Positions 1-64,000 of a DNA stretch of 64,000 nucleotides are shown here, in pieces. The notes below the pieces were generated by a model. The model ran no database searches, was not told where the DNA came from, and saw nothing but the letters and a program-made list of their open reading frames with translations. The stretch covers positions 800,001 to 864,000 of the forward strand of contig OZ219816.1 in assembly GCA_964291235.2 (NCBI GenBank). The letters run 5' to 3'. Both the position numbers and the translations under genes were made by a program. The first letter of the stretch is position 1; each line of letters starts with the position of its first letter. This DNA comes from Vicinamibacteria bacterium. GTDB lineage: Bacteria > Acidobacteriota > Vicinamibacteria > Marinacidobacterales > Marinacidobacteraceae.

Positions 1-1867
1 CCAGGTTCAGCGAGGAGTAGCTGAGGATGAGTTTCCGCGTGGCCGCCCCCACTCCGATCCGCAGCCGGAGGCGCTCGCGCTCGGTCAGGTCGCGACGCAC
101 CGGGAGACTTTCCGAAATGGCCTCCCGCTGCCGGTCGAGGAGCATCGGATCTTCGCGAATGACCCGGGGAAAGGCCCTTTCGGAGAGGCCGGGAATCGCC
201 ACCACGTCGAAGCTGAGGCCGCGCGCCCCCTCGATGGGCCCCACCCACACACGGCCATACCGGCTACCGCTGGAGCGGGTGACAACTTCGGCGAGGCGCC
301 GCGCCAGGCTCTCCCGCACTTCGTCCAGGGTTACCTCCGCCACGTCGCGCATGGGATCGGTTTCCCGAAGGCAGTCGAGGACTCCCTGAGGGTGCACGAG
401 CGCGGCGCGCGCCAGGTCTTCAAGGTGGAGCGCCCATTCGGAAAAGCGGGCGTGCGGAGCGGGGAAGGCAGCCAGCCGGCGCAGGATGGGCAGGGCGGTC
501 CCGGCCAACCGGCGGAGATCATCCCGGCGCCGGCGCAGGTGCTCCCGCCGCGCGGCGTCCGTTTCCGCCTCCTCGTCGCGCTGCAACCGGTCGTCGAAAC
601 GGGCGAGCCGTCCTTCCCAGCGGTCGAGCCCGCCGATGACTTCCGAATCGAGGATGAGCCGCTCCCAGCGCCGCGGCGCCACGAAACCCGGCATTCCGGG
701 CGGGCCCTTGCCGCCGGCGCCGGGGGCTTCCGGGGAGGTAACGGGGGTTTCCCCGAGCGAGAGGTACTCGGCGAAACGGGTGGCGGGCAGTCCCTCGCGC
801 GCACAGTCGAGGAGCACCAGGAAAGCGCGCCCCGCCGGGTGGGGCCGGCGGGCGCCCGCCTCGAAAAATGCGGGGACGCGGGCGCGTTCCAGAGCTTCCT
901 GAAAGGCCGGCGCCTGAGCTCGGGGTTCGGGAAGAAGAACCGCCATGCGGTCGAACCGGAGGCCGGCGGCCGCTTCGCTCAGGAAGGTACGGGCGTGTTC
1001 GATCGCCTCTGCTGCGGTTCCGGGCGCTGCAATCACGCTCAATCCGGTGCGTTCCACCGCCGGGTGGGGCCGGCGCGCGGCGAACAGGTGGCGCTGGGCC
1101 GAAGCGACGGCATCTTCCGAGGAATCGTCCGGGGGTTGGGTGTCCACGGAAAGCGGCTGGGCGCCGAGCGCCAGCGCGGCCTGTTCCGCAGCCAGATCTC
1201 CCTCGGGTAGCGTGAGGAAGGCCTCGGGCGCGGCCTCCGTCAGGGTCCGCGCGAAACGCCCGGTGACCGCGTCCGAAAGCGGCACATCCAGCAACAGGAG
1301 CGGAAACCCCACCGGAGGGCCGGCGCCGTGGGCGATCCGCCGCGTGGCGGCGGCGAACGTTTCCGCCCGGTCCGCGAGCCCTACTTCCGCCAGCGTTTCG
1401 AGGTAGGCCGCGTAGAGGACCCCGAGGGACGGTTCCCCTTCCGCCACCCGCGCGGCCGGGATTTCCGCGAGGCGCAACTCGTCGAAGGTCGAGGCGAGCC
1501 GCGCCGCGAGCCCGGGCCCTTCGGCGGCATCCCGGAACCGACCCAGCCGTCCGCTCCGGCGGGCCTCGTGAACGACCCGGACGACCGCTGCGAGCCGCGC
1601 GGCGGGGGTGAGCGCCCGGAGTCCGCGCGCCGTGAGTTCCTCGCGAGCGAGCCGCTGGGCGAGGCCGAAGAGACCGAAGCGATAGGCGCCCAGGAGCCCA
1701 TTCCGGAGGCCGCGTTCCTCCGCGGCCTCGTGGACCAGCCGATCCGCGGCGTAGCGACCCGGCCCGACTACCAGGAAGGGAACGCCCGCACCGAGGCCTT
1801 GAAGGAACTCCCTGGCCGCCTGGGTGCGGACCTCCGCTCGCGGGCTCTTGAGGTAGCGGCTGCTCAT
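1..1867 (-). CDS. AddB/RexB-like ATP-dependent nuclease subunit (PD-(D/E)XK family), runs off the window edge
   Basis: Not in the ORF track. Translated by hand in segments from ATG 1867 (MSSRYLKSPRAEVRTQAAREFL...SVIAAPGTAAEAIEHAR...RRPHPAGRAFLVLLDCAREGL...RFAEYLSLG...RKLILSYSSLNL); the first and last segments share one frame. Resembles AddB-type inactive helicase scaffolds; the nuclease domain would lie outside the window. Confidence 0.7.
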   Translation of the reverse strand, partial: MSSRYLKSPRAEVRTQAAREFLQGLGAGVPFLVVGPGRYAADRLVHEAAEERGLRNGLLGAYRFGLFGLAQRLAREELTARGLRALTPAARLAAVVRVVHEARRSGRLGRFRDAAEGPGLAARLASTFDELRLAEIPAARVAEGEPSLGVLYAAYLETLAEVGLADRAETFAAATRRIAHGAGPPVGFPLLLLDVPLSDAVTGRFARTLTEAAPEAFLTLPEGDLAAEQAALALGAQPLSVDTQPPDDSSEDAVASAQRHLFAARRPHPAVERTGLSVIAAPGTAAEAIEHARTFLSEAAAGLRFDRMAVLLPEPRAQAPAFQEALERARVPAFFEAGARRPHPAGRAFLVLLDCAREGLPATRFAEYLSLGETPVTSPEAPGAGGKGPPGMPGFVAPRRWERLILDSEVIGGLDRWEGRLARFDDRLQRDEEAETDAARREHLRRRRDDLRRLAGTALPILRRLAAFPAPHARFSEWALHLEDLARAALVHPQGVLDCLRETDPMRDVAEVTLDEVRESLARRLAEVVTRSSGSRYGRVWVGPIEGARGLSFDVVAIPGLSERAFPRVIREDPMLLDRQREAISESLPVRRDLTERERLRLRIGVGAATRKLILSYSSLNL

Positions 1868-1922
1868 GCCCCCACTATAGGACCGGGGCGGTGACAAATC
1901 CCGTCCGGTCGCAATGGGGCCA

Positions 1923-2954
1923 TCAGGCGTGCGGAAGCCCACGCGTTGCCACGCGAAACCACATCCGGAGAGCGAAGTCCCAGCGGGCCAGGACGCTCGT
2001 CACCACCACCACGGCGCCGACGCTGAACGGGGACACCCGCACGTTCCGGCCGCGGCGGAAGGAGCGCGCCGTATGCACCCGCCGGAGCGCGAGCAGGGCC
2101 ATCCCCAGCGCCCACAGCAGGTGCCGGCGGATCCCGGTCTCGCGGGCAGGTATGAGCAGGGTGAATTCGAGGGCGTCCCCGAGGTGGCGCCGGGTGATTC
2201 CCACCAGTTGGGACAGCCCCGCCGCGAAGCCCGGAGCGTTGCCGCCGGCGCCAAGGTCGCTCAGATCGAATCCCGCCGCGTCGAACACGGTTCGCGGAAG
2301 CCAGCAGGCCCCCTGGGCCCGGTCATCCCACAGGTCCTTGAGGATGTTGGCCATCTGAAGTCCCTGAGCATGGGACCTGGCGAGCGCAACCAGTTCCTCG
2401 CGGCGCTCCCCGACGGCCGACGAGTAGTCGCAGAACAGCTCCACCAACATTTCGCCGACGACGCCGGCGGCGAAATAGCAGTAGCGGTCGAGCTGCGCCA
2501 TGTCCTTCAGGCCGATGGAGGGCGCATCCTGTTGGAACTCGACCATGCCGTGCGACATGGTCCGGATGCAGCGCTCGATGGCCATTCGCTGCCTCGGGCC
2601 AAACCCGGCCGTCACACGTACGACCCGGGCCGTGTTCGCGGCGAGGTGGTGCTCGGCCTCGGCGGTCGCCGGGGAGAGCGCTGGCGTCAGGTCGCCGGCG
2701 AAGGCGGCGGCGTCTTCTTCCCCGGCCACCACCCCGACGAAGCGCGTCCAGAGCGCCTGTTTCCGGGCGCGGGAAAGTTCCGGCTCGTCCTCGATGGTGT
2801 CCGCAATCCGGCAGAGCAGGTAGGCATTCCCCACTACGTCCCGCAGGCCCTCGGGCAGCACCGGAATCGTGAGCGCGTAGGTGCGCGAGACGGACTGCAG
2901 GATCTCCCGCTGGTAGGCCAGATCGCAGTCCGGGCCGGCTGGGGACGACCGCAG
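1923..2954 (-). CDS. Squalene/phytoene synthase family, single-enzyme squalene synthase type
   Basis: Motifs YQREILQSVSRTYALTI (flap), LCRIADTIEDE, LDRYCYFAAGVVGEML, GLQMANILKDLWDD and CWLP. The conserved N-terminus lies upstream of the track's GTG at 2861. Start tentatively placed at CTG 2954, which has GGAG 6 nt upstream. Confidence 0.88.
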   Translation of the reverse strand: MRSSPAGPDCDLAYQREILQSVSRTYALTIPVLPEGLRDVVGNAYLLCRIADTIEDEPELSRARKQALWTRFVGVVAGEEDAAAFAGDLTPALSPATAEAEHHLAANTARVVRVTAGFGPRQRMAIERCIRTMSHGMVEFQQDAPSIGLKDMAQLDRYCYFAAGVVGEMLVELFCDYSSAVGERREELVALARSHAQGLQMANILKDLWDDRAQGACWLPRTVFDAAGFDLSDLGAGGNAPGFAAGLSQLVGITRRHLGDALEFTLLIPARETGIRRHLLWALGMALLALRRVHTARSFRRGRNVRVSPFSVGAVVVVTSVLARWDFALRMWFRVATRGLPHA

Positions 2955-2966
2955 TTCTGACTCCGT

Positions 2967-4181
2967 CTACCAGGTCTGTGTTTCGTCGGAGTGCAGCTTC
3001 GGCGGAAGACGGTAGGAGATCAGCGGATCGCGGAGCTCGGAGTTGTCCACGAGGGCGGTGAATCGGTCCACCTTCACCTTCGCTTCCCAGCGCGGCACCA
3101 CGCTGCGCAGCCGCTTCGCCAGGCGGCGTTTGGTCCGCAGGTACCAGAGCAGCCCCCAAGTGGACTGCGCCGGGTAGTTGATCTGGTCGGCGAGTTCGTC
3201 GCCGATGAGGGCGCGGGAAACGCGGTACACATAGTTGGCGAGGTTCTGCCGGTCCCTGGGCTTGTGGATGCCGATCACGACGGGCGCTGAATTGACCAGA
3301 GCGTTCGCTATCACGATGCCTTCCATGGTCGGCCGCGGCTCGCAGGCGATAGCAATCCGGCAGAGATCGAGCGCCTCCGCCTCGCTCCTGAACAGGATCG
3401 TTTCCGGAACGCCCATCAGGTATGCCGAGTAGCGCCAGATCTGGACGAACGCTTCGCTCTCCTCCGCCGTCGGCTCGGCGCCGAGCCGCTTCGCTGCCTC
3501 GATCACCCGCGCGGAGAAGTTGGCCGCCGCGAGCGCCACGTGACCGATATGGATCGGCACCCCGACTTCCGCCTCGTCCCACTCCTCGGATCTCCTCAGG
3601 AAGTATCGAACCTGGGCGTGGATGAGCCGGATCCGGACACTCAGTTTCCAACCCTCGCCGTAGCGTTCGAGTCCCCCCGGAATCATGATCTCGATGAGTT
3701 GGCGGATGTTCTGCCGGAGCCGGCGGACCCCGTGGTCCGTCAGCCTCCCGGTCATGAAGAACGACTTGCTGATGAGGGTGGTGAAGCCCCAGACGATGCT
3801 CGATCCCACCAACGCCTGGACGTAGAGATCCGAGTCGGCATGGAACGCCCGGCATCCCGGACAGACCGCTCGCGAATCGAACCAGTCCGGCTTGTCGGAA
3901 CTGAATTCCATGAGCTCCCTGAGTTCCGCCGACGCGTCCCGAAAGCCGGCCTCGTCCTCCTCCATCCCCGCCGTGATGATCTCGTGGACCCGTTTCTGGG
4001 GCATGCCGACCATGGACTCGACCGCCGCATCCGCGAGCGGGTCCCCCTTCGCCGTGTGCTTGATATAGCGGCGCGCCGCCTCCGGATCGGTCCAGCGCGC
4101 CTTCTCGTAGCCGGTGCGGTACGCGGTCGGAACAACGATCTCCGGAGATCGCGGTGCGGATCGCTCCTGGCGCGTGGACAT
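2967..4181 (-). CDS. MpaB/Lcp-like oxygenase family protein (DUF2236, rubber oxygenase catalytic domain)
   Basis: GDPLADAAV, PDWFD, TGRL...RRL, GGLERYGEGWKLSVRIRLIHAQVR (heme His motif), W...GVPI, WRYSAYLMGVPE. Confidence 0.82.
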   Translation of the reverse strand: MSTRQERSAPRSPEIVVPTAYRTGYEKARWTDPEAARRYIKHTAKGDPLADAAVESMVGMPQKRVHEIITAGMEEDEAGFRDASAELRELMEFSSDKPDWFDSRAVCPGCRAFHADSDLYVQALVGSSIVWGFTTLISKSFFMTGRLTDHGVRRLRQNIRQLIEIMIPGGLERYGEGWKLSVRIRLIHAQVRYFLRRSEEWDEAEVGVPIHIGHVALAAANFSARVIEAAKRLGAEPTAEESEAFVQIWRYSAYLMGVPETILFRSEAEALDLCRIAIACEPRPTMEGIVIANALVNSAPVVIGIHKPRDRQNLANYVYRVSRALIGDELADQINYPAQSTWGLLWYLRTKRRLAKRLRSVVPRWEAKVKVDRFTALVDNSELRDPLISYRLPPKLHSDETQTW

Positions 4182-4229
4182 GCTATGACCGACCGAATCG
4201 ACCGGAATGACCGAAACGCCCGAAGTGGC

Positions 4230-4490
4230 CGCGCGAACTGTATACCTGACTCATTTCGACGTACGCCCTTGGCTATGGCGGGACCGGACGCTATCTCTTC
4301 CCCGCGGCAACCCGAAGCCGGCGCCAGCCATGCTGTAGCGGGCGGGAACGATGAGCGGAGTCAACGGGATAGCGAAGGCGGGCGACCTCGGCGAAGCACT
4401 CCCGGGAGGCGCGCTTGCCCGCCGCAAGGCAGGTCCGGCTCGTCTTGGATGGTGTCCGTGATGCCGCATCGCAGATAAGTGTTTCCACCG
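4230..4490 (-). pseudogene. Chimeric relic: squalene-synthase fragment joined to an RND last-helix fragment (copy A)
   Basis: 4431-4489 reads GGNTYLRCGITDTIQDEPDL versus VGNAYLLCRIADTIEDEPEL at 2776-2833. About 4310-4380 reads AFAIPLTPLIVPARYSMAGAGFG versus RND AFATLVTLLIVPALCSLADDAFG. Aligns with 7951-8195. Confidence 0.8.
4236..4250 (-). promoter_or_regulatory. Conserved 15-mer GTCAGGTATACAGTT with a TACAGT -10-like hexamer upstream of the oxygenase gene
   Basis: Identical to 7957-7971. About 55-65 nt upstream of the start codon in both places. Confidence 0.5.
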
Positions 4491-4611
4491 GCCCCGCCAT
4501 GCCGCGTCAGAGGCAGGGGCCGCTGGAAAACGGCCCAATGGAGACGCAAGCGAGAGCACGACTAGAGTAGTCGAATAGGGGTGGCGATTTCGGGACTCTC
4601 AACAACATTCA

Positions 4612-4710
4612 ATGATGAAAGCGCGGCTTTCTGAGAACGGCGGCTGGCCGGCGGGTTCCGCGAACTGCGCGCGAATACCTCGATGAGCACGGGATCGACG
4701 AATCGCTGGT
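4612..4710 (+). pseudogene. Possible remnant of a third FAD oxidoreductase paralog
   Basis: MMKARLSENGGW resembles MTRPRFPESGEW at 8313. REYLDEHGIDESL (4670-4708, another frame) resembles GEYLERLGAPESL. Sits at the equivalent position after the duplicated spacer. Confidence 0.4.
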
Positions 4711-4730
4711 TAGTCCGAGCAGGCCCCGCG

Positions 4731-7700
4731 TCACCGTAAGGAGTGCCGTCCGCCGGCGGCAAGGCTGTATAGGGCCGGGACGATGAGAAGCGTCACGAAC
4801 GTGGCGAAGGCGACCCCGAAGGCGAGCGAGGCGGCCATCGGAATGAGGAACTGCGCCTGGATGCTGCGTTCGGCCATCAGCGGCGCGAGCCCGGCGAAGG
4901 TAGTCACCGAGGTAAGAATGATGGGGCGGAAGCGAAGGGGTCCCGCGGCGAGCAATGCCTCCCGGGTGGACGCCCCGTCGCGGCGGGCCCGATTGACGAA
5001 GTGGAGCAGGACCAGGGCGTCGTTCACCACGATCCCCACGAGTGGGACCATGCCGAGGAAACTCGGCATGGAGAGTTCGACCCCCATGATGACGTGGCCA
5101 AAGATGGCGCCCGCGAGACCGAACGGCACCGCGGCCATGATGACGAACGGCTGGATCCAGGAGGAAAGCGGAACGGCAAGCAGGACATAAATCAGGATCA
5201 GGGCGAACAGCAGGTGCCGCCTGAGGGCCTCCAGGGTTTCGGCCTGGTCCCCGGCAAGGCCGACAACTTCGAACCGGAGGTCGGGGAACCCCTCCTGAAG
5301 TTGCGAGAGCCCTCGACTGCGGAGATCGCTCAACAGGGCTCCTGCGGAGGCGACGGCCGGGTCTACGTTGGCGTGGACGGTGACCGCCCGTCGGCCGTCC
5401 ACTCGGTGGATCAGGGCCAGCCTCTCGGTTCGGACGACCTCCGCGACCCCGCCGATGGGCGCCGCCACCCCATCCGCCCGCCGCACCCGCATTTCCGTCA
5501 CGCTCTCCGGGCGGGTCCGCTCGCTCGCCGGGTATCGCAGCAGAATCCGGATCTCGTCGCGACCCCGCTGGATTCGCTGGACCTCTTCCCCGTAGAAGGC
5601 CTGGCGGAGTTGCTTTCCGAACTCGGCCGCGCCGATGCCGATGCCGGCGCCCTCGGAGCGGACTCGCGCGACCAGTTCCGGGGCGCTCCCTTCAAGGTCG
5701 TCAGTAACCGCAATGACCCCCCGGTATTCGTCGAACAGCGCCCGGAGCGCCGCCGACCCGTCCCGGAGGCTCGCCATCGTGCTCCCGCTGACCCGAACCG
5801 AGATGTCCGCCCCCTCTCCCAGGAACGAGGTCACGACCGCGACCTCCGCGCCGTGCGGCAGCGAACTGGCAAGGGCGCGCAGCCGGTCGCCAATCTCGCG
5901 GGTCGTGAAGCCGGTCCGCCGCTCGGGGGGGATGAGTTCCAGCACCACCTGGCCGATCGTCGTCCCGGCGCCGCTCCCCGACCCTCCGAAGACGCCGCCG
6001 CTCGGATCGGCGGCCAGCCGCTGCCCCACGATGGCCGCCAGATTCTGCTGCGGGTCCACACCGTACTCCTCGCGTATCTGTTCGCGAATCCGGGCAACGG
6101 CGGCTTCGAGTTCCGCGACCGCTTCCGCCGTGGCGCCGGCCGGGGAACCCGGCGGCAGCGAAACCTGGGCGGTCACCAGATCGCTGTCGAACGGAGGGGT
6201 CGGCTCCACCGGCACCCAACCCCCAGCCACCAGACCGCCCGCCAGGGAGAGGGCCCCGATCCCCAGCGCGACCGTCGCCAGCCGGTTGCGCAGTGACCAG
6301 GCGAGGGCGGGGCGGTAGCAGGTGTCCCGGGCCCAGGCGAGCGCGCTCTGAAGTGCCGTCCGGAGGCGCGCCAGGCGGGGGTTGCCCCGGACCGCGAGTC
6401 CGCCGTGGGCGAGGTGGTGGGGCAGGATCCAGGCTGCTTCCAGGAGCGAGAAAGCGAGCACCGGAATCACGATGCGGGGGAGCGTCCCCATGAGTTCGCC
6501 CCAGATTCCCGGCAAGCCCAGGAGCGGTGCGAACGCCGCCATGGTGGTCAGGACGCCGAAGGCCGCCGGAAAGAGCACCTGCCGTACTCCCTGGACGGCA
6601 GCCTCCTCGGCGTCCGCATTCCCCGTGGAGGCATGGCGTTCGACGTTTTCTCCGACGATGATGGCGTCGTCCACGACGATCCCCAGGGTCAGGATGAACC
6701 CGAAGAGACTGATCATGTTGACCGTGACCCCGAGCCCCGGCATCATCAGGAACGCGCCGAAGAACGCCACCGGAAGCCCGGCGGCGGTCCAGACGGCGAG
6801 CCGGCTCGACAGGGTGAAAAAGAGGACGAGGAAAATCAGCGCCAGCCCCTGAAGCCCGTTCCGGACCAGCACGTCCATCCGACTCTCGAAGAGTTGCCAG
6901 GCGTCGAACCAGGTACGGACCGAGAGTCCTTCCGGCAGGGCGCTCTCGACGGCGCGGATCTCGGCATGGACCGCGTTCGCGGTGTCGAGGAGGCGCGCGC
7001 CGGGAGCCAGCATCACCTCCATCAGCACCGCGGGCTCCCCGTTCATCCGCGCCGCCCGCTCCACATCGGCGAAACCGTCGGTTACGGCCGCAATGTCCCC
7101 AACTGTGACCACGCCGCCGCCGGGCGATGCGATCAGCGCAATGCCGGCGAAGTCCTCGGCGGTCAACGCCTCCGCCTGGGTGCTCACCCGCAGCTCTCCG
7201 CTGGCCGCGCGGATTGCGCCACCCGGGACGTCGGCCGAGCCGCGGCGGATGGCGGCGGCGACCTGGTCGAAGGTGAGCCCGAAGCGGGTGAGGACTTCCT
7301 CCGGGATCTCTATGGAGATCTCGTAGTCCCGCCCCGTGACGATCTCGACCCTCGCCACTCCGGTGACGGGGGCGAGCGCGTCCCGGACGCGGTGGGCGGC
7401 CTCGGTAAGCGTGCGCTCATCCGCTTCGCCGTGCACCGCAATCCGGAGCAGGAAGCGGTTCGGGACCACCTCCGAGATCACCGGTTCCTCGGCGTCCTCG
7501 GGGAGCGTGGTCGAAGACTCCACCCGCTCCCGAACCTCGTCGCTCACGCTCCGGAAGTCGGCCCATCGCTCCACCTCGATCGTGAGGACCCCGAGTCCCT
7601 CGGCCGCCACCCCGGCGACCTCCTTGATCCCCGAGATGTCGCGGAGGGCCTCCTCCAGACCGAGGAGAACACCCTCCTCGACGACTTCCGCCCCCGCGCC

Positions 7701-7895
7701 CGGGAAAACGGTCCTCACGGTCAGGGCCGAGGATTGCGTCTCGGGGATCATCTCCTGCGGAATCCCGGAGGCAACGAGGAGGCCGCCCAGCGAAATTCCG
7801 AACAGCAGGAGATTCGCTGCCACCCGGTTTCTGACGAACCAGGAAATCACGCCCGCGAGCGAGCGCGTTCCCACGGACGACGAAGGCGTTTCCAC
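4731..7895 (-). CDS. RND efflux permease, AcrB/AcrD/AcrF family (paralog 1)
   Basis: WFVRNRVAANLL, GIVVDDAIIVGENV, GIVVNDALV, RFRPIILTSVTT. Start moved to GTG 7895 (VETPSS, matching MDTPSS of paralog 2, with GAGGG upstream). Confidence 0.93.
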   Translation of the reverse strand: METPSSSVGTRSLAGVISWFVRNRVAANLLLFGISLGGLLVASGIPQEMIPETQSSALTVRTVFPGAGAEVVEEGVLLGLEEALRDISGIKEVAGVAAEGLGVLTIEVERWADFRSVSDEVRERVESSTTLPEDAEEPVISEVVPNRFLLRIAVHGEADERTLTEAAHRVRDALAPVTGVARVEIVTGRDYEISIEIPEEVLTRFGLTFDQVAAAIRRGSADVPGGAIRAASGELRVSTQAEALTAEDFAGIALIASPGGGVVTVGDIAAVTDGFADVERAARMNGEPAVLMEVMLAPGARLLDTANAVHAEIRAVESALPEGLSVRTWFDAWQLFESRMDVLVRNGLQGLALIFLVLFFTLSSRLAVWTAAGLPVAFFGAFLMMPGLGVTVNMISLFGFILTLGIVVDDAIIVGENVERHASTGNADAEEAAVQGVRQVLFPAAFGVLTTMAAFAPLLGLPGIWGELMGTLPRIVIPVLAFSLLEAAWILPHHLAHGGLAVRGNPRLARLRTALQSALAWARDTCYRPALAWSLRNRLATVALGIGALSLAGGLVAGGWVPVEPTPPFDSDLVTAQVSLPPGSPAGATAEAVAELEAAVARIREQIREEYGVDPQQNLAAIVGQRLAADPSGGVFGGSGSGAGTTIGQVVLELIPPERRTGFTTREIGDRLRALASSLPHGAEVAVVTSFLGEGADISVRVSGSTMASLRDGSAALRALFDEYRGVIAVTDDLEGSAPELVARVRSEGAGIGIGAAEFGKQLRQAFYGEEVQRIQRGRDEIRILLRYPASERTRPESVTEMRVRRADGVAAPIGGVAEVVRTERLALIHRVDGRRAVTVHANVDPAVASAGALLSDLRSRGLSQLQEGFPDLRFEVVGLAGDQAETLEALRRHLLFALILIYVLLAVPLSSWIQPFVIMAAVPFGLAGAIFGHVIMGVELSMPSFLGMVPLVGIVVNDALVLLHFVNRARRDGASTREALLAAGPLRFRPIILTSVTTFAGLAPLMAERSIQAQFLIPMAASLAFGVAFATFVTLLIVPALYSLAAGGRHSLR

Positions 7896-7950
7896 TGGGG
7901 TTCCCTCGAACCTGAGGTGGTCCGACTGCTGGCGAATCTCCCGGACCGAC

Positions 7951-8195
7951 CGCGCCAACTGTATACCTGACGCATTCCGGCGTATGCCTTGGCCATGGCC
8001 GGACCGGGGCGGGAACGGGCGCTGACTCCTGCCCCAGCAACGGGGATCCGTCGTCAGCCAGGCGTTAGAGACCGGGAGCGATGAGCAGGGTCACCAGGGT
8101 GGCGATGGCGAGCGACCTGGGCGAAGCACCCCCGGGGCGCGCATTTCCGCGTCGTGGGAAAGGTCCGGCTCGGCGTGGGTGATATCCGTGACGTG
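7951..8195 (-). pseudogene. Chimeric relic: squalene-synthase plus RND last-helix fragments (copy B)
   Basis: 8051-8109 reads AIATLVTLLIAPGL*RLADD and matches 11386-11444 at about 43 of 59 nt by hand. 8157-8191 matches the synthase DTIEDEPEL region. Colinear with 4230-4490. Confidence 0.8.
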
Positions 8196-8312
8196 GTGTA
8201 ACAACCAGCCGTTTTCAAGGGCTCTTCGATATCTCATGAGTGGCACCAGTCATTCAGTAAAGGCACAATAGAGAGATATCTGCAATGAAAATCCTGGAAT
8301 TGGAACCAATTC

Positions 8313-9713
8313 ATGACACGCCCGCGATTTCCTGAGAGTGGCGAGTGGATGGAATCCAGCAGAATCGTCATCATCGGAGGCGGTCTCGCCGGGCTGAGCG
8401 CCGCCTACACCCTGAGAAAGCGCGGCCTGCGTCCCGTGCTGCTCGAGGCGGGCGACCGGGTGGGCGGACGCGCGCTCGGCGACCGGGTGGACGGCTTTGC
8501 GCTGGATGCGGGTGCGGACTTCTTCTGCTCGTCCTACGACGTCGCGTTTCGCATCTGCAAGGAACTGGAGTTGCCCCTGCTTCGTTCAAAGATGAACCTT
8601 GGCTGGTACAGAAACGGGCGATGGGTGCTGACGAGGCCGCCCGAGTCCATTGCTGCCGTCACCCGGAGTCTCAAGGCGTTCTGGGTGTTGGGCTTCATGT
8701 CGCCCCGCGTAGTCTGGTCGTTCGCAAGGTTGGCCCGGGAGATTCGCCAGCACTCGGACTACCTCAGTTTCGCTGGCGACAGCCGCATCGTCGAGCTTGA
8801 CGGGGAGGAGACTTTCGGCGACTACCTGAACAGGCTGGGAGTGCCCGAGTCCTTGAAGGTGACGCTCCGTGGATTCCTGGAGATGACGATGGGCCGTGTC
8901 GAGCGCTCCGGGGCGGCGTACATGCGGACCTATCTGGCGGAGATGCTGCTGAAGAGCGATCAGCTCTACGTGCCGGAGAAGGGCGCGGGCGCACTCACCC
9001 GCGCCTTGGCCGAGGCATGCGGCGACACCATTCGGGTCTCAACGCCGGTCCGGCGCGTCGTCATCCGGGATGGGCTGGTGACCGGGGTCGTGACGGGTCA
9101 CGGCCTTGTGGAGGCGGACGCGGTCATCTGCGCCATCCCCGCCACCAGGGTCTCGGACATCATTCCCGACCTGCCGGCCGGGGTTCGGACCACGCTCGAC
9201 AGCGTCAGCTATTCGAGCGGTTGCCGCGTGGTGATCGGCCTCGACCACCCGCCGCTTCCCCCGGGATGGCACGGCGCGTTGTACCCCGAGGACGACACCC
9301 CGCTCCTGCTCGACCGGTCCATCAACCTGCCCGCATGCGCGCCGCCCGGCAAGAGTACTCTGGATCTGCTCGTGGGTCGCGGCCGTGCCGAGGAACTGCT
9401 GCCGCTGGACGATGAGGAGATCAAGCGCCGAATGCTCGCCGACGTGCGTCGCAATCCCCCTCCGGGGTCGGCGCTGCCGAGCGACGACGAAGGGCTGTTT
9501 ACTCGCATCTACCGTTGGCCGGAGGCCGTGTGCATGGCACGGCCGGGCATGTTCAGGAAGGTGGCGGACATGCGTCGTCAACTCGGGGGAGAGGTAAGGA
9601 ACCTCTTCCTAGCGGGTGACTACCTGCGGGTACCGTCGGTCAACGGCGCTCTGGCGAGCGGCGTCGGAGCGGCCGGTGAGGCGGCGGACCTGGTGGTGTC
9701 TCAGCGGGCTTAG
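8313..9713 (+). CDS. FAD-dependent oxidoreductase, flavin amine oxidase / protoporphyrinogen oxidase-like family (paralog 1)
   Basis: IIGGGLAGLSAA, LLEAGDRVGGR, DAGADFF, C-terminal LAGDY...SVNGALASG. Alternative start at ATG 8349. Confidence 0.88.
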   Translation: MTRPRFPESGEWMESSRIVIIGGGLAGLSAAYTLRKRGLRPVLLEAGDRVGGRALGDRVDGFALDAGADFFCSSYDVAFRICKELELPLLRSKMNLGWYRNGRWVLTRPPESIAAVTRSLKAFWVLGFMSPRVVWSFARLAREIRQHSDYLSFAGDSRIVELDGEETFGDYLNRLGVPESLKVTLRGFLEMTMGRVERSGAAYMRTYLAEMLLKSDQLYVPEKGAGALTRALAEACGDTIRVSTPVRRVVIRDGLVTGVVTGHGLVEADAVICAIPATRVSDIIPDLPAGVRTTLDSVSYSSGCRVVIGLDHPPLPPGWHGALYPEDDTPLLLDRSINLPACAPPGKSTLDLLVGRGRAEELLPLDDEEIKRRMLADVRRNPPPGSALPSDDEGLFTRIYRWPEAVCMARPGMFRKVADMRRQLGGEVRNLFLAGDYLRVPSVNGALASGVGAAGEAADLVVSQRA

Positions 9714-9771
9714 GCTCAGGAAGGGTTCACGGACAGTTCGGGCTGCGCCGGACGGATGAGATCCCCGCTGT

Positions 9772-9899
9772 CCCGCGCGGGTGGCGTCGATCGTGAGAAT
9801 GATCGGCCGGAAGCGCCGGGTGGAGTTCGCGGTCCCGGTATCGATCCTCGCGATGACCCACTCTCCCTCGCCTCGGGAAGCGGTGCGAACGCCGACATG
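9772..9899 (-). pseudogene. Collapsed RND permease relic made of three colinear micro-fragments
   Basis: Hand alignments: 9772-9818 vs 11524-11570 (41/47 nt, RRFRPIILT); 9820-9872 vs 12693-12746 (about 46/54); 9879-9899 vs 6523-6543 (20/21, MAAFAPL). Confidence 0.85.
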
Positions 9900-9973
9900 C
9901 AGGATGGGTTGACCCATCGGCTTCCTTCCGGTGTACTGGCTTGGTGAACGGTCCGTTGCCTCCGAGAGGGTGG

Positions 9974-11338
9974 GTGGATTCCAGCAGAATCGTCATCATC
10001 GGAGGAGGCCTCGCCGGGCTGAGCGCCGCCTACGCCCTGGGGAAGCGCGGCCTCCGTCCCGTGCTGCTCGAGGCCGGCGACCGGGTGGGCGGACGCGCCC
10101 TCGGCGACCGGGTGGACGGCTTTCGGCTGGATGCGGGTGCGGATTTCTTCTGTTCGTCCTACGATGTCGCCTTTCGGCTATGCGAGGAGTTGGGGGTGTC
10201 CCTCCTGCGCTCGCAGATGAACCTCGGCTGGTACCGAAACGGCCGTTGGGTTGTTACGAAGCCGCTCCAGTCCCTGGGTGCTGCCCTCACGGATCTGCGT
10301 TCCTTTCGGGCGATGGGGGTCTTTTCCCCGCGTTCCGCTTGGGCGCTCCTGAGGCTCGTCGGGGGAATCCACCGACAGGCGAGTTACCTCAACTTCCGGA
10401 GCGACTGCCCCATCGCGGAACTGGACGCGGAGGAGACCTTCGGCGAGTACCTGGAGCGGCTGGGCGCCCCCGAGTCGCTGAAACTGCTCCTCAAGGGGTT
10501 CCTGGAGATGACGATGGGTCGCGTCGAGCGCTCCGGAGCGGCGTACATGCGTACCTACATAGCCGAGATGCTGTTGAAGAACCACCTCATCTACGTGCCG
10601 GAGCGGGGCGCCGGCGCGCTCGCCCACGCCCTGGCCGCGGCATGCGGCGACGCTATTCGGGTCTCAACGCCGGTCGGGCGCGTGGTCATCCGGGACGGGT
10701 TGGTGACCGGGGTAGCGACGGGTCACGGCCTCGTGGAGGCGGACGCGGTCATCTGCGCCGTGCCGGCGACCCGGGTGCCGAACCTCATTCCCGACCTCCC
10801 GGCAGGGATTCGTCACGCGCTCGACAGCGTCAGCTATTCGACTGGTTGCCGCGTGGTGATCGGCCTCGACCACCCGCCGCTTCCCCCCGGATGGCACGGC
10901 GCGCTGTACCCCGAGGACGACACGCCGCTGCTGCTGGACCGCTCCATCAACCTGCCCGCGTGCGTGCCCCCCGGCAAGAGCACTCTGGATCTGCTCGTGG
11001 GTCGCGGCCGCGCCGAGGAACTGCTGCCGCTGGACGATGAGGAGATCAAGCGCCGAATGCTCGCCGACGCGCGTCGCAATCCCCCTCCGGGGTCGGCGCT
11101 GCCGAGCGACGACGAAGGGCTCTTTACCCGCATCTACCGTTGGCGGGAGGCCGTGTGCATGGCCCCGCCGGGCATGTTCCGGGCGATGTCGCAAACGCGC
11201 CGCAGGCTCCGCCGCGAGGTCCCGAACCTCTTCCTGGCGGGCGACTACCTGCGGGTGCCTTCGGTCAACGGCGCCCTCGCCAGCGGCTGCGCGGCGGCCG
11301 GCGAGGCGGCGGATCTGATGCGATCCCAGCCGGCGTAG
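9974..11338 (+). CDS. FAD-dependent oxidoreductase (paralog 2)
   Basis: Same motifs as 8313-9713 with long near-identical stretches. Start at GTG 9974 after GAGAGGG (the track gives 9941). Confidence 0.88.
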   Translation: MDSSRIVIIGGGLAGLSAAYALGKRGLRPVLLEAGDRVGGRALGDRVDGFRLDAGADFFCSSYDVAFRLCEELGVSLLRSQMNLGWYRNGRWVVTKPLQSLGAALTDLRSFRAMGVFSPRSAWALLRLVGGIHRQASYLNFRSDCPIAELDAEETFGEYLERLGAPESLKLLLKGFLEMTMGRVERSGAAYMRTYIAEMLLKNHLIYVPERGAGALAHALAAACGDAIRVSTPVGRVVIRDGLVTGVATGHGLVEADAVICAVPATRVPNLIPDLPAGIRHALDSVSYSTGCRVVIGLDHPPLPPGWHGALYPEDDTPLLLDRSINLPACVPPGKSTLDLLVGRGRAEELLPLDDEEIKRRMLADARRNPPPGSALPSDDEGLFTRIYRWREAVCMAPPGMFRAMSQTRRRLRREVPNLFLAGDYLRVPSVNGALASGCAAAGEAADLMRSQPA

Positions 11339-11354
11339 GTGGGCTTCGGCTCGT

Positions 11355-14300
11355 TCAGGGGGTCCTGCGGAAGACGCCGAAGGCATCGTCGGCGAGGCTG
11401 CAGAGCGCCGGCACGATCAAGAGAGTGACCAGGGTGGCGAAGGCCACGCCGAAGGCGAGAGAGACGGCCATCGGCACCAGCAGTTGCGCCTGGACACTCT
11501 GCTCCAGCATCAGGGGAGCAACCCCCGCGCAGGTGGTGACCGTCGTGAGCATGATCGGCCGGAAGCGCCGCGGGCCCGCCCGGAGCGCCGCCTCGGTGGC
11601 CGACAGGCCGCGGCGGCGCTCCCGGTTGAAGAAGTCGAGCAACACGAGGGCGTCGTTCACCACGATCCCGACGAGCGGCACCATGCCGAACACGCTCGTC
11701 ATGGACAGGTCCATGCCCAGGAGCGCGTGACCGAAGACGGCGCCCGCCAGGCCGAACGGAACCGCGGCCATGATGACGAACGGCTGGGTCCAGGAGGAAA
11801 GCGGCAGTGCCAACAACATGTAGATGAGCAGCATCGCGAGGAGGGCATTCCGACCGAGCGCCGCGAAGGTCTCTTCCTGCTCCCCCGCCATCCCCACCAC
11901 CTCGAAGAGAAGATCCGGGAAGCGTTCCGAGATCGCGGGAATGGACCGGTCGCGGACCCCGCCCAGCACGGCCGCTGGTGAGGCGAGAGCCGGGTCCACG
12001 CTGGCATGAACCGTGGCCGCCCGCCGTTCGTCCACCCGCTGGATGACCGGCAGGCCGTCCTCGCGGGCGAGTTCCGCGACCTGCTCAAGCGGCGCCCGGC
12101 TGGTATCGGGCCGCCGTACCTGCATCTCCCTGAGGCTGCCCAGGTCCTCGCGGCCCGCCCGTGAATAGCGAAGAAGAATCGGTACCTCGTCCCGTCCGCG
12201 CTGGATCCGCTGGATTTCCTCGCCGTGGAACGCCTGGCGCATCTGCCTGCCGAACTCCGCGGCGCTGATCCCGATCCCGGCGCCCTCCGGGCGGACGCGG
12301 GCAACGAGTTCGGGGGCCGGATCTTCGAGGTCGTCCCATGTGGAGACCACCCCCCGATAGTCGCGCAGCGCCGATTGGAAGGCAGCCGAGGCTTGCCGCA
12401 GTTCGTCCATGTCGGCGCCGCTGATGCGCACCGAGACGTCCGCGTCCTGGCCGAGTATCGAGGTCGACACACTCGCCTCGGCACCGTGCGGGAGGGTACG
12501 GACGGCAGCGCGCAGTTCATCGGCGAACTCTCCGGGCGAAAGCCCTACCTGCTCTTCGGCGGGGATCATCTCCAGCATCAGTTGCCCGATCGCCCCACCG
12601 GAACCGGCGGCCGCTCCTCCGGCGGGTCCGCCGGGCCCGAAGGACAGGGTCTGTCCCGTCAGGACGGCGAGATGGAGTTGCGGGTCCGCGCCGTGGAGTT
12701 CGCGATCCCGGTATCGAATCTCCGCGATGGCCGACTCCACCTCGCCGACCGCTTCCCTGGTCGCCTCGAAAGAAGAGCCCGGCGGAAGGGAAACCCGGGT
12801 GACCACCACATCGCCGTCGATGGGGGGGGCGGGGTTGACGGGAATCCAGCCCCCCTCGACCAGCCCCATCGAAAGGGCGAGGGAGAGGACCCCGAGCGCC
12901 AGGGTTGTCAGCCGGTTTCTCAGAGACCAACCCAGCACCGGCCGATACAGGGTGTCCGCGGTCCATTGGAGCCCCGACTGGATCCGCGCGCGCAGGGCGG
13001 CCACCCGGCGGCTGGGACGGACAGCCAACCCGCCGTGCGCCATATGGTGCGGCAGGATCCAGGCGGCATCCAGCAGCGAGAAGGCGAGCACCGGGATCGC
13101 GACGCGCGGCAGCTGCCCCATGACCTCGCCCCAAAAACCCGGCAGGCCGAGAAGGGGGGCGAAGGCGGCCATCGTGGTCAGGACCCCGAAGGCCGCCGGA
13201 AAGAGCACTTCGCGCACACCTCTGAGGGCCGCGGCTTCCTTGTCCCCCTTCGCCCCCGAGGTATGCCGCTCGATGTTCTCCCCGACGACGATGGCGTCGT
13301 CCACCACGATCCCGAGGGTCATGATGAACCCGAACAGGGTGAACATGTTCACGGTGACGCCCAGTCCGGGCATCATGAGGAAGCCCCCGAAGAATGCCGC
13401 CGGGAGGCCGGCGGCGGTCCAGACCGCGACCCGGCTCGAAAGGGTAAGGAAGAGCAGCAGGAAGATGAGCGTGAGGCCCTGGAGGCCGTTGCGAACCAGG
13501 ACATCCATGCGACTCTCGAAGAGAACGGCGGCGTCCAGCCAGGGAGTCACCTGCAGGCCGCCGGGCAGCGTGATCTCCCGCACCGCCGAACGAACGTCGG
13601 CGGCGGTTTCGACCAGGCGCGCCCCCGTCGCGAGCAGGACGTTCAGGAACACCGCGGGCTCGCCATCCATCCGCGCGATCCGATCGACGTCGGCGAACCC
13701 GTCGGTGACGGTCGCCACGTCCCCGACGGTCACGACGCCGCTTCCCGGAACGGCGATCAGCGGAATCCGGGCGAAGTCCTCGGCGGTCACCGCTTCTGCT
13801 TCCGTCCGGAACCGCACCTCCCCATCTCCCGTGCGGATCGCGCCGCCCGGCAGGTCCGCGGAGCCGCGCCGGAGAGCGGCGGCAACCTGATCGAGCGTCA
13901 GCCCGAATCGGGTCAGTACATCCCCCTCGATCTCGATCGCAACCTCGTATCGCCGACCGCTGACGATCTCCACCCTGGCGACTCCCGGCTCCGCGGAGAG
14001 CACCTCCCGCACCAGGTGCGCCGCTTCCGTCAGACTGCGTTCGTCGGCTTCGCCGTGGACAGCCACCCGGAGCAGCAGCCGCTCGACCGCCACTTCGGAA
14101 ATCACCGGATCTTCGGCGTCCTCCGGCAGGGTCGCGAGAGACTGGACGCGCTCCTTCACCGTGTCGGTGACGCGCTGGAATTCGGCCCAGGACTCCACCT
14201 GGACGGTCAGCAGACCGACGCCCTCGGACGCCATACCCGCGATCTCCTTGACGCCCGACACGTCGCGGAGAGCCTCCTCGAGGCGAAGCAGCACGCTCGC

Positions 14301-14519
14301 CTCGACGACCTCCGCGCTGGCTCCCGGGAAGACCGTGCGGATGGAGATTCCCGAAGTCTCGGTTTCGGGAATCAGCTCCTGCGGTACCCGTCCGACGGTG
14401 AGAAACCCCGCGACCGAGATCCCGAGCAGCAACAGATTCGCTGCCACCCGGTTCCGGACGAACCACGCGATCACCCCCCGCGAGGGTTCGGCCGCCGGGG
14501 TGGACGACGGGGTGTCCAA
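11355..14519 (-). CDS. RND efflux permease, AcrB/AcrD/AcrF family (paralog 2)
   Basis: GIVVDDAIVVGENI, GIVVNDALVLLDF, RFRPIMLTTVTT; 1054 aa. Confidence 0.93.
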   Translation of the reverse strand: MDTPSSTPAAEPSRGVIAWFVRNRVAANLLLLGISVAGFLTVGRVPQELIPETETSGISIRTVFPGASAEVVEASVLLRLEEALRDVSGVKEIAGMASEGVGLLTVQVESWAEFQRVTDTVKERVQSLATLPEDAEDPVISEVAVERLLLRVAVHGEADERSLTEAAHLVREVLSAEPGVARVEIVSGRRYEVAIEIEGDVLTRFGLTLDQVAAALRRGSADLPGGAIRTGDGEVRFRTEAEAVTAEDFARIPLIAVPGSGVVTVGDVATVTDGFADVDRIARMDGEPAVFLNVLLATGARLVETAADVRSAVREITLPGGLQVTPWLDAAVLFESRMDVLVRNGLQGLTLIFLLLFLTLSSRVAVWTAAGLPAAFFGGFLMMPGLGVTVNMFTLFGFIMTLGIVVDDAIVVGENIERHTSGAKGDKEAAALRGVREVLFPAAFGVLTTMAAFAPLLGLPGFWGEVMGQLPRVAIPVLAFSLLDAAWILPHHMAHGGLAVRPSRRVAALRARIQSGLQWTADTLYRPVLGWSLRNRLTTLALGVLSLALSMGLVEGGWIPVNPAPPIDGDVVVTRVSLPPGSSFEATREAVGEVESAIAEIRYRDRELHGADPQLHLAVLTGQTLSFGPGGPAGGAAAGSGGAIGQLMLEMIPAEEQVGLSPGEFADELRAAVRTLPHGAEASVSTSILGQDADVSVRISGADMDELRQASAAFQSALRDYRGVVSTWDDLEDPAPELVARVRPEGAGIGISAAEFGRQMRQAFHGEEIQRIQRGRDEVPILLRYSRAGREDLGSLREMQVRRPDTSRAPLEQVAELAREDGLPVIQRVDERRAATVHASVDPALASPAAVLGGVRDRSIPAISERFPDLLFEVVGMAGEQEETFAALGRNALLAMLLIYMLLALPLSSWTQPFVIMAAVPFGLAGAVFGHALLGMDLSMTSVFGMVPLVGIVVNDALVLLDFFNRERRRGLSATEAALRAGPRRFRPIMLTTVTTCAGVAPLMLEQSVQAQLLVPMAVSLAFGVAFATLVTLLIVPALCSLADDAFGVFRRTP

Positions 14520-14547
14520 GACGTGAACCCGGCCCCGACCTAGCGGC

Positions 14548-15741
14548 TCACTGCGGGTCTGAGGCCAGCGGCACTTCGTTGGCGGCTTCCACCAACGCCA
14601 CCCGCACCTCCATACCCTCGGTCACGATCGCGGGAGGATTCGTCACCACCCGCTCCCCGTCGCGGAGGCCGGCGCGCACCAGCAGGTTGCCGTCGCCGGA
14701 CGACCAGAAGGCGTCCACCTCACGGATCCGGATTCGGTCCCCGCTGTCCACCACGAGCACCCGTCCGTCCTCCCGGAACGCACTCCGCGGAACGACCGCG
14801 ATCTCCGGATACTCCCGACCCTCGATTTCGGCGCGCACGAACATCCCGGAGACCAGCGGGGGACGCCCCTCCGGTCCCGGCCCGTTGGGGTTCCTCACCT
14901 CGATCACCGCGGGGAAGAATCGCGTGGCGGGGTCCACCTCACCTTCCATCCGAACCAGCCGGCCTTCCCAGGTCCACGTGGACGACGCGAGCGCCGGTCC
15001 CAGGACCGCCGTCAGGCGCGCCCGCGGCCCCTGTCCCGAAGAAGCGCCTCCGAACGGAAGTTCCACCAGTTCGAGCGCGGCATCGGGCAGGGACACGCGT
15101 GTTTCCACCATATCCACTGCGAGCAGCTCGAGAAGCGGGACGCCGGGCGCGGCCCATTCTCCGACCTCTGCGTTCCGCTTTCCCACGAGGCCGGTGTGCG
15201 GCGCCCGCACCTCGGTCCGTTCCAGATCCCGCTCTGCCCGCTTGACCGCTGCCTCCGCGGCGGCAAGCGCCGCCCGGGCCGCCGCGAGTTGGGGAACCCT
15301 CAGCGCCAGCGGATCCGGCTCGGTCCCTTCTCCCGACCACTCCTCCTCCGCGAGCCGAGCCAACCCCTCTTCGGTCCGCAGCCGCAACCGGGTCGCTTCC
15401 AACTGGCTCTTCGCCTGGGCCACCGCGTGCTCATACGCCAGGGGTTCGATGCGGAAAAGGGCCGCTCCCTCTTCAACCCGATTTCCGTCCCGGAGGCCCG
15501 CGGCGGCCCACACCACCTGGCCTGCCACTTCGGCCGCGACGGTCGTTCGGTGTGCCGGACGCACCGCACCGTCGGCGCTCACCGTCACGCGGTGTGGTCC
15601 CACCCGGACGCGAACCGCGCGCACCTCCGGGGTCACGGTCTGAATTTCCTGGGCTTCGGGCTTCGGCCCGAGCGCCGTGAGCAGAGCCACCAGCACCGCC
15701 GCGGCCAGCAAAATGGGAATGAAGAGGAACTTCCGGAACAT
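14548..15741 (-). CDS. RND periplasmic adaptor (membrane fusion protein)
   Basis: N-terminal anchor, AEVAGQVV, LERTEVRAP.TG.V, GMFVRAEIEG, GLRDGERVV. Start overlaps the OMF stop (TGATG). Confidence 0.92.
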   Translation of the reverse strand: MFRKFLFIPILLAAAVLVALLTALGPKPEAQEIQTVTPEVRAVRVRVGPHRVTVSADGAVRPAHRTTVAAEVAGQVVWAAAGLRDGNRVEEGAALFRIEPLAYEHAVAQAKSQLEATRLRLRTEEGLARLAEEEWSGEGTEPDPLALRVPQLAAARAALAAAEAAVKRAERDLERTEVRAPHTGLVGKRNAEVGEWAAPGVPLLELLAVDMVETRVSLPDAALELVELPFGGASSGQGPRARLTAVLGPALASSTWTWEGRLVRMEGEVDPATRFFPAVIEVRNPNGPGPEGRPPLVSGMFVRAEIEGREYPEIAVVPRSAFREDGRVLVVDSGDRIRIREVDAFWSSGDGNLLVRAGLRDGERVVTNPPAIVTEGMEVRVALVEAANEVPLASDPQ

Positions 15742-17246
15742 CAGCGGGGACTCCCCGTCGAGCCGTCGGCCCCCGCCGGCGCGTCACCGTTCGCGCGTTC
15801 GAACCCGCCCCCGAGCGCCAGCGACAGGTTCACCCGGTTATCCAATCGAGCCCGCACCCGCGAGAGATGGCCGGACTCCGCCATCAGGACCGCCCGCTCC
15901 GCATCAAGCTCCGCCAGCCGCGAAACGAACCCGCTTCGACGCTGGGCCCCGGTTCGCGTCAACGCCCGCTGGCTCGCGGAAAGCGCCTCGGCCGACCGTG
16001 ACTCCACCTCGGAGAGCGCTTCCTCCGCTGACAACGCCGCTTCCACTTCTTGGTACGCCGTCAGAACCGTCCGGGCGTACACCGCGAGCGCCTCCCGGTC
16101 CCGCGCCTCCTCGTGGCGGATCTGCGCCCGGATGCGCCCCCCCTGGAACACCGGCGCCGCGATGCGGGCGATCAGGCTCCAGACCGAGAAATCCCCGTTT
16201 ACCAGGTCTTTCAGCCCGGTGGTGGCGGTGCCGGCCGAACTGGTCAGGGGGAACTGCGGATAGCGCGCCCGCCGCGCCATTTCGGTGAACTCCTTGGACA
16301 TCGCGAGCCGCCGCTCCGCGCTCGCCACGTCCGGACGCCGGGAAATGAGATCCGCCGGCGCCCCTGCCGGGACCGGGCTCCCGACCGCGGGAAGGCCGCC
16401 TCCGAGTTCCCAGTCCGGCCCCGGTTCCCCGTCGGGATAGTCGGTGAAGAGCACTTCGAGGCCCCGCACCGCCGCGGAAACCGCTTGGCGGCGGCTGGCG
16501 GCAGTCGCCCGCGCCTCGGCGAGCCGGGCTTTCGCGGCATCCACCTCGGCGAGCGCCGCTTCCCCGATCCGGGCCCGTTCGCCGGTCCACCGCACCGTCT
16601 CCTCCAGGCTCGCCGTGATTTCTTCGGCGATTCGGGCCTGTTCCCGGGCTTCGACCGCGAGGAAATACAGGCGTGCCGCCTGCCCCGCCAGCGAGACCCG
16701 CGCCCCTGCGACCTCGGCCACCGCCGCTCCCACCACCGCATTCGCGGCCCGCGCCCGCGGCGACGCCGCCCGCCAGAGATTCGCTTCCCAGGTCAGATCG
16801 AGCGAGAGCCCGTAGCGAACGAAGTCGGCGGTAAGTACGTCTTCCTCTCCGAGTCCCGGGATCGGCAGCCCGACGGAACCCGCGATGTCCGAAATGGGCA
16901 GCCCGATGAAGGCCTGCCGCGCCTGGATGCGTTCCACCCCGGTCCCGATCTGGGGATAGAGCGCACTTCGCGCCACTCCGGCGTCCGCCGCCGCCTGGGC
17001 CAGCCGGGCGGCCGCCTCCTGAAGCGTCAGGTTTCCCGAGAGCGCTCGCTCCACCACGCCGTCGAGCGCCGGATCCCCGAACGAGGTCCACCAGTCCGCC
17101 GCCGGCGTCTCGGCGACTTCCACGACCGCCGGTGCGGGGGTGAACTCGACCTCCGGGTCCGAAACGGGAATGCGCAGGCCGCCGCAGCCGAGGCAAAGCG
17201 AGACGGTCGCTCCGAGCGGGAGAAGGCGCTGTGCGGCGGTTCGCAT
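15741..17246 (-). CDS. Outer membrane efflux lipoprotein (NodT/TolC family)
   Basis: Lipobox-like LCLGC, WWTSFGDPALD, PADLISRRPDVASAERRL, LSLALGGG. Start moved to ATG 17246. Confidence 0.9.
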   Translation of the reverse strand: MRTAAQRLLPLGATVSLCLGCGGLRIPVSDPEVEFTPAPAVVEVAETPAADWWTSFGDPALDGVVERALSGNLTLQEAAARLAQAAADAGVARSALYPQIGTGVERIQARQAFIGLPISDIAGSVGLPIPGLGEEDVLTADFVRYGLSLDLTWEANLWRAASPRARAANAVVGAAVAEVAGARVSLAGQAARLYFLAVEAREQARIAEEITASLEETVRWTGERARIGEAALAEVDAAKARLAEARATAASRRQAVSAAVRGLEVLFTDYPDGEPGPDWELGGGLPAVGSPVPAGAPADLISRRPDVASAERRLAMSKEFTEMARRARYPQFPLTSSAGTATTGLKDLVNGDFSVWSLIARIAAPVFQGGRIRAQIRHEEARDREALAVYARTVLTAYQEVEAALSAEEALSEVESRSAEALSASQRALTRTGAQRRSGFVSRLAELDAERAVLMAESGHLSRVRARLDNRVNLSLALGGGFERANGDAPAGADGSTGSPR

Positions 17247-17390
17247 AACGAGTGCCCGGAGTGTATTCGCTCGGCTCCGGCGGGCGTCGGAGCGTCCCGC
17301 CCTGTTGAAGGCAGAACCCCGGGTCGCGTACGATCGTGGGTTCAGACTGTGCCAATTCCTGGGCTTCGGCCTGTGCCATCGGAGGCTTTC

Positions 17391-19169
17391 ATGACTCATA
17401 CGACGTTCCCATCGGCGTTTCGCCTTTCCGTCGGTCTATGGCGTCGGCTCGCTCCGGCCGCCGCAGTCGGGCTGGCCGCCGTGCTTGGCGCGGGGAGCGT
17501 TGCGGCCCAGGACGAAGAACCGCTGAACCGCCGGGAGGTTTCGCGCGCGATCGACATCGCCGAGGAGCACATCGACGATGCCGAGCGCGCCCTCCGGAAC
17601 GAGGACGCGGAAGCGGCCACCGCTGCCTACAGCCAGGCGGGCGGGCTCTTCCTGCGCATCCTGCAGGACCATCCCTATCGCAGGGACATCCGGATGAGGC
17701 TCGGCCGCATCTATCGCCACTTCGAAGAGTGGGAGAACGTCGCGGGCGCCTTCGAAGAGGCTCTGAAGACGGATCCGCCGGGCGCCGATGAGGACGTGGA
17801 TGGCTGGGCGATCGAGACCGTCGAGGACGCCGACGAGATCCTCGAAGCCTGGACCGCATTGACCACCGCCTACGGGAACCTGGAGAACGATCTCAAGGTC
17901 ATCGAGGCCGGACAGAAGGTCATCGAACTGAATCCCAGTCCGACGGCGAGCACTTTCGTGGCGATTGGATCCAGCATGGCCCGGCAGGGGCAGTTCGACG
18001 AAGCCTCCGACATGGCCCAGCGCGCCCTGGAGATCGAACCCAACAGTGCTTTGGCTCACTCGACCCTCGGTCAGGCCGCTGCCGCCGGGGGGGATCTGGA
18101 CGCTGCCGAGACGTCCTTCCAGCGCGCCGTCGAACTCGATCCGAGTACGGCGCGGGCTCATGCCGGCCTCGCCGACATCTACTACTCCCGCGAGGACTTT
18201 CAGGCGGCTGTGGACGCGGCGACCGCCGCCCTCGACCTGAACGACCAGCTGACGGCGGCCTACGGGATCCGGGGTCTGGCGAACAATGCCCTCGGCAAGT
18301 CCCAGCAGGCCCAGGGTGACTTGTCCATGGCGGTTACCGTGAACCCTGACGATCCGGCGGCGAACCTCGCGTTCGCCCAGGTGTACGAGGCGCTGGAGAA
18401 CAGGGCCCAGGCAATGAGCTACTACCGCAAGGTCACGACTCTCGCCAACTCTCCGCCGGCTTCCCGGGTGGCGGCCCACGTCGCGCTCGGGCGCTTCGCC
18501 ATCCAGGATCTGAACTACGACGACGCCGTCACCGAGATGAACGCGGCGGTCGCTGCCGACCCGAACTCGGACGAAGCCAAGGCGGGACTCGGGATGGCGA
18601 ACCACGCGAGCGCCAAGGCGAAGCGCCAGGCCCAGGACATGGCCGGAGCCCTGGCCGCCGCGCAGGCCGCCGCCGGCGCCGATCCCGACAACCCGGTGTA
18701 CCAGGTGGAGCACGGCATCGCGCTCATCCTGAACCAGATGGTGGCTGAAGCGGTGCCGGTCCTCGAAGCCGGGGTCCCGAATTTTCCCGCCGACGGGAAC
18801 ATGGACGACCTCGCGGTCGGTCACTGGGCGCTCGGCCAGGCCTACATGGCGTCGCAGAACTTCGCCGGAGCGGAGACCCAGTTCTCCGAGGCGACCCAGA
18901 AGATGGCCAGTTGGGGAGCGCCCTTCCAGATGCTGGCGTGGGCCCATACCGCCCAGATTGCGTACGGACCCTGCCGGCTCAGGGACGCCGACTTCGGGGC
19001 CAGGATGCAGGCGGCCGGAGTGGGTTGTCCGGCAAGCGACGCCGACTATGAGCGAGTGAATCAGGCCGTGGCGGAATACGAGAAAGCGGTGGCGCTCGGC
19101 GTTCAGGATCCCACGCTCGCGGAGCGTCTCGCGGTGCTCCAGGAGGTCCGGAATCAGATCGCCGAATAA
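17391..19169 (+). CDS. Exported tetratricopeptide repeat protein
   Basis: GGAGG at 17381-17385 before ATG 17391; signal peptide ending AAQ; repeated ALEIEPNSALAH, AVELDPSTARAH and AVTVNPDDPAAN TPR units. Confidence 0.85.
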   Translation: MTHTTFPSAFRLSVGLWRRLAPAAAVGLAAVLGAGSVAAQDEEPLNRREVSRAIDIAEEHIDDAERALRNEDAEAATAAYSQAGGLFLRILQDHPYRRDIRMRLGRIYRHFEEWENVAGAFEEALKTDPPGADEDVDGWAIETVEDADEILEAWTALTTAYGNLENDLKVIEAGQKVIELNPSPTASTFVAIGSSMARQGQFDEASDMAQRALEIEPNSALAHSTLGQAAAAGGDLDAAETSFQRAVELDPSTARAHAGLADIYYSREDFQAAVDAATAALDLNDQLTAAYGIRGLANNALGKSQQAQGDLSMAVTVNPDDPAANLAFAQVYEALENRAQAMSYYRKVTTLANSPPASRVAAHVALGRFAIQDLNYDDAVTEMNAAVAADPNSDEAKAGLGMANHASAKAKRQAQDMAGALAAAQAAAGADPDNPVYQVEHGIALILNQMVAEAVPVLEAGVPNFPADGNMDDLAVGHWALGQAYMASQNFAGAETQFSEATQKMASWGAPFQMLAWAHTAQIAYGPCRLRDADFGARMQAAGVGCPASDADYERVNQAVAEYEKAVALGVQDPTLAERLAVLQEVRNQIAE

Positions 19170-19227
19170 GGCCGATCCGCCTGACGTCGGGGGGCTGCTT
19201 TCCTGCCTTGCCGGGGAGCAGCCCCCG

Positions 19228-20352
19228 ATGGAGGACATGCTGGGGCGATTTGTCCGCATCGAATCCCCGACTGACGACCCCGGCGCGACCGCCCGGATGG
19301 GGGATGAGGCCGTAGCCGCACTCACGGACAGCGCCCCGCGTTTGCTGAGGGACGCCGTGGTGTCCCGGGTGCCGGCGACGGCGGGTGGCCCTCCGCGCGG
19401 CCCGCACGTGCTGGTGCGGATCCCGGGATCCTCGGCGCTGGAGAAACCGTTACTGCTGCTTGGCCATCTCGATACGGTTTGGCCGCACGGCACCCTCGAA
19501 GAGATTCCGTTCCGGATCGAGGACGGAGTGGCCCGCGGCCCGGGTGTGTACGACATGAAGGCGGGTCTGGTGCAGACGATCTGGGCCCTCCGCACTCTTG
19601 ACCGGGAGGGGCTCCAGCCGCGCCGGCCGCTCACCATCCTCTGGAACAGCGACGAGGAGGCGGGGAGCGCCGCGAGCCGTGAACTCATCGAGGCGGAGGG
19701 GGCCGCGGCCGGCGCCTGCCTGGTGATGGAGCCCTCGCTTCCCGGAGGCGCCGCCAAGACCAGCCGCCGCGGGGTGGGGATCCTGCGCGTCCGGGTCCGG
19801 GGGCGGGCGGCCCATGCGGGTCTCGACCCCGAGCGCGGGATCAACGCCATCACCGAACTCAGCCGGATCGTGATCGCCGTCGCCGGCCTCTCGGAGCCGG
19901 CGCGCGGCATCAGCGCGAACGTGGGGCTGATCCGGGGCGGGTCGCGGACCAACGTGGTCCCGGCCGAGGCAACGGCCGACGTGGACATCCGGATGGACGA
20001 TCCGGAATCGGGAGCGGAACTCATCGCGGCGCTCCGGAGCCTCGGCGCGGAACACGAAGAAGCCCGGGTGGAGTGGACCGGGGGCGTGAACCGTCCTCCG
20101 CTGGTGCGGAACCGTGGCGTCCTCGCTCTCTACGAGCGAGCCCGGAGCCTGGCAGCGGAACTCGACTGGGACCTCGGGGAGGGTTCCGCGGGTGGGGGCT
20201 CCGACGGCAACATCGTGGCCGGCCTCGGGACCCCGGTGCTCGATGGGCTCGGCCCCCTCGGCGACGGCGCCCACGCCCGGCACGAACAGGTCGTGACCTC
20301 GGATCTGCCGCGCCGCGCCGCGCTTCTGGCCGCCCTGCTGCTGGAACTCTGA
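19228..20352 (+). CDS. M20 family metallopeptidase (glutamate carboxypeptidase-like)
   Basis: GHLDTVW, GPGVYDMKAG, SDEEAGS, GRAAHAG, GGGSDGN, GAHARHE. Confidence 0.92.
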   Translation: MEDMLGRFVRIESPTDDPGATARMGDEAVAALTDSAPRLLRDAVVSRVPATAGGPPRGPHVLVRIPGSSALEKPLLLLGHLDTVWPHGTLEEIPFRIEDGVARGPGVYDMKAGLVQTIWALRTLDREGLQPRRPLTILWNSDEEAGSAASRELIEAEGAAAGACLVMEPSLPGGAAKTSRRGVGILRVRVRGRAAHAGLDPERGINAITELSRIVIAVAGLSEPARGISANVGLIRGGSRTNVVPAEATADVDIRMDDPESGAELIAALRSLGAEHEEARVEWTGGVNRPPLVRNRGVLALYERARSLAAELDWDLGEGSAGGGSDGNIVAGLGTPVLDGLGPLGDGAHARHEQVVTSDLPRRAALLAALLLEL

Positions 20353-20409
20353 GCCGGCAAACGCCGGGCAACCTGCCTGGCGGCGCCGCATTGGGGGTGG
20401 ATTGAGTCC

Positions 20410-20745
20410 GGGAGTTTCGCAGGAACCCCCACCGGGAGAGCTGGGCCGGCCTCCGGCCGGCATCGCGGCCGCAGGCCGCGAAACTCCCAGACCCAGTCAT
20501 CCTTGATAGCGGCAACCCAAACGGGGACGGCGCATCGCTCTACCGCCGCCTGAGCGGCGCTGCGCCATGCCGCCGGGCGGCGGCGCCATCCTGGCGGATC
20601 AGGTTGGGGAGTTTCGCCCGCTGCGCGGGCGATGCCAGCCGGAGGCTGGCCCAGTTCTCCCGGTGGGGGTTCCTGGCCGCGAAACTCCCATCGTCAACCC
20701 GCCAGGATGGCGCAGCAGCCCGGCAGTGTGGCGCTGCGCCGGCCG
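20410..20745. repeat. Composite palindromic repeat cluster (REP/MITE-like), copy 1, between convergent genes
   Basis: Units 20410-20488 and 20607-20689 are inverted copies, each bounded by GGGAGTTTCGC...GCGAAACTCCC. 20563-20597 recurs inverted at about 20699-20734. About 20425-20596 matches 30308-30482. Confidence 0.88.
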
Positions 20746-21486
20746 TCAGAGGATTTGGCTGAGGAAGGTCCTGGTGCGCTCGTCGGCCGGTTTCTCGAAG
20801 AACTGGTCCGGGGGCAGGCATTCCACGATGCTGCCCTCGTCCATGAAGGCCACTCTGTCGGCCACCGTCCGGGCGAAGCCCATCTCGTGGGTGACCACGA
20901 TCATGGTCATTCCGCTCTGGGCGAGATCGTTCATCACGTCGAGGACTTCCGTGATCATCACCGGGTCCAGGGCTGAGGTGGGTTCGTCGAACAGCATGAC
21001 CCGGGGCTGCATGCACAGGGACCGGGCGATCGCCGCCCGCTGTTGCTGGCCGCCCGAAAGCTGGCCGGGGTACTTGGCGGCCTGCTCCGGGATCCGGACC
21101 CGGGTGAGGAACTCCATCGCCCGCTGCCGGGCCTCCGCCTCGGTCAGCCCGAGCACCTTGGCCGGCCCGAGCACGCAATTGTCCAGCACGGTCAGGTGGG
21201 GGAAGAGGTTGAACTCCTGGAACACCATGCCGATCTCGCGGCGGATTGCGGGGAGATCGGCCGTTTCGCCGTCGAGTTCCCGTCCGGCGAAGACGATGCG
21301 GCCCTCCTCGTGTTCTTCGAGGCGATTGATACACCGGATCAGCGTGGACTTCCCCGATCCCGAAGGGCCGCAGATCACGATGCGTTCGCCTTCGAGGACC
21401 CGCAGGTGCACATCGCGGAGGACGTGAAAGTCCCCGAACCACTTGTTTACGCCCTCGAGAGCGATCAATGCCTCTGCTGAAGTCAC
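20746..21486 (-). CDS. Polar amino acid ABC transporter ATP-binding protein (GlnQ-like)
   Basis: [38 protein letters not shown]. Confidence 0.95.
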
Positions 21487-21499
21487 CGGGTCCGTCCGT

Positions 21500-22390
21500 T
21501 CAGGTGCGCGCCACGGCGGCGCTCTTCTCGAGTCGGTCGAACGCCTGCGACAGGAAGTAACACAGCAAGAAGTACAACGCGGCCACCGTAATCCATACCT
21601 CGAACACGCGAGTGGTCGAGACCGCGGTCTCCATCGCCAGGAAGGTCAGTTCCTGGATCGAGATCAGGGAGAGGATGGAAGAGTCCTTCACCAGGGTAAT
21701 GAACTGGCCGGCCAGCGGCGGGATCACCCTGCGGATGGCCTGCGGGAGGATCACCCGGCGCCAGAGTTGCCACCGCGAGAGCCCGAGGCTCAGTCCGGCT
21801 TCGGTCTGGGTCTTCGGAATGGACTGGATTCCGGCCCGCACGATCTCGGTCATGTAGGCGCCCTGGAACATGGCGAGACAGATGACGCCGGAGATCACGT
21901 TCGGGATCAGGGTGGACGGGCCGAGCAGAAGTTCCAGCGAGCTCACTGTCCCCGGCGATGCCCGGCGCACGAGATCCTCCACCCCCAGAAGCGGCATGAC
22001 CTGGCTGCTGATGAAGAAGTAGAAGATGAAAATGAAGACGAGGGGCGGGAGATTCCGGATCAACTCGACATACGTCCGGCTGAGCAGCCGCGGCAACACC
22101 CGGCGGCTGGTCCGCATGACACCGAAGACCCCTCCGACCAGGGCGGCCGGAACCATGCTGAGCAACGCCAGCCGGATCGTCGTGAAGAAGCCCTGCATCA
22201 GCAGGTTCGGAACCCAGCGCTCGAGTTCCTGGTCCCAGCGGTAGAGAAAGTGCGGGATAACGGTCCAGTCCCAGCGGTACTCCAGAACGGAGTCCACCCG
22301 GTGGACGACGTAAAGGACGGCCGCGAGGGCCCCGGCCAGAACCGCTGCGTCGATCCATCCCAGGCGCGCCCGCCTGGTCCCCGGAATCAC
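21500..22390 (-). CDS. Amino acid ABC transporter permease
   Basis: [37 protein letters not shown]. Confidence 0.93.
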
Positions 22391-23241
22391 GGCTGCGACG
22401 CACTCCCGGGGCGAACCTCGTCGAGCCAGTTCGTTGACTTGAACCAGTAGTCGTAGCGCTCCTGAAGCCAGCCGCTTGTGGTGTTTACCCGGATCCAGTT
22501 GGAAAAGAAGTTCAGCGCGTCCGGATCCCCCTGGCGCAGTCCGAACGCTTCGTCACCCTGCGAGAGGTTGTCGGTGGTCGGGAGGAAGAGGAGTTCCGGG
22601 TTGCGGCCCGCCCACTCCACCGGTTTCGGGTAGGAGGAGACGATGGCGTGGGCATTGCCGTTCAGCACTTCCTGAAGCGCCTGGAGGTCGTCGTCGAATC
22701 TGCGGACGGTTGCCGCCGGGAACAGCCGCCCCACATCGTTGCAGGCAGTGGCGCCGCGCCGGCAGGTGAGGGTCACGGCTTCGCTGTCGTAGCCATCCGG
22801 CCACGGGAGATCGCCGGCGAGCGTCCGGCTGGCCGCGATTCCCATACCCGAGTGCGCGTAGGGGATCGTGAAGTTGATCGTCAGGTTCCGCTGGGGGCGG
22901 ATGCTGAGGCCGCCGATGATCACGTCGAACTTGCCGGCCAGCAGGGCGGGAATGATGCCGTCCCAGGAGGTCGGCACGAACTCGACGCTCACTCCCATGT
23001 CCCGGGCCACTTTCGTCGCGACATCCACTTCGAAGCCGACGAGGTTGCCGTTCCGGTCGCGCATCGCCCACGGTTCGAACGTCGAAATGCCCACCTTCAG
23101 AGCGCCGCGCCGCTGGATGGTCCGGACGACGCTCTCGGTGGCCGCCTGCTGTCCGGCGCACCGCACCTGGAGTCCGGCGACGGCAGCCACCGAGAGGACG
23201 ACGGCCAGCGCCATGGGGGACCGGGGACCGGCAAAGTTCAT
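22387..23241 (-). CDS. Amino acid ABC transporter substrate-binding protein (family 3)
   Basis: GFEVDVA, WDGIIPALLAGKFDVIIGG, INFTIPY. AAGGAG precedes ATG 23241 (alternative start 23283). Confidence 0.92.
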   Translation of the reverse strand: MNFAGPRSPMALAVVLSVAAVAGLQVRCAGQQAATESVVRTIQRRGALKVGISTFEPWAMRDRNGNLVGFEVDVATKVARDMGVSVEFVPTSWDGIIPALLAGKFDVIIGGLSIRPQRNLTINFTIPYAHSGMGIAASRTLAGDLPWPDGYDSEAVTLTCRRGATACNDVGRLFPAATVRRFDDDLQALQEVLNGNAHAIVSSYPKPVEWAGRNPELLFLPTTDNLSQGDEAFGLRQGDPDALNFFSNWIRVNTTSGWLQERYDYWFKSTNWLDEVRPGSASQP

Positions 23242-23282
23242 TCTTGTCTCCTTGTTTCCGGTAGGGATTGGAGCGCGGGACA

Positions 23283-24113
23283 TCAGGCGCGCACCCGATG
23301 CTCCAGACGAGTCGCCACGACGGAGAGAGCCACGGTGAACGCGAGGTAGATGGCGGCCACCATCAGCCAGATCTCGAAGCTCAGGAACGTCTCCGCGATG
23401 ATGTTTCTGGCCTCGGTGGTGAGGTCGAACACCGCGATGACGCTCACGATCGCCGAGTTCCGGATGAGGGAGATCACGATTCCGGTGAGGGGCGGCAGCA
23501 TCAGCGGGACCGCCTGCGGCAGGATCACCGAGCGGTAGAGCGCCGCCCGCCCGAGGCCGATGCTGGCGCCCGCTTCCCACTGTCCGCGACGCACCGACAG
23601 GATGCCCGCCCGGATTGCCTCCCCGGCGAAAGCTCCCTCAAAGACCGAGAGCGCGAGGACCCCGACCCAGAAGCGATCGAGGCCGAGAATTGGTCCGAGG
23701 ACGAAGTAGAAGAGATAGACCTGGATCAGCAGCGGCGTGCTGCGCACTCCTTCCAGATAGACCTTGGCGAGGAGCCGTCCCGAGAACGAATCCGAAAGCC
23801 GCAGGAGCGCCAGCGCGAGGCCGATGCCGAGGGTGACGAGGATGCTCCAGGCGGTGAGCGCCAGCGTGACCGTGAGCCCGTGCGCGAGCGGCCCCCACAG
23901 GAGTTCTCCCTCGACGATCCGGAAGAGGTACTCGGGAACGCGGAACCACTGCCAGTTGTAGCCCAGGCCGGCGGCGCCGGAGACCGCAAGGCCCAGCACG
24001 GCGCCGGCGAAGACCGTGAACTGGAGGACATCGAACCACGCCGCGTTCCACCAGCGGCCGCGGTGGAGCGCAACGGGGCGCGGGCGGGCCGCCGGCGACT
24101 TCCCACCCATCAC
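23283..24113 (-). CDS. Amino acid ABC transporter permease
   Basis: RSTPLLIQ, EAIRAGILSVRRGQWEAGASIGL, ILPQA. Confidence 0.93.
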   Translation of the reverse strand: MMGGKSPAARPRPVALHRGRWWNAAWFDVLQFTVFAGAVLGLAVSGAAGLGYNWQWFRVPEYLFRIVEGELLWGPLAHGLTVTLALTAWSILVTLGIGLALALLRLSDSFSGRLLAKVYLEGVRSTPLLIQVYLFYFVLGPILGLDRFWVGVLALSVFEGAFAGEAIRAGILSVRRGQWEAGASIGLGRAALYRSVILPQAVPLMLPPLTGIVISLIRNSAIVSVIAVFDLTTEARNIIAETFLSFEIWLMVAAIYLAFTVALSVVATRLEHRVRA

Positions 24114-24349
24114 CTGCTCCTATCGTCTTCCGGAGGCGGAAAAGTCAGTTCTCGGACAGGGTTCGGGATCGCCCGATCCGTGTTGGCGGCGCCGGTCTCA
24201 TGCTTTCTTGCCGTCCGGTCACCCGCGGTGACGAAACGAAAGGTTGACTTCGAAGGTACGAAAGTGGTACCAACACAATATCGCGTGTAGTTCGTAAGAA
24301 GGAAGAACGGCACGTAAACCGAAACGAGACGGATCCTTGGAGGGACGAC

Positions 24350-24718
24350 ATGGCTAACAGAGTACTCGTGGGCCTGGGCACGATTATCGGGCTCTTGATG
24401 GGCTTCGCACCCGGAGTGGTCCCGATGGACTCGCTCCTCATGGTTGTCATCGGCATCGTGTATGCCGTGATGAACGTCGATGCCGAGGACGCGACCGGGT
24501 TCCTGGTGGTGGCCATCGCGGTCGGTCTTGCGACCGGCGATCACACGATAGTCGGTCACGAGATGGACGATCACATGATGCACCATCATGGGGTACTCAC
24601 CCACATCCCGGTTATCGGAGAGCAGCTCAGCGGAGCGTTCGGCGCGCTCCAGATTGCGCTCTACGCCGGAGTCGCTACCGTCGCCGCGACGCGGATCTTC
24701 AACCGCCTCAAGGGCTGA
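24350..24718 (+). CDS. Small integral membrane protein with a His/Met-rich loop
   Basis: GGAGGG RBS; about four hydrophobic segments; loop GDHTIVGHEMDDHMMHHHGVLTH. Confidence 0.8.
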   Translation: MANRVLVGLGTIIGLLMGFAPGVVPMDSLLMVVIGIVYAVMNVDAEDATGFLVVAIAVGLATGDHTIVGHEMDDHMMHHHGVLTHIPVIGEQLSGAFGALQIALYAGVATVAATRIFNRLKG

Positions 24719-24737
24719 CGAACCGACGCGGACAGAT

Positions 24738-24760
24738 GACGGCATTGGCCGTCTTCCGTT
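24738..24760 (+). terminator. Possible weak intrinsic terminator
   Basis: GACGGC-ATTG-GCCGTC followed by TTCCGTT, about 20 nt after the stop codon. Confidence 0.3.
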
Positions 24761-25014
24761 CGTGACGCTGGCGGGGTCGCGCCCGGCGCGCTCCCGCCGG
24801 CCAGCCGCCCGGCTCGGTCCGGTCTGCGCCGCCGGCGCTTCCTACCTTCGCGGACGTCGGTGCTTCAGGCGCCGCTAGCCGGTTCGGAGCCGGCGCAAGC
24901 CGCATTCCGGCGGCGCTCGGTCCAGCCGTCCCTGTGCCGGGGCGGTCCGACGCCGTCCGGAACCGTCTCCGGGTCGCGGCGGGCCGTGCGGCCCGGAAAC
25001 GCCATAATTCCGGG

Positions 25015-25356
25015 ATGAGCGAGCTGGCGAGCAGGAGTTGCGTTCCGTGCCGGGGCGGGGTGCCCCCGATGGATTCGGCGGAGGTGGAGAACTACCTCGG
25101 CAGGATCGAGGGATGGGGACACGCCGAACACCGCCGGATTTCCCGAACGTTTGTCTTTCCCGACTTCGTGAAGGCGCTGGGTTTCGCGAACCGGGTTGGC
25201 GAGATCGCCGAGACGGAAGGGCATCACCCCGATCTGCTGGTCGCCTGGGGGCGCGTCGAGGTCACCATCTGGACCCACAAGGTGAACGGGCTCACCGAGA
25301 GCGACTTCATCCTCGCCGCGAAGATCGATCGCCTCTCCCGCGGCGCCGCGCCCTGA
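25015..25356 (+). CDS. phhB: Pterin-4-alpha-carbinolamine dehydratase
   Basis: CVPCRGG, FPDFVKALGFANRVG, AETEGHHPD, WTHKVNGLTESDFILAAKID. Start moved to ATG 25015. Confidence 0.93.
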   Translation: MSELASRSCVPCRGGVPPMDSAEVENYLGRIEGWGHAEHRRISRTFVFPDFVKALGFANRVGEIAETEGHHPDLLVAWGRVEVTIWTHKVNGLTESDFILAAKIDRLSRGAAP

Positions 25357-25448
25357 CGGGCCTCCTGACAAACTCCCTGACGCACCTCGCGACGAACCGC
25401 GGCAGCACCCAACGTTCGCCGCCGGATTCTCCCGCTCCGGCATAGGCC

Positions 25449-26885
25449 ATGACCCATCTGACTCCTGAGGAATTCGTTCACGACGGCCGGGCTGTCCTGG
25501 ATTGGCTCGCCGACTACTGGCGCCGGGTCGAGGATCTGCCCGTTCTTTCCCGGGTACGCCCCGGCGAGATTCGCGCCCTCCTGCCGGAACATCCTCCCGA
25601 GAGCGGCGAACCGTTCGACGCGGTGATGCAGGACCTCGACCGGATCGTGCTCCCCGGCCTGACGAATTGGCAGTCGCCGAGTTTTTACGCGTTCTTCCCG
25701 TCGAACAACTCCGGTCCGTCGGTCCTCGGGGAGCTGCTTGCCGCCGGCCTGGGAGTGCAGGGCATGCTCTGGGCGACGAGTCCGGCGTGCACCGAACTGG
25801 AGACGCACGTCCTCGATTGGCTGGTGGAGTTGCTGGATCTGCCTCCGGCTTTTCGGTCGGACGGCCCCGGTGGCGGCGTCATCCAGGACACCGCTTCCTC
25901 TGCCACGCTGACCGCCCTTCTCGCCGCGCGCGAGCGCGCTACCGCGTTTGAGTCGAACCGGATCGGCGTTCGGGCGCCACTCGTGGCGTACGGGTCGGAA
26001 GAGTCCCACTCCTCGCTCCTCAAGGCGGTCCGGATCGCCGGGCTGGGGAGCGACAACCTGCGCTCGATTCCGGTGGACCCGAGGACCCGCGCCGCCCGGC
26101 CCGAGGCGCTCGCGGCCCTGATTCGCGAGGATCTCGCCGCGGGGCGGGTTCCCTGCTTCGTGGCGGTGACGCTGGGCACCACCTCGACCGGGGCATTCGA
26201 TCCGCTCGCCAGCATCGGGAGAATCGCCCGGGAACATCGGATCTGGGTCCACGTGGACGCCGCCATGTCGGGGACCGCGTTCCTGTGCCCGGAGTTTCGT
26301 TACCTGCAGGCGGGTACGGAGTTTGCCGACTCCTACTGTTTCAACCCGCACAAGTGGATGTTCACCAACTTCGATTGCGACGCTTTCTGGGTCCGGGATC
26401 GCCGAGCGCTCATCGACACGCTCTCGGTGACTCCGGAATACCTGAAGAACCGGGCCTCCGAGGCAGGGGAGGTCCTTGACTATCGGGATTGGCAGATCCC
26501 GCTCGGCAGGCGATTCCGGGCCCTCAAGCTGTGGCTGGTACTCCGGCACTACGGCGCCGAAGGGCTCCGGGCGCACATCCGGGAGCACGTGGCCCTCGGC
26601 CAGGAGTTCCTCGAGTGGGTCGAAAGCGCCGACGACTTCGAAGTCCTGACCCCGGCGCCGCTGAACCACGTCACGTTCCGCTATCGCCGGGAGGGCGTCC
26701 CGCCGGATGACCTGAACCGCCGCCTGCTGCAGGCGCTCAACGAGTCCGGCCGTCTCTATCTCACCCATACCCGCGTTCCCGCCGGGATCGCGCTGCGCAT
26801 GGTGGTGGCCCAGACTCAAACCACCCGCGCCCACGTGGTGGACGCCTGGGACCGGATCACCCGCACCGCCCGCGGGCTCCCCTAG
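25449..26885 (+). CDS. PLP-dependent aromatic L-amino acid decarboxylase (group II)
   Basis: WQSPSFYAFFP, SPACTELE, HVDAA, FNPHKW (PLP lysine), DYRDWQIPLGRRFRALKLW. Confidence 0.93.
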   Translation: MTHLTPEEFVHDGRAVLDWLADYWRRVEDLPVLSRVRPGEIRALLPEHPPESGEPFDAVMQDLDRIVLPGLTNWQSPSFYAFFPSNNSGPSVLGELLAAGLGVQGMLWATSPACTELETHVLDWLVELLDLPPAFRSDGPGGGVIQDTASSATLTALLAARERATAFESNRIGVRAPLVAYGSEESHSSLLKAVRIAGLGSDNLRSIPVDPRTRAARPEALAALIREDLAAGRVPCFVAVTLGTTSTGAFDPLASIGRIAREHRIWVHVDAAMSGTAFLCPEFRYLQAGTEFADSYCFNPHKWMFTNFDCDAFWVRDRRALIDTLSVTPEYLKNRASEAGEVLDYRDWQIPLGRRFRALKLWLVLRHYGAEGLRAHIREHVALGQEFLEWVESADDFEVLTPAPLNHVTFRYRREGVPPDDLNRRLLQALNESGRLYLTHTRVPAGIALRMVVAQTQTTRAHVVDAWDRITRTARGLP

Positions 26886-27082
26886 CAGCCTGTGGTGAAA
26901 CCCCCGTGAGCGCCGAGAGTGGCGAGGCCCAGTTCTCCCGGTGGGGGTCCGGCTGACAAGGCGCGTAAGGGAGGAATACCGGGTGTATTTCGACCGAAAC
27001 GCAACGCAGAGCGCCGCAAAGCGGCGCGGCTCAGCCGGGATGCATCGCCGCTTGAACGCCGCGGGGGTTTTGCCACAGGCTG
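26886..27082. mobile_element. MITE, 197 bp, with IS5-like ends
   Basis: TIR CAGCCTGTGGTGAAACCCCCG / CGGGGGTTTTGCCACAGGCTG. CTAG duplicated at 26882-26885 and 27083-27086. Core matches 39642-39820 in reverse. Confidence 0.88.
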
Positions 27083-27117
27083 CTAGCAGCTGCCGGCCGG
27101 GTTGAGCCCGCGGCGGT

Positions 27118-28872
27118 TCAGCCTTTGCGGCCCGGCGGCTCCACGGTGACGGTCACGATGTCGGTGTCGTGATACTGCCGGTGGCGAACCGCCGAAGAGA
27201 GGTGCCTGAGAAGCCTCAACGACACGTCCCGCTCGGCCGAGTCCTCATCGATGCGATCACTCAGCAGGGCCATCCGGTCCTCGACGTTTTCCGAGCCGGC
27301 GGTGGCGACAAACTCCAGAGCAGCTCCGGCGCCCTGGCGGCGCGCCGTTACCCGGAGGCGCCGGCGCGGCCGACGATCGCCGGACTGGTCCGACGCCAGG
27401 AGCGTCAACAGGCTCTCCTCGCCGACCGCCCCGAGGCGGTCGACCATCGGCGCCCCGAACCGGTTTCGTGACGCGAATCCGGCCAGGAAGTCGTGAATGT
27501 CCTGTCCGGCCCGCAGTTCGAGATTCGTTTGCAGCCGGCTCGCCCGGGGCTCGGTGAGCTGGACGAACCCGGTCAGGAGGATGGCCACGATGCCGCCGGC
27601 GGTCATCCCGTTCGTCAGGAGACCGCCGGCGAAGTCCCGCACCAGTTCGGGAAAGATGAGGTCGAATTCGAACCCGAGCCCGGCCCAGAATGCCGCGCCG
27701 ACGATGAGGCTCTTGCGGTGGTCGAACCCGTCGGTCGCGAGCAGCTTGAGTCCGACTCCGAACAGCAGGGCCACCAGTACCGCGATGAAGGCGCCCAGCA
27801 CGGCGCCCGGCACCGACAGGATGACGGCGAGGGCCTTCGGCATGAAGGCGAACGCCGCCAGCACGATCCCCATCGCGATCCCGACGGCCCGCGAGGCCAC
27901 TCCGGTCATCCCGGTGACGGATGCGCTGGTCGCAAGGTTCGACATCGGCATGCCGCCCATCAGGCCCGCCAGCAGGCTGCTGACCCCGCCCGTCGCCACC
28001 GCGTTCTGCACCGCCCGGAAGTCCACGGCCCGGCGGCGCCGCCAGGACACGTTCTGGATCGCCAGCCCCGCGCTGATGGTCTGCATGGTGGCCACCACGG
28101 TCACGAACCAGAACCCCGGCAGCAGCGCCCAGAACGCGGAGCCGAAGGTCAGGTCCAGGCCCGGCCAGCCCGGCTCGGGAATGGCGATCCAGCGTGCGTC
28201 GGCCACCCTCGCCACGTCGTAGAGGCCGAAGGCGCCCCCGACCAGCGACCCGGCGACCACCCCGGCGATCGGCGCCCAGAGCCGCCAGGCGCCGGTGGCC
28301 TTCAACGAGATGGCGCAGATGGTGAGCAGGGTCACGAGCGCCGTCACGGGGGCGGCCCCGGTCGGCGCGCCCTCCCGAACGTCATCCAGCATGCCGTAGA
28401 TCGCCGGCATGACGTTGACGATCATGAGGAGGAGGACCGTCGCCGACACCGTCGGAGTGAGAACCCGGCGCATCCAGGAGAGTCGGAACGAGAACAGGCA
28501 TTGGAGGAGCGCCGCGCTGACGACCAATGTCGCGAGGAGCGCCGGTCCCCCGGTGCGCAGCGCGTCGGTGGCGACCGCGATGCCGGCGGCGGAAACCGAC
28601 GGCGCCAGGACGAACCCGGCGCCGATCCGCCCGAATCGGATTGCCTGAAGAGCCGCGCTCAGACCGCAAACCAGGACGGAGGCGAACACCACCCAGGACA
28701 GGAGGGCATCGTCCGCGCCGGCGGCCCGGAATGCGATGGTGGGAATCAGGATCGCCACGAACAGCGGAGTGACCGCGATCTGCAGGCCGAGCCCCAGCGC
28801 GACGGGAATCGGGGGCCGTTCTGCCGGTTCGTAACGGATGCTCCTATCCTCCGGACCGGCGGCGGCTCCCAT
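27118..28872 (-). CDS. NCS2 (xanthine/uracil permease) family protein with a C-terminal soluble domain
   Basis: YEPAERPP...LGLQ, LQAIRFGRIG, RRVLTPTVSATV, MTGVASR, PGAVLG, then an extra tail of about 140 aa. AGGAGG precedes ATG 28872. Confidence 0.85.
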   Translation of the reverse strand: MGAAAGPEDRSIRYEPAERPPIPVALGLGLQIAVTPLFVAILIPTIAFRAAGADDALLSWVVFASVLVCGLSAALQAIRFGRIGAGFVLAPSVSAAGIAVATDALRTGGPALLATLVVSAALLQCLFSFRLSWMRRVLTPTVSATVLLLMIVNVMPAIYGMLDDVREGAPTGAAPVTALVTLLTICAISLKATGAWRLWAPIAGVVAGSLVGGAFGLYDVARVADARWIAIPEPGWPGLDLTFGSAFWALLPGFWFVTVVATMQTISAGLAIQNVSWRRRRAVDFRAVQNAVATGGVSSLLAGLMGGMPMSNLATSASVTGMTGVASRAVGIAMGIVLAAFAFMPKALAVILSVPGAVLGAFIAVLVALLFGVGLKLLATDGFDHRKSLIVGAAFWAGLGFEFDLIFPELVRDFAGGLLTNGMTAGGIVAILLTGFVQLTEPRASRLQTNLELRAGQDIHDFLAGFASRNRFGAPMVDRLGAVGEESLLTLLASDQSGDRRPRRRLRVTARRQGAGAALEFVATAGSENVEDRMALLSDRIDEDSAERDVSLRLLRHLSSAVRHRQYHDTDIVTVTVEPPGRKG

Positions 28873-29029
28873 GGACGAACCTCCTGCGCTCGCTACGCGT
28901 CTCCGACGCGCCAGCCGTTCCTTCCTGGCGGGACGGTTCGCGTCATTCCTGCCCAAGATAGCCGAACCGACCGGCGTGGGCGGCGGCCCGCCCGGTCGGG
29001 TGCGGCTGCCAGGCGGGTGCGTCTCCCTG

Positions 29030-30244
29030 TCAGAAGCGGAAGCCGTGGGCGATCGTCGTGAGCTGCATGTTTTCCGTGCCCTCGTAGATCGTCCCCGCCT
29101 TGGCGTCCCGCCAGAGCTTCTCCGCGAGGCAATCCGTGGTGTATCCCGTTCCCCCGTGGATCTCGATGGCGAGGGAGGTCACCGACTCGGCCATCCGTTG
29201 GGCGGTCAGCTTGGCCATTGCCGCGGCGTAGCGCGTCTCGTTTCCCTGGTCCGCCAGCCGCGCCGCGTTCCAGGTGGCCAGCCGCGCCGTTTCCACCTGC
29301 GTTGCGGCGTTCGCGAGGGCGAACGCGACCGCCTGGTTCCGGCCGATTTTCCGGCCGAAGGCCTCGCGTTCCCGGGCGTATGACACCGCAAGTTCCAGGG
29401 CGGCCTGTCCGACGCCCACCAATTGGGCGGCGATCCCGATGCGGCCCTCGTTCAGGAGCGACATGGCGAGGCGCTGCCCTCCCCCGACTTCCCCGAGCAC
29501 GTCTTCTTCCGCCACCAAGCAGTCCTTGAAGAAGAGAGGGGTGGTGCTGGATGCCTTGAGGCCGACTTTCGACTCCGGCGGGCCCACGGTGAGGCCGTCG
29601 CTCTCCCGATCCACCAGGAATGCGGTGACTCCCCCTTCTGAACCTGTTCCGTCGCCGGTGGGCACCCGGGCGAAGACCAGGAAGAGTCCGGCTTCCCGGC
29701 CGCCCGACACCCAGGCTTTCGAACCGTTGAGCGAAAAGCCGCCACGGACGCGTTCCGCGGTGGTGCGGAGCGCGAAGGCGTCGCTTCCGGCATGGGCTTC
29801 CGAGAGGGAGAAGGCGCCGATGCGGTCGCCCGCCAGCTTCGGCAGATGCCGGAAACGCTGGCTTCGCTGGCCGAAGCGGTTGATGGCCCCGGCGACCATC
29901 GTGTTGTGAACATCCACCAGCAGGGCCACCGCGGCATCGGCCTGCGCCAGCGCCTCCACGGTAAGCGCCACATCGAAGAGGCCCTGTCCGCTGCCCCCCA
30001 ATTGCTCGGGAATCACTACCCCGAAGAACCCGTACCGGCTCAGCGTCTTCACCAGTTCGGCGGGGATCCGCCCTTCCCTTTCCATCGCTCTGGTGAGCGG
30101 CGCCACCTCCGCCCGGGCAACCTGATGAACGGCCCCGAAATGCAGCCGTTCGCTCTCCGAAAGAACGCTCAGCGGGTTCGTGTCGCTGCTCGCCGGCAGC
30201 GGTTCGGTCTGTGCCGCGGGACTCTGGAAAACCTGGACGGACAC
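29030..30244 (-). CDS. Acyl-CoA dehydrogenase (short/branched-chain type)
   Basis: FSLSEAHAGSDA, LNGSKAWVS, LNEGRIGIAA, REAFG, HGGTGY, IYEGTENMQ. Start moved to GTG 30244. Confidence 0.93.
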   Translation of the reverse strand: MSVQVFQSPAAQTEPLPASSDTNPLSVLSESERLHFGAVHQVARAEVAPLTRAMEREGRIPAELVKTLSRYGFFGVVIPEQLGGSGQGLFDVALTVEALAQADAAVALLVDVHNTMVAGAINRFGQRSQRFRHLPKLAGDRIGAFSLSEAHAGSDAFALRTTAERVRGGFSLNGSKAWVSGGREAGLFLVFARVPTGDGTGSEGGVTAFLVDRESDGLTVGPPESKVGLKASSTTPLFFKDCLVAEEDVLGEVGGGQRLAMSLLNEGRIGIAAQLVGVGQAALELAVSYAREREAFGRKIGRNQAVAFALANAATQVETARLATWNAARLADQGNETRYAAAMAKLTAQRMAESVTSLAIEIHGGTGYTTDCLAEKLWRDAKAGTIYEGTENMQLTTIAHGFRF

Positions 30245-30307
30245 GCTACCGGCAGCGTAGCAGCCCGTGGGGAAAGCGCCCCGCACGAGCCCGGGGTCGA
30301 TGCCGCG

Positions 30308-30601
30308 ACCCCCACCGCGAGAATTGGAGCGCCGGCCTCCGGCCGGCATCGCGGCCGCAGGCCGCGAAACTCCCAGGGTTGATCGTCCCCAATGGCTGCA
30401 ACCCAAACGGGGACGGCGCATCGCTCTACCGCCGCACCAGCGGCGCTGCGCCATGCGGCGGGGCGGCGGCGCCATCCTGGCGCTCCTATGCGGAGGTGTG
30501 ACGATGCGCCGTCCTCGTATAGGTCGGCGCCATCAAGAACGAACAGGTTTGGGAGTTTCGCCTCGCTTTACTCGGCGATGCCGGCCGGAGGCCGGCGCTC
30601 C
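30308..30601. repeat. Composite palindromic repeat cluster, copy 2
   Basis: Shares GCCGGCCTCCGGCCGGCATCGCGGCCGCAGGCCGCGAAACTCCCAG and GCAACCCAAACGGGGACGGCGCATCGCTCTACCGCCGC with copy 1. Outer inverted pair GGAGCGCCGGCCTCCGGCCGGCATCGC (30326) and its complement ending at 30601. Inner inverted pair GGACGGCGCATCG / CGATGCGCCGTCC. Confidence 0.88.
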
Positions 30602-30614
30602 TTGCGCTCCTGGA

Positions 30615-32858
30615 TCAGTAGTCGGCGAGGTCGCGGATGGCGCTCAGCAGATCCTCGGCCTGCGGCAGCGTCTCCGCTTCCACGTCCGGGTTGTAGGCGA
30701 CCCAGGTGTCCTGGGCCGCGACCCGGCGGACGGGGGCGTCGAGATCCTCGAACAACTCGTCCGCGATGCGGGCGGCTATTTCCGCGCCGTACCCGAAGCT
30801 CCTGGTGTCTTCATAGGCCACCAGCACCCGGTTCGTGCGCCCGATGCTCTCGCGGATCGCAGCCCAGTCGTAGGGCGCGAGAGTGCGGAGGTCCAGGATC
30901 TCCACTGAGATCCCGTCGGCAGCCGCCTTCCTGGCGGCCAGTTCGGCCCGGTGAACGAGCGCCCCGAAGGTCACGAGCGTCAGGTCTTCCCCCGGCCGCA
31001 CGGTGCGCGCTTTCCCGAAGGGGATCATGAAATCCGGTCCCGGGTCGGGACTCTTGTTGTAGGTCTGCCGATAGAGGTGCTTGTGTTCCAGGAAGATGAC
31101 CGGGTCTTCACAGCGGATGGCGGTGCGCAGGAGGCCGGCGGCGTCGAGTGCGGTTGAGGGCTGCACCACCCGCAACCCCGGGAGATGGGTGAAGAGGACC
31201 TCGGCGGACTGGCTGTGGTAAACGGCGCCTCCGGTCAGGTAGCCGCCGGTGGGAACCCGAAGCACGAGCGGGGCGCTGTAGTTGCTGTTCGCGCGCCAGC
31301 GGAGACTGGCGAGTTCGTTCCGGATCTGCATGTAGGCGGGCCAGATGTAGTCGAGGAACTGGATCTCCGCGACCGGGCGCAGCCCGCGCAGCGCCATGCC
31401 GACTCCCATCCCGACGATCGTGGCCTCGGCCAGGGGGGTGTTGAACACCCGTTCCGATCCGAATTCGCGCTGGAGGCCGTAACTGACCTTGAAGACGCCG
31501 CCCTTGCCCTTGACCTCCCGGAGCACCTGCTCGCGGCTCGCGTCCGCCACGTCCTGTCCGAACACCACGATCCGTGGGTCGCGAGCCATTTCGGAGCGGA
31601 TCGTCGCGTTGATCAGGTCCACCATCGTTCCGGGCTTCGCGTCCGGCTCATAGCGCGGTTCGGTGTCGAACTCCTCGGAGCACGGATCGACTTCGGGGCT
31701 GTAGAGGTGGTCGCAGGCGCTGTCCGGAGGGGCCCAGGGGAGGGCGAGGGCATCGGTGGCGGCCGCGGCGACTTCCGCCTGGGTCCGCTTCTGAAGAGCG
31801 TCGAGTTCCTCCCGGGTGGCGCCGCCCGAGGCGGTGAGCCGGTCTCTCAGCCGCGCCAGCGGATCGCGCCGCTGGTCCGTTTCCATTTCGGTTGCCGTCC
31901 GGTAATCGCGATCCTCATCGGAGAGCGAGTGGGGCATCAGGCGGATCACCCGAGCATGCACGAGCGCCGGTCCCTCGCCGGCCCGCACGTAGTCGAAGGC
32001 CTCTTGCAGGGCTCGGAAGGACTCCTCGTAGTCGCAGCCGTCGCATCCCACCACCTTGAGGTCGGGGAAGCTGGCGGCGAGGGGTGCGATGTTCCCGCCG
32101 GCTGTCTGGTGTTCCACGGGGACCGAGATGGCGTACCCGTTGTCCTGGATCAGGAACACGACGGGCAATCGCCGCAGCGAGGCACTGTTGAGCGCCTCCC
32201 AGAACTCACCTTCGCTGGTGGCGCCGTCGCCACCGCTGACGAGCACCAGGCCGTCCCCGTTGGGGGCCGCCGGGAGTCCCGGGAGGCGGTGGCGGCTCAG
32301 GTAGCGCTCGGCGTACGCCAAACCGACAGCGTGCAGGAACTGCGTCCCCACGCAACTCGAGTGCACGGTGAGGCCAAGCGACGGCTTCGAAAAATGCGAC
32401 GGCATCTGGCGCCCACCCGAAGAGGGATCCGCAGCGGCGCCCCAGGAAGCCGCCAGTTGCTCGAGGGGGGTAAGTCCGAGGCCGGTGGCGAGGGCGCGGT
32501 CCCGGTAGTAGGCGAACACCCAGTCGGTCTTCGGCCGCAGCAGAGTTGCGGCGGCGGCGGTGATCGCCTCGTGGCCGGCGGAACTGACCTGGAAGAAGGC
32601 CTTGTTCTGCCGCTTCATGGCGATCTCCCGAAGATCCACCTCCCGCGAGGTGAGCATCACCCGGTAGGCGGCCCGCAGTTCCTCGGGGCTAAGCGCAGGA
32701 GTGTCTTCGGGTTCGCTCTCCGCCACGCGATCGTGACCGTTTCCGGCCTCGCCGATGTGCGTGCGGCGCCGCTCGCCGGACTCCGCAGCGGACCCGGAAG
32801 CCTCGCGCTCCGCGCCAGCGTCCCTTCCGTTCGAGCGCGGGAGATCGGCGTCCGACAT
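30615..32858 (-). CDS. 2-oxoacid (branched-chain/pyruvate) dehydrogenase E1, fused alpha and beta subunits
   Basis: [17 protein letters not shown]...QDN (TPP motif), [28 protein letters not shown]. Start uncertain (32858 or 32918). Confidence 0.93.
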
Positions 32859-33035
32859 GTCAGAACCTGGCCCCCCCGGCGGATCGCAACTCACACGAGG
32901 CCCTACGTTGGAGGCCAAGCAACGCGATCCGAGCCATCAGGGAGGGCTAAAAATCTTAGCAGAGCGCCGGTGTCCGCAGCGCCGCCGCGTACCCCGAGGT
33001 GGCCGGGGGAGTCGGATCCCCCCGAAAGGGACGAC

Positions 33036-33058
33036 GCCGGCCGGAAGGCCGGTGCTCC
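33036..33058 (-). repeat. Solitary REP-like palindrome
   Basis: GGAGCACCGGCCTTCCGGCCGGC, a variant of the palindrome at 30326 and 30580-30601, directly at the ferredoxin stop codon. Confidence 0.6.
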
Positions 33059-33408
33059 TACCGCGCGAGGGCCTCGCCCGGCTTCTTCTTGTACTGGCGG
33101 TACTCGTAGGTCCGGTCGCGCTCTTCAGTCAGCCGGATCCCTTCGTCGTGGGGGAACATGTGGATGGCGTCGTAGTCGGGCGGGCAGAATTTCGCGCAGA
33201 GCTGGCAGCCGATGCAGGTCTCGACGTTCACTTCGCAGACCTGCCCCACCGAGCGGGGCTCGGGATCGGGCACCAGGATGATGCAGTCCTTGACCGGACA
33301 GACGGCGATGCACATTTCGCAGCCGCGACCAAAACACTTACCGGCATCCACGTAGGCGAGGATCTTCGGCTGGCGCTTTCGGGGCCCGGTGATCAGCACG
33401 TCCTGCAT
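33058..33408 (-). CDS. 2[4Fe-4S] ferredoxin-like protein
   Basis: CFGRGCEMCIAVCP and CIGCQLCAKFCP. Start moved to ATG 33408. Confidence 0.88.
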   Translation of the reverse strand: MQDVLITGPRKRQPKILAYVDAGKCFGRGCEMCIAVCPVKDCIILVPDPEPRSVGQVCEVNVETCIGCQLCAKFCPPDYDAIHMFPHDEGIRLTEERDRTYEYRQYKKKPGEALAR

Positions 33409-33433
33409 GTCCCGAAAGCGTATCATTCCGAAC
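33409..33433. promoter_or_regulatory. Putative bidirectional promoter with overlapping -10 hexamers
   Basis: AGCGTATCAT gives TATCAT (+, 33421-33426) 7 nt before GTG 33434 and TACGCT (-, 33422-33417) 8 nt before ATG 33408. No SD on either side. Confidence 0.5.
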
Positions 33434-34765
33434 GTGCCGATCGCCGAAGACTCCGTCCAACCGGCGGAACCCGGGGAACTCACGCCTTCGAGCGCCAAGC
33501 TGCCACCCCCCGGTATCCACTACCGCCGCGGCCTGGGACTCCGAAAGGAGATCATCGAGCCCGTTACCGAGGACTACCGCGGCCATCTGGTCCGGTTTGC
33601 CCGAGATCACGACTATCGGATTCGGGCCGGCGACCTCGTCTTCCAGATCGCCCACGAGTTCGGGTTCTGCTACGGGGTGGACCGGGCGATCGAGTACGCC
33701 TACGAAGCCCGCCTCCGCTTCCCCGACCACCGGATCTACCTGACCGGAGAGATCATCCACAACCAGTACGTGAACCGGCGGTTGTCCGAGTTCGGGATCC
33801 GGTTGATCGAAGACGATGTGTCGCCCGAAGCGAAGTTCGCCGCCGTCGGTCCCCAGGACGTGGTGCTGCTCCCGGCCTTCGGGGTGCCGACACCGGAGCT
33901 CGACGTGTTGCGCCGGAAGGGCTGCATCCTGGTGGACACCACCTGCGGTTCGGTGATGAACGTGTGGAAGAACGTGGACCGGTACAAGCGTGACGGTTTT
34001 ACGTCCGTCGTCCACGGCAAATCCGCCCACGAGGAGACCAAGGCCACGACCTCCCGGGCGGGCGCCTACCTGGTCGTCCGCGACATGGCCGAGGCCCGGG
34101 AGGTCTGCCGCTACATCGAAGCCGGTGGCGCGCCGGGCAGTCCGGGCGAGGACGCGGGCGGAGGCCCCGCGCCGCTCGGCCGGCAGGGGTTTCTCGAACA
34201 TTTCGCCCCGTCCGTGTCTCCCGGTTTCGATCCGGATCGCGACCTGGGCAGAATCGGTCTCGCGAACCAGACCACCATGCTCGCCAGCGAATCTCTCGAG
34301 ATCGCGGCGGTCCTGCGCGATTCGATGGCGCGCCGCTATGGGGAAGATGAGGTGGCCGCCAGGTTCCGCTCGTTCGACACGATCTGCAGCGCCACTCAGG
34401 AACGCCAGGACGCGGTTCTCGAACTCCTCCAGGAGAATCTCGATCTCGTGCTGGTGGTCGGCGGCTTCAATTCCTCGAACACCGCGAACCTGGCCGCGAT
34501 CTGCGACCGGAAGTTTCCGAGCTACCACATCTCCGGCCCCGAGTGCCTGCTGTCCGCCGACGAAATCCGTTGCCGGCCCGCCCCCGGGACGGGCCAGGGA
34601 ACGGAGCCGGTGGTGCGGCGGGGCTGGTTGCCCGCGGGGCCGCTGCGCGTCGGGTTGACCTCCGGAGCCTCGACCCCGGACGTGATGGTCCACCGCACCA
34701 TCCTCCGGGTCCTGGAATTCCGGGGAATGACCGAGGACGACTGCCGCGCCGACGAATCGTTCTGA
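33434..34765 (+). CDS. ispH: 4-hydroxy-3-methylbut-2-enyl diphosphate reductase
   Basis: FGFCYGVDRA, EIIHN, DTTC, NQTT, DTICSATQERQ, GGFNSSNT, SGASTP. Confidence 0.95.
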   Translation: MPIAEDSVQPAEPGELTPSSAKLPPPGIHYRRGLGLRKEIIEPVTEDYRGHLVRFARDHDYRIRAGDLVFQIAHEFGFCYGVDRAIEYAYEARLRFPDHRIYLTGEIIHNQYVNRRLSEFGIRLIEDDVSPEAKFAAVGPQDVVLLPAFGVPTPELDVLRRKGCILVDTTCGSVMNVWKNVDRYKRDGFTSVVHGKSAHEETKATTSRAGAYLVVRDMAEAREVCRYIEAGGAPGSPGEDAGGGPAPLGRQGFLEHFAPSVSPGFDPDRDLGRIGLANQTTMLASESLEIAAVLRDSMARRYGEDEVAARFRSFDTICSATQERQDAVLELLQENLDLVLVVGGFNSSNTANLAAICDRKFPSYHISGPECLLSADEIRCRPAPGTGQGTEPVVRRGWLPAGPLRVGLTSGASTPDVMVHRTILRVLEFRGMTEDDCRADESF

Positions 34766-34820
34766 CCGGGATTCGCCGGCGGGACGCCGGGCAGACACGC
34801 GCGGGAAGTAGCTGACGCGG

Positions 34821-36911
34821 ATGCCATCCGGTCCCTCCCGCTACGCCGGACCCGCCGAGCGGGCCGCCCCCTACGCCCGTCCCGGCCTCCCTCCGCCGCA
34901 GTCCGCGCGTCCCTTCCGGGTGGTGAGTCCGTTCGAGCCCCGGGGCGACCAGCAGCAGGCGATCCACCAGCTCGTCGAGGGGCTCGAGCGTGGCGACCCC
35001 AACCAGGTACTGCTCGGCGTCACCGGTTCCGGCAAGACGTTCTCCGTGGCCCGCGTGATCGAGGCGGTCAACCGCCCCGCACTCGTCATCGCGCACAACA
35101 AGACGCTGGCGGCCCAGCTCTACCAGGAGTTCCGGAGCTTTTTCCCGGACAACGCCGTCGAGTATTTCGTCAGCTACTACGACTACTACCAGCCCGAGGC
35201 CTACGTGCCGGCGAGCGACACCTATATCGAGAAGGAGGCGACCATCAACGACGAAATCGATCGCCTTCGGCTGTCGGCCACCCGGTCGCTGTTCGAGCGC
35301 CGGGACGTGCTGATCGTCGCCAGTGTTTCGTGCATCTACGGCCTCGGATCACCGGAGGCGTACTACGGGATGCTCCTGGTGTTCGAGGAAGGGGCCGAGT
35401 TCCCGTCCCGGCAGGCTCTCCTCCGCAAACTGGTTGAAATGCAGTACGAGCGCAACGACGCCTCGCTCGAACGAGGACGGTTCCGGGTGCGGGGAGACAC
35501 CGTGGAGATCGTGCCCGGGTACGAGGATCTCGGCCTGCGGGTGCGCCTCTTCGGCGACGAGGTGGAGCGGGTGGCTCGTTTCGACCCCCTCACCGGGCGT
35601 GAGCTGGGGCGAGAGAGCCGGGCGACGCTCTTCCCGCGCACCCACTACGTGGCCCGGGAAGAAGACCTGGCCCGGGCGCTCGTCACCATTCGGGAGGAAC
35701 TCGACGAGCACCATCCCAAGCTTGTCCAGGAAGGAAAGCTGCTCGAGGCGCAGCGACTGATGCAGCGGACCCTTTTCGACCTGGACATGCTCGCCGAAGC
35801 CGGCCACTGTCACGGCATCGAGAACTACTCGCGCCACTTCACCGGGCGCGCGCCCGGAGAGCCGCCTCCGACCCTGATGGACTACCTGCCGGGGGATGCG
35901 TTGATCGTGGTGGACGAGAGCCACCAGACCTATCCGCAGGTCCGCGGCATGTTCGCGGGAGACCAGGCGCGGAAGCGGACCCTGGTCGAGCACGGTTTCC
36001 GGCTCCCCTCGGCGCTCGACAACCGTCCGCTCTCCTTCGAGGAATGGGAGGAGCGGGTAGGGCAGGCAATCTCGGTCTCGGCAACCCCGGGGCCCTATGA
36101 GCTCGACGCCACTGACGGCGTCGTGGTGGAGCAGATCATCCGTCCCACGGGATTGCTCGATCCCGAGGTCGAGGTGCGGCCCGCGGGGGACCAGGTGGAC
36201 GATCTGCTGGGAGAGATCCGCGAGACCGTGGCCCGGGGGGAACGGGTGCTCGTCACCACCCTGACCAAGCGGATGGCCGAGGACCTTTCCGAGTATTACC
36301 ACGAGCTCGGGGTCCGCTGCCGCTACCTGCACTCGGACATCGACACCCTCGAAAGGGTGCAGCTCCTGCGCTCGCTCCGGCTGGGCGAGTTCGACGTGCT
36401 GATCGGGATCAACCTGTTGCGCGAGGGGCTCGATCTGCCGGAGGTATCCCTGGTGGCCATCCTGGATGCGGACCGCGAGGGATACCTCCGCTCCGAGGGA
36501 GCGTTGATCCAGACCATGGGCCGGGCTGCGCGACACGCCAGCGGCCGGTCCATCCTCTACGCCGACCACGAAACCGGCTCCATGAAGCGGGCGCTCGGCG
36601 AAACCCGCCGCCGGCGGGCGCTCCAGCAGGCGTTCAACGAGGAGCACGGCATCGTGCCGCAGACGGTCGTCAAGGACGTGGCCGAGGCGTTCGCTCCCGC
36701 ATCGGCCGGAACGGCGGCGGCCGAGGAGGACGACTGGGATCGGGCCATGGGTCTCTTGGAGCCGCCGCCGGAGGGTTCCGAGGCGCTCGAACGGGAAATC
36801 GCGCGGCTCCGCAAGGAAATGAAGAAGGCGGCGCGCGATCTGGAGTTCGAACGCGCGGCGCGGCTGCGCGACCATTTGCGCGAGTTGCAGCACGGAGCGT
36901 TACTCCGGTAG
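34821..36911 (+). CDS. uvrB: Excinuclease ABC subunit B
   Basis: [45 protein letters not shown]-terminal UVR domain. Confidence 0.98.
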
Positions 36912-36952
36912 GGAGCGGTGCGGCGCGGCGCCTGCCGTGGGAGAATGACCGG

Positions 36953-38314
36953 ATGAGCACCAGTCCGAACGAATCAGCCACCCAGGAGGAAATCCCGCCT
37001 GCCTGTCGGCCTTCCCTGAGTACTGAAGCTATCCGCGAGGCGCACCGCCGTTACGTCCTGCCGGCGGTGCAGACGTTTTATGACGAGCCCATGCCGATCG
37101 TGCGGGGGCAGGGACAGCACGTCTGGGATTCCGACGGCAACCGGTATCTCGACTTCTTCGGCGGCATCCTGACGGTCGGCCTCGGGCACTGCCACCCGGA
37201 GGTGAACCAGGCGGTCCGCGGGCAGCTGGACACCCTCCAGCACGTCACCACCATGTTTCCGAACCAGCCGATGGTGGAACTTGCCGAGCGCCTCGCCCGC
37301 CTCACTCCCGGAGATTGCCGGAAGAGCTTCTTCACGAACTCCGGTACCGAAGCCAACGAGATGGCGCTGCTGATGGCCGAGATGCATACGGGAAACTCCG
37401 AAGTCATCGCCCTCCGCCACGGCTACAGCGGCCGCAGCCGGCTCACCATGGGCGCCACCGGTCAGGCGCCCTGGCGGCTTGGGGCCAGCGCTGCAGCGGG
37501 GGTCCGTCACGTGGCGAACGCCTACTGCTACCGCTGTCCCTTCGGTCTCGAGTACCCATCCTGCGACCTCCGCTGCGCGCGCGACATCGAGGACGTGATC
37601 CAGACCACGACCTCCGGCCGGATCGCCGGGTTCATCGCCGAACCGATCCAGGGTGTCGGCGGGTTCATTACGCCGCCTCCGGGCTATTTCGAGGTGGCCG
37701 TGGAGATCGTGCGGCGCTACGGGGGGGTCTTCATCTGCGACGAGGTCCAGACCGGCTGGGGACGCACCGGCGGCGCCCTGAACGGCATCGACCACTGGGA
37801 CGTGGAGCCGGACATCGTCACCTACGCCAAGGGCCTCGGGAATGGGGTCCCGGTGGGGGCGACGGTCGCCACCGACGAGGTCGCGGGGTCGGTGCGGGGG
37901 AACACCCTTTCCACGTTCGGCGGAAATCCGGTGAGCATGGCGGCCGCCGGAGCGGTACTCGAGATCGTGGAGCGTGAACGCCTCGCGGAGAATGCGGAGC
38001 GCATGGGCGCCCACCTGCGCGCCGGGCTCGAGGAGCTCGCCGAGGCCCATCCGGCGATCGGCGACGTCCGCGGCAAGGGGCTCATGCAGGCGCTCGAGTT
38101 CGTGGAGGACCGGGGGACGAAGACCCCCGACGCGGCGTTCGCCGGCCGGTTCATCCAACACGTCCGGGACGAGGGGCTCCTGATCGGCAAGGGGGGGCTC
38201 TACGGCAACTGCGTGCGGATCTCTCCGCCGCTCAACATCGGGACGTCCGACGTGAGCGACGCCCTGGCGATGCTCGATCGGGCGCTCGCCGCCACGGAGG
38301 CGGAGGCCCGTTGA
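36953..38314 (+). CDS. Class III PLP aminotransferase
   Basis: YLDFFGG, FFTNSGTEANE, FIAEPIQGVGG, DEVQTGWGRTG, AKGLGNG, TFGGNP. Confidence 0.93.
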   Translation: MSTSPNESATQEEIPPACRPSLSTEAIREAHRRYVLPAVQTFYDEPMPIVRGQGQHVWDSDGNRYLDFFGGILTVGLGHCHPEVNQAVRGQLDTLQHVTTMFPNQPMVELAERLARLTPGDCRKSFFTNSGTEANEMALLMAEMHTGNSEVIALRHGYSGRSRLTMGATGQAPWRLGASAAAGVRHVANAYCYRCPFGLEYPSCDLRCARDIEDVIQTTTSGRIAGFIAEPIQGVGGFITPPPGYFEVAVEIVRRYGGVFICDEVQTGWGRTGGALNGIDHWDVEPDIVTYAKGLGNGVPVGATVATDEVAGSVRGNTLSTFGGNPVSMAAAGAVLEIVERERLAENAERMGAHLRAGLEELAEAHPAIGDVRGKGLMQALEFVEDRGTKTPDAAFAGRFIQHVRDEGLLIGKGGLYGNCVRISPPLNIGTSDVSDALAMLDRALAATEAEAR

Positions 38315-39492
38315 CCGCCAATGCCCCAGCGGGGCGAGCGGTGGCGGGGCCGCCGCTCGCAGGGGTTCGCGTCCTGGATCTCTCGCGGATCCTGGCGGGT
38401 CCCTACGCGACCATGATGCTCGCGGACCTGGGCGCCGAGGTGATCAAGATCGAGCCTCCCACTGGGGACGACACGCGCACCTGGGGACCGCCGTTCGCCG
38501 GCGGCGAGGCCGCCTACTTCCTCGCCGTCAACCGGGGGAAGAAGAGCGTTGTCCTGAATCTGAAGAGTGCCGAGGGTTCCGAGGCCCTTGCCCGGCTCAT
38601 CGCGTCCAGCGACGTGCTCGTCGAGAACTTCCGACCCGGGACGATGGCGCGCCTCGGGTTTCCACCGGACGAGATCCAGGACCGCCATCCCCGGCTCATC
38701 TGGTGCTCGATCTCCGCCTACGGCCAGTACGGTCCGCTCTCGACGAAGCCCGGCTACGACGCCATCATGCAGGGCGAGGCCGGCTGGATGGGCCTCACCG
38801 GCCCCCCTGAGGGGCCGCCCACCAAGGTGGGAGCTTCGCTCGCGGACATCTGCGCGGGCATGATGGCGAGTTCGGGAATCCTCGCCGCGCTCTTTCGGCG
38901 AGAGCGCGACGGCCGGGGCCGCCGGGTGGACGTGGCGCTGTTTGATTCCGTGGTGGCGACGCTGTGTTACCAGGCCCAGGGATACCTGCTCACCGGCGAG
39001 GAACCCGTGAGGAGCGGCAACAATCACCCGTCGCTGACGCCCTACGAGAGCTTCGAGGCGTCGGACGGGCACGTGATCGTGGGGGTCGGCAACGACGCCC
39101 TGTGGAAGCGGTTCTGCGCCGTCGCCGGTTCCGGCCTCGATCGTCCCGAATACGAGAAAAATCCCGACCGGGTGCGGCGCCGCCCCGAGCTGCGCGCCCT
39201 GCTGGAGCCCGTCTTCCGCTCCCGGGCAGTCGCCGAGTGGGAACGCGTGCTGGACGAAGCCGGTGTTCCGGTGGGACGGGTACGGAGCGTGGGCGAAATC
39301 CTGAACAGTCCGCAGCTCAAGGCCCGCGGCATGCTCGTGGAAGGCGATCACCCGGCAATCGGAGCGCTCAGGATGGTCGGCAATCCGATCCAATTCGACG
39401 GGCAGAACCATTCCGCCGCCCTCCCGCCACCACGGCAGGGCCAGCACACCGAGGAAGTTCTCGCCGACCTCCGGATCCCTCCGATCCGCTGA
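38311..39492 (+). CDS. Family III CoA-transferase (CaiB/BaiF)
   Basis: LAGVRVLDLSRILAGP, NRGKKS, ENFRPG, GYD. Confidence 0.93.
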   Translation: MTANAPAGRAVAGPPLAGVRVLDLSRILAGPYATMMLADLGAEVIKIEPPTGDDTRTWGPPFAGGEAAYFLAVNRGKKSVVLNLKSAEGSEALARLIASSDVLVENFRPGTMARLGFPPDEIQDRHPRLIWCSISAYGQYGPLSTKPGYDAIMQGEAGWMGLTGPPEGPPTKVGASLADICAGMMASSGILAALFRRERDGRGRRVDVALFDSVVATLCYQAQGYLLTGEEPVRSGNNHPSLTPYESFEASDGHVIVGVGNDALWKRFCAVAGSGLDRPEYEKNPDRVRRRPELRALLEPVFRSRAVAEWERVLDEAGVPVGRVRSVGEILNSPQLKARGMLVEGDHPAIGALRMVGNPIQFDGQNHSAALPPPRQGQHTEEVLADLRIPPIR

Positions 39493-39641
39493 AGGGCCGG
39501 CAGCGCCGCCTGCGCGTTCCGTGCTCCCGTGCGTAAGCGGTGGTGGTGGGGGAGGCGGAGTACGGATCACCGAGGTGGACCCCCGCGCCCCTGACGCGCC
39601 GCGATCGCGCTGCTACCATTGATCCGTTGGGGTGAGGTTAA

Positions 39642-39820
39642 GAGCCTGTGGTGAAACTCACGCGGCATTCGACGCCCGCTGAATCCCCGCTGAACCGCTC
39701 GCCTTCGGCTCGCTCATCGTTGCGCTTCGGTCGAAATACACTCGGCATTCCTCCCTCGCGCGTCTTGTCACCGAGGCCCAGCGGGCGTCTCGGTGCTCAC
39801 GTCAGTTCCACCACAGGCTC
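39642..39820. mobile_element. MITE, 179 bp, same family as 26886-27082, opposite orientation
   Basis: TIR GAGCCTGTGGTGAAACT / AGTTCCACCACAGGCTC flanked by TTAA and TTAG. Core CGTTGCGCTTCGGTCGAAATACACTCGGCATTCCTCCCT matches the reverse complement of about 26969-27006. Confidence 0.88.
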
Positions 39821-39832
39821 TTAGGAGGCGCC

Positions 39833-40777
39833 ATGGAAACGGCAAGAGGAACCGGAGCCGAGCCCCCGGTGCGCCGTTCTGAAGGCTGGCTGGCCGGCCT
39901 CGCGTCCGGGGGTGCGGCGACCAGCCCGGCGGACCCGATCTGGAAACAGCGACCGGCGCTCGCCTCGGCGGCCTTCCACCTGGCGCTCGCAGCTCTGGTT
40001 TTTCTGCCTGGATTCGGTTTGTTCGATTCTTCGGAGGAGCGGATGACGGGCAACCCCATCTTCCAGTTCCGGGTTGCCGGGGGCGAGGGCGCCGGCGGCG
40101 GCGGCGGCGGGGGCGGCAGCCGCGGCGAACGCATCAGCGCCTACATCCCGGTCCGGGTGGAGCGTGCTGCTCCCGAGCCCGAGACCCCGCGCGAGGCGCC
40201 CATTGCGCCGCGGAAACCGCGCCCGTTGCGGTTCGAAGATCTCGAGAATGTCGCGGACCAACCGGATCTCACCAACCTGGTGCTTGGCGGAGTGTTTTCG
40301 CCGCAGGCGGAGGATTTCCCCGGGCTCTCGCTCGATGATTTCGGTGACTACGGGGGGCGGGACACTGCGCCGAGCGCCGGTACGGGGGGAGGCATCGGCG
40401 GCGGCGAGGGGATCGGCACCGGCGAGGGGCAGGGATGGGGAGTCGGCCCCGGATACGGGGGCGGCTCGGGCGGGGGCGCCTACAGCCCCGGGGGCTACGA
40501 CGTGGAGCCGCGCATCCTCTTCGAACCCCCGGAGCCTCCCTATCCCGAGTCGGCCCGCCGCCGGAAAATCACCGGCGAGGTGATGCTCCAGGTTCTGGTG
40601 AAGCTCGACGGATCCACCGAAGTGCTCGGGGTCATCAAGTCCGGGTGCCGCGTCTGCGTCGAAACGGCGCGGAAACACGCGCTCCTCTATCGCTGGAAGC
40701 CGGCGCTCAAGAACGGCAAGCCGGTGGAGGCGATCGGCGTCATCAGCGTCACCTTCGGCCTCCTGCCGACCGGCTGA
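39833..40777 (+). CDS. Energy transducer TonB family protein
   Basis: AGGAGG RBS; SAAFH transmembrane motif; Gly/Pro-rich linker; PPYPESARRRKITGEVMLQV...WKPALKNGKPV. Confidence 0.88.
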   Translation: METARGTGAEPPVRRSEGWLAGLASGGAATSPADPIWKQRPALASAAFHLALAALVFLPGFGLFDSSEERMTGNPIFQFRVAGGEGAGGGGGGGGSRGERISAYIPVRVERAAPEPETPREAPIAPRKPRPLRFEDLENVADQPDLTNLVLGGVFSPQAEDFPGLSLDDFGDYGGRDTAPSAGTGGGIGGGEGIGTGEGQGWGVGPGYGGGSGGGAYSPGGYDVEPRILFEPPEPPYPESARRRKITGEVMLQVLVKLDGSTEVLGVIKSGCRVCVETARKHALLYRWKPALKNGKPVEAIGVISVTFGLLPTG

Positions 40778-40791
40778 ATCCGGCATTCGGC

Positions 40792-41331
40792 GTGACATCC
40801 CCGAGCGAGGCGGCCGCGGATCCACCCGAGGTCCTGTCGGCGGCGGTCATCGCCGCCCGGGTGGAATCACTGGCCGGGGAGATCGAGGCGGCGCACGCCG
40901 ATCGAAAGCTGCATCTGTTGGTGGTGCTGCGGGGGGCGTTCGTTTTCGCGGCCGACCTGGCGCGCGCACTCCATTCCCGGGGGATGGAAGTGACCGTGGA
41001 TTTTTGCCGGGTGGCGTCCTATGGAGACGGTACCGAGCCGGGCGTCCCCGCGGTCGAGCTCTATCACCCCGAAACCCTGACCGATCGCGACGTGATGATT
41101 GTCGAGGACATAGTGGACACCGGGTTCGCGCTGGAAGCGCTGATGCGGGCGGTGAAGTCGGCCGGGCCCCGATCCGTCTGTTGCGCGGCGCTGCTCTCCA
41201 AGCCGAACCGCCGCCGGGTGACGATCCAGGCGGACTTCACCGGCTTCATCGTTCCCGACAAGTTCGTGGTGGGCTACGGCCTCGATTACGCCGGCCGCTA
41301 CCGCCATCTCCCCTACGTCGGCTCGCTGTAG
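40792..41331 (+). CDS. hpt: Hypoxanthine phosphoribosyltransferase
   Basis: VLRGAFVFAADL, IVEDIVDTG, FVVGYGLDY.GRYRHLPY. Start at GTG 40792. Confidence 0.93.
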   Translation: MTSPSEAAADPPEVLSAAVIAARVESLAGEIEAAHADRKLHLLVVLRGAFVFAADLARALHSRGMEVTVDFCRVASYGDGTEPGVPAVELYHPETLTDRDVMIVEDIVDTGFALEALMRAVKSAGPRSVCCAALLSKPNRRRVTIQADFTGFIVPDKFVVGYGLDYAGRYRHLPYVGSL

Positions 41332-41400
41332 GGTCGGCCACGGACCGGGCGGCAGCGCGGGGACACCAAGGAGCGCCGGCCAGGTCTTCCGCTGGGGGCG

Positions 41401-42258
41401 TCAGTCCCCGCGGAATTCCGGTTCCGCCGCCGCCGCGCCGAGTAGGCGCACCAGGCCGGGCACCGCCCGTGCCCCGGCCTCGTTCACGTGCGCCGCATCG
41501 AGCGGGCCTTCCCCGATGCCCGCCGCCAGATTCGAGGCAAACGCCAACCCGGCGAGCCGAATCCCCAGATGCCGGGCGGCGATTGCCTCCAGCACCACCG
41601 ACATTCCGACCACGTCGGCGCCGACCGTCCGCAGCATCCGGATCTCGGCGGGGGTTTCGAACTGCGGCCCCCGGACTCCGCCATAGACCCCGGAAACGAG
41701 GGGCATGCCGATGCGCGCCGCGGCGCGCTCCAGCGCCGTTCCCAGTTCCTCGTCCCAGGCCCGCGTCATGTCCGGGAACCGCGGCTCCGGCCCGGGTTCC
41801 GGCCCTTCGAGCGGGCTGGCTCCCGTCAGGTTCAGGTGGTCGTCAATCCGCAGGAAATCGCCGACCCGGAGGTCCGGATGGATGGCTCCCACCGCGGCGG
41901 TGAGCACCAGGCGCCCGACGCCGAGCGCGCCCAGCAGCCTCACTCCGAAGACGGCCTCCTCCGCGGTCCAACCCTCGTAGAGATGATGCCTGCCGAGTAG
42001 CATGGCGACCGGCAGCGATGTCCCGGCATCGGTGGCCAGCTCGCCCACCACCAACCGGCTGCGGTGCCCCGGCGCCGAGCACTGGGCGAGTCCCGGGATC
42101 TCGGGGTAGGGCAGGGAACGGGCATTCGAGACCGAGTCCGCGGCGCCGGCGAGGCCGGAACCGAAGACGATTCCGACCTCCGGGAAGATGCCGTCTCCGT
42201 ACCACTGGCGCACGGTGGCGGCCGCCTCCCGGAGCCGGGCGGCCGTTTCGACCCTCAC
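41401..42258 (-). CDS. punA: Purine nucleoside phosphorylase (trimeric type)
   Basis: GSGL, GRHHLYEG, GPQFETPAE, GADVVGMS, SNLAAG. Confidence 0.9.
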   Translation of the reverse strand: MRVETAARLREAAATVRQWYGDGIFPEVGIVFGSGLAGAADSVSNARSLPYPEIPGLAQCSAPGHRSRLVVGELATDAGTSLPVAMLLGRHHLYEGWTAEEAVFGVRLLGALGVGRLVLTAAVGAIHPDLRVGDFLRIDDHLNLTGASPLEGPEPGPEPRFPDMTRAWDEELGTALERAAARIGMPLVSGVYGGVRGPQFETPAEIRMLRTVGADVVGMSVVLEAIAARHLGIRLAGLAFASNLAAGIGEGPLDAAHVNEAGARAVPGLVRLLGAAAAEPEFRGD

Positions 42259-43460
42259 GGCGTCCCGGAAAGCATGCCGGCGATGGCTGCGGTGACGAGC
42301 GTTGCCAGGGTGCCGCCGGCGAGGGCGCGGAGGCCAAGCCGCGCCAGGTCTTTCTTGCGCCCCGGAGCGATCGCGCCGATGCCGCCGATCTGGATGCCGA
42401 CCGACCCGAGATTCGCGAAGCCGCAGAGTGCGAAGGTCGCGATGACTTCGCTCTTCGCCGAGAGCGTCCCCGCGGCCTTCAGCGCGGTCAGGTCGAGGTA
42501 GGCGACGAACTCGTTGAGGATCACTTTCTTGCCCAGCATGGCCGCGACGGTGCTGACTTCACCGGCGGGGACGCCGATCAGGAACGCGATCGGGGCGAAG
42601 ACCCAGCCCAGGATCTGGGAGAGCGAAAGGCCCACCGCGCCGAGGGGCAGATTGACGAGCGCCACGATGCTGAGGAACGCGATCAGCATGGCGACCACGT
42701 TCAGCACCAGCTTCATCCCGGCGGAGGCGCCGGTCGCCGCCGCGTCGATGAGGTTCACCTCGGTCCGTTCCACCTTGTATTCGATCCGACCGGCGGTTTC
42801 CGGTTTCTCCGTCTCCGGACTGATGATCTTGGCCATCATGAGCGCCGCCGGAGCGTTCACCAGGCTCGCTGCCAGCAGGAACCTGGCATCCACCCCCAGG
42901 GCGATGTAGGCGGCGAGCATCCCGCCCGACACCGTGGCCATCCCCGAGACCATGACCGCGTGGAGTTCCGAGCGGGTCATCCGCTCGAGATAGGGAGCCA
43001 CCAGCAGGGGAGCCTCCGTCTGACCCATGAACACGTTCCCGGCCGCGGCAAGCGTCTCCGCGCCGCTGGTCCCGAACGTCTTCACCATCACCTTCGCCAT
43101 CCCGACCACGGCAAGCTGAAGGATTCCCAGGTAATAGAGGACCGAAAAAACGGACGCCACATAGACGATCGCCGGGAGGGCGGTGACCGCGAGGATGACG
43201 CCGAATTGCTCCCGATCGGCCAGCGGGCCGAACAGCAGCTCGATCCCGGCGTTCGCCTGCTGGAGCGCGAGATCCACTCCGTCCGCGATGGTGGACAAGA
43301 CGGCGGTTCCGGCGCCGGTCTTCAGCACCAGCACCGCGAAGGCGACCTGCATCGCGAGCGACCAGCCCACGATCCGCCACGGGAAGCGGCGCCGGTCCAG
43401 CGAGATGGCCCAGGCGATCCCGATCAGGACCGCGATCCCGAGGATCGGGAGTCCCGCCAT
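42255..43460 (-). CDS. nupC: Concentrative nucleoside transporter (NupC/CNT family)
   Basis: FMGQTEAP, GMATVSG, NEFVAY, FALCGFAN. Confidence 0.93.
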   Translation of the reverse strand: MAGLPILGIAVLIGIAWAISLDRRRFPWRIVGWSLAMQVAFAVLVLKTGAGTAVLSTIADGVDLALQQANAGIELLFGPLADREQFGVILAVTALPAIVYVASVFSVLYYLGILQLAVVGMAKVMVKTFGTSGAETLAAAGNVFMGQTEAPLLVAPYLERMTRSELHAVMVSGMATVSGGMLAAYIALGVDARFLLAASLVNAPAALMMAKIISPETEKPETAGRIEYKVERTEVNLIDAAATGASAGMKLVLNVVAMLIAFLSIVALVNLPLGAVGLSLSQILGWVFAPIAFLIGVPAGEVSTVAAMLGKKVILNEFVAYLDLTALKAAGTLSAKSEVIATFALCGFANLGSVGIQIGGIGAIAPGRKKDLARLGLRALAGGTLATLVTAAIAGMLSGTP

Positions 43461-43484
43461 CTGGAAAGCTGGTCGGGAACGGGA

Positions 43485-43655
43485 TCAGCCGCCCGCGAGG
43501 TACATGACCCAGCCGATTCCGACGGCGAACCCGACGAAGCTGACGAAGGCCCAGAAGGTGAAGCGCAGCCGCGCCATCCATCCCTCGCGCATGAGGCAGG
43601 CAAAGGCCGGGGAGACCAGCGCGGCGAAGAGGATGAGCGCGGCGGCGTGACTCAT
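43485..43655 (-). CDS. Small two-helix membrane protein (56 aa)
   Basis: MSHAAALILFAALVSPAFACL...FVGFAVGIGWVMYLAGG; ATGA overlap with the upstream stop. Confidence 0.7.
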   Translation of the reverse strand: MSHAAALILFAALVSPAFACLMREGWMARLRFTFWAFVSFVGFAVGIGWVMYLAGG

Positions 43656-44125
43656 CGCGCCGAGTCCCGGGGTCCGTCCGCGGGTGCGGCCTCTTCCGCC
43701 GATTCCTTCGCCCCGGTCGCGATGTCCCAGGCATCGAGGACGACGAGCATGTTGAGGAGTCCCGCCACGATCAGGAAGGCGTACCCGTACTCGTAGGTGG
43801 GCGCCTCCGGATTCCCGGCGCCGAAGCCCAGCAGGCGGGCCGCCACGTAGAGGCCCCCGGCCCCCACCTCGGCGGCGCCGGCGAGGAGGGTGAGCGGCGC
43901 CGCGGCTTCGAAGGGGAAGAGCTCGCCTTCCATGTGGAGCCCGAACCCGAACAGCAAACCGATGGAAACCAGGAAGACGACGCCGGTCCCGCGCCGCCCG
44001 AGGGCCAGGTGCCCGCCGCCGGGAAGAACGAGGCCCAGACCGCAATAGAGCAGGGGGTTCGACGCCTCCCGGCTCCCGGCGCGGGGTTGCTGGCCGGCGC
44101 TCGGCCGCGCCCTTGCCTCGACCAT
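43652..44125 (-). CDS. DUF6677-like membrane protein
   Basis: LPGGGHLALG, YEYGYAFLIVAGLLNMLVVLDAWDIA. Start at ATG 44125. Confidence 0.75.
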   Translation of the reverse strand: MVEARARPSAGQQPRAGSREASNPLLYCGLGLVLPGGGHLALGRRGTGVVFLVSIGLLFGFGLHMEGELFPFEAAAPLTLLAGAAEVGAGGLYVAARLLGFGAGNPEAPTYEYGYAFLIVAGLLNMLVVLDAWDIATGAKESAEEAAPADGPRDSAR

Positions 44126-44303
44126 CCCGGAATCGTAACCGGGCGGCGGGAGGCCGCCTGCTCCGACCGCGGTCGATGACCGGAGCCACAAGGGGCGTTG
44201 CTTGCTGCCCGGTCGGCCGGCGGCGCCGGTATTGAGACCGGCGGTCCGTGGCCCCTCGAACCGTGACGGGTCGCGCGATCCCCGCGATACGCTTTCGCCC
44301 GCC

Positions 44304-45542
44304 ATGAGTCCGCCCAGAAACGCCGTCGCTCCGGCGTCCGGAATCTGGTTCCTGGCGGGGGCCCGGACTCCCATGACGCCGTTCCTCGGCGAATTGGCGG
44401 GATGCACCGCAGTGGAGCTCGGGGCCGAGGCGGCGAAGGGCGCCCTCGACCGGTCCGGGGTGGAGCCGGAGCGGGTGGACCACGTGGTGGTCGGCAACGC
44501 CCAGCAGACCAGCAGCGACGCGATCTACGGCGCCCGGCACGTGGGCCTGCGGGCGGGGGTACCGGATTCGGTGCCGGCGCTCACCGTGAACCGCCTCTGC
44601 GGCTCGGGCATCCAGGCGGTGATCTCCGCGGCGCACCAGATGCTCGCCGGGGAAGCGGACGTTGTCCTCGCCGGCGGCATGGAGTCCATGAGCCAGGCGC
44701 CCTTCGTGGTGCGGGGCGCCCGTTCCGGCCTCCGGCTCGGTCACGGTAAGCTCGAGGACACCCTGGTCGCGGCGCTCACGGATGGCCGTTGCGGCCTTTC
44801 CATGTCCGACACCGCCGAGAACGTGGCGGAACGCACTGGGATCACCCGCGAGGATTCCGACGAATACGCGCTCCGCAGCCAGCAGACCGCGGATCGCGCC
44901 TTCCGGGCCGGGGCGCACGCCGAGGAGATCATCCCCGTCACCGTGAAGACCCGGAAGGGCGACGCCATCGTGTCGGAGGACGGGCACCGGCGTCCCCAGA
45001 CCACCCGGGAAGGCCTCGCCCGGCTCCGGCCGGCATTCCGCCGCGACGGGCTCGTCACGGCCGGCAACGCCAGCGGCATCGTGGACGGAGGCGCGGCCTT
45101 CGTGGTGGCGCGGGAGGGCGCGGCGACGGTGCGGGAAGGGTCTCCGCTCGGCAGGATCGTCTCCTGGGCCACCGCGGGCGTCCCTCCCGAGATCATGGGA
45201 CTCGGGCCGGTTCCGGCCAGCCGGGCGGCGCTCAAGGCCGCCGGGCTCGGGCTCAAGGACATGGACCGGATCGAGGTCAACGAGGCGTTCGCCCCCCAGT
45301 ACCTGGCGGTCGAGCGGGAACTCGGGCTGGACCGCGAACGAGTGAACGTGAACGGCGGTGCGATCGCGCTGGGGCATCCGCTGGGCGCCACGGGCACCCG
45401 TCTGCTGCTCACGCTGCTCCTCGAACTGCGGCGCTCGGGTGGCCGCTACGGGCTTGCCACCGCCTGCATCGGTGGCGGGCAGGGCATTGCGATGGTCGTC
45501 GAGGCGGCGGGAAGCGGCGCCGGCAACGGAGCGGCGTCGTGA
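44304..45542 (+). CDS. Acetyl-CoA C-acyltransferase (thiolase)
   Basis: NRLCGSG, NEAFA, GHPLGATG, CIGGGQG. Confidence 0.95.
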   Translation: MSPPRNAVAPASGIWFLAGARTPMTPFLGELAGCTAVELGAEAAKGALDRSGVEPERVDHVVVGNAQQTSSDAIYGARHVGLRAGVPDSVPALTVNRLCGSGIQAVISAAHQMLAGEADVVLAGGMESMSQAPFVVRGARSGLRLGHGKLEDTLVAALTDGRCGLSMSDTAENVAERTGITREDSDEYALRSQQTADRAFRAGAHAEEIIPVTVKTRKGDAIVSEDGHRRPQTTREGLARLRPAFRRDGLVTAGNASGIVDGGAAFVVAREGAATVREGSPLGRIVSWATAGVPPEIMGLGPVPASRAALKAAGLGLKDMDRIEVNEAFAPQYLAVERELGLDRERVNVNGGAIALGHPLGATGTRLLLTLLLELRRSGGRYGLATACIGGGQGIAMVVEAAGSGAGNGAAS

Positions 45543-46330
45543 CGGCCCTTCCCGACCTCCTGGTCGAGCGACGGGAGACCGCCAAGGGACATCCCTTCGC
45601 TCTCGTCACGGTGGATCGGCCCAGGGCCCTCAACGCCCTGAACCGCAGCCTGGTGGAATCCCTCGCGGCCGCCTTCGAGGACCTCGGAGCCGACGGGGCC
45701 GCGGAGGGGATCGTCCTTACCGGCGCCGGTGACCGGGCCTTCGTTGCCGGGGCGGACATCTCCGAGTTGCGCGACCTCACCCCGGAAGCCGCCTTCCAGT
45801 TCGTCCGCCGCGGCCAGGAAGTCATGCGGACCATCGAGGGGACCGGCAAACCGGTCATCGCCGCGATCGGCGGCTACGCGCTCGGGGGCGGCCTCGAGCT
45901 CGCGCTTGCCTGTCACCTGCGGGTCGCGAGCCCGAAGGCCAGGCTCGGCCTCCCCGAGGTGAAGCTCGGCGTCATTCCCGGGTACGGCGGCACCCAGCGG
46001 CTGCCGCGCCTCATCGGCCGCGGCCGCTCGCTCCGGATGATCCTCACCGGCGAACCGGTGGACAGCGAGGAGGCGCTCGTGGCGGGGCTCGTGGATGCGG
46101 TCCACGAGGACGCGGTCGAAGGAGCGGCGGCGCTCCTCGACCGGGTGCTCGCCAACGGCCCGCTCGCGGTCCGGAACGCACTCCTCGCGGTGGATGCGGG
46201 GCTTGCCGGCCTCGAGGACGGCCTGCTGGCCGAGGCATCGCTCTTTTCGTCGCTCGCCGGCACCGACGACATGCGGGAGGGGCTGGGCGCGTTCCTGGAG
46301 AAGCGTCCGGCGCGGTTCCGTGGCGCCTGA
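45539..46330 (+). CDS. Enoyl-CoA hydratase/isomerase
   Basis: [35 protein letters not shown]; GTGA overlap. Confidence 0.95.
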
Positions 46331-46859
46331 TCCGGGGTCCCGGCGGAGGCCCGACGCGGGCGGCGACGCCGCGGAGACCGGACCGCTCGCCGGCTACCAC
46401 TTCGGAATCGTTTTCTCGGAGCGGGACACGCCCTCGGGCCGCCTCGCCGCCGCCGCCGAGCACTGGCTGCAGGCGGAAGGAGCCGATATCTCGCGCTATC
46501 CGGCGCCCGCCGCTTTCGAGGTGGCCCAACTGACCGGCTGGCTGGCGGACTCCGGGCGGGTGGACGGAATCGTCGCCTGCGCCTCGATCGTGCGCGGGGA
46601 GACCTCCCACGACCGTCATCTTGCCGAGGCGGTGACCACCGGGCTCCTGGAAATCGCCGTTCGGACCGGGATTCCGGTGGGGAACGCGGTCCTGACCGTG
46701 GACACCAGCGAACAGGCCGACGCCCGTTCCGGGGGCGCCCGGGGAAACCGCGGCGAGGACGCGGCGCGGGCGGTCGCCGGATTGCTCCGCGCCCGAAAGC
46801 GTCTTGGCGAGCGCCCGGGCCGCGATCTTGGGCCGCTACCGGTTTCGGGGCGCCACTGA
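46320..46859 (+). CDS. ribH: 6,7-dimethyl-8-ribityllumazine synthase (divergent)
   Basis: [16 protein letters not shown]...[16 protein letters not shown]; directly precedes nusB. Start uncertain. Confidence 0.82.
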
Positions 46860-46860
46860 A

Positions 46861-47337
46861 ATGGACCCCCGGACCGCGCGCGAGCGCCGCCGCGGGCGCG
46901 AACTCGCCGCGCAGATGCTGTCTTCCTGGGAAGCGAATCCCGCATCGCCGCCGTCCATCGTGGCGGGGGTGCGGGATCTCACCCGGGCGAGCGAAAGGCA
47001 CCTGGAGTTCGCGGAAGCGCTCGCGAAAGCCGTCTGGGAGCGGCTCGCCGAGATTGACCGCCGTCTGGACGAGACCACCAAGCCCTACTGGAAGGAGAAC
47101 ATGGGGCGGGTCGAGCGCAGCGTGCTGCGGGTGGCGGTGGCCGAACTGCTCACCGGGAGCGCGCCGCCCCGCGTCGTCCTGAGCGAGGCCATCGAGGTGG
47201 CCCGCCGTTACGCCGGGGAAGACTCCACTTCGTTCGTCCACGCCGTGCTTGACGGGGTCGTCCGCCAACTCGGACCGGCGGGGGCGTCCGCCGCCAGCCC
47301 GGGCGACGACGGCGCCGGGGAAGGACGGGATTCATGA
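46861..47337 (+). CDS. nusB: Transcription antitermination factor NusB
   Basis: [41 protein letters not shown]. Confidence 0.9.
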
Positions 47338-48863
47338 GCGAGACTCCGAAGAGCGCCGAGCCCGCCATGAACCGGGACGAACGGGACCGGCGCCGCAAGC
47401 TGGCGGAGATCGAGAGCCTCGGAGTTTCCGTCTGGCCGAGCCGCTATGCCGCCTCGCACACCCTCGGGCAGGTCTCGGAGTCGTACGGGGACCTTGACGG
47501 GCCCGCGCTCGAGGCCACCCCCGAGGCGGATCGGGCGGTGCGGGTCGCCGGCCGCATCGTGGCGATCCGGTCGTTCGGGAAGGCGGCGTTTCTCCGGATT
47601 TCGGAGGGGGCGGCCACTCTCCAGGCCCACGTGCGCCGCGACGTGCTTGCGGAGCGCGATTTTGCGGTTTCGAAGCGGCTCGACCTTGGAGACTGGGTAG
47701 GGATCGCCGGCCCGGTGTTCCGGACCCGCACCGGAGAACTCACGGTTCGCGCCGACTCCCTGACCTTTCTGGCGAAGGCCCTGCTGCCGCTTCCCGAGAA
47801 GTGGCACGGCCTGACCGATCGGGACACCCGCTACCGCCAGCGCTACCTGGACCTCCTCGGAAATCCCGCTACCCGCGAGGTCTTTCGCCGCCGGGCGGCC
47901 ATGGTCTCGTCCATGCGCCGCTTCATGGACGCCGAGGGTTTTCTGGAGGTCGAGACTCCCATGCTCCAGCCCCTCGCCACCGGGGCGGCGGCGCGGCCCT
48001 TCCAGACCCGGCACCGGGCGCTCGGGATCGACCTCTACCTGAGGGTAGCGCCCGAGCTCTACCTGAAGCGGCTGGTGGTCGGTGGGTTCCCGAGGGTTTA
48101 CGAGATCAACCGCAACTTTCGGAACGAGGGGCTTTCCACCCGCCACAACCCCGAGTTCACCATGCTCGAGTTCTACCGGGCGTTCACCGACTGCGCCGGC
48201 ATGATGGACTTCACCGAGCGTTTGCTGATCGCCGCCGCCGGGGTCGTCCTTGGTGGTGAGCCGGCGATTTTCGGAGACGAGGAGATCGCCTTCGAAAAGC
48301 CTTTCGTGCGCGTCTCGCTCCGCGAGGTCACCGAAGCGGCGCTCCGGGATCGCGGCGTTCGGCTCAGCGGGGACGAGTTGCGCTCGGCGCCGGCGCTGGC
48401 CGACGCCCACCGCCGGCTCGATCTCACGCTGCCTCCCGATGAGAGCGCCGGGAAGCTGCTGGTGAGCCTCTTCGAAGCGCTTGCCGAACGGAGCCTCGTG
48501 CAACCCACCTTCGTGACCGGCTACCCGGTGGAGGTGTCGCCGCTCTCCAAGGCGAGCCCGGAGGAGCCCGGGATCACCGAGCGGTTCGAACTGTTCGCCG
48601 GCGGGCTGGAAATCGCGAACGGGTTTTCGGAACTGAACGATCCCGACGAGCAGGCCGCCCGGTTCGGCGAACAGATGGCGAAGCGGCAGGCCGGCGAAGA
48701 ACACGCCATGGACTGGGATTACATCGAGGCGCTTCGGCACGGCCTGCCGCCGACCGGGGGTTGCGGCGTGGGAGTGGACCGGGTGGCGATGCTGCTCACC
48801 AACTCGGCCGCGATCCGGGACGTCATCCTCTTCCCGCACCTGCGTCCACGCGAGGGAAAGTGA
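47334..48863 (+). CDS. lysS: Lysine--tRNA ligase (class II)
   Basis: RYRQRYLDL, FLEVETP, APELYLKRL, FRNEG...HNPEFT, GLPPTGG.GVGVDR. Confidence 0.98.
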   Translation: MSETPKSAEPAMNRDERDRRRKLAEIESLGVSVWPSRYAASHTLGQVSESYGDLDGPALEATPEADRAVRVAGRIVAIRSFGKAAFLRISEGAATLQAHVRRDVLAERDFAVSKRLDLGDWVGIAGPVFRTRTGELTVRADSLTFLAKALLPLPEKWHGLTDRDTRYRQRYLDLLGNPATREVFRRRAAMVSSMRRFMDAEGFLEVETPMLQPLATGAAARPFQTRHRALGIDLYLRVAPELYLKRLVVGGFPRVYEINRNFRNEGLSTRHNPEFTMLEFYRAFTDCAGMMDFTERLLIAAAGVVLGGEPAIFGDEEIAFEKPFVRVSLREVTEAALRDRGVRLSGDELRSAPALADAHRRLDLTLPPDESAGKLLVSLFEALAERSLVQPTFVTGYPVEVSPLSKASPEEPGITERFELFAGGLEIANGFSELNDPDEQAARFGEQMAKRQAGEEHAMDWDYIEALRHGLPPTGGCGVGVDRVAMLLTNSAAIRDVILFPHLRPREGK

Positions 48864-50146
48864 CCGGGAGCGAAGCCGGGCGGCCGGCCGGCCGCGGTCT
48901 GCTGGCGCGTCTCGGAGGCTCCTTTCCCTTCGAACTCCAGATCGCCGGGCGCTACCTGATGCTCCGCAAGCGGGGCATGTTCATTTCGGTGATCTCGGCG
49001 ATATCCGCGCTCGGGGTGGTCCTCGGGGTCGCGATCCTGCTGGTGGCGCTCGCCATCATGACGGGCTTTCAGGGAGAGCTGCGGGCGCGGATTCTCGGGG
49101 CGCTTTCCCACCTCACGGTGTACAGCCTCTCGGCGGAGGGATTCACCGACCACGCGGACGTGGTCGGGACGATCGAGGGCGTGCCGGGGGTGGAGGCGGC
49201 GGCGCCGGTGCTCTACGGCAAGGCGATCGCCCTCGGCCGGAGGGACGCCCTCGTGACCCTGAAGGGGGTGGACGCGGCCCGGGAACCGGGCGTGAGCGAG
49301 TTCGCCTCCCGGATGACCGCGGGGAGTTTCGCGGATCTTGAAGGCGTGGCGCCGGGGGAGCCGCCGCCGGTGCTCCTTGGGGAGGAACTGGCCATCGCGC
49401 TCGGCGTCGGGGTGGGGGAGACGATCCGGCTCATGGTTCCCGGGGGCCGCCTGACTCCGCTCGGCACCGTCCCGACCACCCGGCGGTTCCGGGTGGCGGG
49501 TTCCTTCCGTCTGGGCCTTTACGACTACGACAACGCCTGGGCGCTCATTCCGCTCGCCGAGGCGCAGCGGCTCACCGGCCGGCCGGGGGAGGCGAGCCAG
49601 GTCGAGGCCCGGGCCACCGACATGTTCGAGGTGCGGGAACTGGAGACCCGCGTCCGGGACACGCTCGGTCCGGGATATTCGGCGCTCAACTGGATCGACC
49701 TCAACACCACTCTCTTTTCGGCTTTCTGGCTCGAAAAGCTCGCCACCGCGCTGTTCGTCAGCTTCATCGTGGGGGTGGCGGCGCTCAACATCGTGGCGGG
49801 ACAGATCGTCACGGTGATCGAAAAGACCCGGGACATCGCCATCCTGCGATCCATGGGGGCCACCCGGCGGAGCATCATGGCGCTCTTCATGGCGCAGGGG
49901 GCCGCGATCGGGGTTCTCGGGACCGGAGTCGGGGCGGCGCTCGGGATCGCCGCCTGCCGGATCCTCGACGGCCGCATCCGGATTCCCGAGGACGTGTACC
50001 AGATCACCGCGGTGCCGTTCACCCTGCTTCCCGGCGATGTGGCGCTCGTCTGCATCTTCGCCCCGCTCGTCTGTTTCCTGGCCACCGTCTATCCGGCGCG
50101 CCGCGCCGCGTCGCTCGTGGTGACCGACGCCCTCCGCTTCCAGTGA
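48860..50146 (+). CDS. lolC: Lipoprotein-releasing ABC permease, LolC/E family
   Basis: IAGRYL, LAIMTGF, EKTRDIAILRSMGA, YPARRAA; GTGA overlap with lysS. Confidence 0.9.
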   Translation: MTGSEAGRPAGRGLLARLGGSFPFELQIAGRYLMLRKRGMFISVISAISALGVVLGVAILLVALAIMTGFQGELRARILGALSHLTVYSLSAEGFTDHADVVGTIEGVPGVEAAAPVLYGKAIALGRRDALVTLKGVDAAREPGVSEFASRMTAGSFADLEGVAPGEPPPVLLGEELAIALGVGVGETIRLMVPGGRLTPLGTVPTTRRFRVAGSFRLGLYDYDNAWALIPLAEAQRLTGRPGEASQVEARATDMFEVRELETRVRDTLGPGYSALNWIDLNTTLFSAFWLEKLATALFVSFIVGVAALNIVAGQIVTVIEKTRDIAILRSMGATRRSIMALFMAQGAAIGVLGTGVGAALGIAACRILDGRIRIPEDVYQITAVPFTLLPGDVALVCIFAPLVCFLATVYPARRAASLVVTDALRFQ

Positions 50147-50826
50147 CCCTCCAGGTGGAAGCCCGCGGGCTCGACAAGACCTTCGCTACCGGCGCCGGGC
50201 GAATCCCGGTGCTCCGCAGTCTGGACATCGATGTCCAGCAGGGCGAGATGGTGGCCATCACCGGCCGCAGCGGGGTGGGGAAGACGACCCTGCTTCACGT
50301 CCTCGGGGCGCTCGACCGGCCGGACGCGGGCTCGATCCGGCTGGCCGGCGAGGAAGTGGCGCAGCTGTCCGAGCGGGAAGCGGCGGCTTTCCGCAACCGC
50401 AACGTGGGGTTCGTGTTCCAGCACCACCGGCTGCTGCCCGAACTGACCGCGGTGGAGAACGCCTCGTTGCCGCTGCGGATCCGGCGGCTGCCCCAGCGCG
50501 CCGCGGAGGCGCGGGCGGCGGAGCTGCTCGGCGAGCTGGGGCTCGGGGAGCGGCTCGGCCACCGCGCGGAGGAACTCAGCGGGGGCGAGCAGCAGCGGGT
50601 GGCGGTGGCCCGGGCGCTCGCTGGCGACCCGGCCCTGTTGATCGCCGACGAGCCCACCGGCAACCTCGACGACGCCGCCAGCGCCCAGTTGCTGGAACTG
50701 CTGTCCGCGCTTCACGCCGCCTACGGGCTCACCGCGGTCATTGCGAGCCACAGTCCCCAGGTCGCGGCGAGCTGCGACCGGGTGTTCCGTATGGAGTCCG
50801 GCGTGCTGCACGACGGCGCGGCCTAG
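50143..50826 (+). CDS. lolD: Lipoprotein-releasing ABC ATP-binding protein
   Basis: GRSGVGKTT, GFVFQHHRLL, LSGGEQQR, ADEPTGNLD. Confidence 0.9.
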   Translation: MTLQVEARGLDKTFATGAGRIPVLRSLDIDVQQGEMVAITGRSGVGKTTLLHVLGALDRPDAGSIRLAGEEVAQLSEREAAAFRNRNVGFVFQHHRLLPELTAVENASLPLRIRRLPQRAAEARAAELLGELGLGERLGHRAEELSGGEQQRVAVARALAGDPALLIADEPTGNLDDAASAQLLELLSALHAAYGLTAVIASHSPQVAASCDRVFRMESGVLHDGAA

Positions 50827-50920
50827 CAGCCGGCCGGTTGGCGGCCGGCGATTCGCGCGACGGGGCGGAATCGGGGCTGCTGCTAAATTGCGACTCGGCG
50901 CGGTCCCGCGCCGAAGATCA

Positions 50921-53371
50921 TTGTTCGAGCGATATACGGAGCGCGCCAAACGGGCCATCTACTTCGCCCGGCACGAGGCGTCCCAGTTGGGCGGCGACGC
51001 CATCGAGCCCGAACACCTGCTGCTCGGACTGCTGCGCGAGCTTCCCGCCGCGGTGGCGGGACGCCTCCACATCTCGCTCGAACGGGTGCGCACCGACGTG
51101 CAGAGCCACGTCCTGCTCCGGGACACGGTCTCCACCTCGGTAGGGATACCGCTCTCGGCGGAATCCAAGCGGGTGCTGGAACACGCCCGCGAAGAGGCGG
51201 ACCGGATGAACCACGAGAGCGTGGGAACCGAGCACCTGCTGCTCGGGGTGCTTCGGGAGCCCGGTTCCGCGGCGGCCGCGATCCTCGCGCGGCAGGGAGT
51301 GCGGGCGCCGGCGGTCCGGGAAGCGATCGCGCTCGACCACGGCCGGAGGAAATCCGGCGCTCGCGCCCGCGAGACTCCGCTCCTCGCCGAGTTCTCCCGC
51401 GACCTCACCCAGGCGGCGGGCGACGGGGCGCTCGACCCGCTCATCGGACGGACGGCGGAGCTGGACCGGGTGATCCAGGTCCTCTGTCGCCGCACCAAGA
51501 ACAACCCGGTCCTCATCGGCGAGCCGGGCATCGGCAAGACCGCGATCGTGGAAGGCCTCGCCAGCCGCATCGCCAGCGGCGATTGCCCCATCTTCCTGGC
51601 CGACCGGCGGATCGTCTCGCTCGACATCTCGCTGGTGGTGGCCGGCACCAAGTACCGGGGCCAATTCGAGGAGCGGCTGAAGGCGATCATCAAGGAGCTC
51701 GAGGAGTCCCCGTCGTTCATCGTGTTCGTGGATGAACTCCACACCCTGGTGGGAGCCGGCTCCGCGGAGGGTTCGCTCGATGCCGCCAACATCCTGAAAC
51801 CGGCCCTCTCCCGCGACGGCATCCAGTGCATCGGAGCCACCACCCCGGCGGAGTTCCGGCGCCACATCGAGCGTGACCGCAGCCTGGAGCGCCGTTTCCA
51901 AGGGGTGGTGGTGAAACCGCCGAGCGACGACGAGACGCTGGTGATCCTGCAAGGTGTCCGGGAACGCTACGAGCGCTACCACCACGTCCGTTACGCCGAG
52001 GATGCGATCGATGCCGCGGTCCGCCAGGCCCAGCGCTACATCACCGATCGCTTCCTGCCCGACAAGTCGGTGGACCTGCTCGACGAGGCCGGATCGCGGG
52101 TGAAGCTGCGGGACAACCGGTATTCGCAGGAGTTCGCCGAGATCCGGAAGCGCATTCAGGACATCCGCAAACGGAAGGACCAGGCGCTCGACAACGACGA
52201 CCTCGAGCGCGCCTCCCTGGCGCAGGATCAGGAAAATGCCGAACGCGAGAGTCTGGCGCTGGTGGAGGGCCGCTGGAAGGCCCGGGACGGTGAGGCGCCG
52301 CTCGTGACCCGGCGTGACGTGGACGAGGTGGTGGCCCACTGGACCGGGATCCCGCTGGGCTCGATCGAGGAAGAGGAGAGCCAGAAACTGCTCCGCATCG
52401 AGGACGTGCTCCACGAGCGCATCGTCGGGCAGGAAGAGGCGGTCGCCACGGTGGCGCGGGCGATCCGGCGGGCGCGGGCCGGGCTCAAGAACCCCGAGCG
52501 GCCCGGCGGGGTGTTCCTCTTCCTCGGTCCGTCCGGGGTGGGCAAGACGGAGGTGGCCCGTTCGCTGGCCGAATTCTTGCTGGGAACGGAACAATCCCTG
52601 CTGCGTTTTGACATGAGCGAGTACATGGAACGGCACTCCGTCTCCCGCTTCATCGGTTCGCCGCCGGGCTATGTCGGACACGAAGAAGGGGGGCATCTCA
52701 CCGAGCAGGTGCGCCGCAACCCCTATTCGGTGCTGCTCCTCGACGAGTTCGAAAAAGCCCATCCCGATGTCTGGAACCTGCTGCTCCAGGTGTTCGAGGA
52801 CGGCCGGCTTACCGATGGGCTCGGAAATACCGTGGATTTCCGGAACTCGATCATCATCATGACTTCCAACCTGGGCGCCCGCCACATCCAGAAGCAGGCA
52901 TCCCTCGGGTTCGCCTCCGCCGAGGCGGGGCACCGGAAGCGGGCGATGCGCGAACTTATCCAGGGGGAGGTCAAGAAGACCTTCAGCCCCGAGTTCATCA
53001 ACCGGCTCGATGCCGTGGTCATCTTCGACATGCTGACCGAGGCAGACCTCACCGAGATCCTGCGGCGCCTGATCGGCCGCATGAATCAGGAACTCCGTGA
53101 CCGGGGACTCACGGTCGAACTCACTCCGGAGGCGGAGGCGTTCCTCGTGCGGGAGACGCTGCGCGACCGTTCCTACGGGGCGCGGCCGCTCCGGCGCGCT
53201 CTTCAGAAATACGTCGAGGATCCCCTCTCGGAAGCGGTGCTCACCGGAGCGGTCGGCCCCGGCGACCCAGTGGAAATTTTCTTGCAGGAGGGGGAACTCG
53301 TCGTCCGCCGGAGCGGCCAGGCGCTCCTCGGAGAAGCCGAGGAATCCCTCGAGGAAGTGGTGGCCGGATGA
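50921..53371 (+). CDS. clpC: ATP-dependent Clp protease ATP-binding subunit
   Basis: TTG start giving [11 protein letters not shown]; double Clp-N; GEPGIGKT; UVR-type linker; GPSGVGKT. Confidence 0.95.
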
Positions 53372-55824
53372 TGGCGATTGGAAGGATGGTGAAAGCCTGG
53401 GCGGTTGCCGGAATGGCGCTGGGCGGATCCGCCTGGGCCGAGGCGCCGGTTCCCACCGGTCCGGCGTCCATCGGGACACAGCAGCCCGAGACCGTGGAGG
53501 CGGTGCTCATCGAGGGCAACGACCTGATCGCCGCCGACGCCTGGCTCGCGCACCTGACCGTGCAGCCGGGCGATCCGGTGGACCGCGAAGCCCTCCGCGC
53601 GGAGTTCCGGACCCTCTGGGACACGGGTTTCGCCGACGACATTCGGCTCGAACTCCGGGACGGGCCCGGAGGCGGGAAGCTGGTGGTCTTCGTGGTCCAC
53701 GAGCGCCCGCGGGTCGCTTCCCTGGAGTTCGTGGGAAGCGAAGAGCTCGACAGCGACGACATCCTCGAGAAGCTGGAAGAAGAGGACTCCCAGATCGGAG
53801 TGGGAGCCCCCTATGACCCCGACCGGGTGGTGCGCGCCCGGGAGATCATCGAGGAGATGCTCGTGGACAAGGGCCGTACCGAGGGTGCGGTGGCGAGCAG
53901 CATCACCGAGAGCGAGAACGGGGTCCAGGTCGTCTTCAACATCAACGACGAGCAGCAGATACGGATTCGCCGGATCCACTTCGAGGGGATCGAGGCGCTC
54001 AACGACTGGCCGCTCCGCTGGGCGATGAAGAAAACCCGGGAAAGCCACCCGCTCGGCGCGCTGCTGGGAGGCTCCACCTACACCGAGGAGCAGTACGCGG
54101 AGGACATCGAAGCCGTGCGCCAGGAGTACCTGAAGCAGGGCTACCTGGACGTCTCGTTCGGTCCGCCGCAGTTCGAATACGAAGATGGCTACTCGCGCCA
54201 GTTCCTGTTCTGGAAGCGCGCCAAGCGCTGGATGGACGTGACGATTCCGGTGGTCGAAGGGGAGCAGTACCGGGTCGGCGAGGTCAGCGTGGAGGGCGCG
54301 GAGGTGTTCCCCGCCGAATTCGTCCGGGCGTTCTTTCCGATCCAGGCCGGCGAGGTGTACGACGAGTCCAAGGTGAACAAGGCGCTCGATTCCCTGCGCG
54401 AGGTTTACGGCGCGCGCGGCTACGTGCAGTTCACCGGCTTTCCGACGTGGCACCGCCGCCCCGAGGAGCGGGTGGTGGACGTTGTCATCAACCTGGCGGA
54501 AGAGGATCAGTTCCTCGTCAACCGGATCGAGTTCCGGGGGAACTCGACCACCAAGGACCGGGTGATTCGCCGCGAGATGTGGCTGAACGAGCAGGACATC
54601 ATGAACATGGAGCTGCTCAAGGCCTCCATCCAGCGGATCAACCAGCTCGGCTACTTCCGGCCCATCGAGCAGCCGATCATCGAGCCGAGTCCCGACGACG
54701 ACTCCAAGCTCGACATCACGCTCGACGTGGTCGAGGAGAACCGCAACCAGCTCACCTTCGGCGCCGGGGTATCCGGGCTCGAGGGGGTGTTCGTGAACGC
54801 GTCCTTCGGGACCACGAACTTCCTGGGACGCGGCGAGACGGCGAACTTCACGGTACAGACCGGAAGCCGCACCCAGAACTACCAGATCGCGATCACGGAC
54901 CCCTATTTCATGGACAAGCCGATCACGCTCGGCTTCGACGTGTTCAGCCGGGTCCTGAAGCTCAGGGAGTTCACCCGCGGCGACCTCGGGGGCCGCATCG
55001 TCTTCGGCGTTCCGCTCGGGCGCTGGTCGCGGGCCTTCCTGAACTACGGGTACTCCGTCATCACCGTCAGCGAGCCGGATCCCGACATCGTCCTGAACCT
55101 CTACGACCTCTACTACAACAGCACCTATCTGGACCCGCGGTTCTACGGATTGTCCGGCGACTTCCAGGAGAGCAAGATCAGCCCGACGTTCGTGTACAAC
55201 ACCGTGGACCACCCCATCTTCCCGAGCACCGGGAGGAAAATGACCGCGTCGTTCGACATTGCCGGCGGGAGACTCGGCGGCAACGTCCACTACCTGAAGC
55301 CGACCCTGGAGCTCGTGCACCACATGCGGGTCATCGGCAACACGTCGCTGGGTTTCCGGGCCATGGGGAGCTACCTGCACGGCTACGGCGGCACCCCGCC
55401 ACCGGAGGGCCAGGAGATCGACATCTTCAACGTCGAACAGACCGGGGTCCCGTACTACAACCGGTTCTTCCTCGGGGGCGAGTACCAGATCCGCGGCTAT
55501 TACATCCGCTCGGTGGGCCCGCGGAATGCGCGCGGCCAACTGCTCGGCGGAGACAAGATGCTGCTGTTCAACGCCGAGTACGCGATCCCGCTGGCCGGCC
55601 CGCTGCGCGCCATCCTCTTTTTCGATGCCGGAAACGCCTTCGCCGAGGAAGACAACTGGAGCCTCTCGATGCTCCAGGACTTCCGCACCTCCACCGGCAT
55701 CGAGATGCGGGTGTTCATCCCGATGCTCAACGTCCCCTTCCGGCTCATATTCGCCTACAATCCCCATCGGGACTACTACCATCGGCCCACGGCCTTCGTG
55801 TTCGGGATCGGAACGACCTTCTAG
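53368..55824 (+). CDS. bamA: Outer membrane protein assembly factor BamA
   Basis: POTRA repeats (GNSTTKDRVIRRE), NFLGRG, FFLGG...IRGY, C-terminal Phe. Confidence 0.95.
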   Translation: MMAIGRMVKAWAVAGMALGGSAWAEAPVPTGPASIGTQQPETVEAVLIEGNDLIAADAWLAHLTVQPGDPVDREALRAEFRTLWDTGFADDIRLELRDGPGGGKLVVFVVHERPRVASLEFVGSEELDSDDILEKLEEEDSQIGVGAPYDPDRVVRAREIIEEMLVDKGRTEGAVASSITESENGVQVVFNINDEQQIRIRRIHFEGIEALNDWPLRWAMKKTRESHPLGALLGGSTYTEEQYAEDIEAVRQEYLKQGYLDVSFGPPQFEYEDGYSRQFLFWKRAKRWMDVTIPVVEGEQYRVGEVSVEGAEVFPAEFVRAFFPIQAGEVYDESKVNKALDSLREVYGARGYVQFTGFPTWHRRPEERVVDVVINLAEEDQFLVNRIEFRGNSTTKDRVIRREMWLNEQDIMNMELLKASIQRINQLGYFRPIEQPIIEPSPDDDSKLDITLDVVEENRNQLTFGAGVSGLEGVFVNASFGTTNFLGRGETANFTVQTGSRTQNYQIAITDPYFMDKPITLGFDVFSRVLKLREFTRGDLGGRIVFGVPLGRWSRAFLNYGYSVITVSEPDPDIVLNLYDLYYNSTYLDPRFYGLSGDFQESKISPTFVYNTVDHPIFPSTGRKMTASFDIAGGRLGGNVHYLKPTLELVHHMRVIGNTSLGFRAMGSYLHGYGGTPPPEGQEIDIFNVEQTGVPYYNRFFLGGEYQIRGYYIRSVGPRNARGQLLGGDKMLLFNAEYAIPLAGPLRAILFFDAGNAFAEEDNWSLSMLQDFRTSTGIEMRVFIPMLNVPFRLIFAYNPHRDYYHRPTAFVFGIGTTF

Positions 55825-55900
55825 CGGCCGCGGGAAAGAGCGCGCGTTCCCCCGATCGAAAAAAGTGTCCGAGCAGAGTTTCAGGGAGTTGACCAACGTC

Positions 55901-56470
55901 ATGAATCGTTTTGCCCGCCGCCTCCGGGGCGGCTATTCGGGAGTGGTGCTGGCCGGCATGTTGCTGGCGGCCCCGGCCGCTCTCGCGGCGCAGACTGCCG
56001 AACCCACGCGGATGGCGGTGATCGACATCGACCGGATCGCCCAGGAGTCGGCGCGGGGACAGGCGATGTTCACCGAACTTCAGGCAGCGCAGGAGGAAAT
56101 CCTCCGCGGCCGCCAGCAGCGCGAACAGGAAATCCGCGACCTCACGAACCGGGCGCAGTCGCAACTGCTGTCGGCCGAGGCGCGCGCCGACCTGACCCGC
56201 GACATCGAGCGCAAGAACACCGACCTGCAGCGCTGGCTGGAGGATCAGCAGCGCTCGTTCAACGACCAGCAGACCACCGGATTCACCGCCCTCGAGGCGG
56301 ACCTCGGCCCGGTTGTGGAAGAACTGGCCCGCGAGCGGAACATCCAGTTGATCCTCCGCGTGACTCCGGGCCTGACCTTCATCATGGATCCCGCACTCGA
56401 CCTCTCCGACGAGGTGATCACGCGGTTCAACGCGCTGAGCGGCGGCGGGGAAGACGGGGAAGACCCGTAA
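55901..56470 (+). CDS. skp: Periplasmic chaperone Skp/OmpH
   Basis: Signal peptide, MAVIDIDRIAQES, coiled coil, DLSDEVI; follows bamA. Confidence 0.88.
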   Translation: MNRFARRLRGGYSGVVLAGMLLAAPAALAAQTAEPTRMAVIDIDRIAQESARGQAMFTELQAAQEEILRGRQQREQEIRDLTNRAQSQLLSAEARADLTRDIERKNTDLQRWLEDQQRSFNDQQTTGFTALEADLGPVVEELARERNIQLILRVTPGLTFIMDPALDLSDEVITRFNALSGGGEDGEDP

Positions 56471-56498
56471 CGAGCGACCCGCCTCCGGCGGGGCCGGG

Positions 56499-56906
56499 AT
56501 GACAAGCAGCGACGGGCCCCGGCCTCTCCTCGACGAGATCGGGGAACCCGAGGGCGGCGTCCCGGTCACGGGGCGGCGTCACCTCCCGGCGGACGAGCCG
56601 TTCTTCGCCGGCCACTTCCCGGGGATGCCCGTCGTTCCCGGGGTCTTCACGCTGGAAGCGCTCGCCGAGTGCGCCCGGCGGTCGCTTCCGGTTGGCGCGA
56701 CGCTTGCGTCTGCGCCCCTCGTGCGATTCCGACGCCGCGTTGACCCCGGAGATACCCTCGAACTCACGGTGACTCCGGCAGGCGGCGAAGGCGCCCGCCG
56801 ACGGTTCGAGGCGGTTGCCTCGGTCGAGGGCCGGACCGCCGTCCAGGCCGTCCTGGAATTCGTCGTCCTGGAGTTGCCGGTCGGGGACCGGACGCCGGAA
56901 CGATGA
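56499..56906 (+). CDS. fabZ: FabZ-like 3-hydroxyacyl-ACP dehydratase
   Basis: EPFFAGHFPGMPVVPGV...EALA, RFRRRVDPGD; N-terminus degenerate. Confidence 0.75.
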   Translation: MTSSDGPRPLLDEIGEPEGGVPVTGRRHLPADEPFFAGHFPGMPVVPGVFTLEALAECARRSLPVGATLASAPLVRFRRRVDPGDTLELTVTPAGGEGARRRFEAVASVEGRTAVQAVLEFVVLELPVGDRTPER

Positions 56907-58225
56907 GTTCGGACTTTCCGGGACTCGGACTTCTGGATCCCGAAGACCGGCCCCGGGCCGCCTCCGCGTCGGAAAAGGGGAGCGGCCGCCGCCCGTCCGG
57001 GGCGCCGCCGTTCCGCCGCTCGCGCCACGCACCTCCGGCCTCGGGCGAGCGCGGGGCGTCCGCCGTTTCCCCGGAATCCGGCCGGATGTTCGCGGGTCTG
57101 AGCCGTGGGGGCACGCTCGATGACCTGACCGGCGTTTCGGTCCGCCGGCGCGCCGCGGTGGCGGGCGCCTCGTCCGCGTTCCACCTGCTGCTGGTGCTGA
57201 TCTTCGTGGGCGGGCTCATTCCGGTCGCGCCATCCGAGCCGCAGCCCGCGGAAGCGGCGGAGGACCCGCTGCTCTACGCCTTCGAGGCGCCGCCGCTCGA
57301 CGAGCCCGAAGCGCTCGCGGTGCCGGTCGAGCCGGTCCCGGCCGACCCGGCTCCGGAGGACGCTCCGGAAGCGCCCGAGGCGCAGCCGGCCCCGCCGCCT
57401 CCGGCGGGCGGTCTGGTGATTCCCGAGGCCCAGATAGCGGCGCCGAACACCGGCTTCCAGAATGACCTGCCTTTCTCGGAAGGGGAGGACGAGGAGTTCT
57501 ACGTAGATCAGGAGATGGGAGAGGAGCTGGCCTCCGAGGACGACCGCAGCGAGACGGCGGAAGCGGCGGAGCCGGAACTCCGGGCGCAGGTTCCGCCGGT
57601 CGAAGAGGCGGCGGCGGCGCCCGCCGAGCCGCCGCCCGAAGTGGCCCTCGACCCGCTTGGCGCCGGGCTCGCCGACGAGCGGCTGTTCTTTGACGCCGAG
57701 GCGTTCCGCCGCCTCATCAACGACCCCGCCGCCGACGTCCGGCGGCTCGGTGACGAACTGGCCATGCGGGAGGCCCGCGCCCAGGCGGAAGCGGAGCGCC
57801 GCAAACAGGGCGCGCCCACCGACATCTGGCGGTTCCTCGAGGGCAAGCGGTTCCGGAATCCGGAGGGGGGGCTCGTCTCCAATCGCAACAACACCCTCTA
57901 CTACGACGACCGCGGCGCCAACCTGGTGCCCTGGATCAGCCGCCTCATCGCGGAGGTGCGCCGCAACTGGTACATCCCCTACGCCGCTTCTTACGACAAC
58001 GGGCACGTGGCCATCGCGATCAGCGTGTTGCGGAGCGGGGACCTCGCCTGGTTGCAGGTGGTTGTCCCTTCCGGGGTGCCCGGCTTCGACAACGCCGCGG
58101 TGGGAGCCCTCCGGGGCGCCCAGCTGCTGCCGTTGCCGGACGACTACCCCGGAGCGGACTTCGAGATCATGCTGGTCTTTTGGTACAACGAACAGCCGTA
58201 CGATCTCTTCGGGACCGAGGGCTAA
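56903..58225 (+). CDS. TonB/TolA-like protein with a TonB C-terminal domain
   Basis: SSAFH helix, Pro/Glu-rich linker, VRRNWYIP...SGVPGFDNAAVGAL...PLPDDYP. Confidence 0.8.
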   Translation: MSSDFPGLGLLDPEDRPRAASASEKGSGRRPSGAPPFRRSRHAPPASGERGASAVSPESGRMFAGLSRGGTLDDLTGVSVRRRAAVAGASSAFHLLLVLIFVGGLIPVAPSEPQPAEAAEDPLLYAFEAPPLDEPEALAVPVEPVPADPAPEDAPEAPEAQPAPPPPAGGLVIPEAQIAAPNTGFQNDLPFSEGEDEEFYVDQEMGEELASEDDRSETAEAAEPELRAQVPPVEEAAAAPAEPPPEVALDPLGAGLADERLFFDAEAFRRLINDPAADVRRLGDELAMREARAQAEAERRKQGAPTDIWRFLEGKRFRNPEGGLVSNRNNTLYYDDRGANLVPWISRLIAEVRRNWYIPYAASYDNGHVAIAISVLRSGDLAWLQVVVPSGVPGFDNAAVGALRGAQLLPLPDDYPGADFEIMLVFWYNEQPYDLFGTEG

Positions 58226-58229
58226 GCGG

Positions 58230-60479
58230 GTGAGGCGGCCCGGGGAAGAGGAGCGCCGGTCCTCGGACCGCCGTCGGGGCAGAACCGCGCCGCCCGCTTC
58301 CCGCCGCGGGCGTGCGCGTGGTGCGTTGCCGGCCGCGGTAACCGTGGCCGTGGTCCTGGCGGGCTCGGCGGCCGTGCCGGCGGGCGCCGCAGCGCAGAGT
58401 ACCCCCGCGGAAATTCGCATCGGTCTCGCCGATGCGGCGCCCGCGGCCCGGATCTCGGCGCCCGTTCCGTTCGTGCTGCGGGCCGGGGAGCTCGTGATCG
58501 AGACCTCGGAAGCGCTCGTCGCTCCGGAGACCGGGCCGGGGGAACCCGTCCTGACGCTGGGGTCGTTCGCGAGCGAATCGCGGGCGCGCGCGGTGGCGGA
58601 GGCGTTTCGCGAGGACCGGAGGGACGGCCCCGAGGTTCGCGTGGAGCGCGATCCGGCTACCGGACGGCACTTGGCCGCGCTCGCCTCCGCCCCGGCCACT
58701 GCCGCCGAAGCCGTGCGTTACCGGGCCGCCGGATATCCCGAGGCCGGCGTGTTTCACGTTCCGCGGCCCCTCGGTGAGGCGCTCGTCGTCCGGCCGATCG
58801 GCGGTTCGCCGATTCGCTTCGCCGCCGGCATTTCGCTTACTGCGGAACCGCCCGTGGACGGCTTCCTGGAGTGGGAGGGACAGCCCTACCGCGGTTCCCT
58901 GACCGTGTTCCGCAGCGGTAGCGGGGTCACGGTCGTCAACCGGACGACGCTTGAGGAGTACCTCTACGGCGTGGTGCCGCGGGAGTTGCCGCCCGATCTG
59001 TTCCCGGAGCTCGAAGCCTTGAAGGCACAGGCCCTGGCGGCCCGCACCTACGCGCTCACCCCGCGGGACGCCTATCTCCGGCGTGGCTACGACCTCTGCA
59101 GCGGTCCCGCCTGCCAGGTGTACGGCGGGGTGGCGGCGGAGCGCCCGCTTTCGACGGCGGCCGTCCGCGAGACGGCGGGTGAGGCGCTCTTTTACGACGG
59201 CCGCCTGATTGACGCCCTCTACACCGCCGCCTGCGGCGGGTACACCGAAAACGCCGAGAACGTGTTCTCCAACCCGACTCCCTACCTGGTGGCGCGCGCC
59301 TGCATCCGGGAGGCCGGGGGTGTCCGCGTGCGCTCCGGCGCCGCGGAGGGCCTGCCGCTCGACGCGGCGCTGCTCCGCCTTGCCGGCGCGCTGCCCGCGG
59401 GCTGGAGCGGCGCGGCGCTGGCCGAGTCCGCGACCCGGGACGAAGCCCACCGCGTGCTCGACGCGGCGGTGCGCCGGCTCGGCCTGCCGGCGTGCGATCC
59501 GGGGCCGGGCGCTGGCCTGAACCTCGGCGACTTCGGCCGGCTGGTGGAGGCGGTGCGCTGCCGGGAGCCGGACGGCCTGCTATTCGGGCCGGGACCCGAC
59601 GGGAGCGAGTTGGCCGAGGGCGAACCGGCCGTCGGCAGGCTGCTCGCCGAGGGGCTGCTCGATCCCCGGGAGCTGGGTCTGACCCCCGGCCGGGCGGTCA
59701 GCCGCCGGGAAGTCGTTGGGGTCGCGGCCGCCTTGATGCGGAGGGACGGGCAACTCTTCCGGCGCGGACAGATCCGCGAGGTGGCCGAGCTGGACGGCTG
59801 GGTGCGCATCACGGTTGAAGTGGAAGGCGCCCCCGAGTTTGAGGGGGAGCCGCTGCAGCACCGGCTCGAGGCTCTCGGAAACGAACTCCTGTTCCGCGAG
59901 ATTCGTCCCACCCGGACCCCGGGGCGCGAGGAGCCGGCCCCGCTCTCCGTTCCCGTCGGCGAAGTCCGCCTCCGGGTGGGGGACTTCGTGCGGTACCACG
60001 CGGAGGTGGCGCGTCCCGCAAAGTCCGCGAGGCTCGATCTGCTGATCCTCGAGGACCTCGGCGCCGCCCTGGACCGCTTCTCCAGCCAGCGCTCGTGGTT
60101 CGTGCCGAAGAACAACACCGACCTTTCGGACGCGGTGAACAGGGCGAAACCCATTGGCCGGATCGTCGCCCTCGAGCCGCTGGAGTTCGGAGCCTCCGGA
60201 CGGATCGTCCGGCTGCGGATCGTCGGCACCGACGGGAATCTCGAGGTGCGCGGGCTTCGCATTCGGCGCCTCCTGGGCCTTGCCGAGAACCTGTTCCGGG
60301 CCGAACCCCGGCGGGATGAAGGCGGCGAGGTGGCGGAATGGTGGTTCTCGGGGCGGGGGTGGGGGCACGGCCTCGGCCTCTGCCAGGCGGGGGCCTACGG
60401 CATGGCCGCCGCCGGCGCCGGCTACCGCGAGATCCTGGCCCACTACTACCCGGGAACCGAGATTCGCGCCGTCCCGTGA
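58230..60479 (+). CDS. SpoIID/LytB domain protein with a SPOR-like segment
   Basis: LEEYLYGVVPRE, EALKAQALAARTY, CQVYGG, GWGHGLGLCQAGA, ILAHYYPG. Start approximate. Confidence 0.88.
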   Translation: MRRPGEEERRSSDRRRGRTAPPASRRGRARGALPAAVTVAVVLAGSAAVPAGAAAQSTPAEIRIGLADAAPAARISAPVPFVLRAGELVIETSEALVAPETGPGEPVLTLGSFASESRARAVAEAFREDRRDGPEVRVERDPATGRHLAALASAPATAAEAVRYRAAGYPEAGVFHVPRPLGEALVVRPIGGSPIRFAAGISLTAEPPVDGFLEWEGQPYRGSLTVFRSGSGVTVVNRTTLEEYLYGVVPRELPPDLFPELEALKAQALAARTYALTPRDAYLRRGYDLCSGPACQVYGGVAAERPLSTAAVRETAGEALFYDGRLIDALYTAACGGYTENAENVFSNPTPYLVARACIREAGGVRVRSGAAEGLPLDAALLRLAGALPAGWSGAALAESATRDEAHRVLDAAVRRLGLPACDPGPGAGLNLGDFGRLVEAVRCREPDGLLFGPGPDGSELAEGEPAVGRLLAEGLLDPRELGLTPGRAVSRREVVGVAAALMRRDGQLFRRGQIREVAELDGWVRITVEVEGAPEFEGEPLQHRLEALGNELLFREIRPTRTPGREEPAPLSVPVGEVRLRVGDFVRYHAEVARPAKSARLDLLILEDLGAALDRFSSQRSWFVPKNNTDLSDAVNRAKPIGRIVALEPLEFGASGRIVRLRIVGTDGNLEVRGLRIRRLLGLAENLFRAEPRRDEGGEVAEWWFSGRGWGHGLGLCQAGAYGMAAAGAGYREILAHYYPGTEIRAVP

Positions 60480-60580
60480 GCTCGCGACCTCCGCTCGCGT
60501 TCACCAGCGGACAGTTGCGTGCCGGAGCGGTGGTCGTCTTCGTGCTCTTGCTGATCGCCCTGATGCGCCGCCTTGGGTGA
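60476..60580 (+). CDS. Putative 34-aa single-helix small protein
   Basis: GTGA overlap with the upstream stop and an 8-nt overlap with miaA; AGAVVVFVLLLIALMRR. Confidence 0.5.
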   Translation: MSSRPPLAFTSGQLRAGAVVVFVLLLIALMRRLG

Positions 60581-61580
60581 TTTCTCCGGAAGCGGGCGCC
60601 TGGTGCTGGCGCTCGTCGGTCCCACCGCGAGTGGCAAGTCCGACGTGGCGGTCCGGGTGGCCGCATCGCTCCCCTTTCCGGTGGAGATCGTCTCCTGCGA
60701 CGCTTTCCAGATCTACCGGGCGCTGGACATCGGCTCCGGGAAACCGTCGCCGGAAATGCGGACCCGCCTGCCGCACCACCTTCTCGACACGCTCGATCCG
60801 GACGATCCCTGCACTGCCGGCCGCTATGCGGATCTCGCGGCGTCCGCGGTGCGGGGCATCTGGAGCCGCGGAGCCGTCCCGCTGGTGGTTGGCGGGAGCG
60901 GCCTCTACTTCCGGGCGCTGCGCGACGGGATCTTCGAGGGGCCGGCGCCCGACCCCCGCCTGCGGGCGCGGCTGGACGCGATCCATGAGAGGCCCGGAGG
61001 ACCCCGCTGGTTGGAGAGGCTGCTCGGACGCCTCGACCCCGAGGCGCACCGGCGGATCCATCCGAACGACCGCGTTCGCCGGGTGAGGGCCCTCGAAGTG
61101 GCGCTCGCCGCGGGGGAGCCCATCTCCCGCCTCCAGGCCACCCGTCGGCCGCCGCTGCCGGACGCCACCTGGCGCATCGCGGGCCTCGATCCGCCGCGCC
61201 GCCTGCTCGAGGGGCGGATCGCCCGGCGGGTCCGGGGAATGTTCCAGGACGGGCTGGTGGAAGAGGCCCGCCGTCTTCACCAGAGGTACGCGGACGGCTG
61301 GCCGGGGCGGTTCGCGATCGGGTATCGCGAGGTCCTGGCGCTCCTCGCGGACGGCGTGGGGCCGGACGATCTCACGGCGCGTCTCGCCGATGCCGAAGCC
61401 CGGGTGGTGATCGCCACCCGCCGCTACGCGAAGCGCCAGTGGACCTGGTTCCGCGCGGAAGAGGGCGTGACCTGGGTTCCTTTCGCGGCGGGTGACGCGG
61501 CGGCGCCCGAAGGCGTCTTGCGCGTCTTCCTCCCGGGTGGCATCGCCGGCGTTCCGGTTCCTTCTGCCGGAGCCTCCTAG
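60573..61580 (+). CDS. miaA: tRNA dimethylallyltransferase
   Basis: GPTASGKS, DAFQIYRALDIGSGK, VGGSGLY, IHPND, YAKRQWTWFR. Confidence 0.96.
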   Translation: MGDFSGSGRLVLALVGPTASGKSDVAVRVAASLPFPVEIVSCDAFQIYRALDIGSGKPSPEMRTRLPHHLLDTLDPDDPCTAGRYADLAASAVRGIWSRGAVPLVVGGSGLYFRALRDGIFEGPAPDPRLRARLDAIHERPGGPRWLERLLGRLDPEAHRRIHPNDRVRRVRALEVALAAGEPISRLQATRRPPLPDATWRIAGLDPPRRLLEGRIARRVRGMFQDGLVEEARRLHQRYADGWPGRFAIGYREVLALLADGVGPDDLTARLADAEARVVIATRRYAKRQWTWFRAEEGVTWVPFAAGDAAAPEGVLRVFLPGGIAGVPVPSAGAS

Positions 61581-61595
61581 AATCCCCTCCGTTCC

Positions 61596-62201
61596 GTGCG
61601 CTCCTTTCTCTTGCTTCTCGCCGCGCTCCCGCTTCTGGGTGCGGCTTCCCCCGGGGCGCAGGCGCCCGCGCCGCCTCCCGACCCGGTGGAGGGCGCCGCC
61701 TGGCTGAAGATCTTCGGGATCGTCTCCGGCGCCCCGGATCCGGTGGTTCTGGCGGAGGACGAGGTCAACGCCCTGCTGGGTTCGGCGCAGTTGACCGCGG
61801 TCCTCACCGAGCGGGCCGGCCTGACCGGCGTCACGGCGCGCCTCCTCCCCGACGAGGTGCAGCTTCGCGGAAACATGGCGGTTGCGAAGCTCGCCGCGGC
61901 GCTCGGCCCGCTCGCTCCCCCCTCCGGAAGTCCGCCGCAGCCCGTGGAACTCGTGCTGCGGCTGCGCGATACGGGCGGTTCGGCGGAAGCCACCCTCCTG
62001 CGGGGAACGGTTTCCGGGATGGAGCTGCCGCCCCCGGTCATCGCCGAAGCCCTTTCGGAAGCCCTCCTGGGAGCCTTGACGGCCCAGTTTCCGGACGGGA
62101 GCCAACCCAGCCTCGACGGGACGCCTTTCCCGTTGCCGCGCAGGATTGCGCGCTTCGAAGTGAGGTCCGGAGAAGTCCTGCTCCTGCCGGCCACTCCCTG
62201 A
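61596..62201 (+). CDS. Exported hypothetical protein
   Basis: Signal peptide; fills the gap between miaA and recG; no family recognised. Confidence 0.65.
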   Translation: MRSFLLLLAALPLLGAASPGAQAPAPPPDPVEGAAWLKIFGIVSGAPDPVVLAEDEVNALLGSAQLTAVLTERAGLTGVTARLLPDEVQLRGNMAVAKLAAALGPLAPPSGSPPQPVELVLRLRDTGGSAEATLLRGTVSGMELPPPVIAEALSEALLGALTAQFPDGSQPSLDGTPFPLPRRIARFEVRSGEVLLLPATP

Positions 62202-62227
62202 CCGGAGTTCCGCGGGAAAACGCGACC

Positions 62228-64000
62228 TTGCCCGGAATCACCCCGGACACCGAGGTCCGTTTCCTTCCGGGCGTGGGGCCGCGGCGGGCGGCGGCGCTCG
62301 GCGAGATCGGGGTCTTCCGGGCCTCCGACCTGCTCCTGCGGTTGCCGTTTCGCTATGAAGACCGCAGCGAGCACCGCCCGGCGGCCGAACTGGCGGACGG
62401 TGAATCGGCGGCCGCCGAAGTGCTCGTCGGGTCGCTCAGCGTCCGCCCCACGCGGCGGCGGAACCTGCGCATCGTCGAGCTGCGGGGCCACGACGCGAGC
62501 GGCCCGGTGAAGGCGACCTGGTTCAACCAGGTACACCTCAAGCAGATCCTGAAACCGGGGCAGCGGGTGCTCCTCTACGGGAAGGTGCGCCGTCCGTTCG
62601 CCGGCGCGGTTCCCGAGTTTGCGAATCCGGGATACGAACTCGTTTCCGGCGACCGGGATCCGACCCCCCCGGAGCCCGGCGCGGGCGGGGTGCTCCCGCC
62701 TTCCGAAGTGGCCTCCGGGGACGCCGCGGCCGGCGCGCACGCCGGGCGCATCGTGCCCATCTACGAGCGGGTCGGTTCGCTCACCCCGCGGCTCCTCCGC
62801 ACCACCCTGCACCGGTTGCTGGAAAACGGCGACGCGGTGGGGCCCGGCCAGCTTCCCGAGGAGCTGGTGTCGCGGATGGGGCTGCCCTCCCGGCGGCGGG
62901 CGCTCGAAGAGGTCCATTTTCCGCCGGACGGCGCCTCACTGGCCGAGTTCGACCGCAAGCGCTCTCCGGCCCACCAGCGGCTCATTCTGGAGGAGTTCTT
63001 CGTCTTTGCCCTGGGGCTCCAGCTGCGGCGCCGTCAGGACCGCGTCGGGCGGCCCGGAGGGCACCGGTTCACGGTGGACGATGAACTCCGGGACCTGGTC
63101 CGCAAGGTTCTCCCTTTCCGTCTCACGCGTTCCCAGCGGGGAGCGCTCGCCACCATCGCCGACGAGTTCCAGTCCCCGCTGGCCATGCGGCGGCTTCTCC
63201 AGGGGGATGTCGGATCCGGCAAGACGATCGTCGCGGTCATCGCGGCGCTCATCGTCATCCACCACGGGGCCCAGGCGGCGCTCATGGCCCCCACCGAGGT
63301 TCTTGCGGAGCAGCACTTCGCGACCATCCGAAAGCTTCTGGAGCCGCACCGCATTCGGGTGGTGCTGCTCACCGCCGGACTCGGCGCTGCCGAGCGCCGG
63401 GACGCGCTGCAGGCCGTCGCGAGCGGCTGGGCCCAGTTGGTCGTCGGCACGCACTCGCTGATCCAGGAGGGCGCCCGGTTCCGGGATCTCGGGTTCGCGA
63501 TCGTGGACGAGCAGCACCGCTTCGGGGTCGCGCAGCGGCGCACCCTCGTCGAGCGGGGCGGGGGCGCCGATCTGCTGGTGATGACGGCCACTCCGATTCC
63601 GCGCACCCTGACGATGGCGCTGCACGGGGACCTCGATCTGTCGGAGCTTCGCGAGCTGCCTCCGGGCCGGCAGCCGGTGAGCACCCTCGTCCGGGATGCC
63701 AGCGGGCTCCCGGAGGTGTACGCGCGGGTGCGGGAAGAGGTCGGGAAGGGCCGGCAGGCGTTTTATGTCTGTCCCCTGATCGAGGAATCGGAGGAACTGC
63801 CGGGCGCCGGGGTTGAAGCCCGCTTTCGGGAGCTTTCCGGCGGACCGTTTCGGGATCTGCGCGTGGACTTCGTGCACGGCCGCGTTCCGGCGGCGCGCCG
63901 GGAGCAGGTGATGAACGCCTTCGCGGCGGGGGAACTCGACGTGCTGGTCGCCACCACGGTGATCGAGGTGGGGGTGGACGTCCCGAACGCCGCCGTGATG
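62228..64000 (+). CDS. recG: ATP-dependent DNA helicase RecG, runs off the window edge
   Basis: Not in the ORF track. Hand translation from TTG 62228: LPGVGPRR, PFRYEDRS, LLQGDVGSGKT, MAPTEVLAEQH, DEQHRFGV, MTATPIPRTL, TTVIEVGVDVPNA. Confidence 0.97.
   Translation, partial: MPGITPDTEVRFLPGVGPRRAAALGEIGVFRASDLLLRLPFRYEDRSEHRPAAELADGESAAAEVLVGSLSVRPTRRRNLRIVELRGHDASGPVKATWFNQVHLKQILKPGQRVLLYGKVRRPFAGAVPEFANPGYELVSGDRDPTPPEPGAGGVLPPSEVASGDAAAGAHAGRIVPIYERVGSLTPRLLRTTLHRLLENGDAVGPGQLPEELVSRMGLPSRRRALEEVHFPPDGASLAEFDRKRSPAHQRLILEEFFVFALGLQLRRRQDRVGRPGGHRFTVDDELRDLVRKVLPFRLTRSQRGALATIADEFQSPLAMRRLLQGDVGSGKTIVAVIAALIVIHHGAQAALMAPTEVLAEQHFATIRKLLEPHRIRVVLLTAGLGAAERRDALQAVASGWAQLVVGTHSLIQEGARFRDLGFAIVDEQHRFGVAQRRTLVERGGGADLLVMTATPIPRTLTMALHGDLDLSELRELPPGRQPVSTLVRDASGLPEVYARVREEVGKGRQAFYVCPLIEESEELPGAGVEARFRELSGGPFRDLRVDFVHGRVPAARREQVMNAFAAGELDVLVATTVIEVGVDVPNAAVM

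Follow-up and report, generated by a model that had tools for sequence, protein, structure and literature searches.

The window, a 64,000-nucleotide stretch from an uncultured acidobacterium (Vicinamibacteria), carries a gene cluster that, judging from its sequence, probably encodes an undescribed pathway for modifying and exporting a lipid, as the same gene families are found together in other phyla; no printed description of this gene association was found in the literature. Our preferred reading, a tentative one to which we give somewhat less than an even chance, is that we see here the rearranged form, specific to this lineage, of a recurrent set around MpaB/Lcp oxygenases without signal peptide and lipid transporters of the RND superfamily, and that it works as a squalene-type pathway. 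The features are:

1923..2966, minus strand: Sqs-type head-to-head prenyl synthase (Pfam SQS_PSY, 150 bits)
2967..4181, minus strand: MpaB/Lcp-family (DUF2236) haem oxygenase (Pfam PF09995, MPAB_Lcp_cat, 63.5 bits, gathering cut-off 23)
4182..4730, minus strand: spacer with synthase and RND remnants and a repeat copy (blastx, shuffles, blastn self-match)
4379-4302, minus strand: RND C-terminal fragment in this first spacer (blastx; 0/200 shuffles)
4731..7958, minus strand: RND permease 1, RND1 (ACR_tran, 495 bits)
7907..8312, no strand assigned: divergent spacer with a repeat copy, an RND piece and an inverted AO1 piece (blastx, blastn, shuffles)
8112-8050, minus strand: RND C-terminal fragment in the divergent spacer (blastx; 0/200 shuffles)
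8313..9713, plus strand: FAD Amino_oxidase-family flavoprotein 1, AO1 (Amino_oxidase, 153 bits; annotated start 8349)
9714..9940, no strand assigned: spacer between the flavoprotein paralogues, with RND2 pieces (blastn, blastx)
9941..11338, plus strand: FAD Amino_oxidase-family flavoprotein 2, AO2 (Amino_oxidase, 160 bits)
11355..14519, minus strand: RND permease 2, RND2 (ACR_tran, 501 bits)
14548..15741, minus strand: periplasmic adaptor, MFP (Pfam HlyD_3; TIGR01730, 152 bits, cut-off 94.9)
15741..17399, minus strand: outer-membrane factor, OMF, NodT type (OEP, 97 bits; TIGR01845, 221 bits, cut-off 210)

Profile searches against Pfam and NCBIfam confirmed all eight genes at these coordinates between 1923 and 17399, and each gene of the content named in the first-pass annotation (Sqs-type synthase, MpaB/Lcp-family oxygenase, two RND permeases, two Amino_oxidase proteins, MFP and OMF) has its Pfam match. 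The genes lie where they had been placed, but the cluster end given as 17246 is Met52, the probable start, of the longest OMF reading frame, which itself runs to 17399. That the window holds no hpnCD pair, cyclase or crtI is true for the 55 reading frames scanned against Pfam, and as these were picked by GC3, small genes may have escaped. Near the cluster no regulator, cyclase or further isoprenoid gene was found, and in the Pfam scan no beta-oxidation or aldehyde dehydrogenase genes adjoin it.

The synthase gene lacks a canonical start codon. Its frame is open from 2966, and the likely start is a CTG at 2954 behind a GGAG, with a gap of 12 nt between oxygenase and synthase; a start at the annotated GTG (2861) would cut off the conserved N-terminus, as residues D15 to P35, which are invariant in the family alignment, lie upstream of it. 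The proposed single-enzyme Sqs character is supported by both Asp-rich motifs (DTIED and DLWDD) and by a profile search against the PDB, in which SQS came closest (70-77 bits, the C-terminal third being poorly aligned to the solved SQS), followed by CrtM/PSY (41-57 bits) and HpnC (29 bits). The best NCBIfam model is squal_synth (TIGR01559), which at 78.9 bits does not reach its cut-off (286.75), and this sole synthase gene of the window is also below the equivalog cut-offs of HpnC (63.7 vs 250.45) and HpnD (66.4 vs 278.6). According to PMC7306690, the Sqs family is prone to lateral transfer, which is why the adjacency of the synthase may be incidental.

The oxygenase belongs to a small subfamily: of 1.84 billion proteins, 145 representatives match at E <= 1e-30. 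Its best match in sequence (48 bits, identity only 19-21%) and in fold is LcpK30 (PDB 5o1l/5o1m) of the same Pfam family, and its AF2 model (pLDDT 80.6) predicts the all-helical globin-core fold of Lcp (Foldseek TM 0.60-0.69, E 4e-7 to 6e-6). Another structural neighbour is t-anethole oxygenase (8s1j, probability 1.0, TM 0.45-0.59), the substrate of which is a phenylpropene and not an isoprenoid. H188, R185, R192 and R154 pair with Lcp His198, Arg195, Arg202 and Arg164 and are invariant across 18 sequences (alignment A1), so the proximal haem ligand is kept, as are the three arginines. PMC5522427 describes His198 of Lcp as the strictly conserved proximal ligand, Arg164 and Thr168 as active-site residues, Glu148 as the channel base and Lys167 as a distal ligand that is kept in only 59% of Lcps. 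In the oxygenase, an invariant Asn158 stands at Thr168, and Ile137 and Gln157 are found at Glu148 and Lys167 (phmmer alignment, weak around Glu148); with these three residues replaced, the chemistry may differ from rubber cleavage. Lcp is secreted and cleaves polyisoprene extracellularly, whereas the N-terminus of the oxygenase has neither a hydrophobic stretch nor a twin-arginine motif, and many family members start right at the conserved core. Lacking a signal peptide, the enzyme is presumably cytoplasmic.

The two flavoproteins, which are 79.8% identical to each other, have their nearest model in HpnE (TIGR03467; 85 bits for AO1 and 101 for AO2, cut-off 283), with an alignment over the full length (1-428 of 430). 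Placement inside HemY had been named as an outcome that would speak against the cluster; the HemY model (TIGR00562, cut-off 97.85) gave 55-57 bits and matched only about 75 N-terminal residues (model positions about 3-82), and the proteins are outside that family. Matches to PPOX structures in the PDB are mostly N-terminal, and the CrtI/CrtN family model (TIGR02734, crtI_fam; 38.6 and 39.7 bits vs 238.1) covers the first 52 residues or so. None of the HemY, HpnE and CrtI cut-offs is reached, and since the scores of synthase and flavoproteins all fall well short of the curated equivalog thresholds, no name can be given to the product of either. Orthologues of the flavoproteins, 62-75% identical, adjoin the oxygenase in L042, L053, L076 and L037, where the oxygenases are only 47-52% identical, which fits an independent recruitment. 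In combining a C30 synthase, an Amino_oxidase flavoprotein and an RND-superfamily lipid transporter, the cluster resembles the squalene/hopanoid genes (Sqs or HpnCDE, plus HpnN), but it has no cyclase, its synthase and flavoproteins do not reach the cut-offs for Sqs, HpnC, HpnD and HpnE, and its pump is HAE1-like and tripartite whereas HpnN is an HAE3 transporter. For the surroundings of Sqs genes, the text of Santana-Molina et al. (PMC7306690) reports no amino oxidases. The proposed step from squalene to paired amino-oxidase-family enzymes has a parallel in the C30 carotenoid route (HpnCDE or Sqs, plus CrtN/CrtP), but the window flavoproteins match crtI_fam only N-terminally, and CrtP, AldH and CrtQ were not found.

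The genes for OMF, MFP and RND2 follow one another directly on the minus strand, as in a tripartite RND pump of the HAE1 type; the MFP has an N-terminal hydrophobic anchor, and RND2 is the last gene of this OMF-MFP-RND operon, convergent with AO2 at a gap of 16 nt. RND1, which has the motifs VVDDAI and RFRPI, is 66% identical to RND2, falls into the same clade of the tree and, of the two copies, comes closer to the one permease that relatives have (up to 78%). Both permeases are below the NF033617 cut-off (427 and 410 vs 1250) and matched only generic RND models. A related setting is known from AmeABCD of Castellaniella defragrans, an isoprenoid-dedicated RND-superfamily pump among terpene-metabolism genes, but the pump of the window has the AcrAB-TolC-like OMF-MFP-RND organization and not the Ame architecture; the characterised HAE3 transporters carry isoprenoids, AmeABCD monoterpenes and HpnN hopanoids (PMC6394551).

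The spacers do contain remnants of synthase and RND genes, as had been claimed. A synthase piece of 19 residues at 4486-4430 (minus strand) carries the first Asp-rich motif in the form DTIQD, and none of 200 dinucleotide shuffles matched its score. RND C-terminal pieces were detected by blastx in all three spacers, with 0/200, 0/200 and 3/200 shuffles reaching the score, the last of these for the RND2 coding pieces at 9772-9818 and 9813-9872 (blastn 87% and 84%). A blastn self-match revealed a repeat (4212-4461 vs 7933-8191, 72% over 261 nt), and an inverted 53-nt piece of AO1 lies at 7907-7959. The layout of the cluster was patched together recently and does not represent a conserved operon. 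At the matching place in the related locus L001, a Mutator-family transposase is encoded.

Among the 534 loci that encode this oxygenase subfamily, the neighbourhoods of the best 80 were surveyed over ±10 kb, with partners searched by tblastn, by which divergent partners can be missed. An RND-superfamily transporter is found within 10 kb of the oxygenase in 48 of these 80 loci, a sulfotransferase in 11, a synthase in seven, a P450 in seven, a flavoprotein in six, and none of these in 16. The homologues thus are co-located elsewhere, which the first-pass annotation had proposed to check, and it is the transporter, rather than the synthase, that steadily accompanies the oxygenase. Three transporter architectures occur across several phyla (counts refer to the 80 loci surveyed):

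OMF-MFP-RND-oxygenase: 11 Acidobacteriota loci
oxygenase-MMPL(-LolA_like-DUF1302-like): 22 loci
MMPL-oxygenase: 12 Dehalococcoidia/Chloroflexota loci

All six families recur in L015, where the flavoprotein is only 38% identical, and in the Rhodothermales loci L053 and L076, with non-orthologous pumps from a different RND clade. Oxygenase and synthase are encoded on the same strand 62-184 nt apart in L001, L015, L023, L053 and L076, the order in L027 is oxygenase-P450-synthase, and altogether the synthase lies beside the oxygenase in three phyla and three gene orders. Nine close relatives (L002-L009, L022) have OMF-MFP-RND-oxygenase without synthase and without flavoprotein. As the closest relatives have the arrangement OMF-MFP-RND-oxygenase(-synthase), the extra permease and the two flavoprotein genes were added locally. 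The idea of one system is supported by the recurrence of the six-family set but not by the exact combination, which has no repeat among the best 80 of 534 loci.

That unique layout, the patchwork of duplications and fragments, the transposase in L001 and the merely generic RND matches would all agree with the absence of any functional unit, in which case a multidrug efflux operon of generic type, lying upstream of addBA, would have gathered unrelated genes in a recombination hot spot. We regard this as very improbable, as the adjacency of oxygenase and transporter extends across phyla and three unrelated architectures, and as the six families recur with non-orthologous pumps. The constancy of the transporter could also mean that the locus is a module for the tolerance or breakdown of foreign terpenoids, in which the oxygenase attacks incoming hydrophobic isoprenoids and the pump expels these or their products, much as AmeABCD does when its host grows on monoterpenes, while the synthase has a separate job in making squalene or hopanoid precursors for the membrane. 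In favour of this are oxygenase paralogues, tandem or dispersed (L026, L030, L034, L039, L053, L066, L076, L079, plus two-copy genomes), which would fit a substrate diversification, and the MMPL-LolA_like-DUF1302-like set beside the oxygenase in 21-22 loci, which matches the parts of AmeABCD (HAE3 permease, LolA-superfamily protein, DUF1302 outer-membrane protein), a system needed for monoterpene tolerance (PMC6394551). However, the oxygenase has no export signal while rubber oxygenases work outside the cell (PMC5522427), the synthase shows translational coupling with the oxygenase and is found beside it in the three phyla, and genes for beta-oxidation or aldehyde dehydrogenase are missing beside the cluster, so that this explanation appears rather unlikely.

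Partner sets vary by clade, and besides sulfotransferases and P450s, the latter with neighbours that include Acyl_transf_3 with ankyrin repeats, this raises the question whether oxygenase and transporter alone cooperate, on a non-isoprenoid lipid (e.g. an alkenyl or aryl-alkene), with sulfotransferase, P450, acyltransferase, flavoprotein and synthase as interchangeable neighbours. The phenylpropene substrate of the structural relative and the lack of conservation at Lcp Thr168 and Glu148 point in the same direction. We nevertheless consider it unlikely, since the Sqs-type synthase is the only recurrent carbon-skeleton biosynthetic enzyme beside the oxygenase, and since isoprenoids are what the characterised HAE3 systems transport.

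The squalene-type pathway that we prefer is supported by the linkage elsewhere, the Sqs likeness, the non-HemY flavoproteins and the remnants, and not by layout conservation; the sparse links of synthase and flavoprotein also count against it. For substrate, product and transport direction we infer the following course. The synthase would join two farnesyl diphosphates to squalene or a close C30 relative, and the haem oxygenase would oxygenate or cleave C=C bonds of that chain, by analogy with Lcp, anethole oxygenase and MpaB', which all have such an activity. MpaB' of mycophenolic acid biosynthesis is a fungal oxygenase that shortens a farnesyl chain, and as an intracellular prenyl-chain trimmer in a biosynthetic cluster it has the role proposed here, but it is ER-anchored and is likened by Pfam domain (PF09995) and described role. 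The two flavoproteins may carry out redox tailoring, and the OMF-MFP pump with its two permease paralogues may move the amphiphilic product from the inner membrane across the outer membrane. A doubtful extension is that uncultured marine bacteria of several phyla horizontally exchange a set in which intracellular squalene is cut by a cytoplasmic Lcp/MpaB-type dioxygenase to "apo-squalenoid" aldehydes or ketones, tailored depending on the lineage (flavin redox, P450, sulfation, acylation) and exported by RND-superfamily transporters.

The analysis defines a small, presumably intracellular DUF2236 subfamily with a lipid transporter as constant partner and squalene-synthase-like and tailoring enzymes as occasional ones, and the association provides a specific and testable hypothesis on what a terpene-type cluster may do. 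In a survey of sponge-associated MAGs, terpene clusters outnumber every other class (30.2%), and two of their widespread families match no known clusters (PMC11832590); the phyla listed there overlap with those of the related loci, an overlap that serves as no more than a lead. Should squalene prove to be what the oxygenase cleaves, marine bacteria would have an enzyme that splits squalene oxidatively. To our knowledge, no enzyme has been assigned to that reaction there, and the only function assigned to bacterial DUF2236 proteins is that of secreted rubber oxygenases. If the apo-squalenoid reading is true, a bacterial DUF2236 enzyme that is not secreted would for the first time have a function assigned to it, and its products would represent a new class of signals or defence compounds that bacteria derive from isoprenoids.

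The genes of the cluster are listed below together with the border gene beside the synthase; reading frames were picked by third-position G+C in a window of about 69% G+C, and families were assigned with Pfam and NCBIfam.

Genes of the cluster and its near border (window positions)
17399-15741, minus strand, outer-membrane factor (OMF)
15741-14548, minus strand, periplasmic adaptor (MFP)
14519-11355, minus strand, RND permease 2 (RND2)
9941-11338, plus strand, Amino_oxidase-family flavoprotein 2 (AO2)
8313-9713, plus strand, Amino_oxidase-family flavoprotein 1 (AO1)
7958-4731, minus strand, RND permease 1 (RND1)
4181-2967, minus strand, MpaB/Lcp-like oxygenase
2966-1923, minus strand, SQS_PSY synthase
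1942-2, downstream of the synthase, AddB-like gene (647-aa ORF without Pfam match, compared through full-length relatives)

The two flavoprotein genes are convergent with RND2. Both permeases retain the motifs 'VVDDAI' and 'RFRPI', and in the tenth transmembrane region RND1 (4731-7958) and RND2 (11355-14519) read 'VVNDAL' at the place where, presumably, the proton-relay lysine of AcrB falls. Full-length relatives of the 647-aa ORF have a C-terminal PD-(D/E)XK nuclease domain and are followed by a UvrD-type helicase gene; the ORF is therefore AddB-like, was ruled out as a cluster member and marks the cluster border. The neighbours at the opposite end are a divergent TPR protein and an M20 peptidase, and the remaining genes are housekeeping ones (UvrB, IspH, ClpB, BamA, LysRS, NusB). 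Unrelated to the cluster are a pterin-4a-carbinolamine dehydratase adjoining a pyridoxal-dependent decarboxylase (24766-26885) and a fused E1 alpha/beta 2-oxoacid dehydrogenase (30615-32936). The first-pass annotation had seen no hpnCD pair, cyclase or crtI in the window, and indeed none of the 55 scanned ORFs is a cyclase, HpnC/D or CrtI. A scan of 1800-17700 gave one promoter-like site (0.9 expected) and three terminator-like sites (7.4 expected), which was not informative.

The squalene synthase motifs claimed for the synthase were found again, with both Asp-rich motifs present (DTIED and DLWDD), and its family profile matches solved squalene synthases best in the PDB (70-77 bits, against 41-57 for CrtM/PSY and 29 for HpnC). 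Its Sqs equivalog score of 78.9 bits is under the NCBIfam cut-off of 286.75, and HpnC and HpnD were excluded on NCBIfam score. The oxygenase stop codon TAG (2969-2967) is in frame with the synthase and alone separates the two genes. The first ATG, GTG or TTG in the synthase frame comes only at 2861, and a start there gives the 312-aa form of the protein collection (P0121), which according to the family alignment lacks about 35 residues including 11 invariant positions, the 'SRTYALTIP' stretch among them. Between the oxygenase stop and 2861 there is a GGAG with a CTG six bases on, at 2954, so that this CTG is the likely start, which would imply that the synthase is translationally coupled to the oxygenase. 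No oxygenase-synthase fusion was found among the best 150 representatives, the longest of which has 574 aa.

The oxygenase matches the rubber oxygenase LcpK30 with 48 bits by sequence, and its AF2 model (pLDDT 80.6) matches Lcp in Foldseek with a TM of 0.60-0.69 and an E-value of 4e-7, followed by t-anethole oxygenase as the second structural match. The characterised MpaB' and the structurally solved anethole oxygenase cleave C=C bonds; a literature search found no structural paper on the latter. No signal peptide was found in the N-terminal sequence of the oxygenase. Its subfamily is small: of 1.84 billion proteins, 2655 representatives match at E <= 0.001 and 145 at E <= 1e-30. Lcp also cleaves C=C bonds (PMC5522427), and its residues His198, Arg195, Arg202 and Arg164, numbered as in that paper, align with H188, R185, R192 and R154, which are invariant in 18 family members. 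Asn158, Gln157 and Ile137 occupy the Lcp positions Thr168, Lys167 and Glu148.

For the flavoproteins, placement inside HemY had been named as part of one result that would speak against the proposed isoprenoid system, and HemY was excluded on score, as was CrtI; both NCBIfam models match AO1 and AO2 only over the FAD-binding N-terminus. Only the HpnE model aligns over the full length, and HpnE was excluded as well, AO1 scoring 85 and AO2 101 bits where the cut-off is 283. Look-alikes of AO1 in a protein-cluster atlas fall only into clusters with the generic label 'FAD-dependent oxidoreductase / protoporphyrinogen oxidase family', and the profile search against the PDB (top matches 7eme, 8eef and PPOX, mainly over the FAD-binding N-terminus) gave no functional lead.

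One genome per species was scanned with the oxygenase alignment, which gave 534 loci, and the best 80, all MAGs by title, were examined together with flanks of at most 10 kb per side. Eighteen query proteins were run against this DNA by tblastn, and matches were counted at E <= 1e-8 and a query coverage of 40% or more. The proposed co-location recurs, most often with the transporter: an RND-superfamily transporter was found in 48/80 loci, AcrB-type in 15 and MMPL-type in 34, with both in L025. Synthase (7/80) and flavoprotein (6/80) were sparse partners; a P450 was found in 7/80, a sulfotransferase in 11/80 and no such partner in 16/80 (11 of one acidobacterial paralogue plus L024, L064, L074 on a 1.7-kb contig, L075 and L078). 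The order is oxygenase-MMPL in 22 of the 34 MMPL loci, usually then a LolA_like and a DUF1302-like protein, and MMPL-oxygenase in the other 12, all Dehalococcoidia/Chloroflexota. In a tree of 90 rows made by quick search, transporter types track oxygenase clades, and at least eight changes are needed for synthase presence and six to seven for flavoprotein presence, so that these two partners have been repeatedly gained or lost. That the cluster is an oxygenase-pump pair working on a non-isoprenoid lipid is unlikely. The sole skeleton-forming enzyme that recurs beside the oxygenase in the best 80 loci is the Sqs-like synthase.

Other neighbours also recur. A Sulfotransfer_3 gene, in place of a transporter, adjoins the oxygenase in 11 loci of five or more phyla (L038, L050, L051, L060, L061, L065, L067, L068, L071, L079, L080), and L053 has a weak sulfotransferase match directly upstream of the synthase. 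In the P450 clade the order is oxygenase, Acyl_transf_3 protein with ankyrin repeats, P450; in L047 (11207-12826), as in L055 and L058, the Acyl_transf_3 protein is a membrane protein encoded 3' of the oxygenase, and the P450s of these three loci are 66-71% identical across differently labelled phyla.

The closest relatives are eleven Acidobacteriota loci (L001-L009, L022, L023) with the order OMF-MFP-RND-oxygenase, one permease and no flavoprotein, so the second permease and the flavoprotein pair of the window are local additions. The synthase follows the oxygenase only in L001 and L023, and AddB comes next where downstream DNA was covered; it was not seen in L023 or in L004, which breaks off at the contig end. 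Nine of these relatives lack both synthase and flavoprotein. L001, the locus most like the window, has a Mutator-family transposase in the corresponding region, between two oxygenase paralogues (8425-9684). L023 has a tail-to-tail pair of Sqs-like genes next to its oxygenase (11239-13261), with 60% and 52% identity to the window synthase. The oxygenases of L010 and L012, titled Gammaproteobacteria and Gemmatimonadetes, group within the clade of the Acidobacteriota paralogue at near-zero branch length, possibly through a binning error.

RND1 and RND2 (66% identical) both fall within the acidobacterial pump clade; AO1 and AO2 share 80% identity. RND1 lies between the two copies of a 261-nt direct repeat (4212-4461 and 7933-8191, 72% identical), and both copies contain an RND C-terminal fragment, which suggests tandem duplication of the permease together with its downstream spacer. 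Upstream of the oxygenase, a synthase fragment (4430-4486, minus strand) reads NTYLRCGITDTIQDEPDL, in which DTIQD is a version of the first Asp-rich motif; judged from this pseudogene fragment, a synthase copy once stood on that side, too. The AO1-AO2 spacer contains two pieces of RND2 DNA, and an inverted AO1 piece lies directly upstream of RND1. The spacer remnants of synthase and RND described earlier are thus real, as dinucleotide shuffles reached the protein-level scores of the fragments in 0/200, 0/200, 0/200 and 3/200 cases.

The six families also meet elsewhere. In L015, P450-RND-MFP-OMF and flavoprotein-oxygenase-synthase-AddB lie on opposite strands, and in the Rhodothermales loci L053 and L076 the order is (weak sulfotransferase)-synthase-oxygenase-oxygenase-flavoprotein, convergent with RND-MFP-OMF. 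The pumps of these three loci form an RND clade separate from that of the window, the flavoprotein of L015 shares only 38% identity with those of the window, and the flavoproteins of L042, L053, L076 and L037 are 62-75% identical to the window ones with adjoining oxygenases at only 47-52%. The same six families were thus assembled repeatedly, each time from different stock. This repeated assembly is the strongest argument for a joint function, and that the cluster is no functional unit is very unlikely.

AmeABCD and HpnN, characterised HAE3 systems related to the neighbouring transporters, move isoprenoids (PMC6394551). Together with the C=C-cleaving relatives of the oxygenase and the recurring Sqs-like synthase, this favours, tentatively and at a little under an even chance, a pathway in which the synthase would make a C30 chain, the oxygenase would oxygenate or cleave it, redox tailoring would follow and the product would be exported. 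A less likely reading is that the cluster handles foreign terpenoids. Counted against this C30 pathway are the sparse synthase and flavoprotein links, the nine relatives without either, the scores under every equivalog cut-off, two differing Lcp active-site residues and, from the text of PMC7306690, that Sqs is prone to lateral transfer and that no amino oxidases are reported there in Sqs neighbourhoods. As the first-pass annotation had supposed, the combination is not a described pathway as far as the literature search goes, which found no paper on this association and, for DUF2236 with squalene, rubber work only; one preprint names DUF2236 just in passing. On the favoured reading, this would be an isoprenoid cluster whose oxygenase-pump core is unusual.
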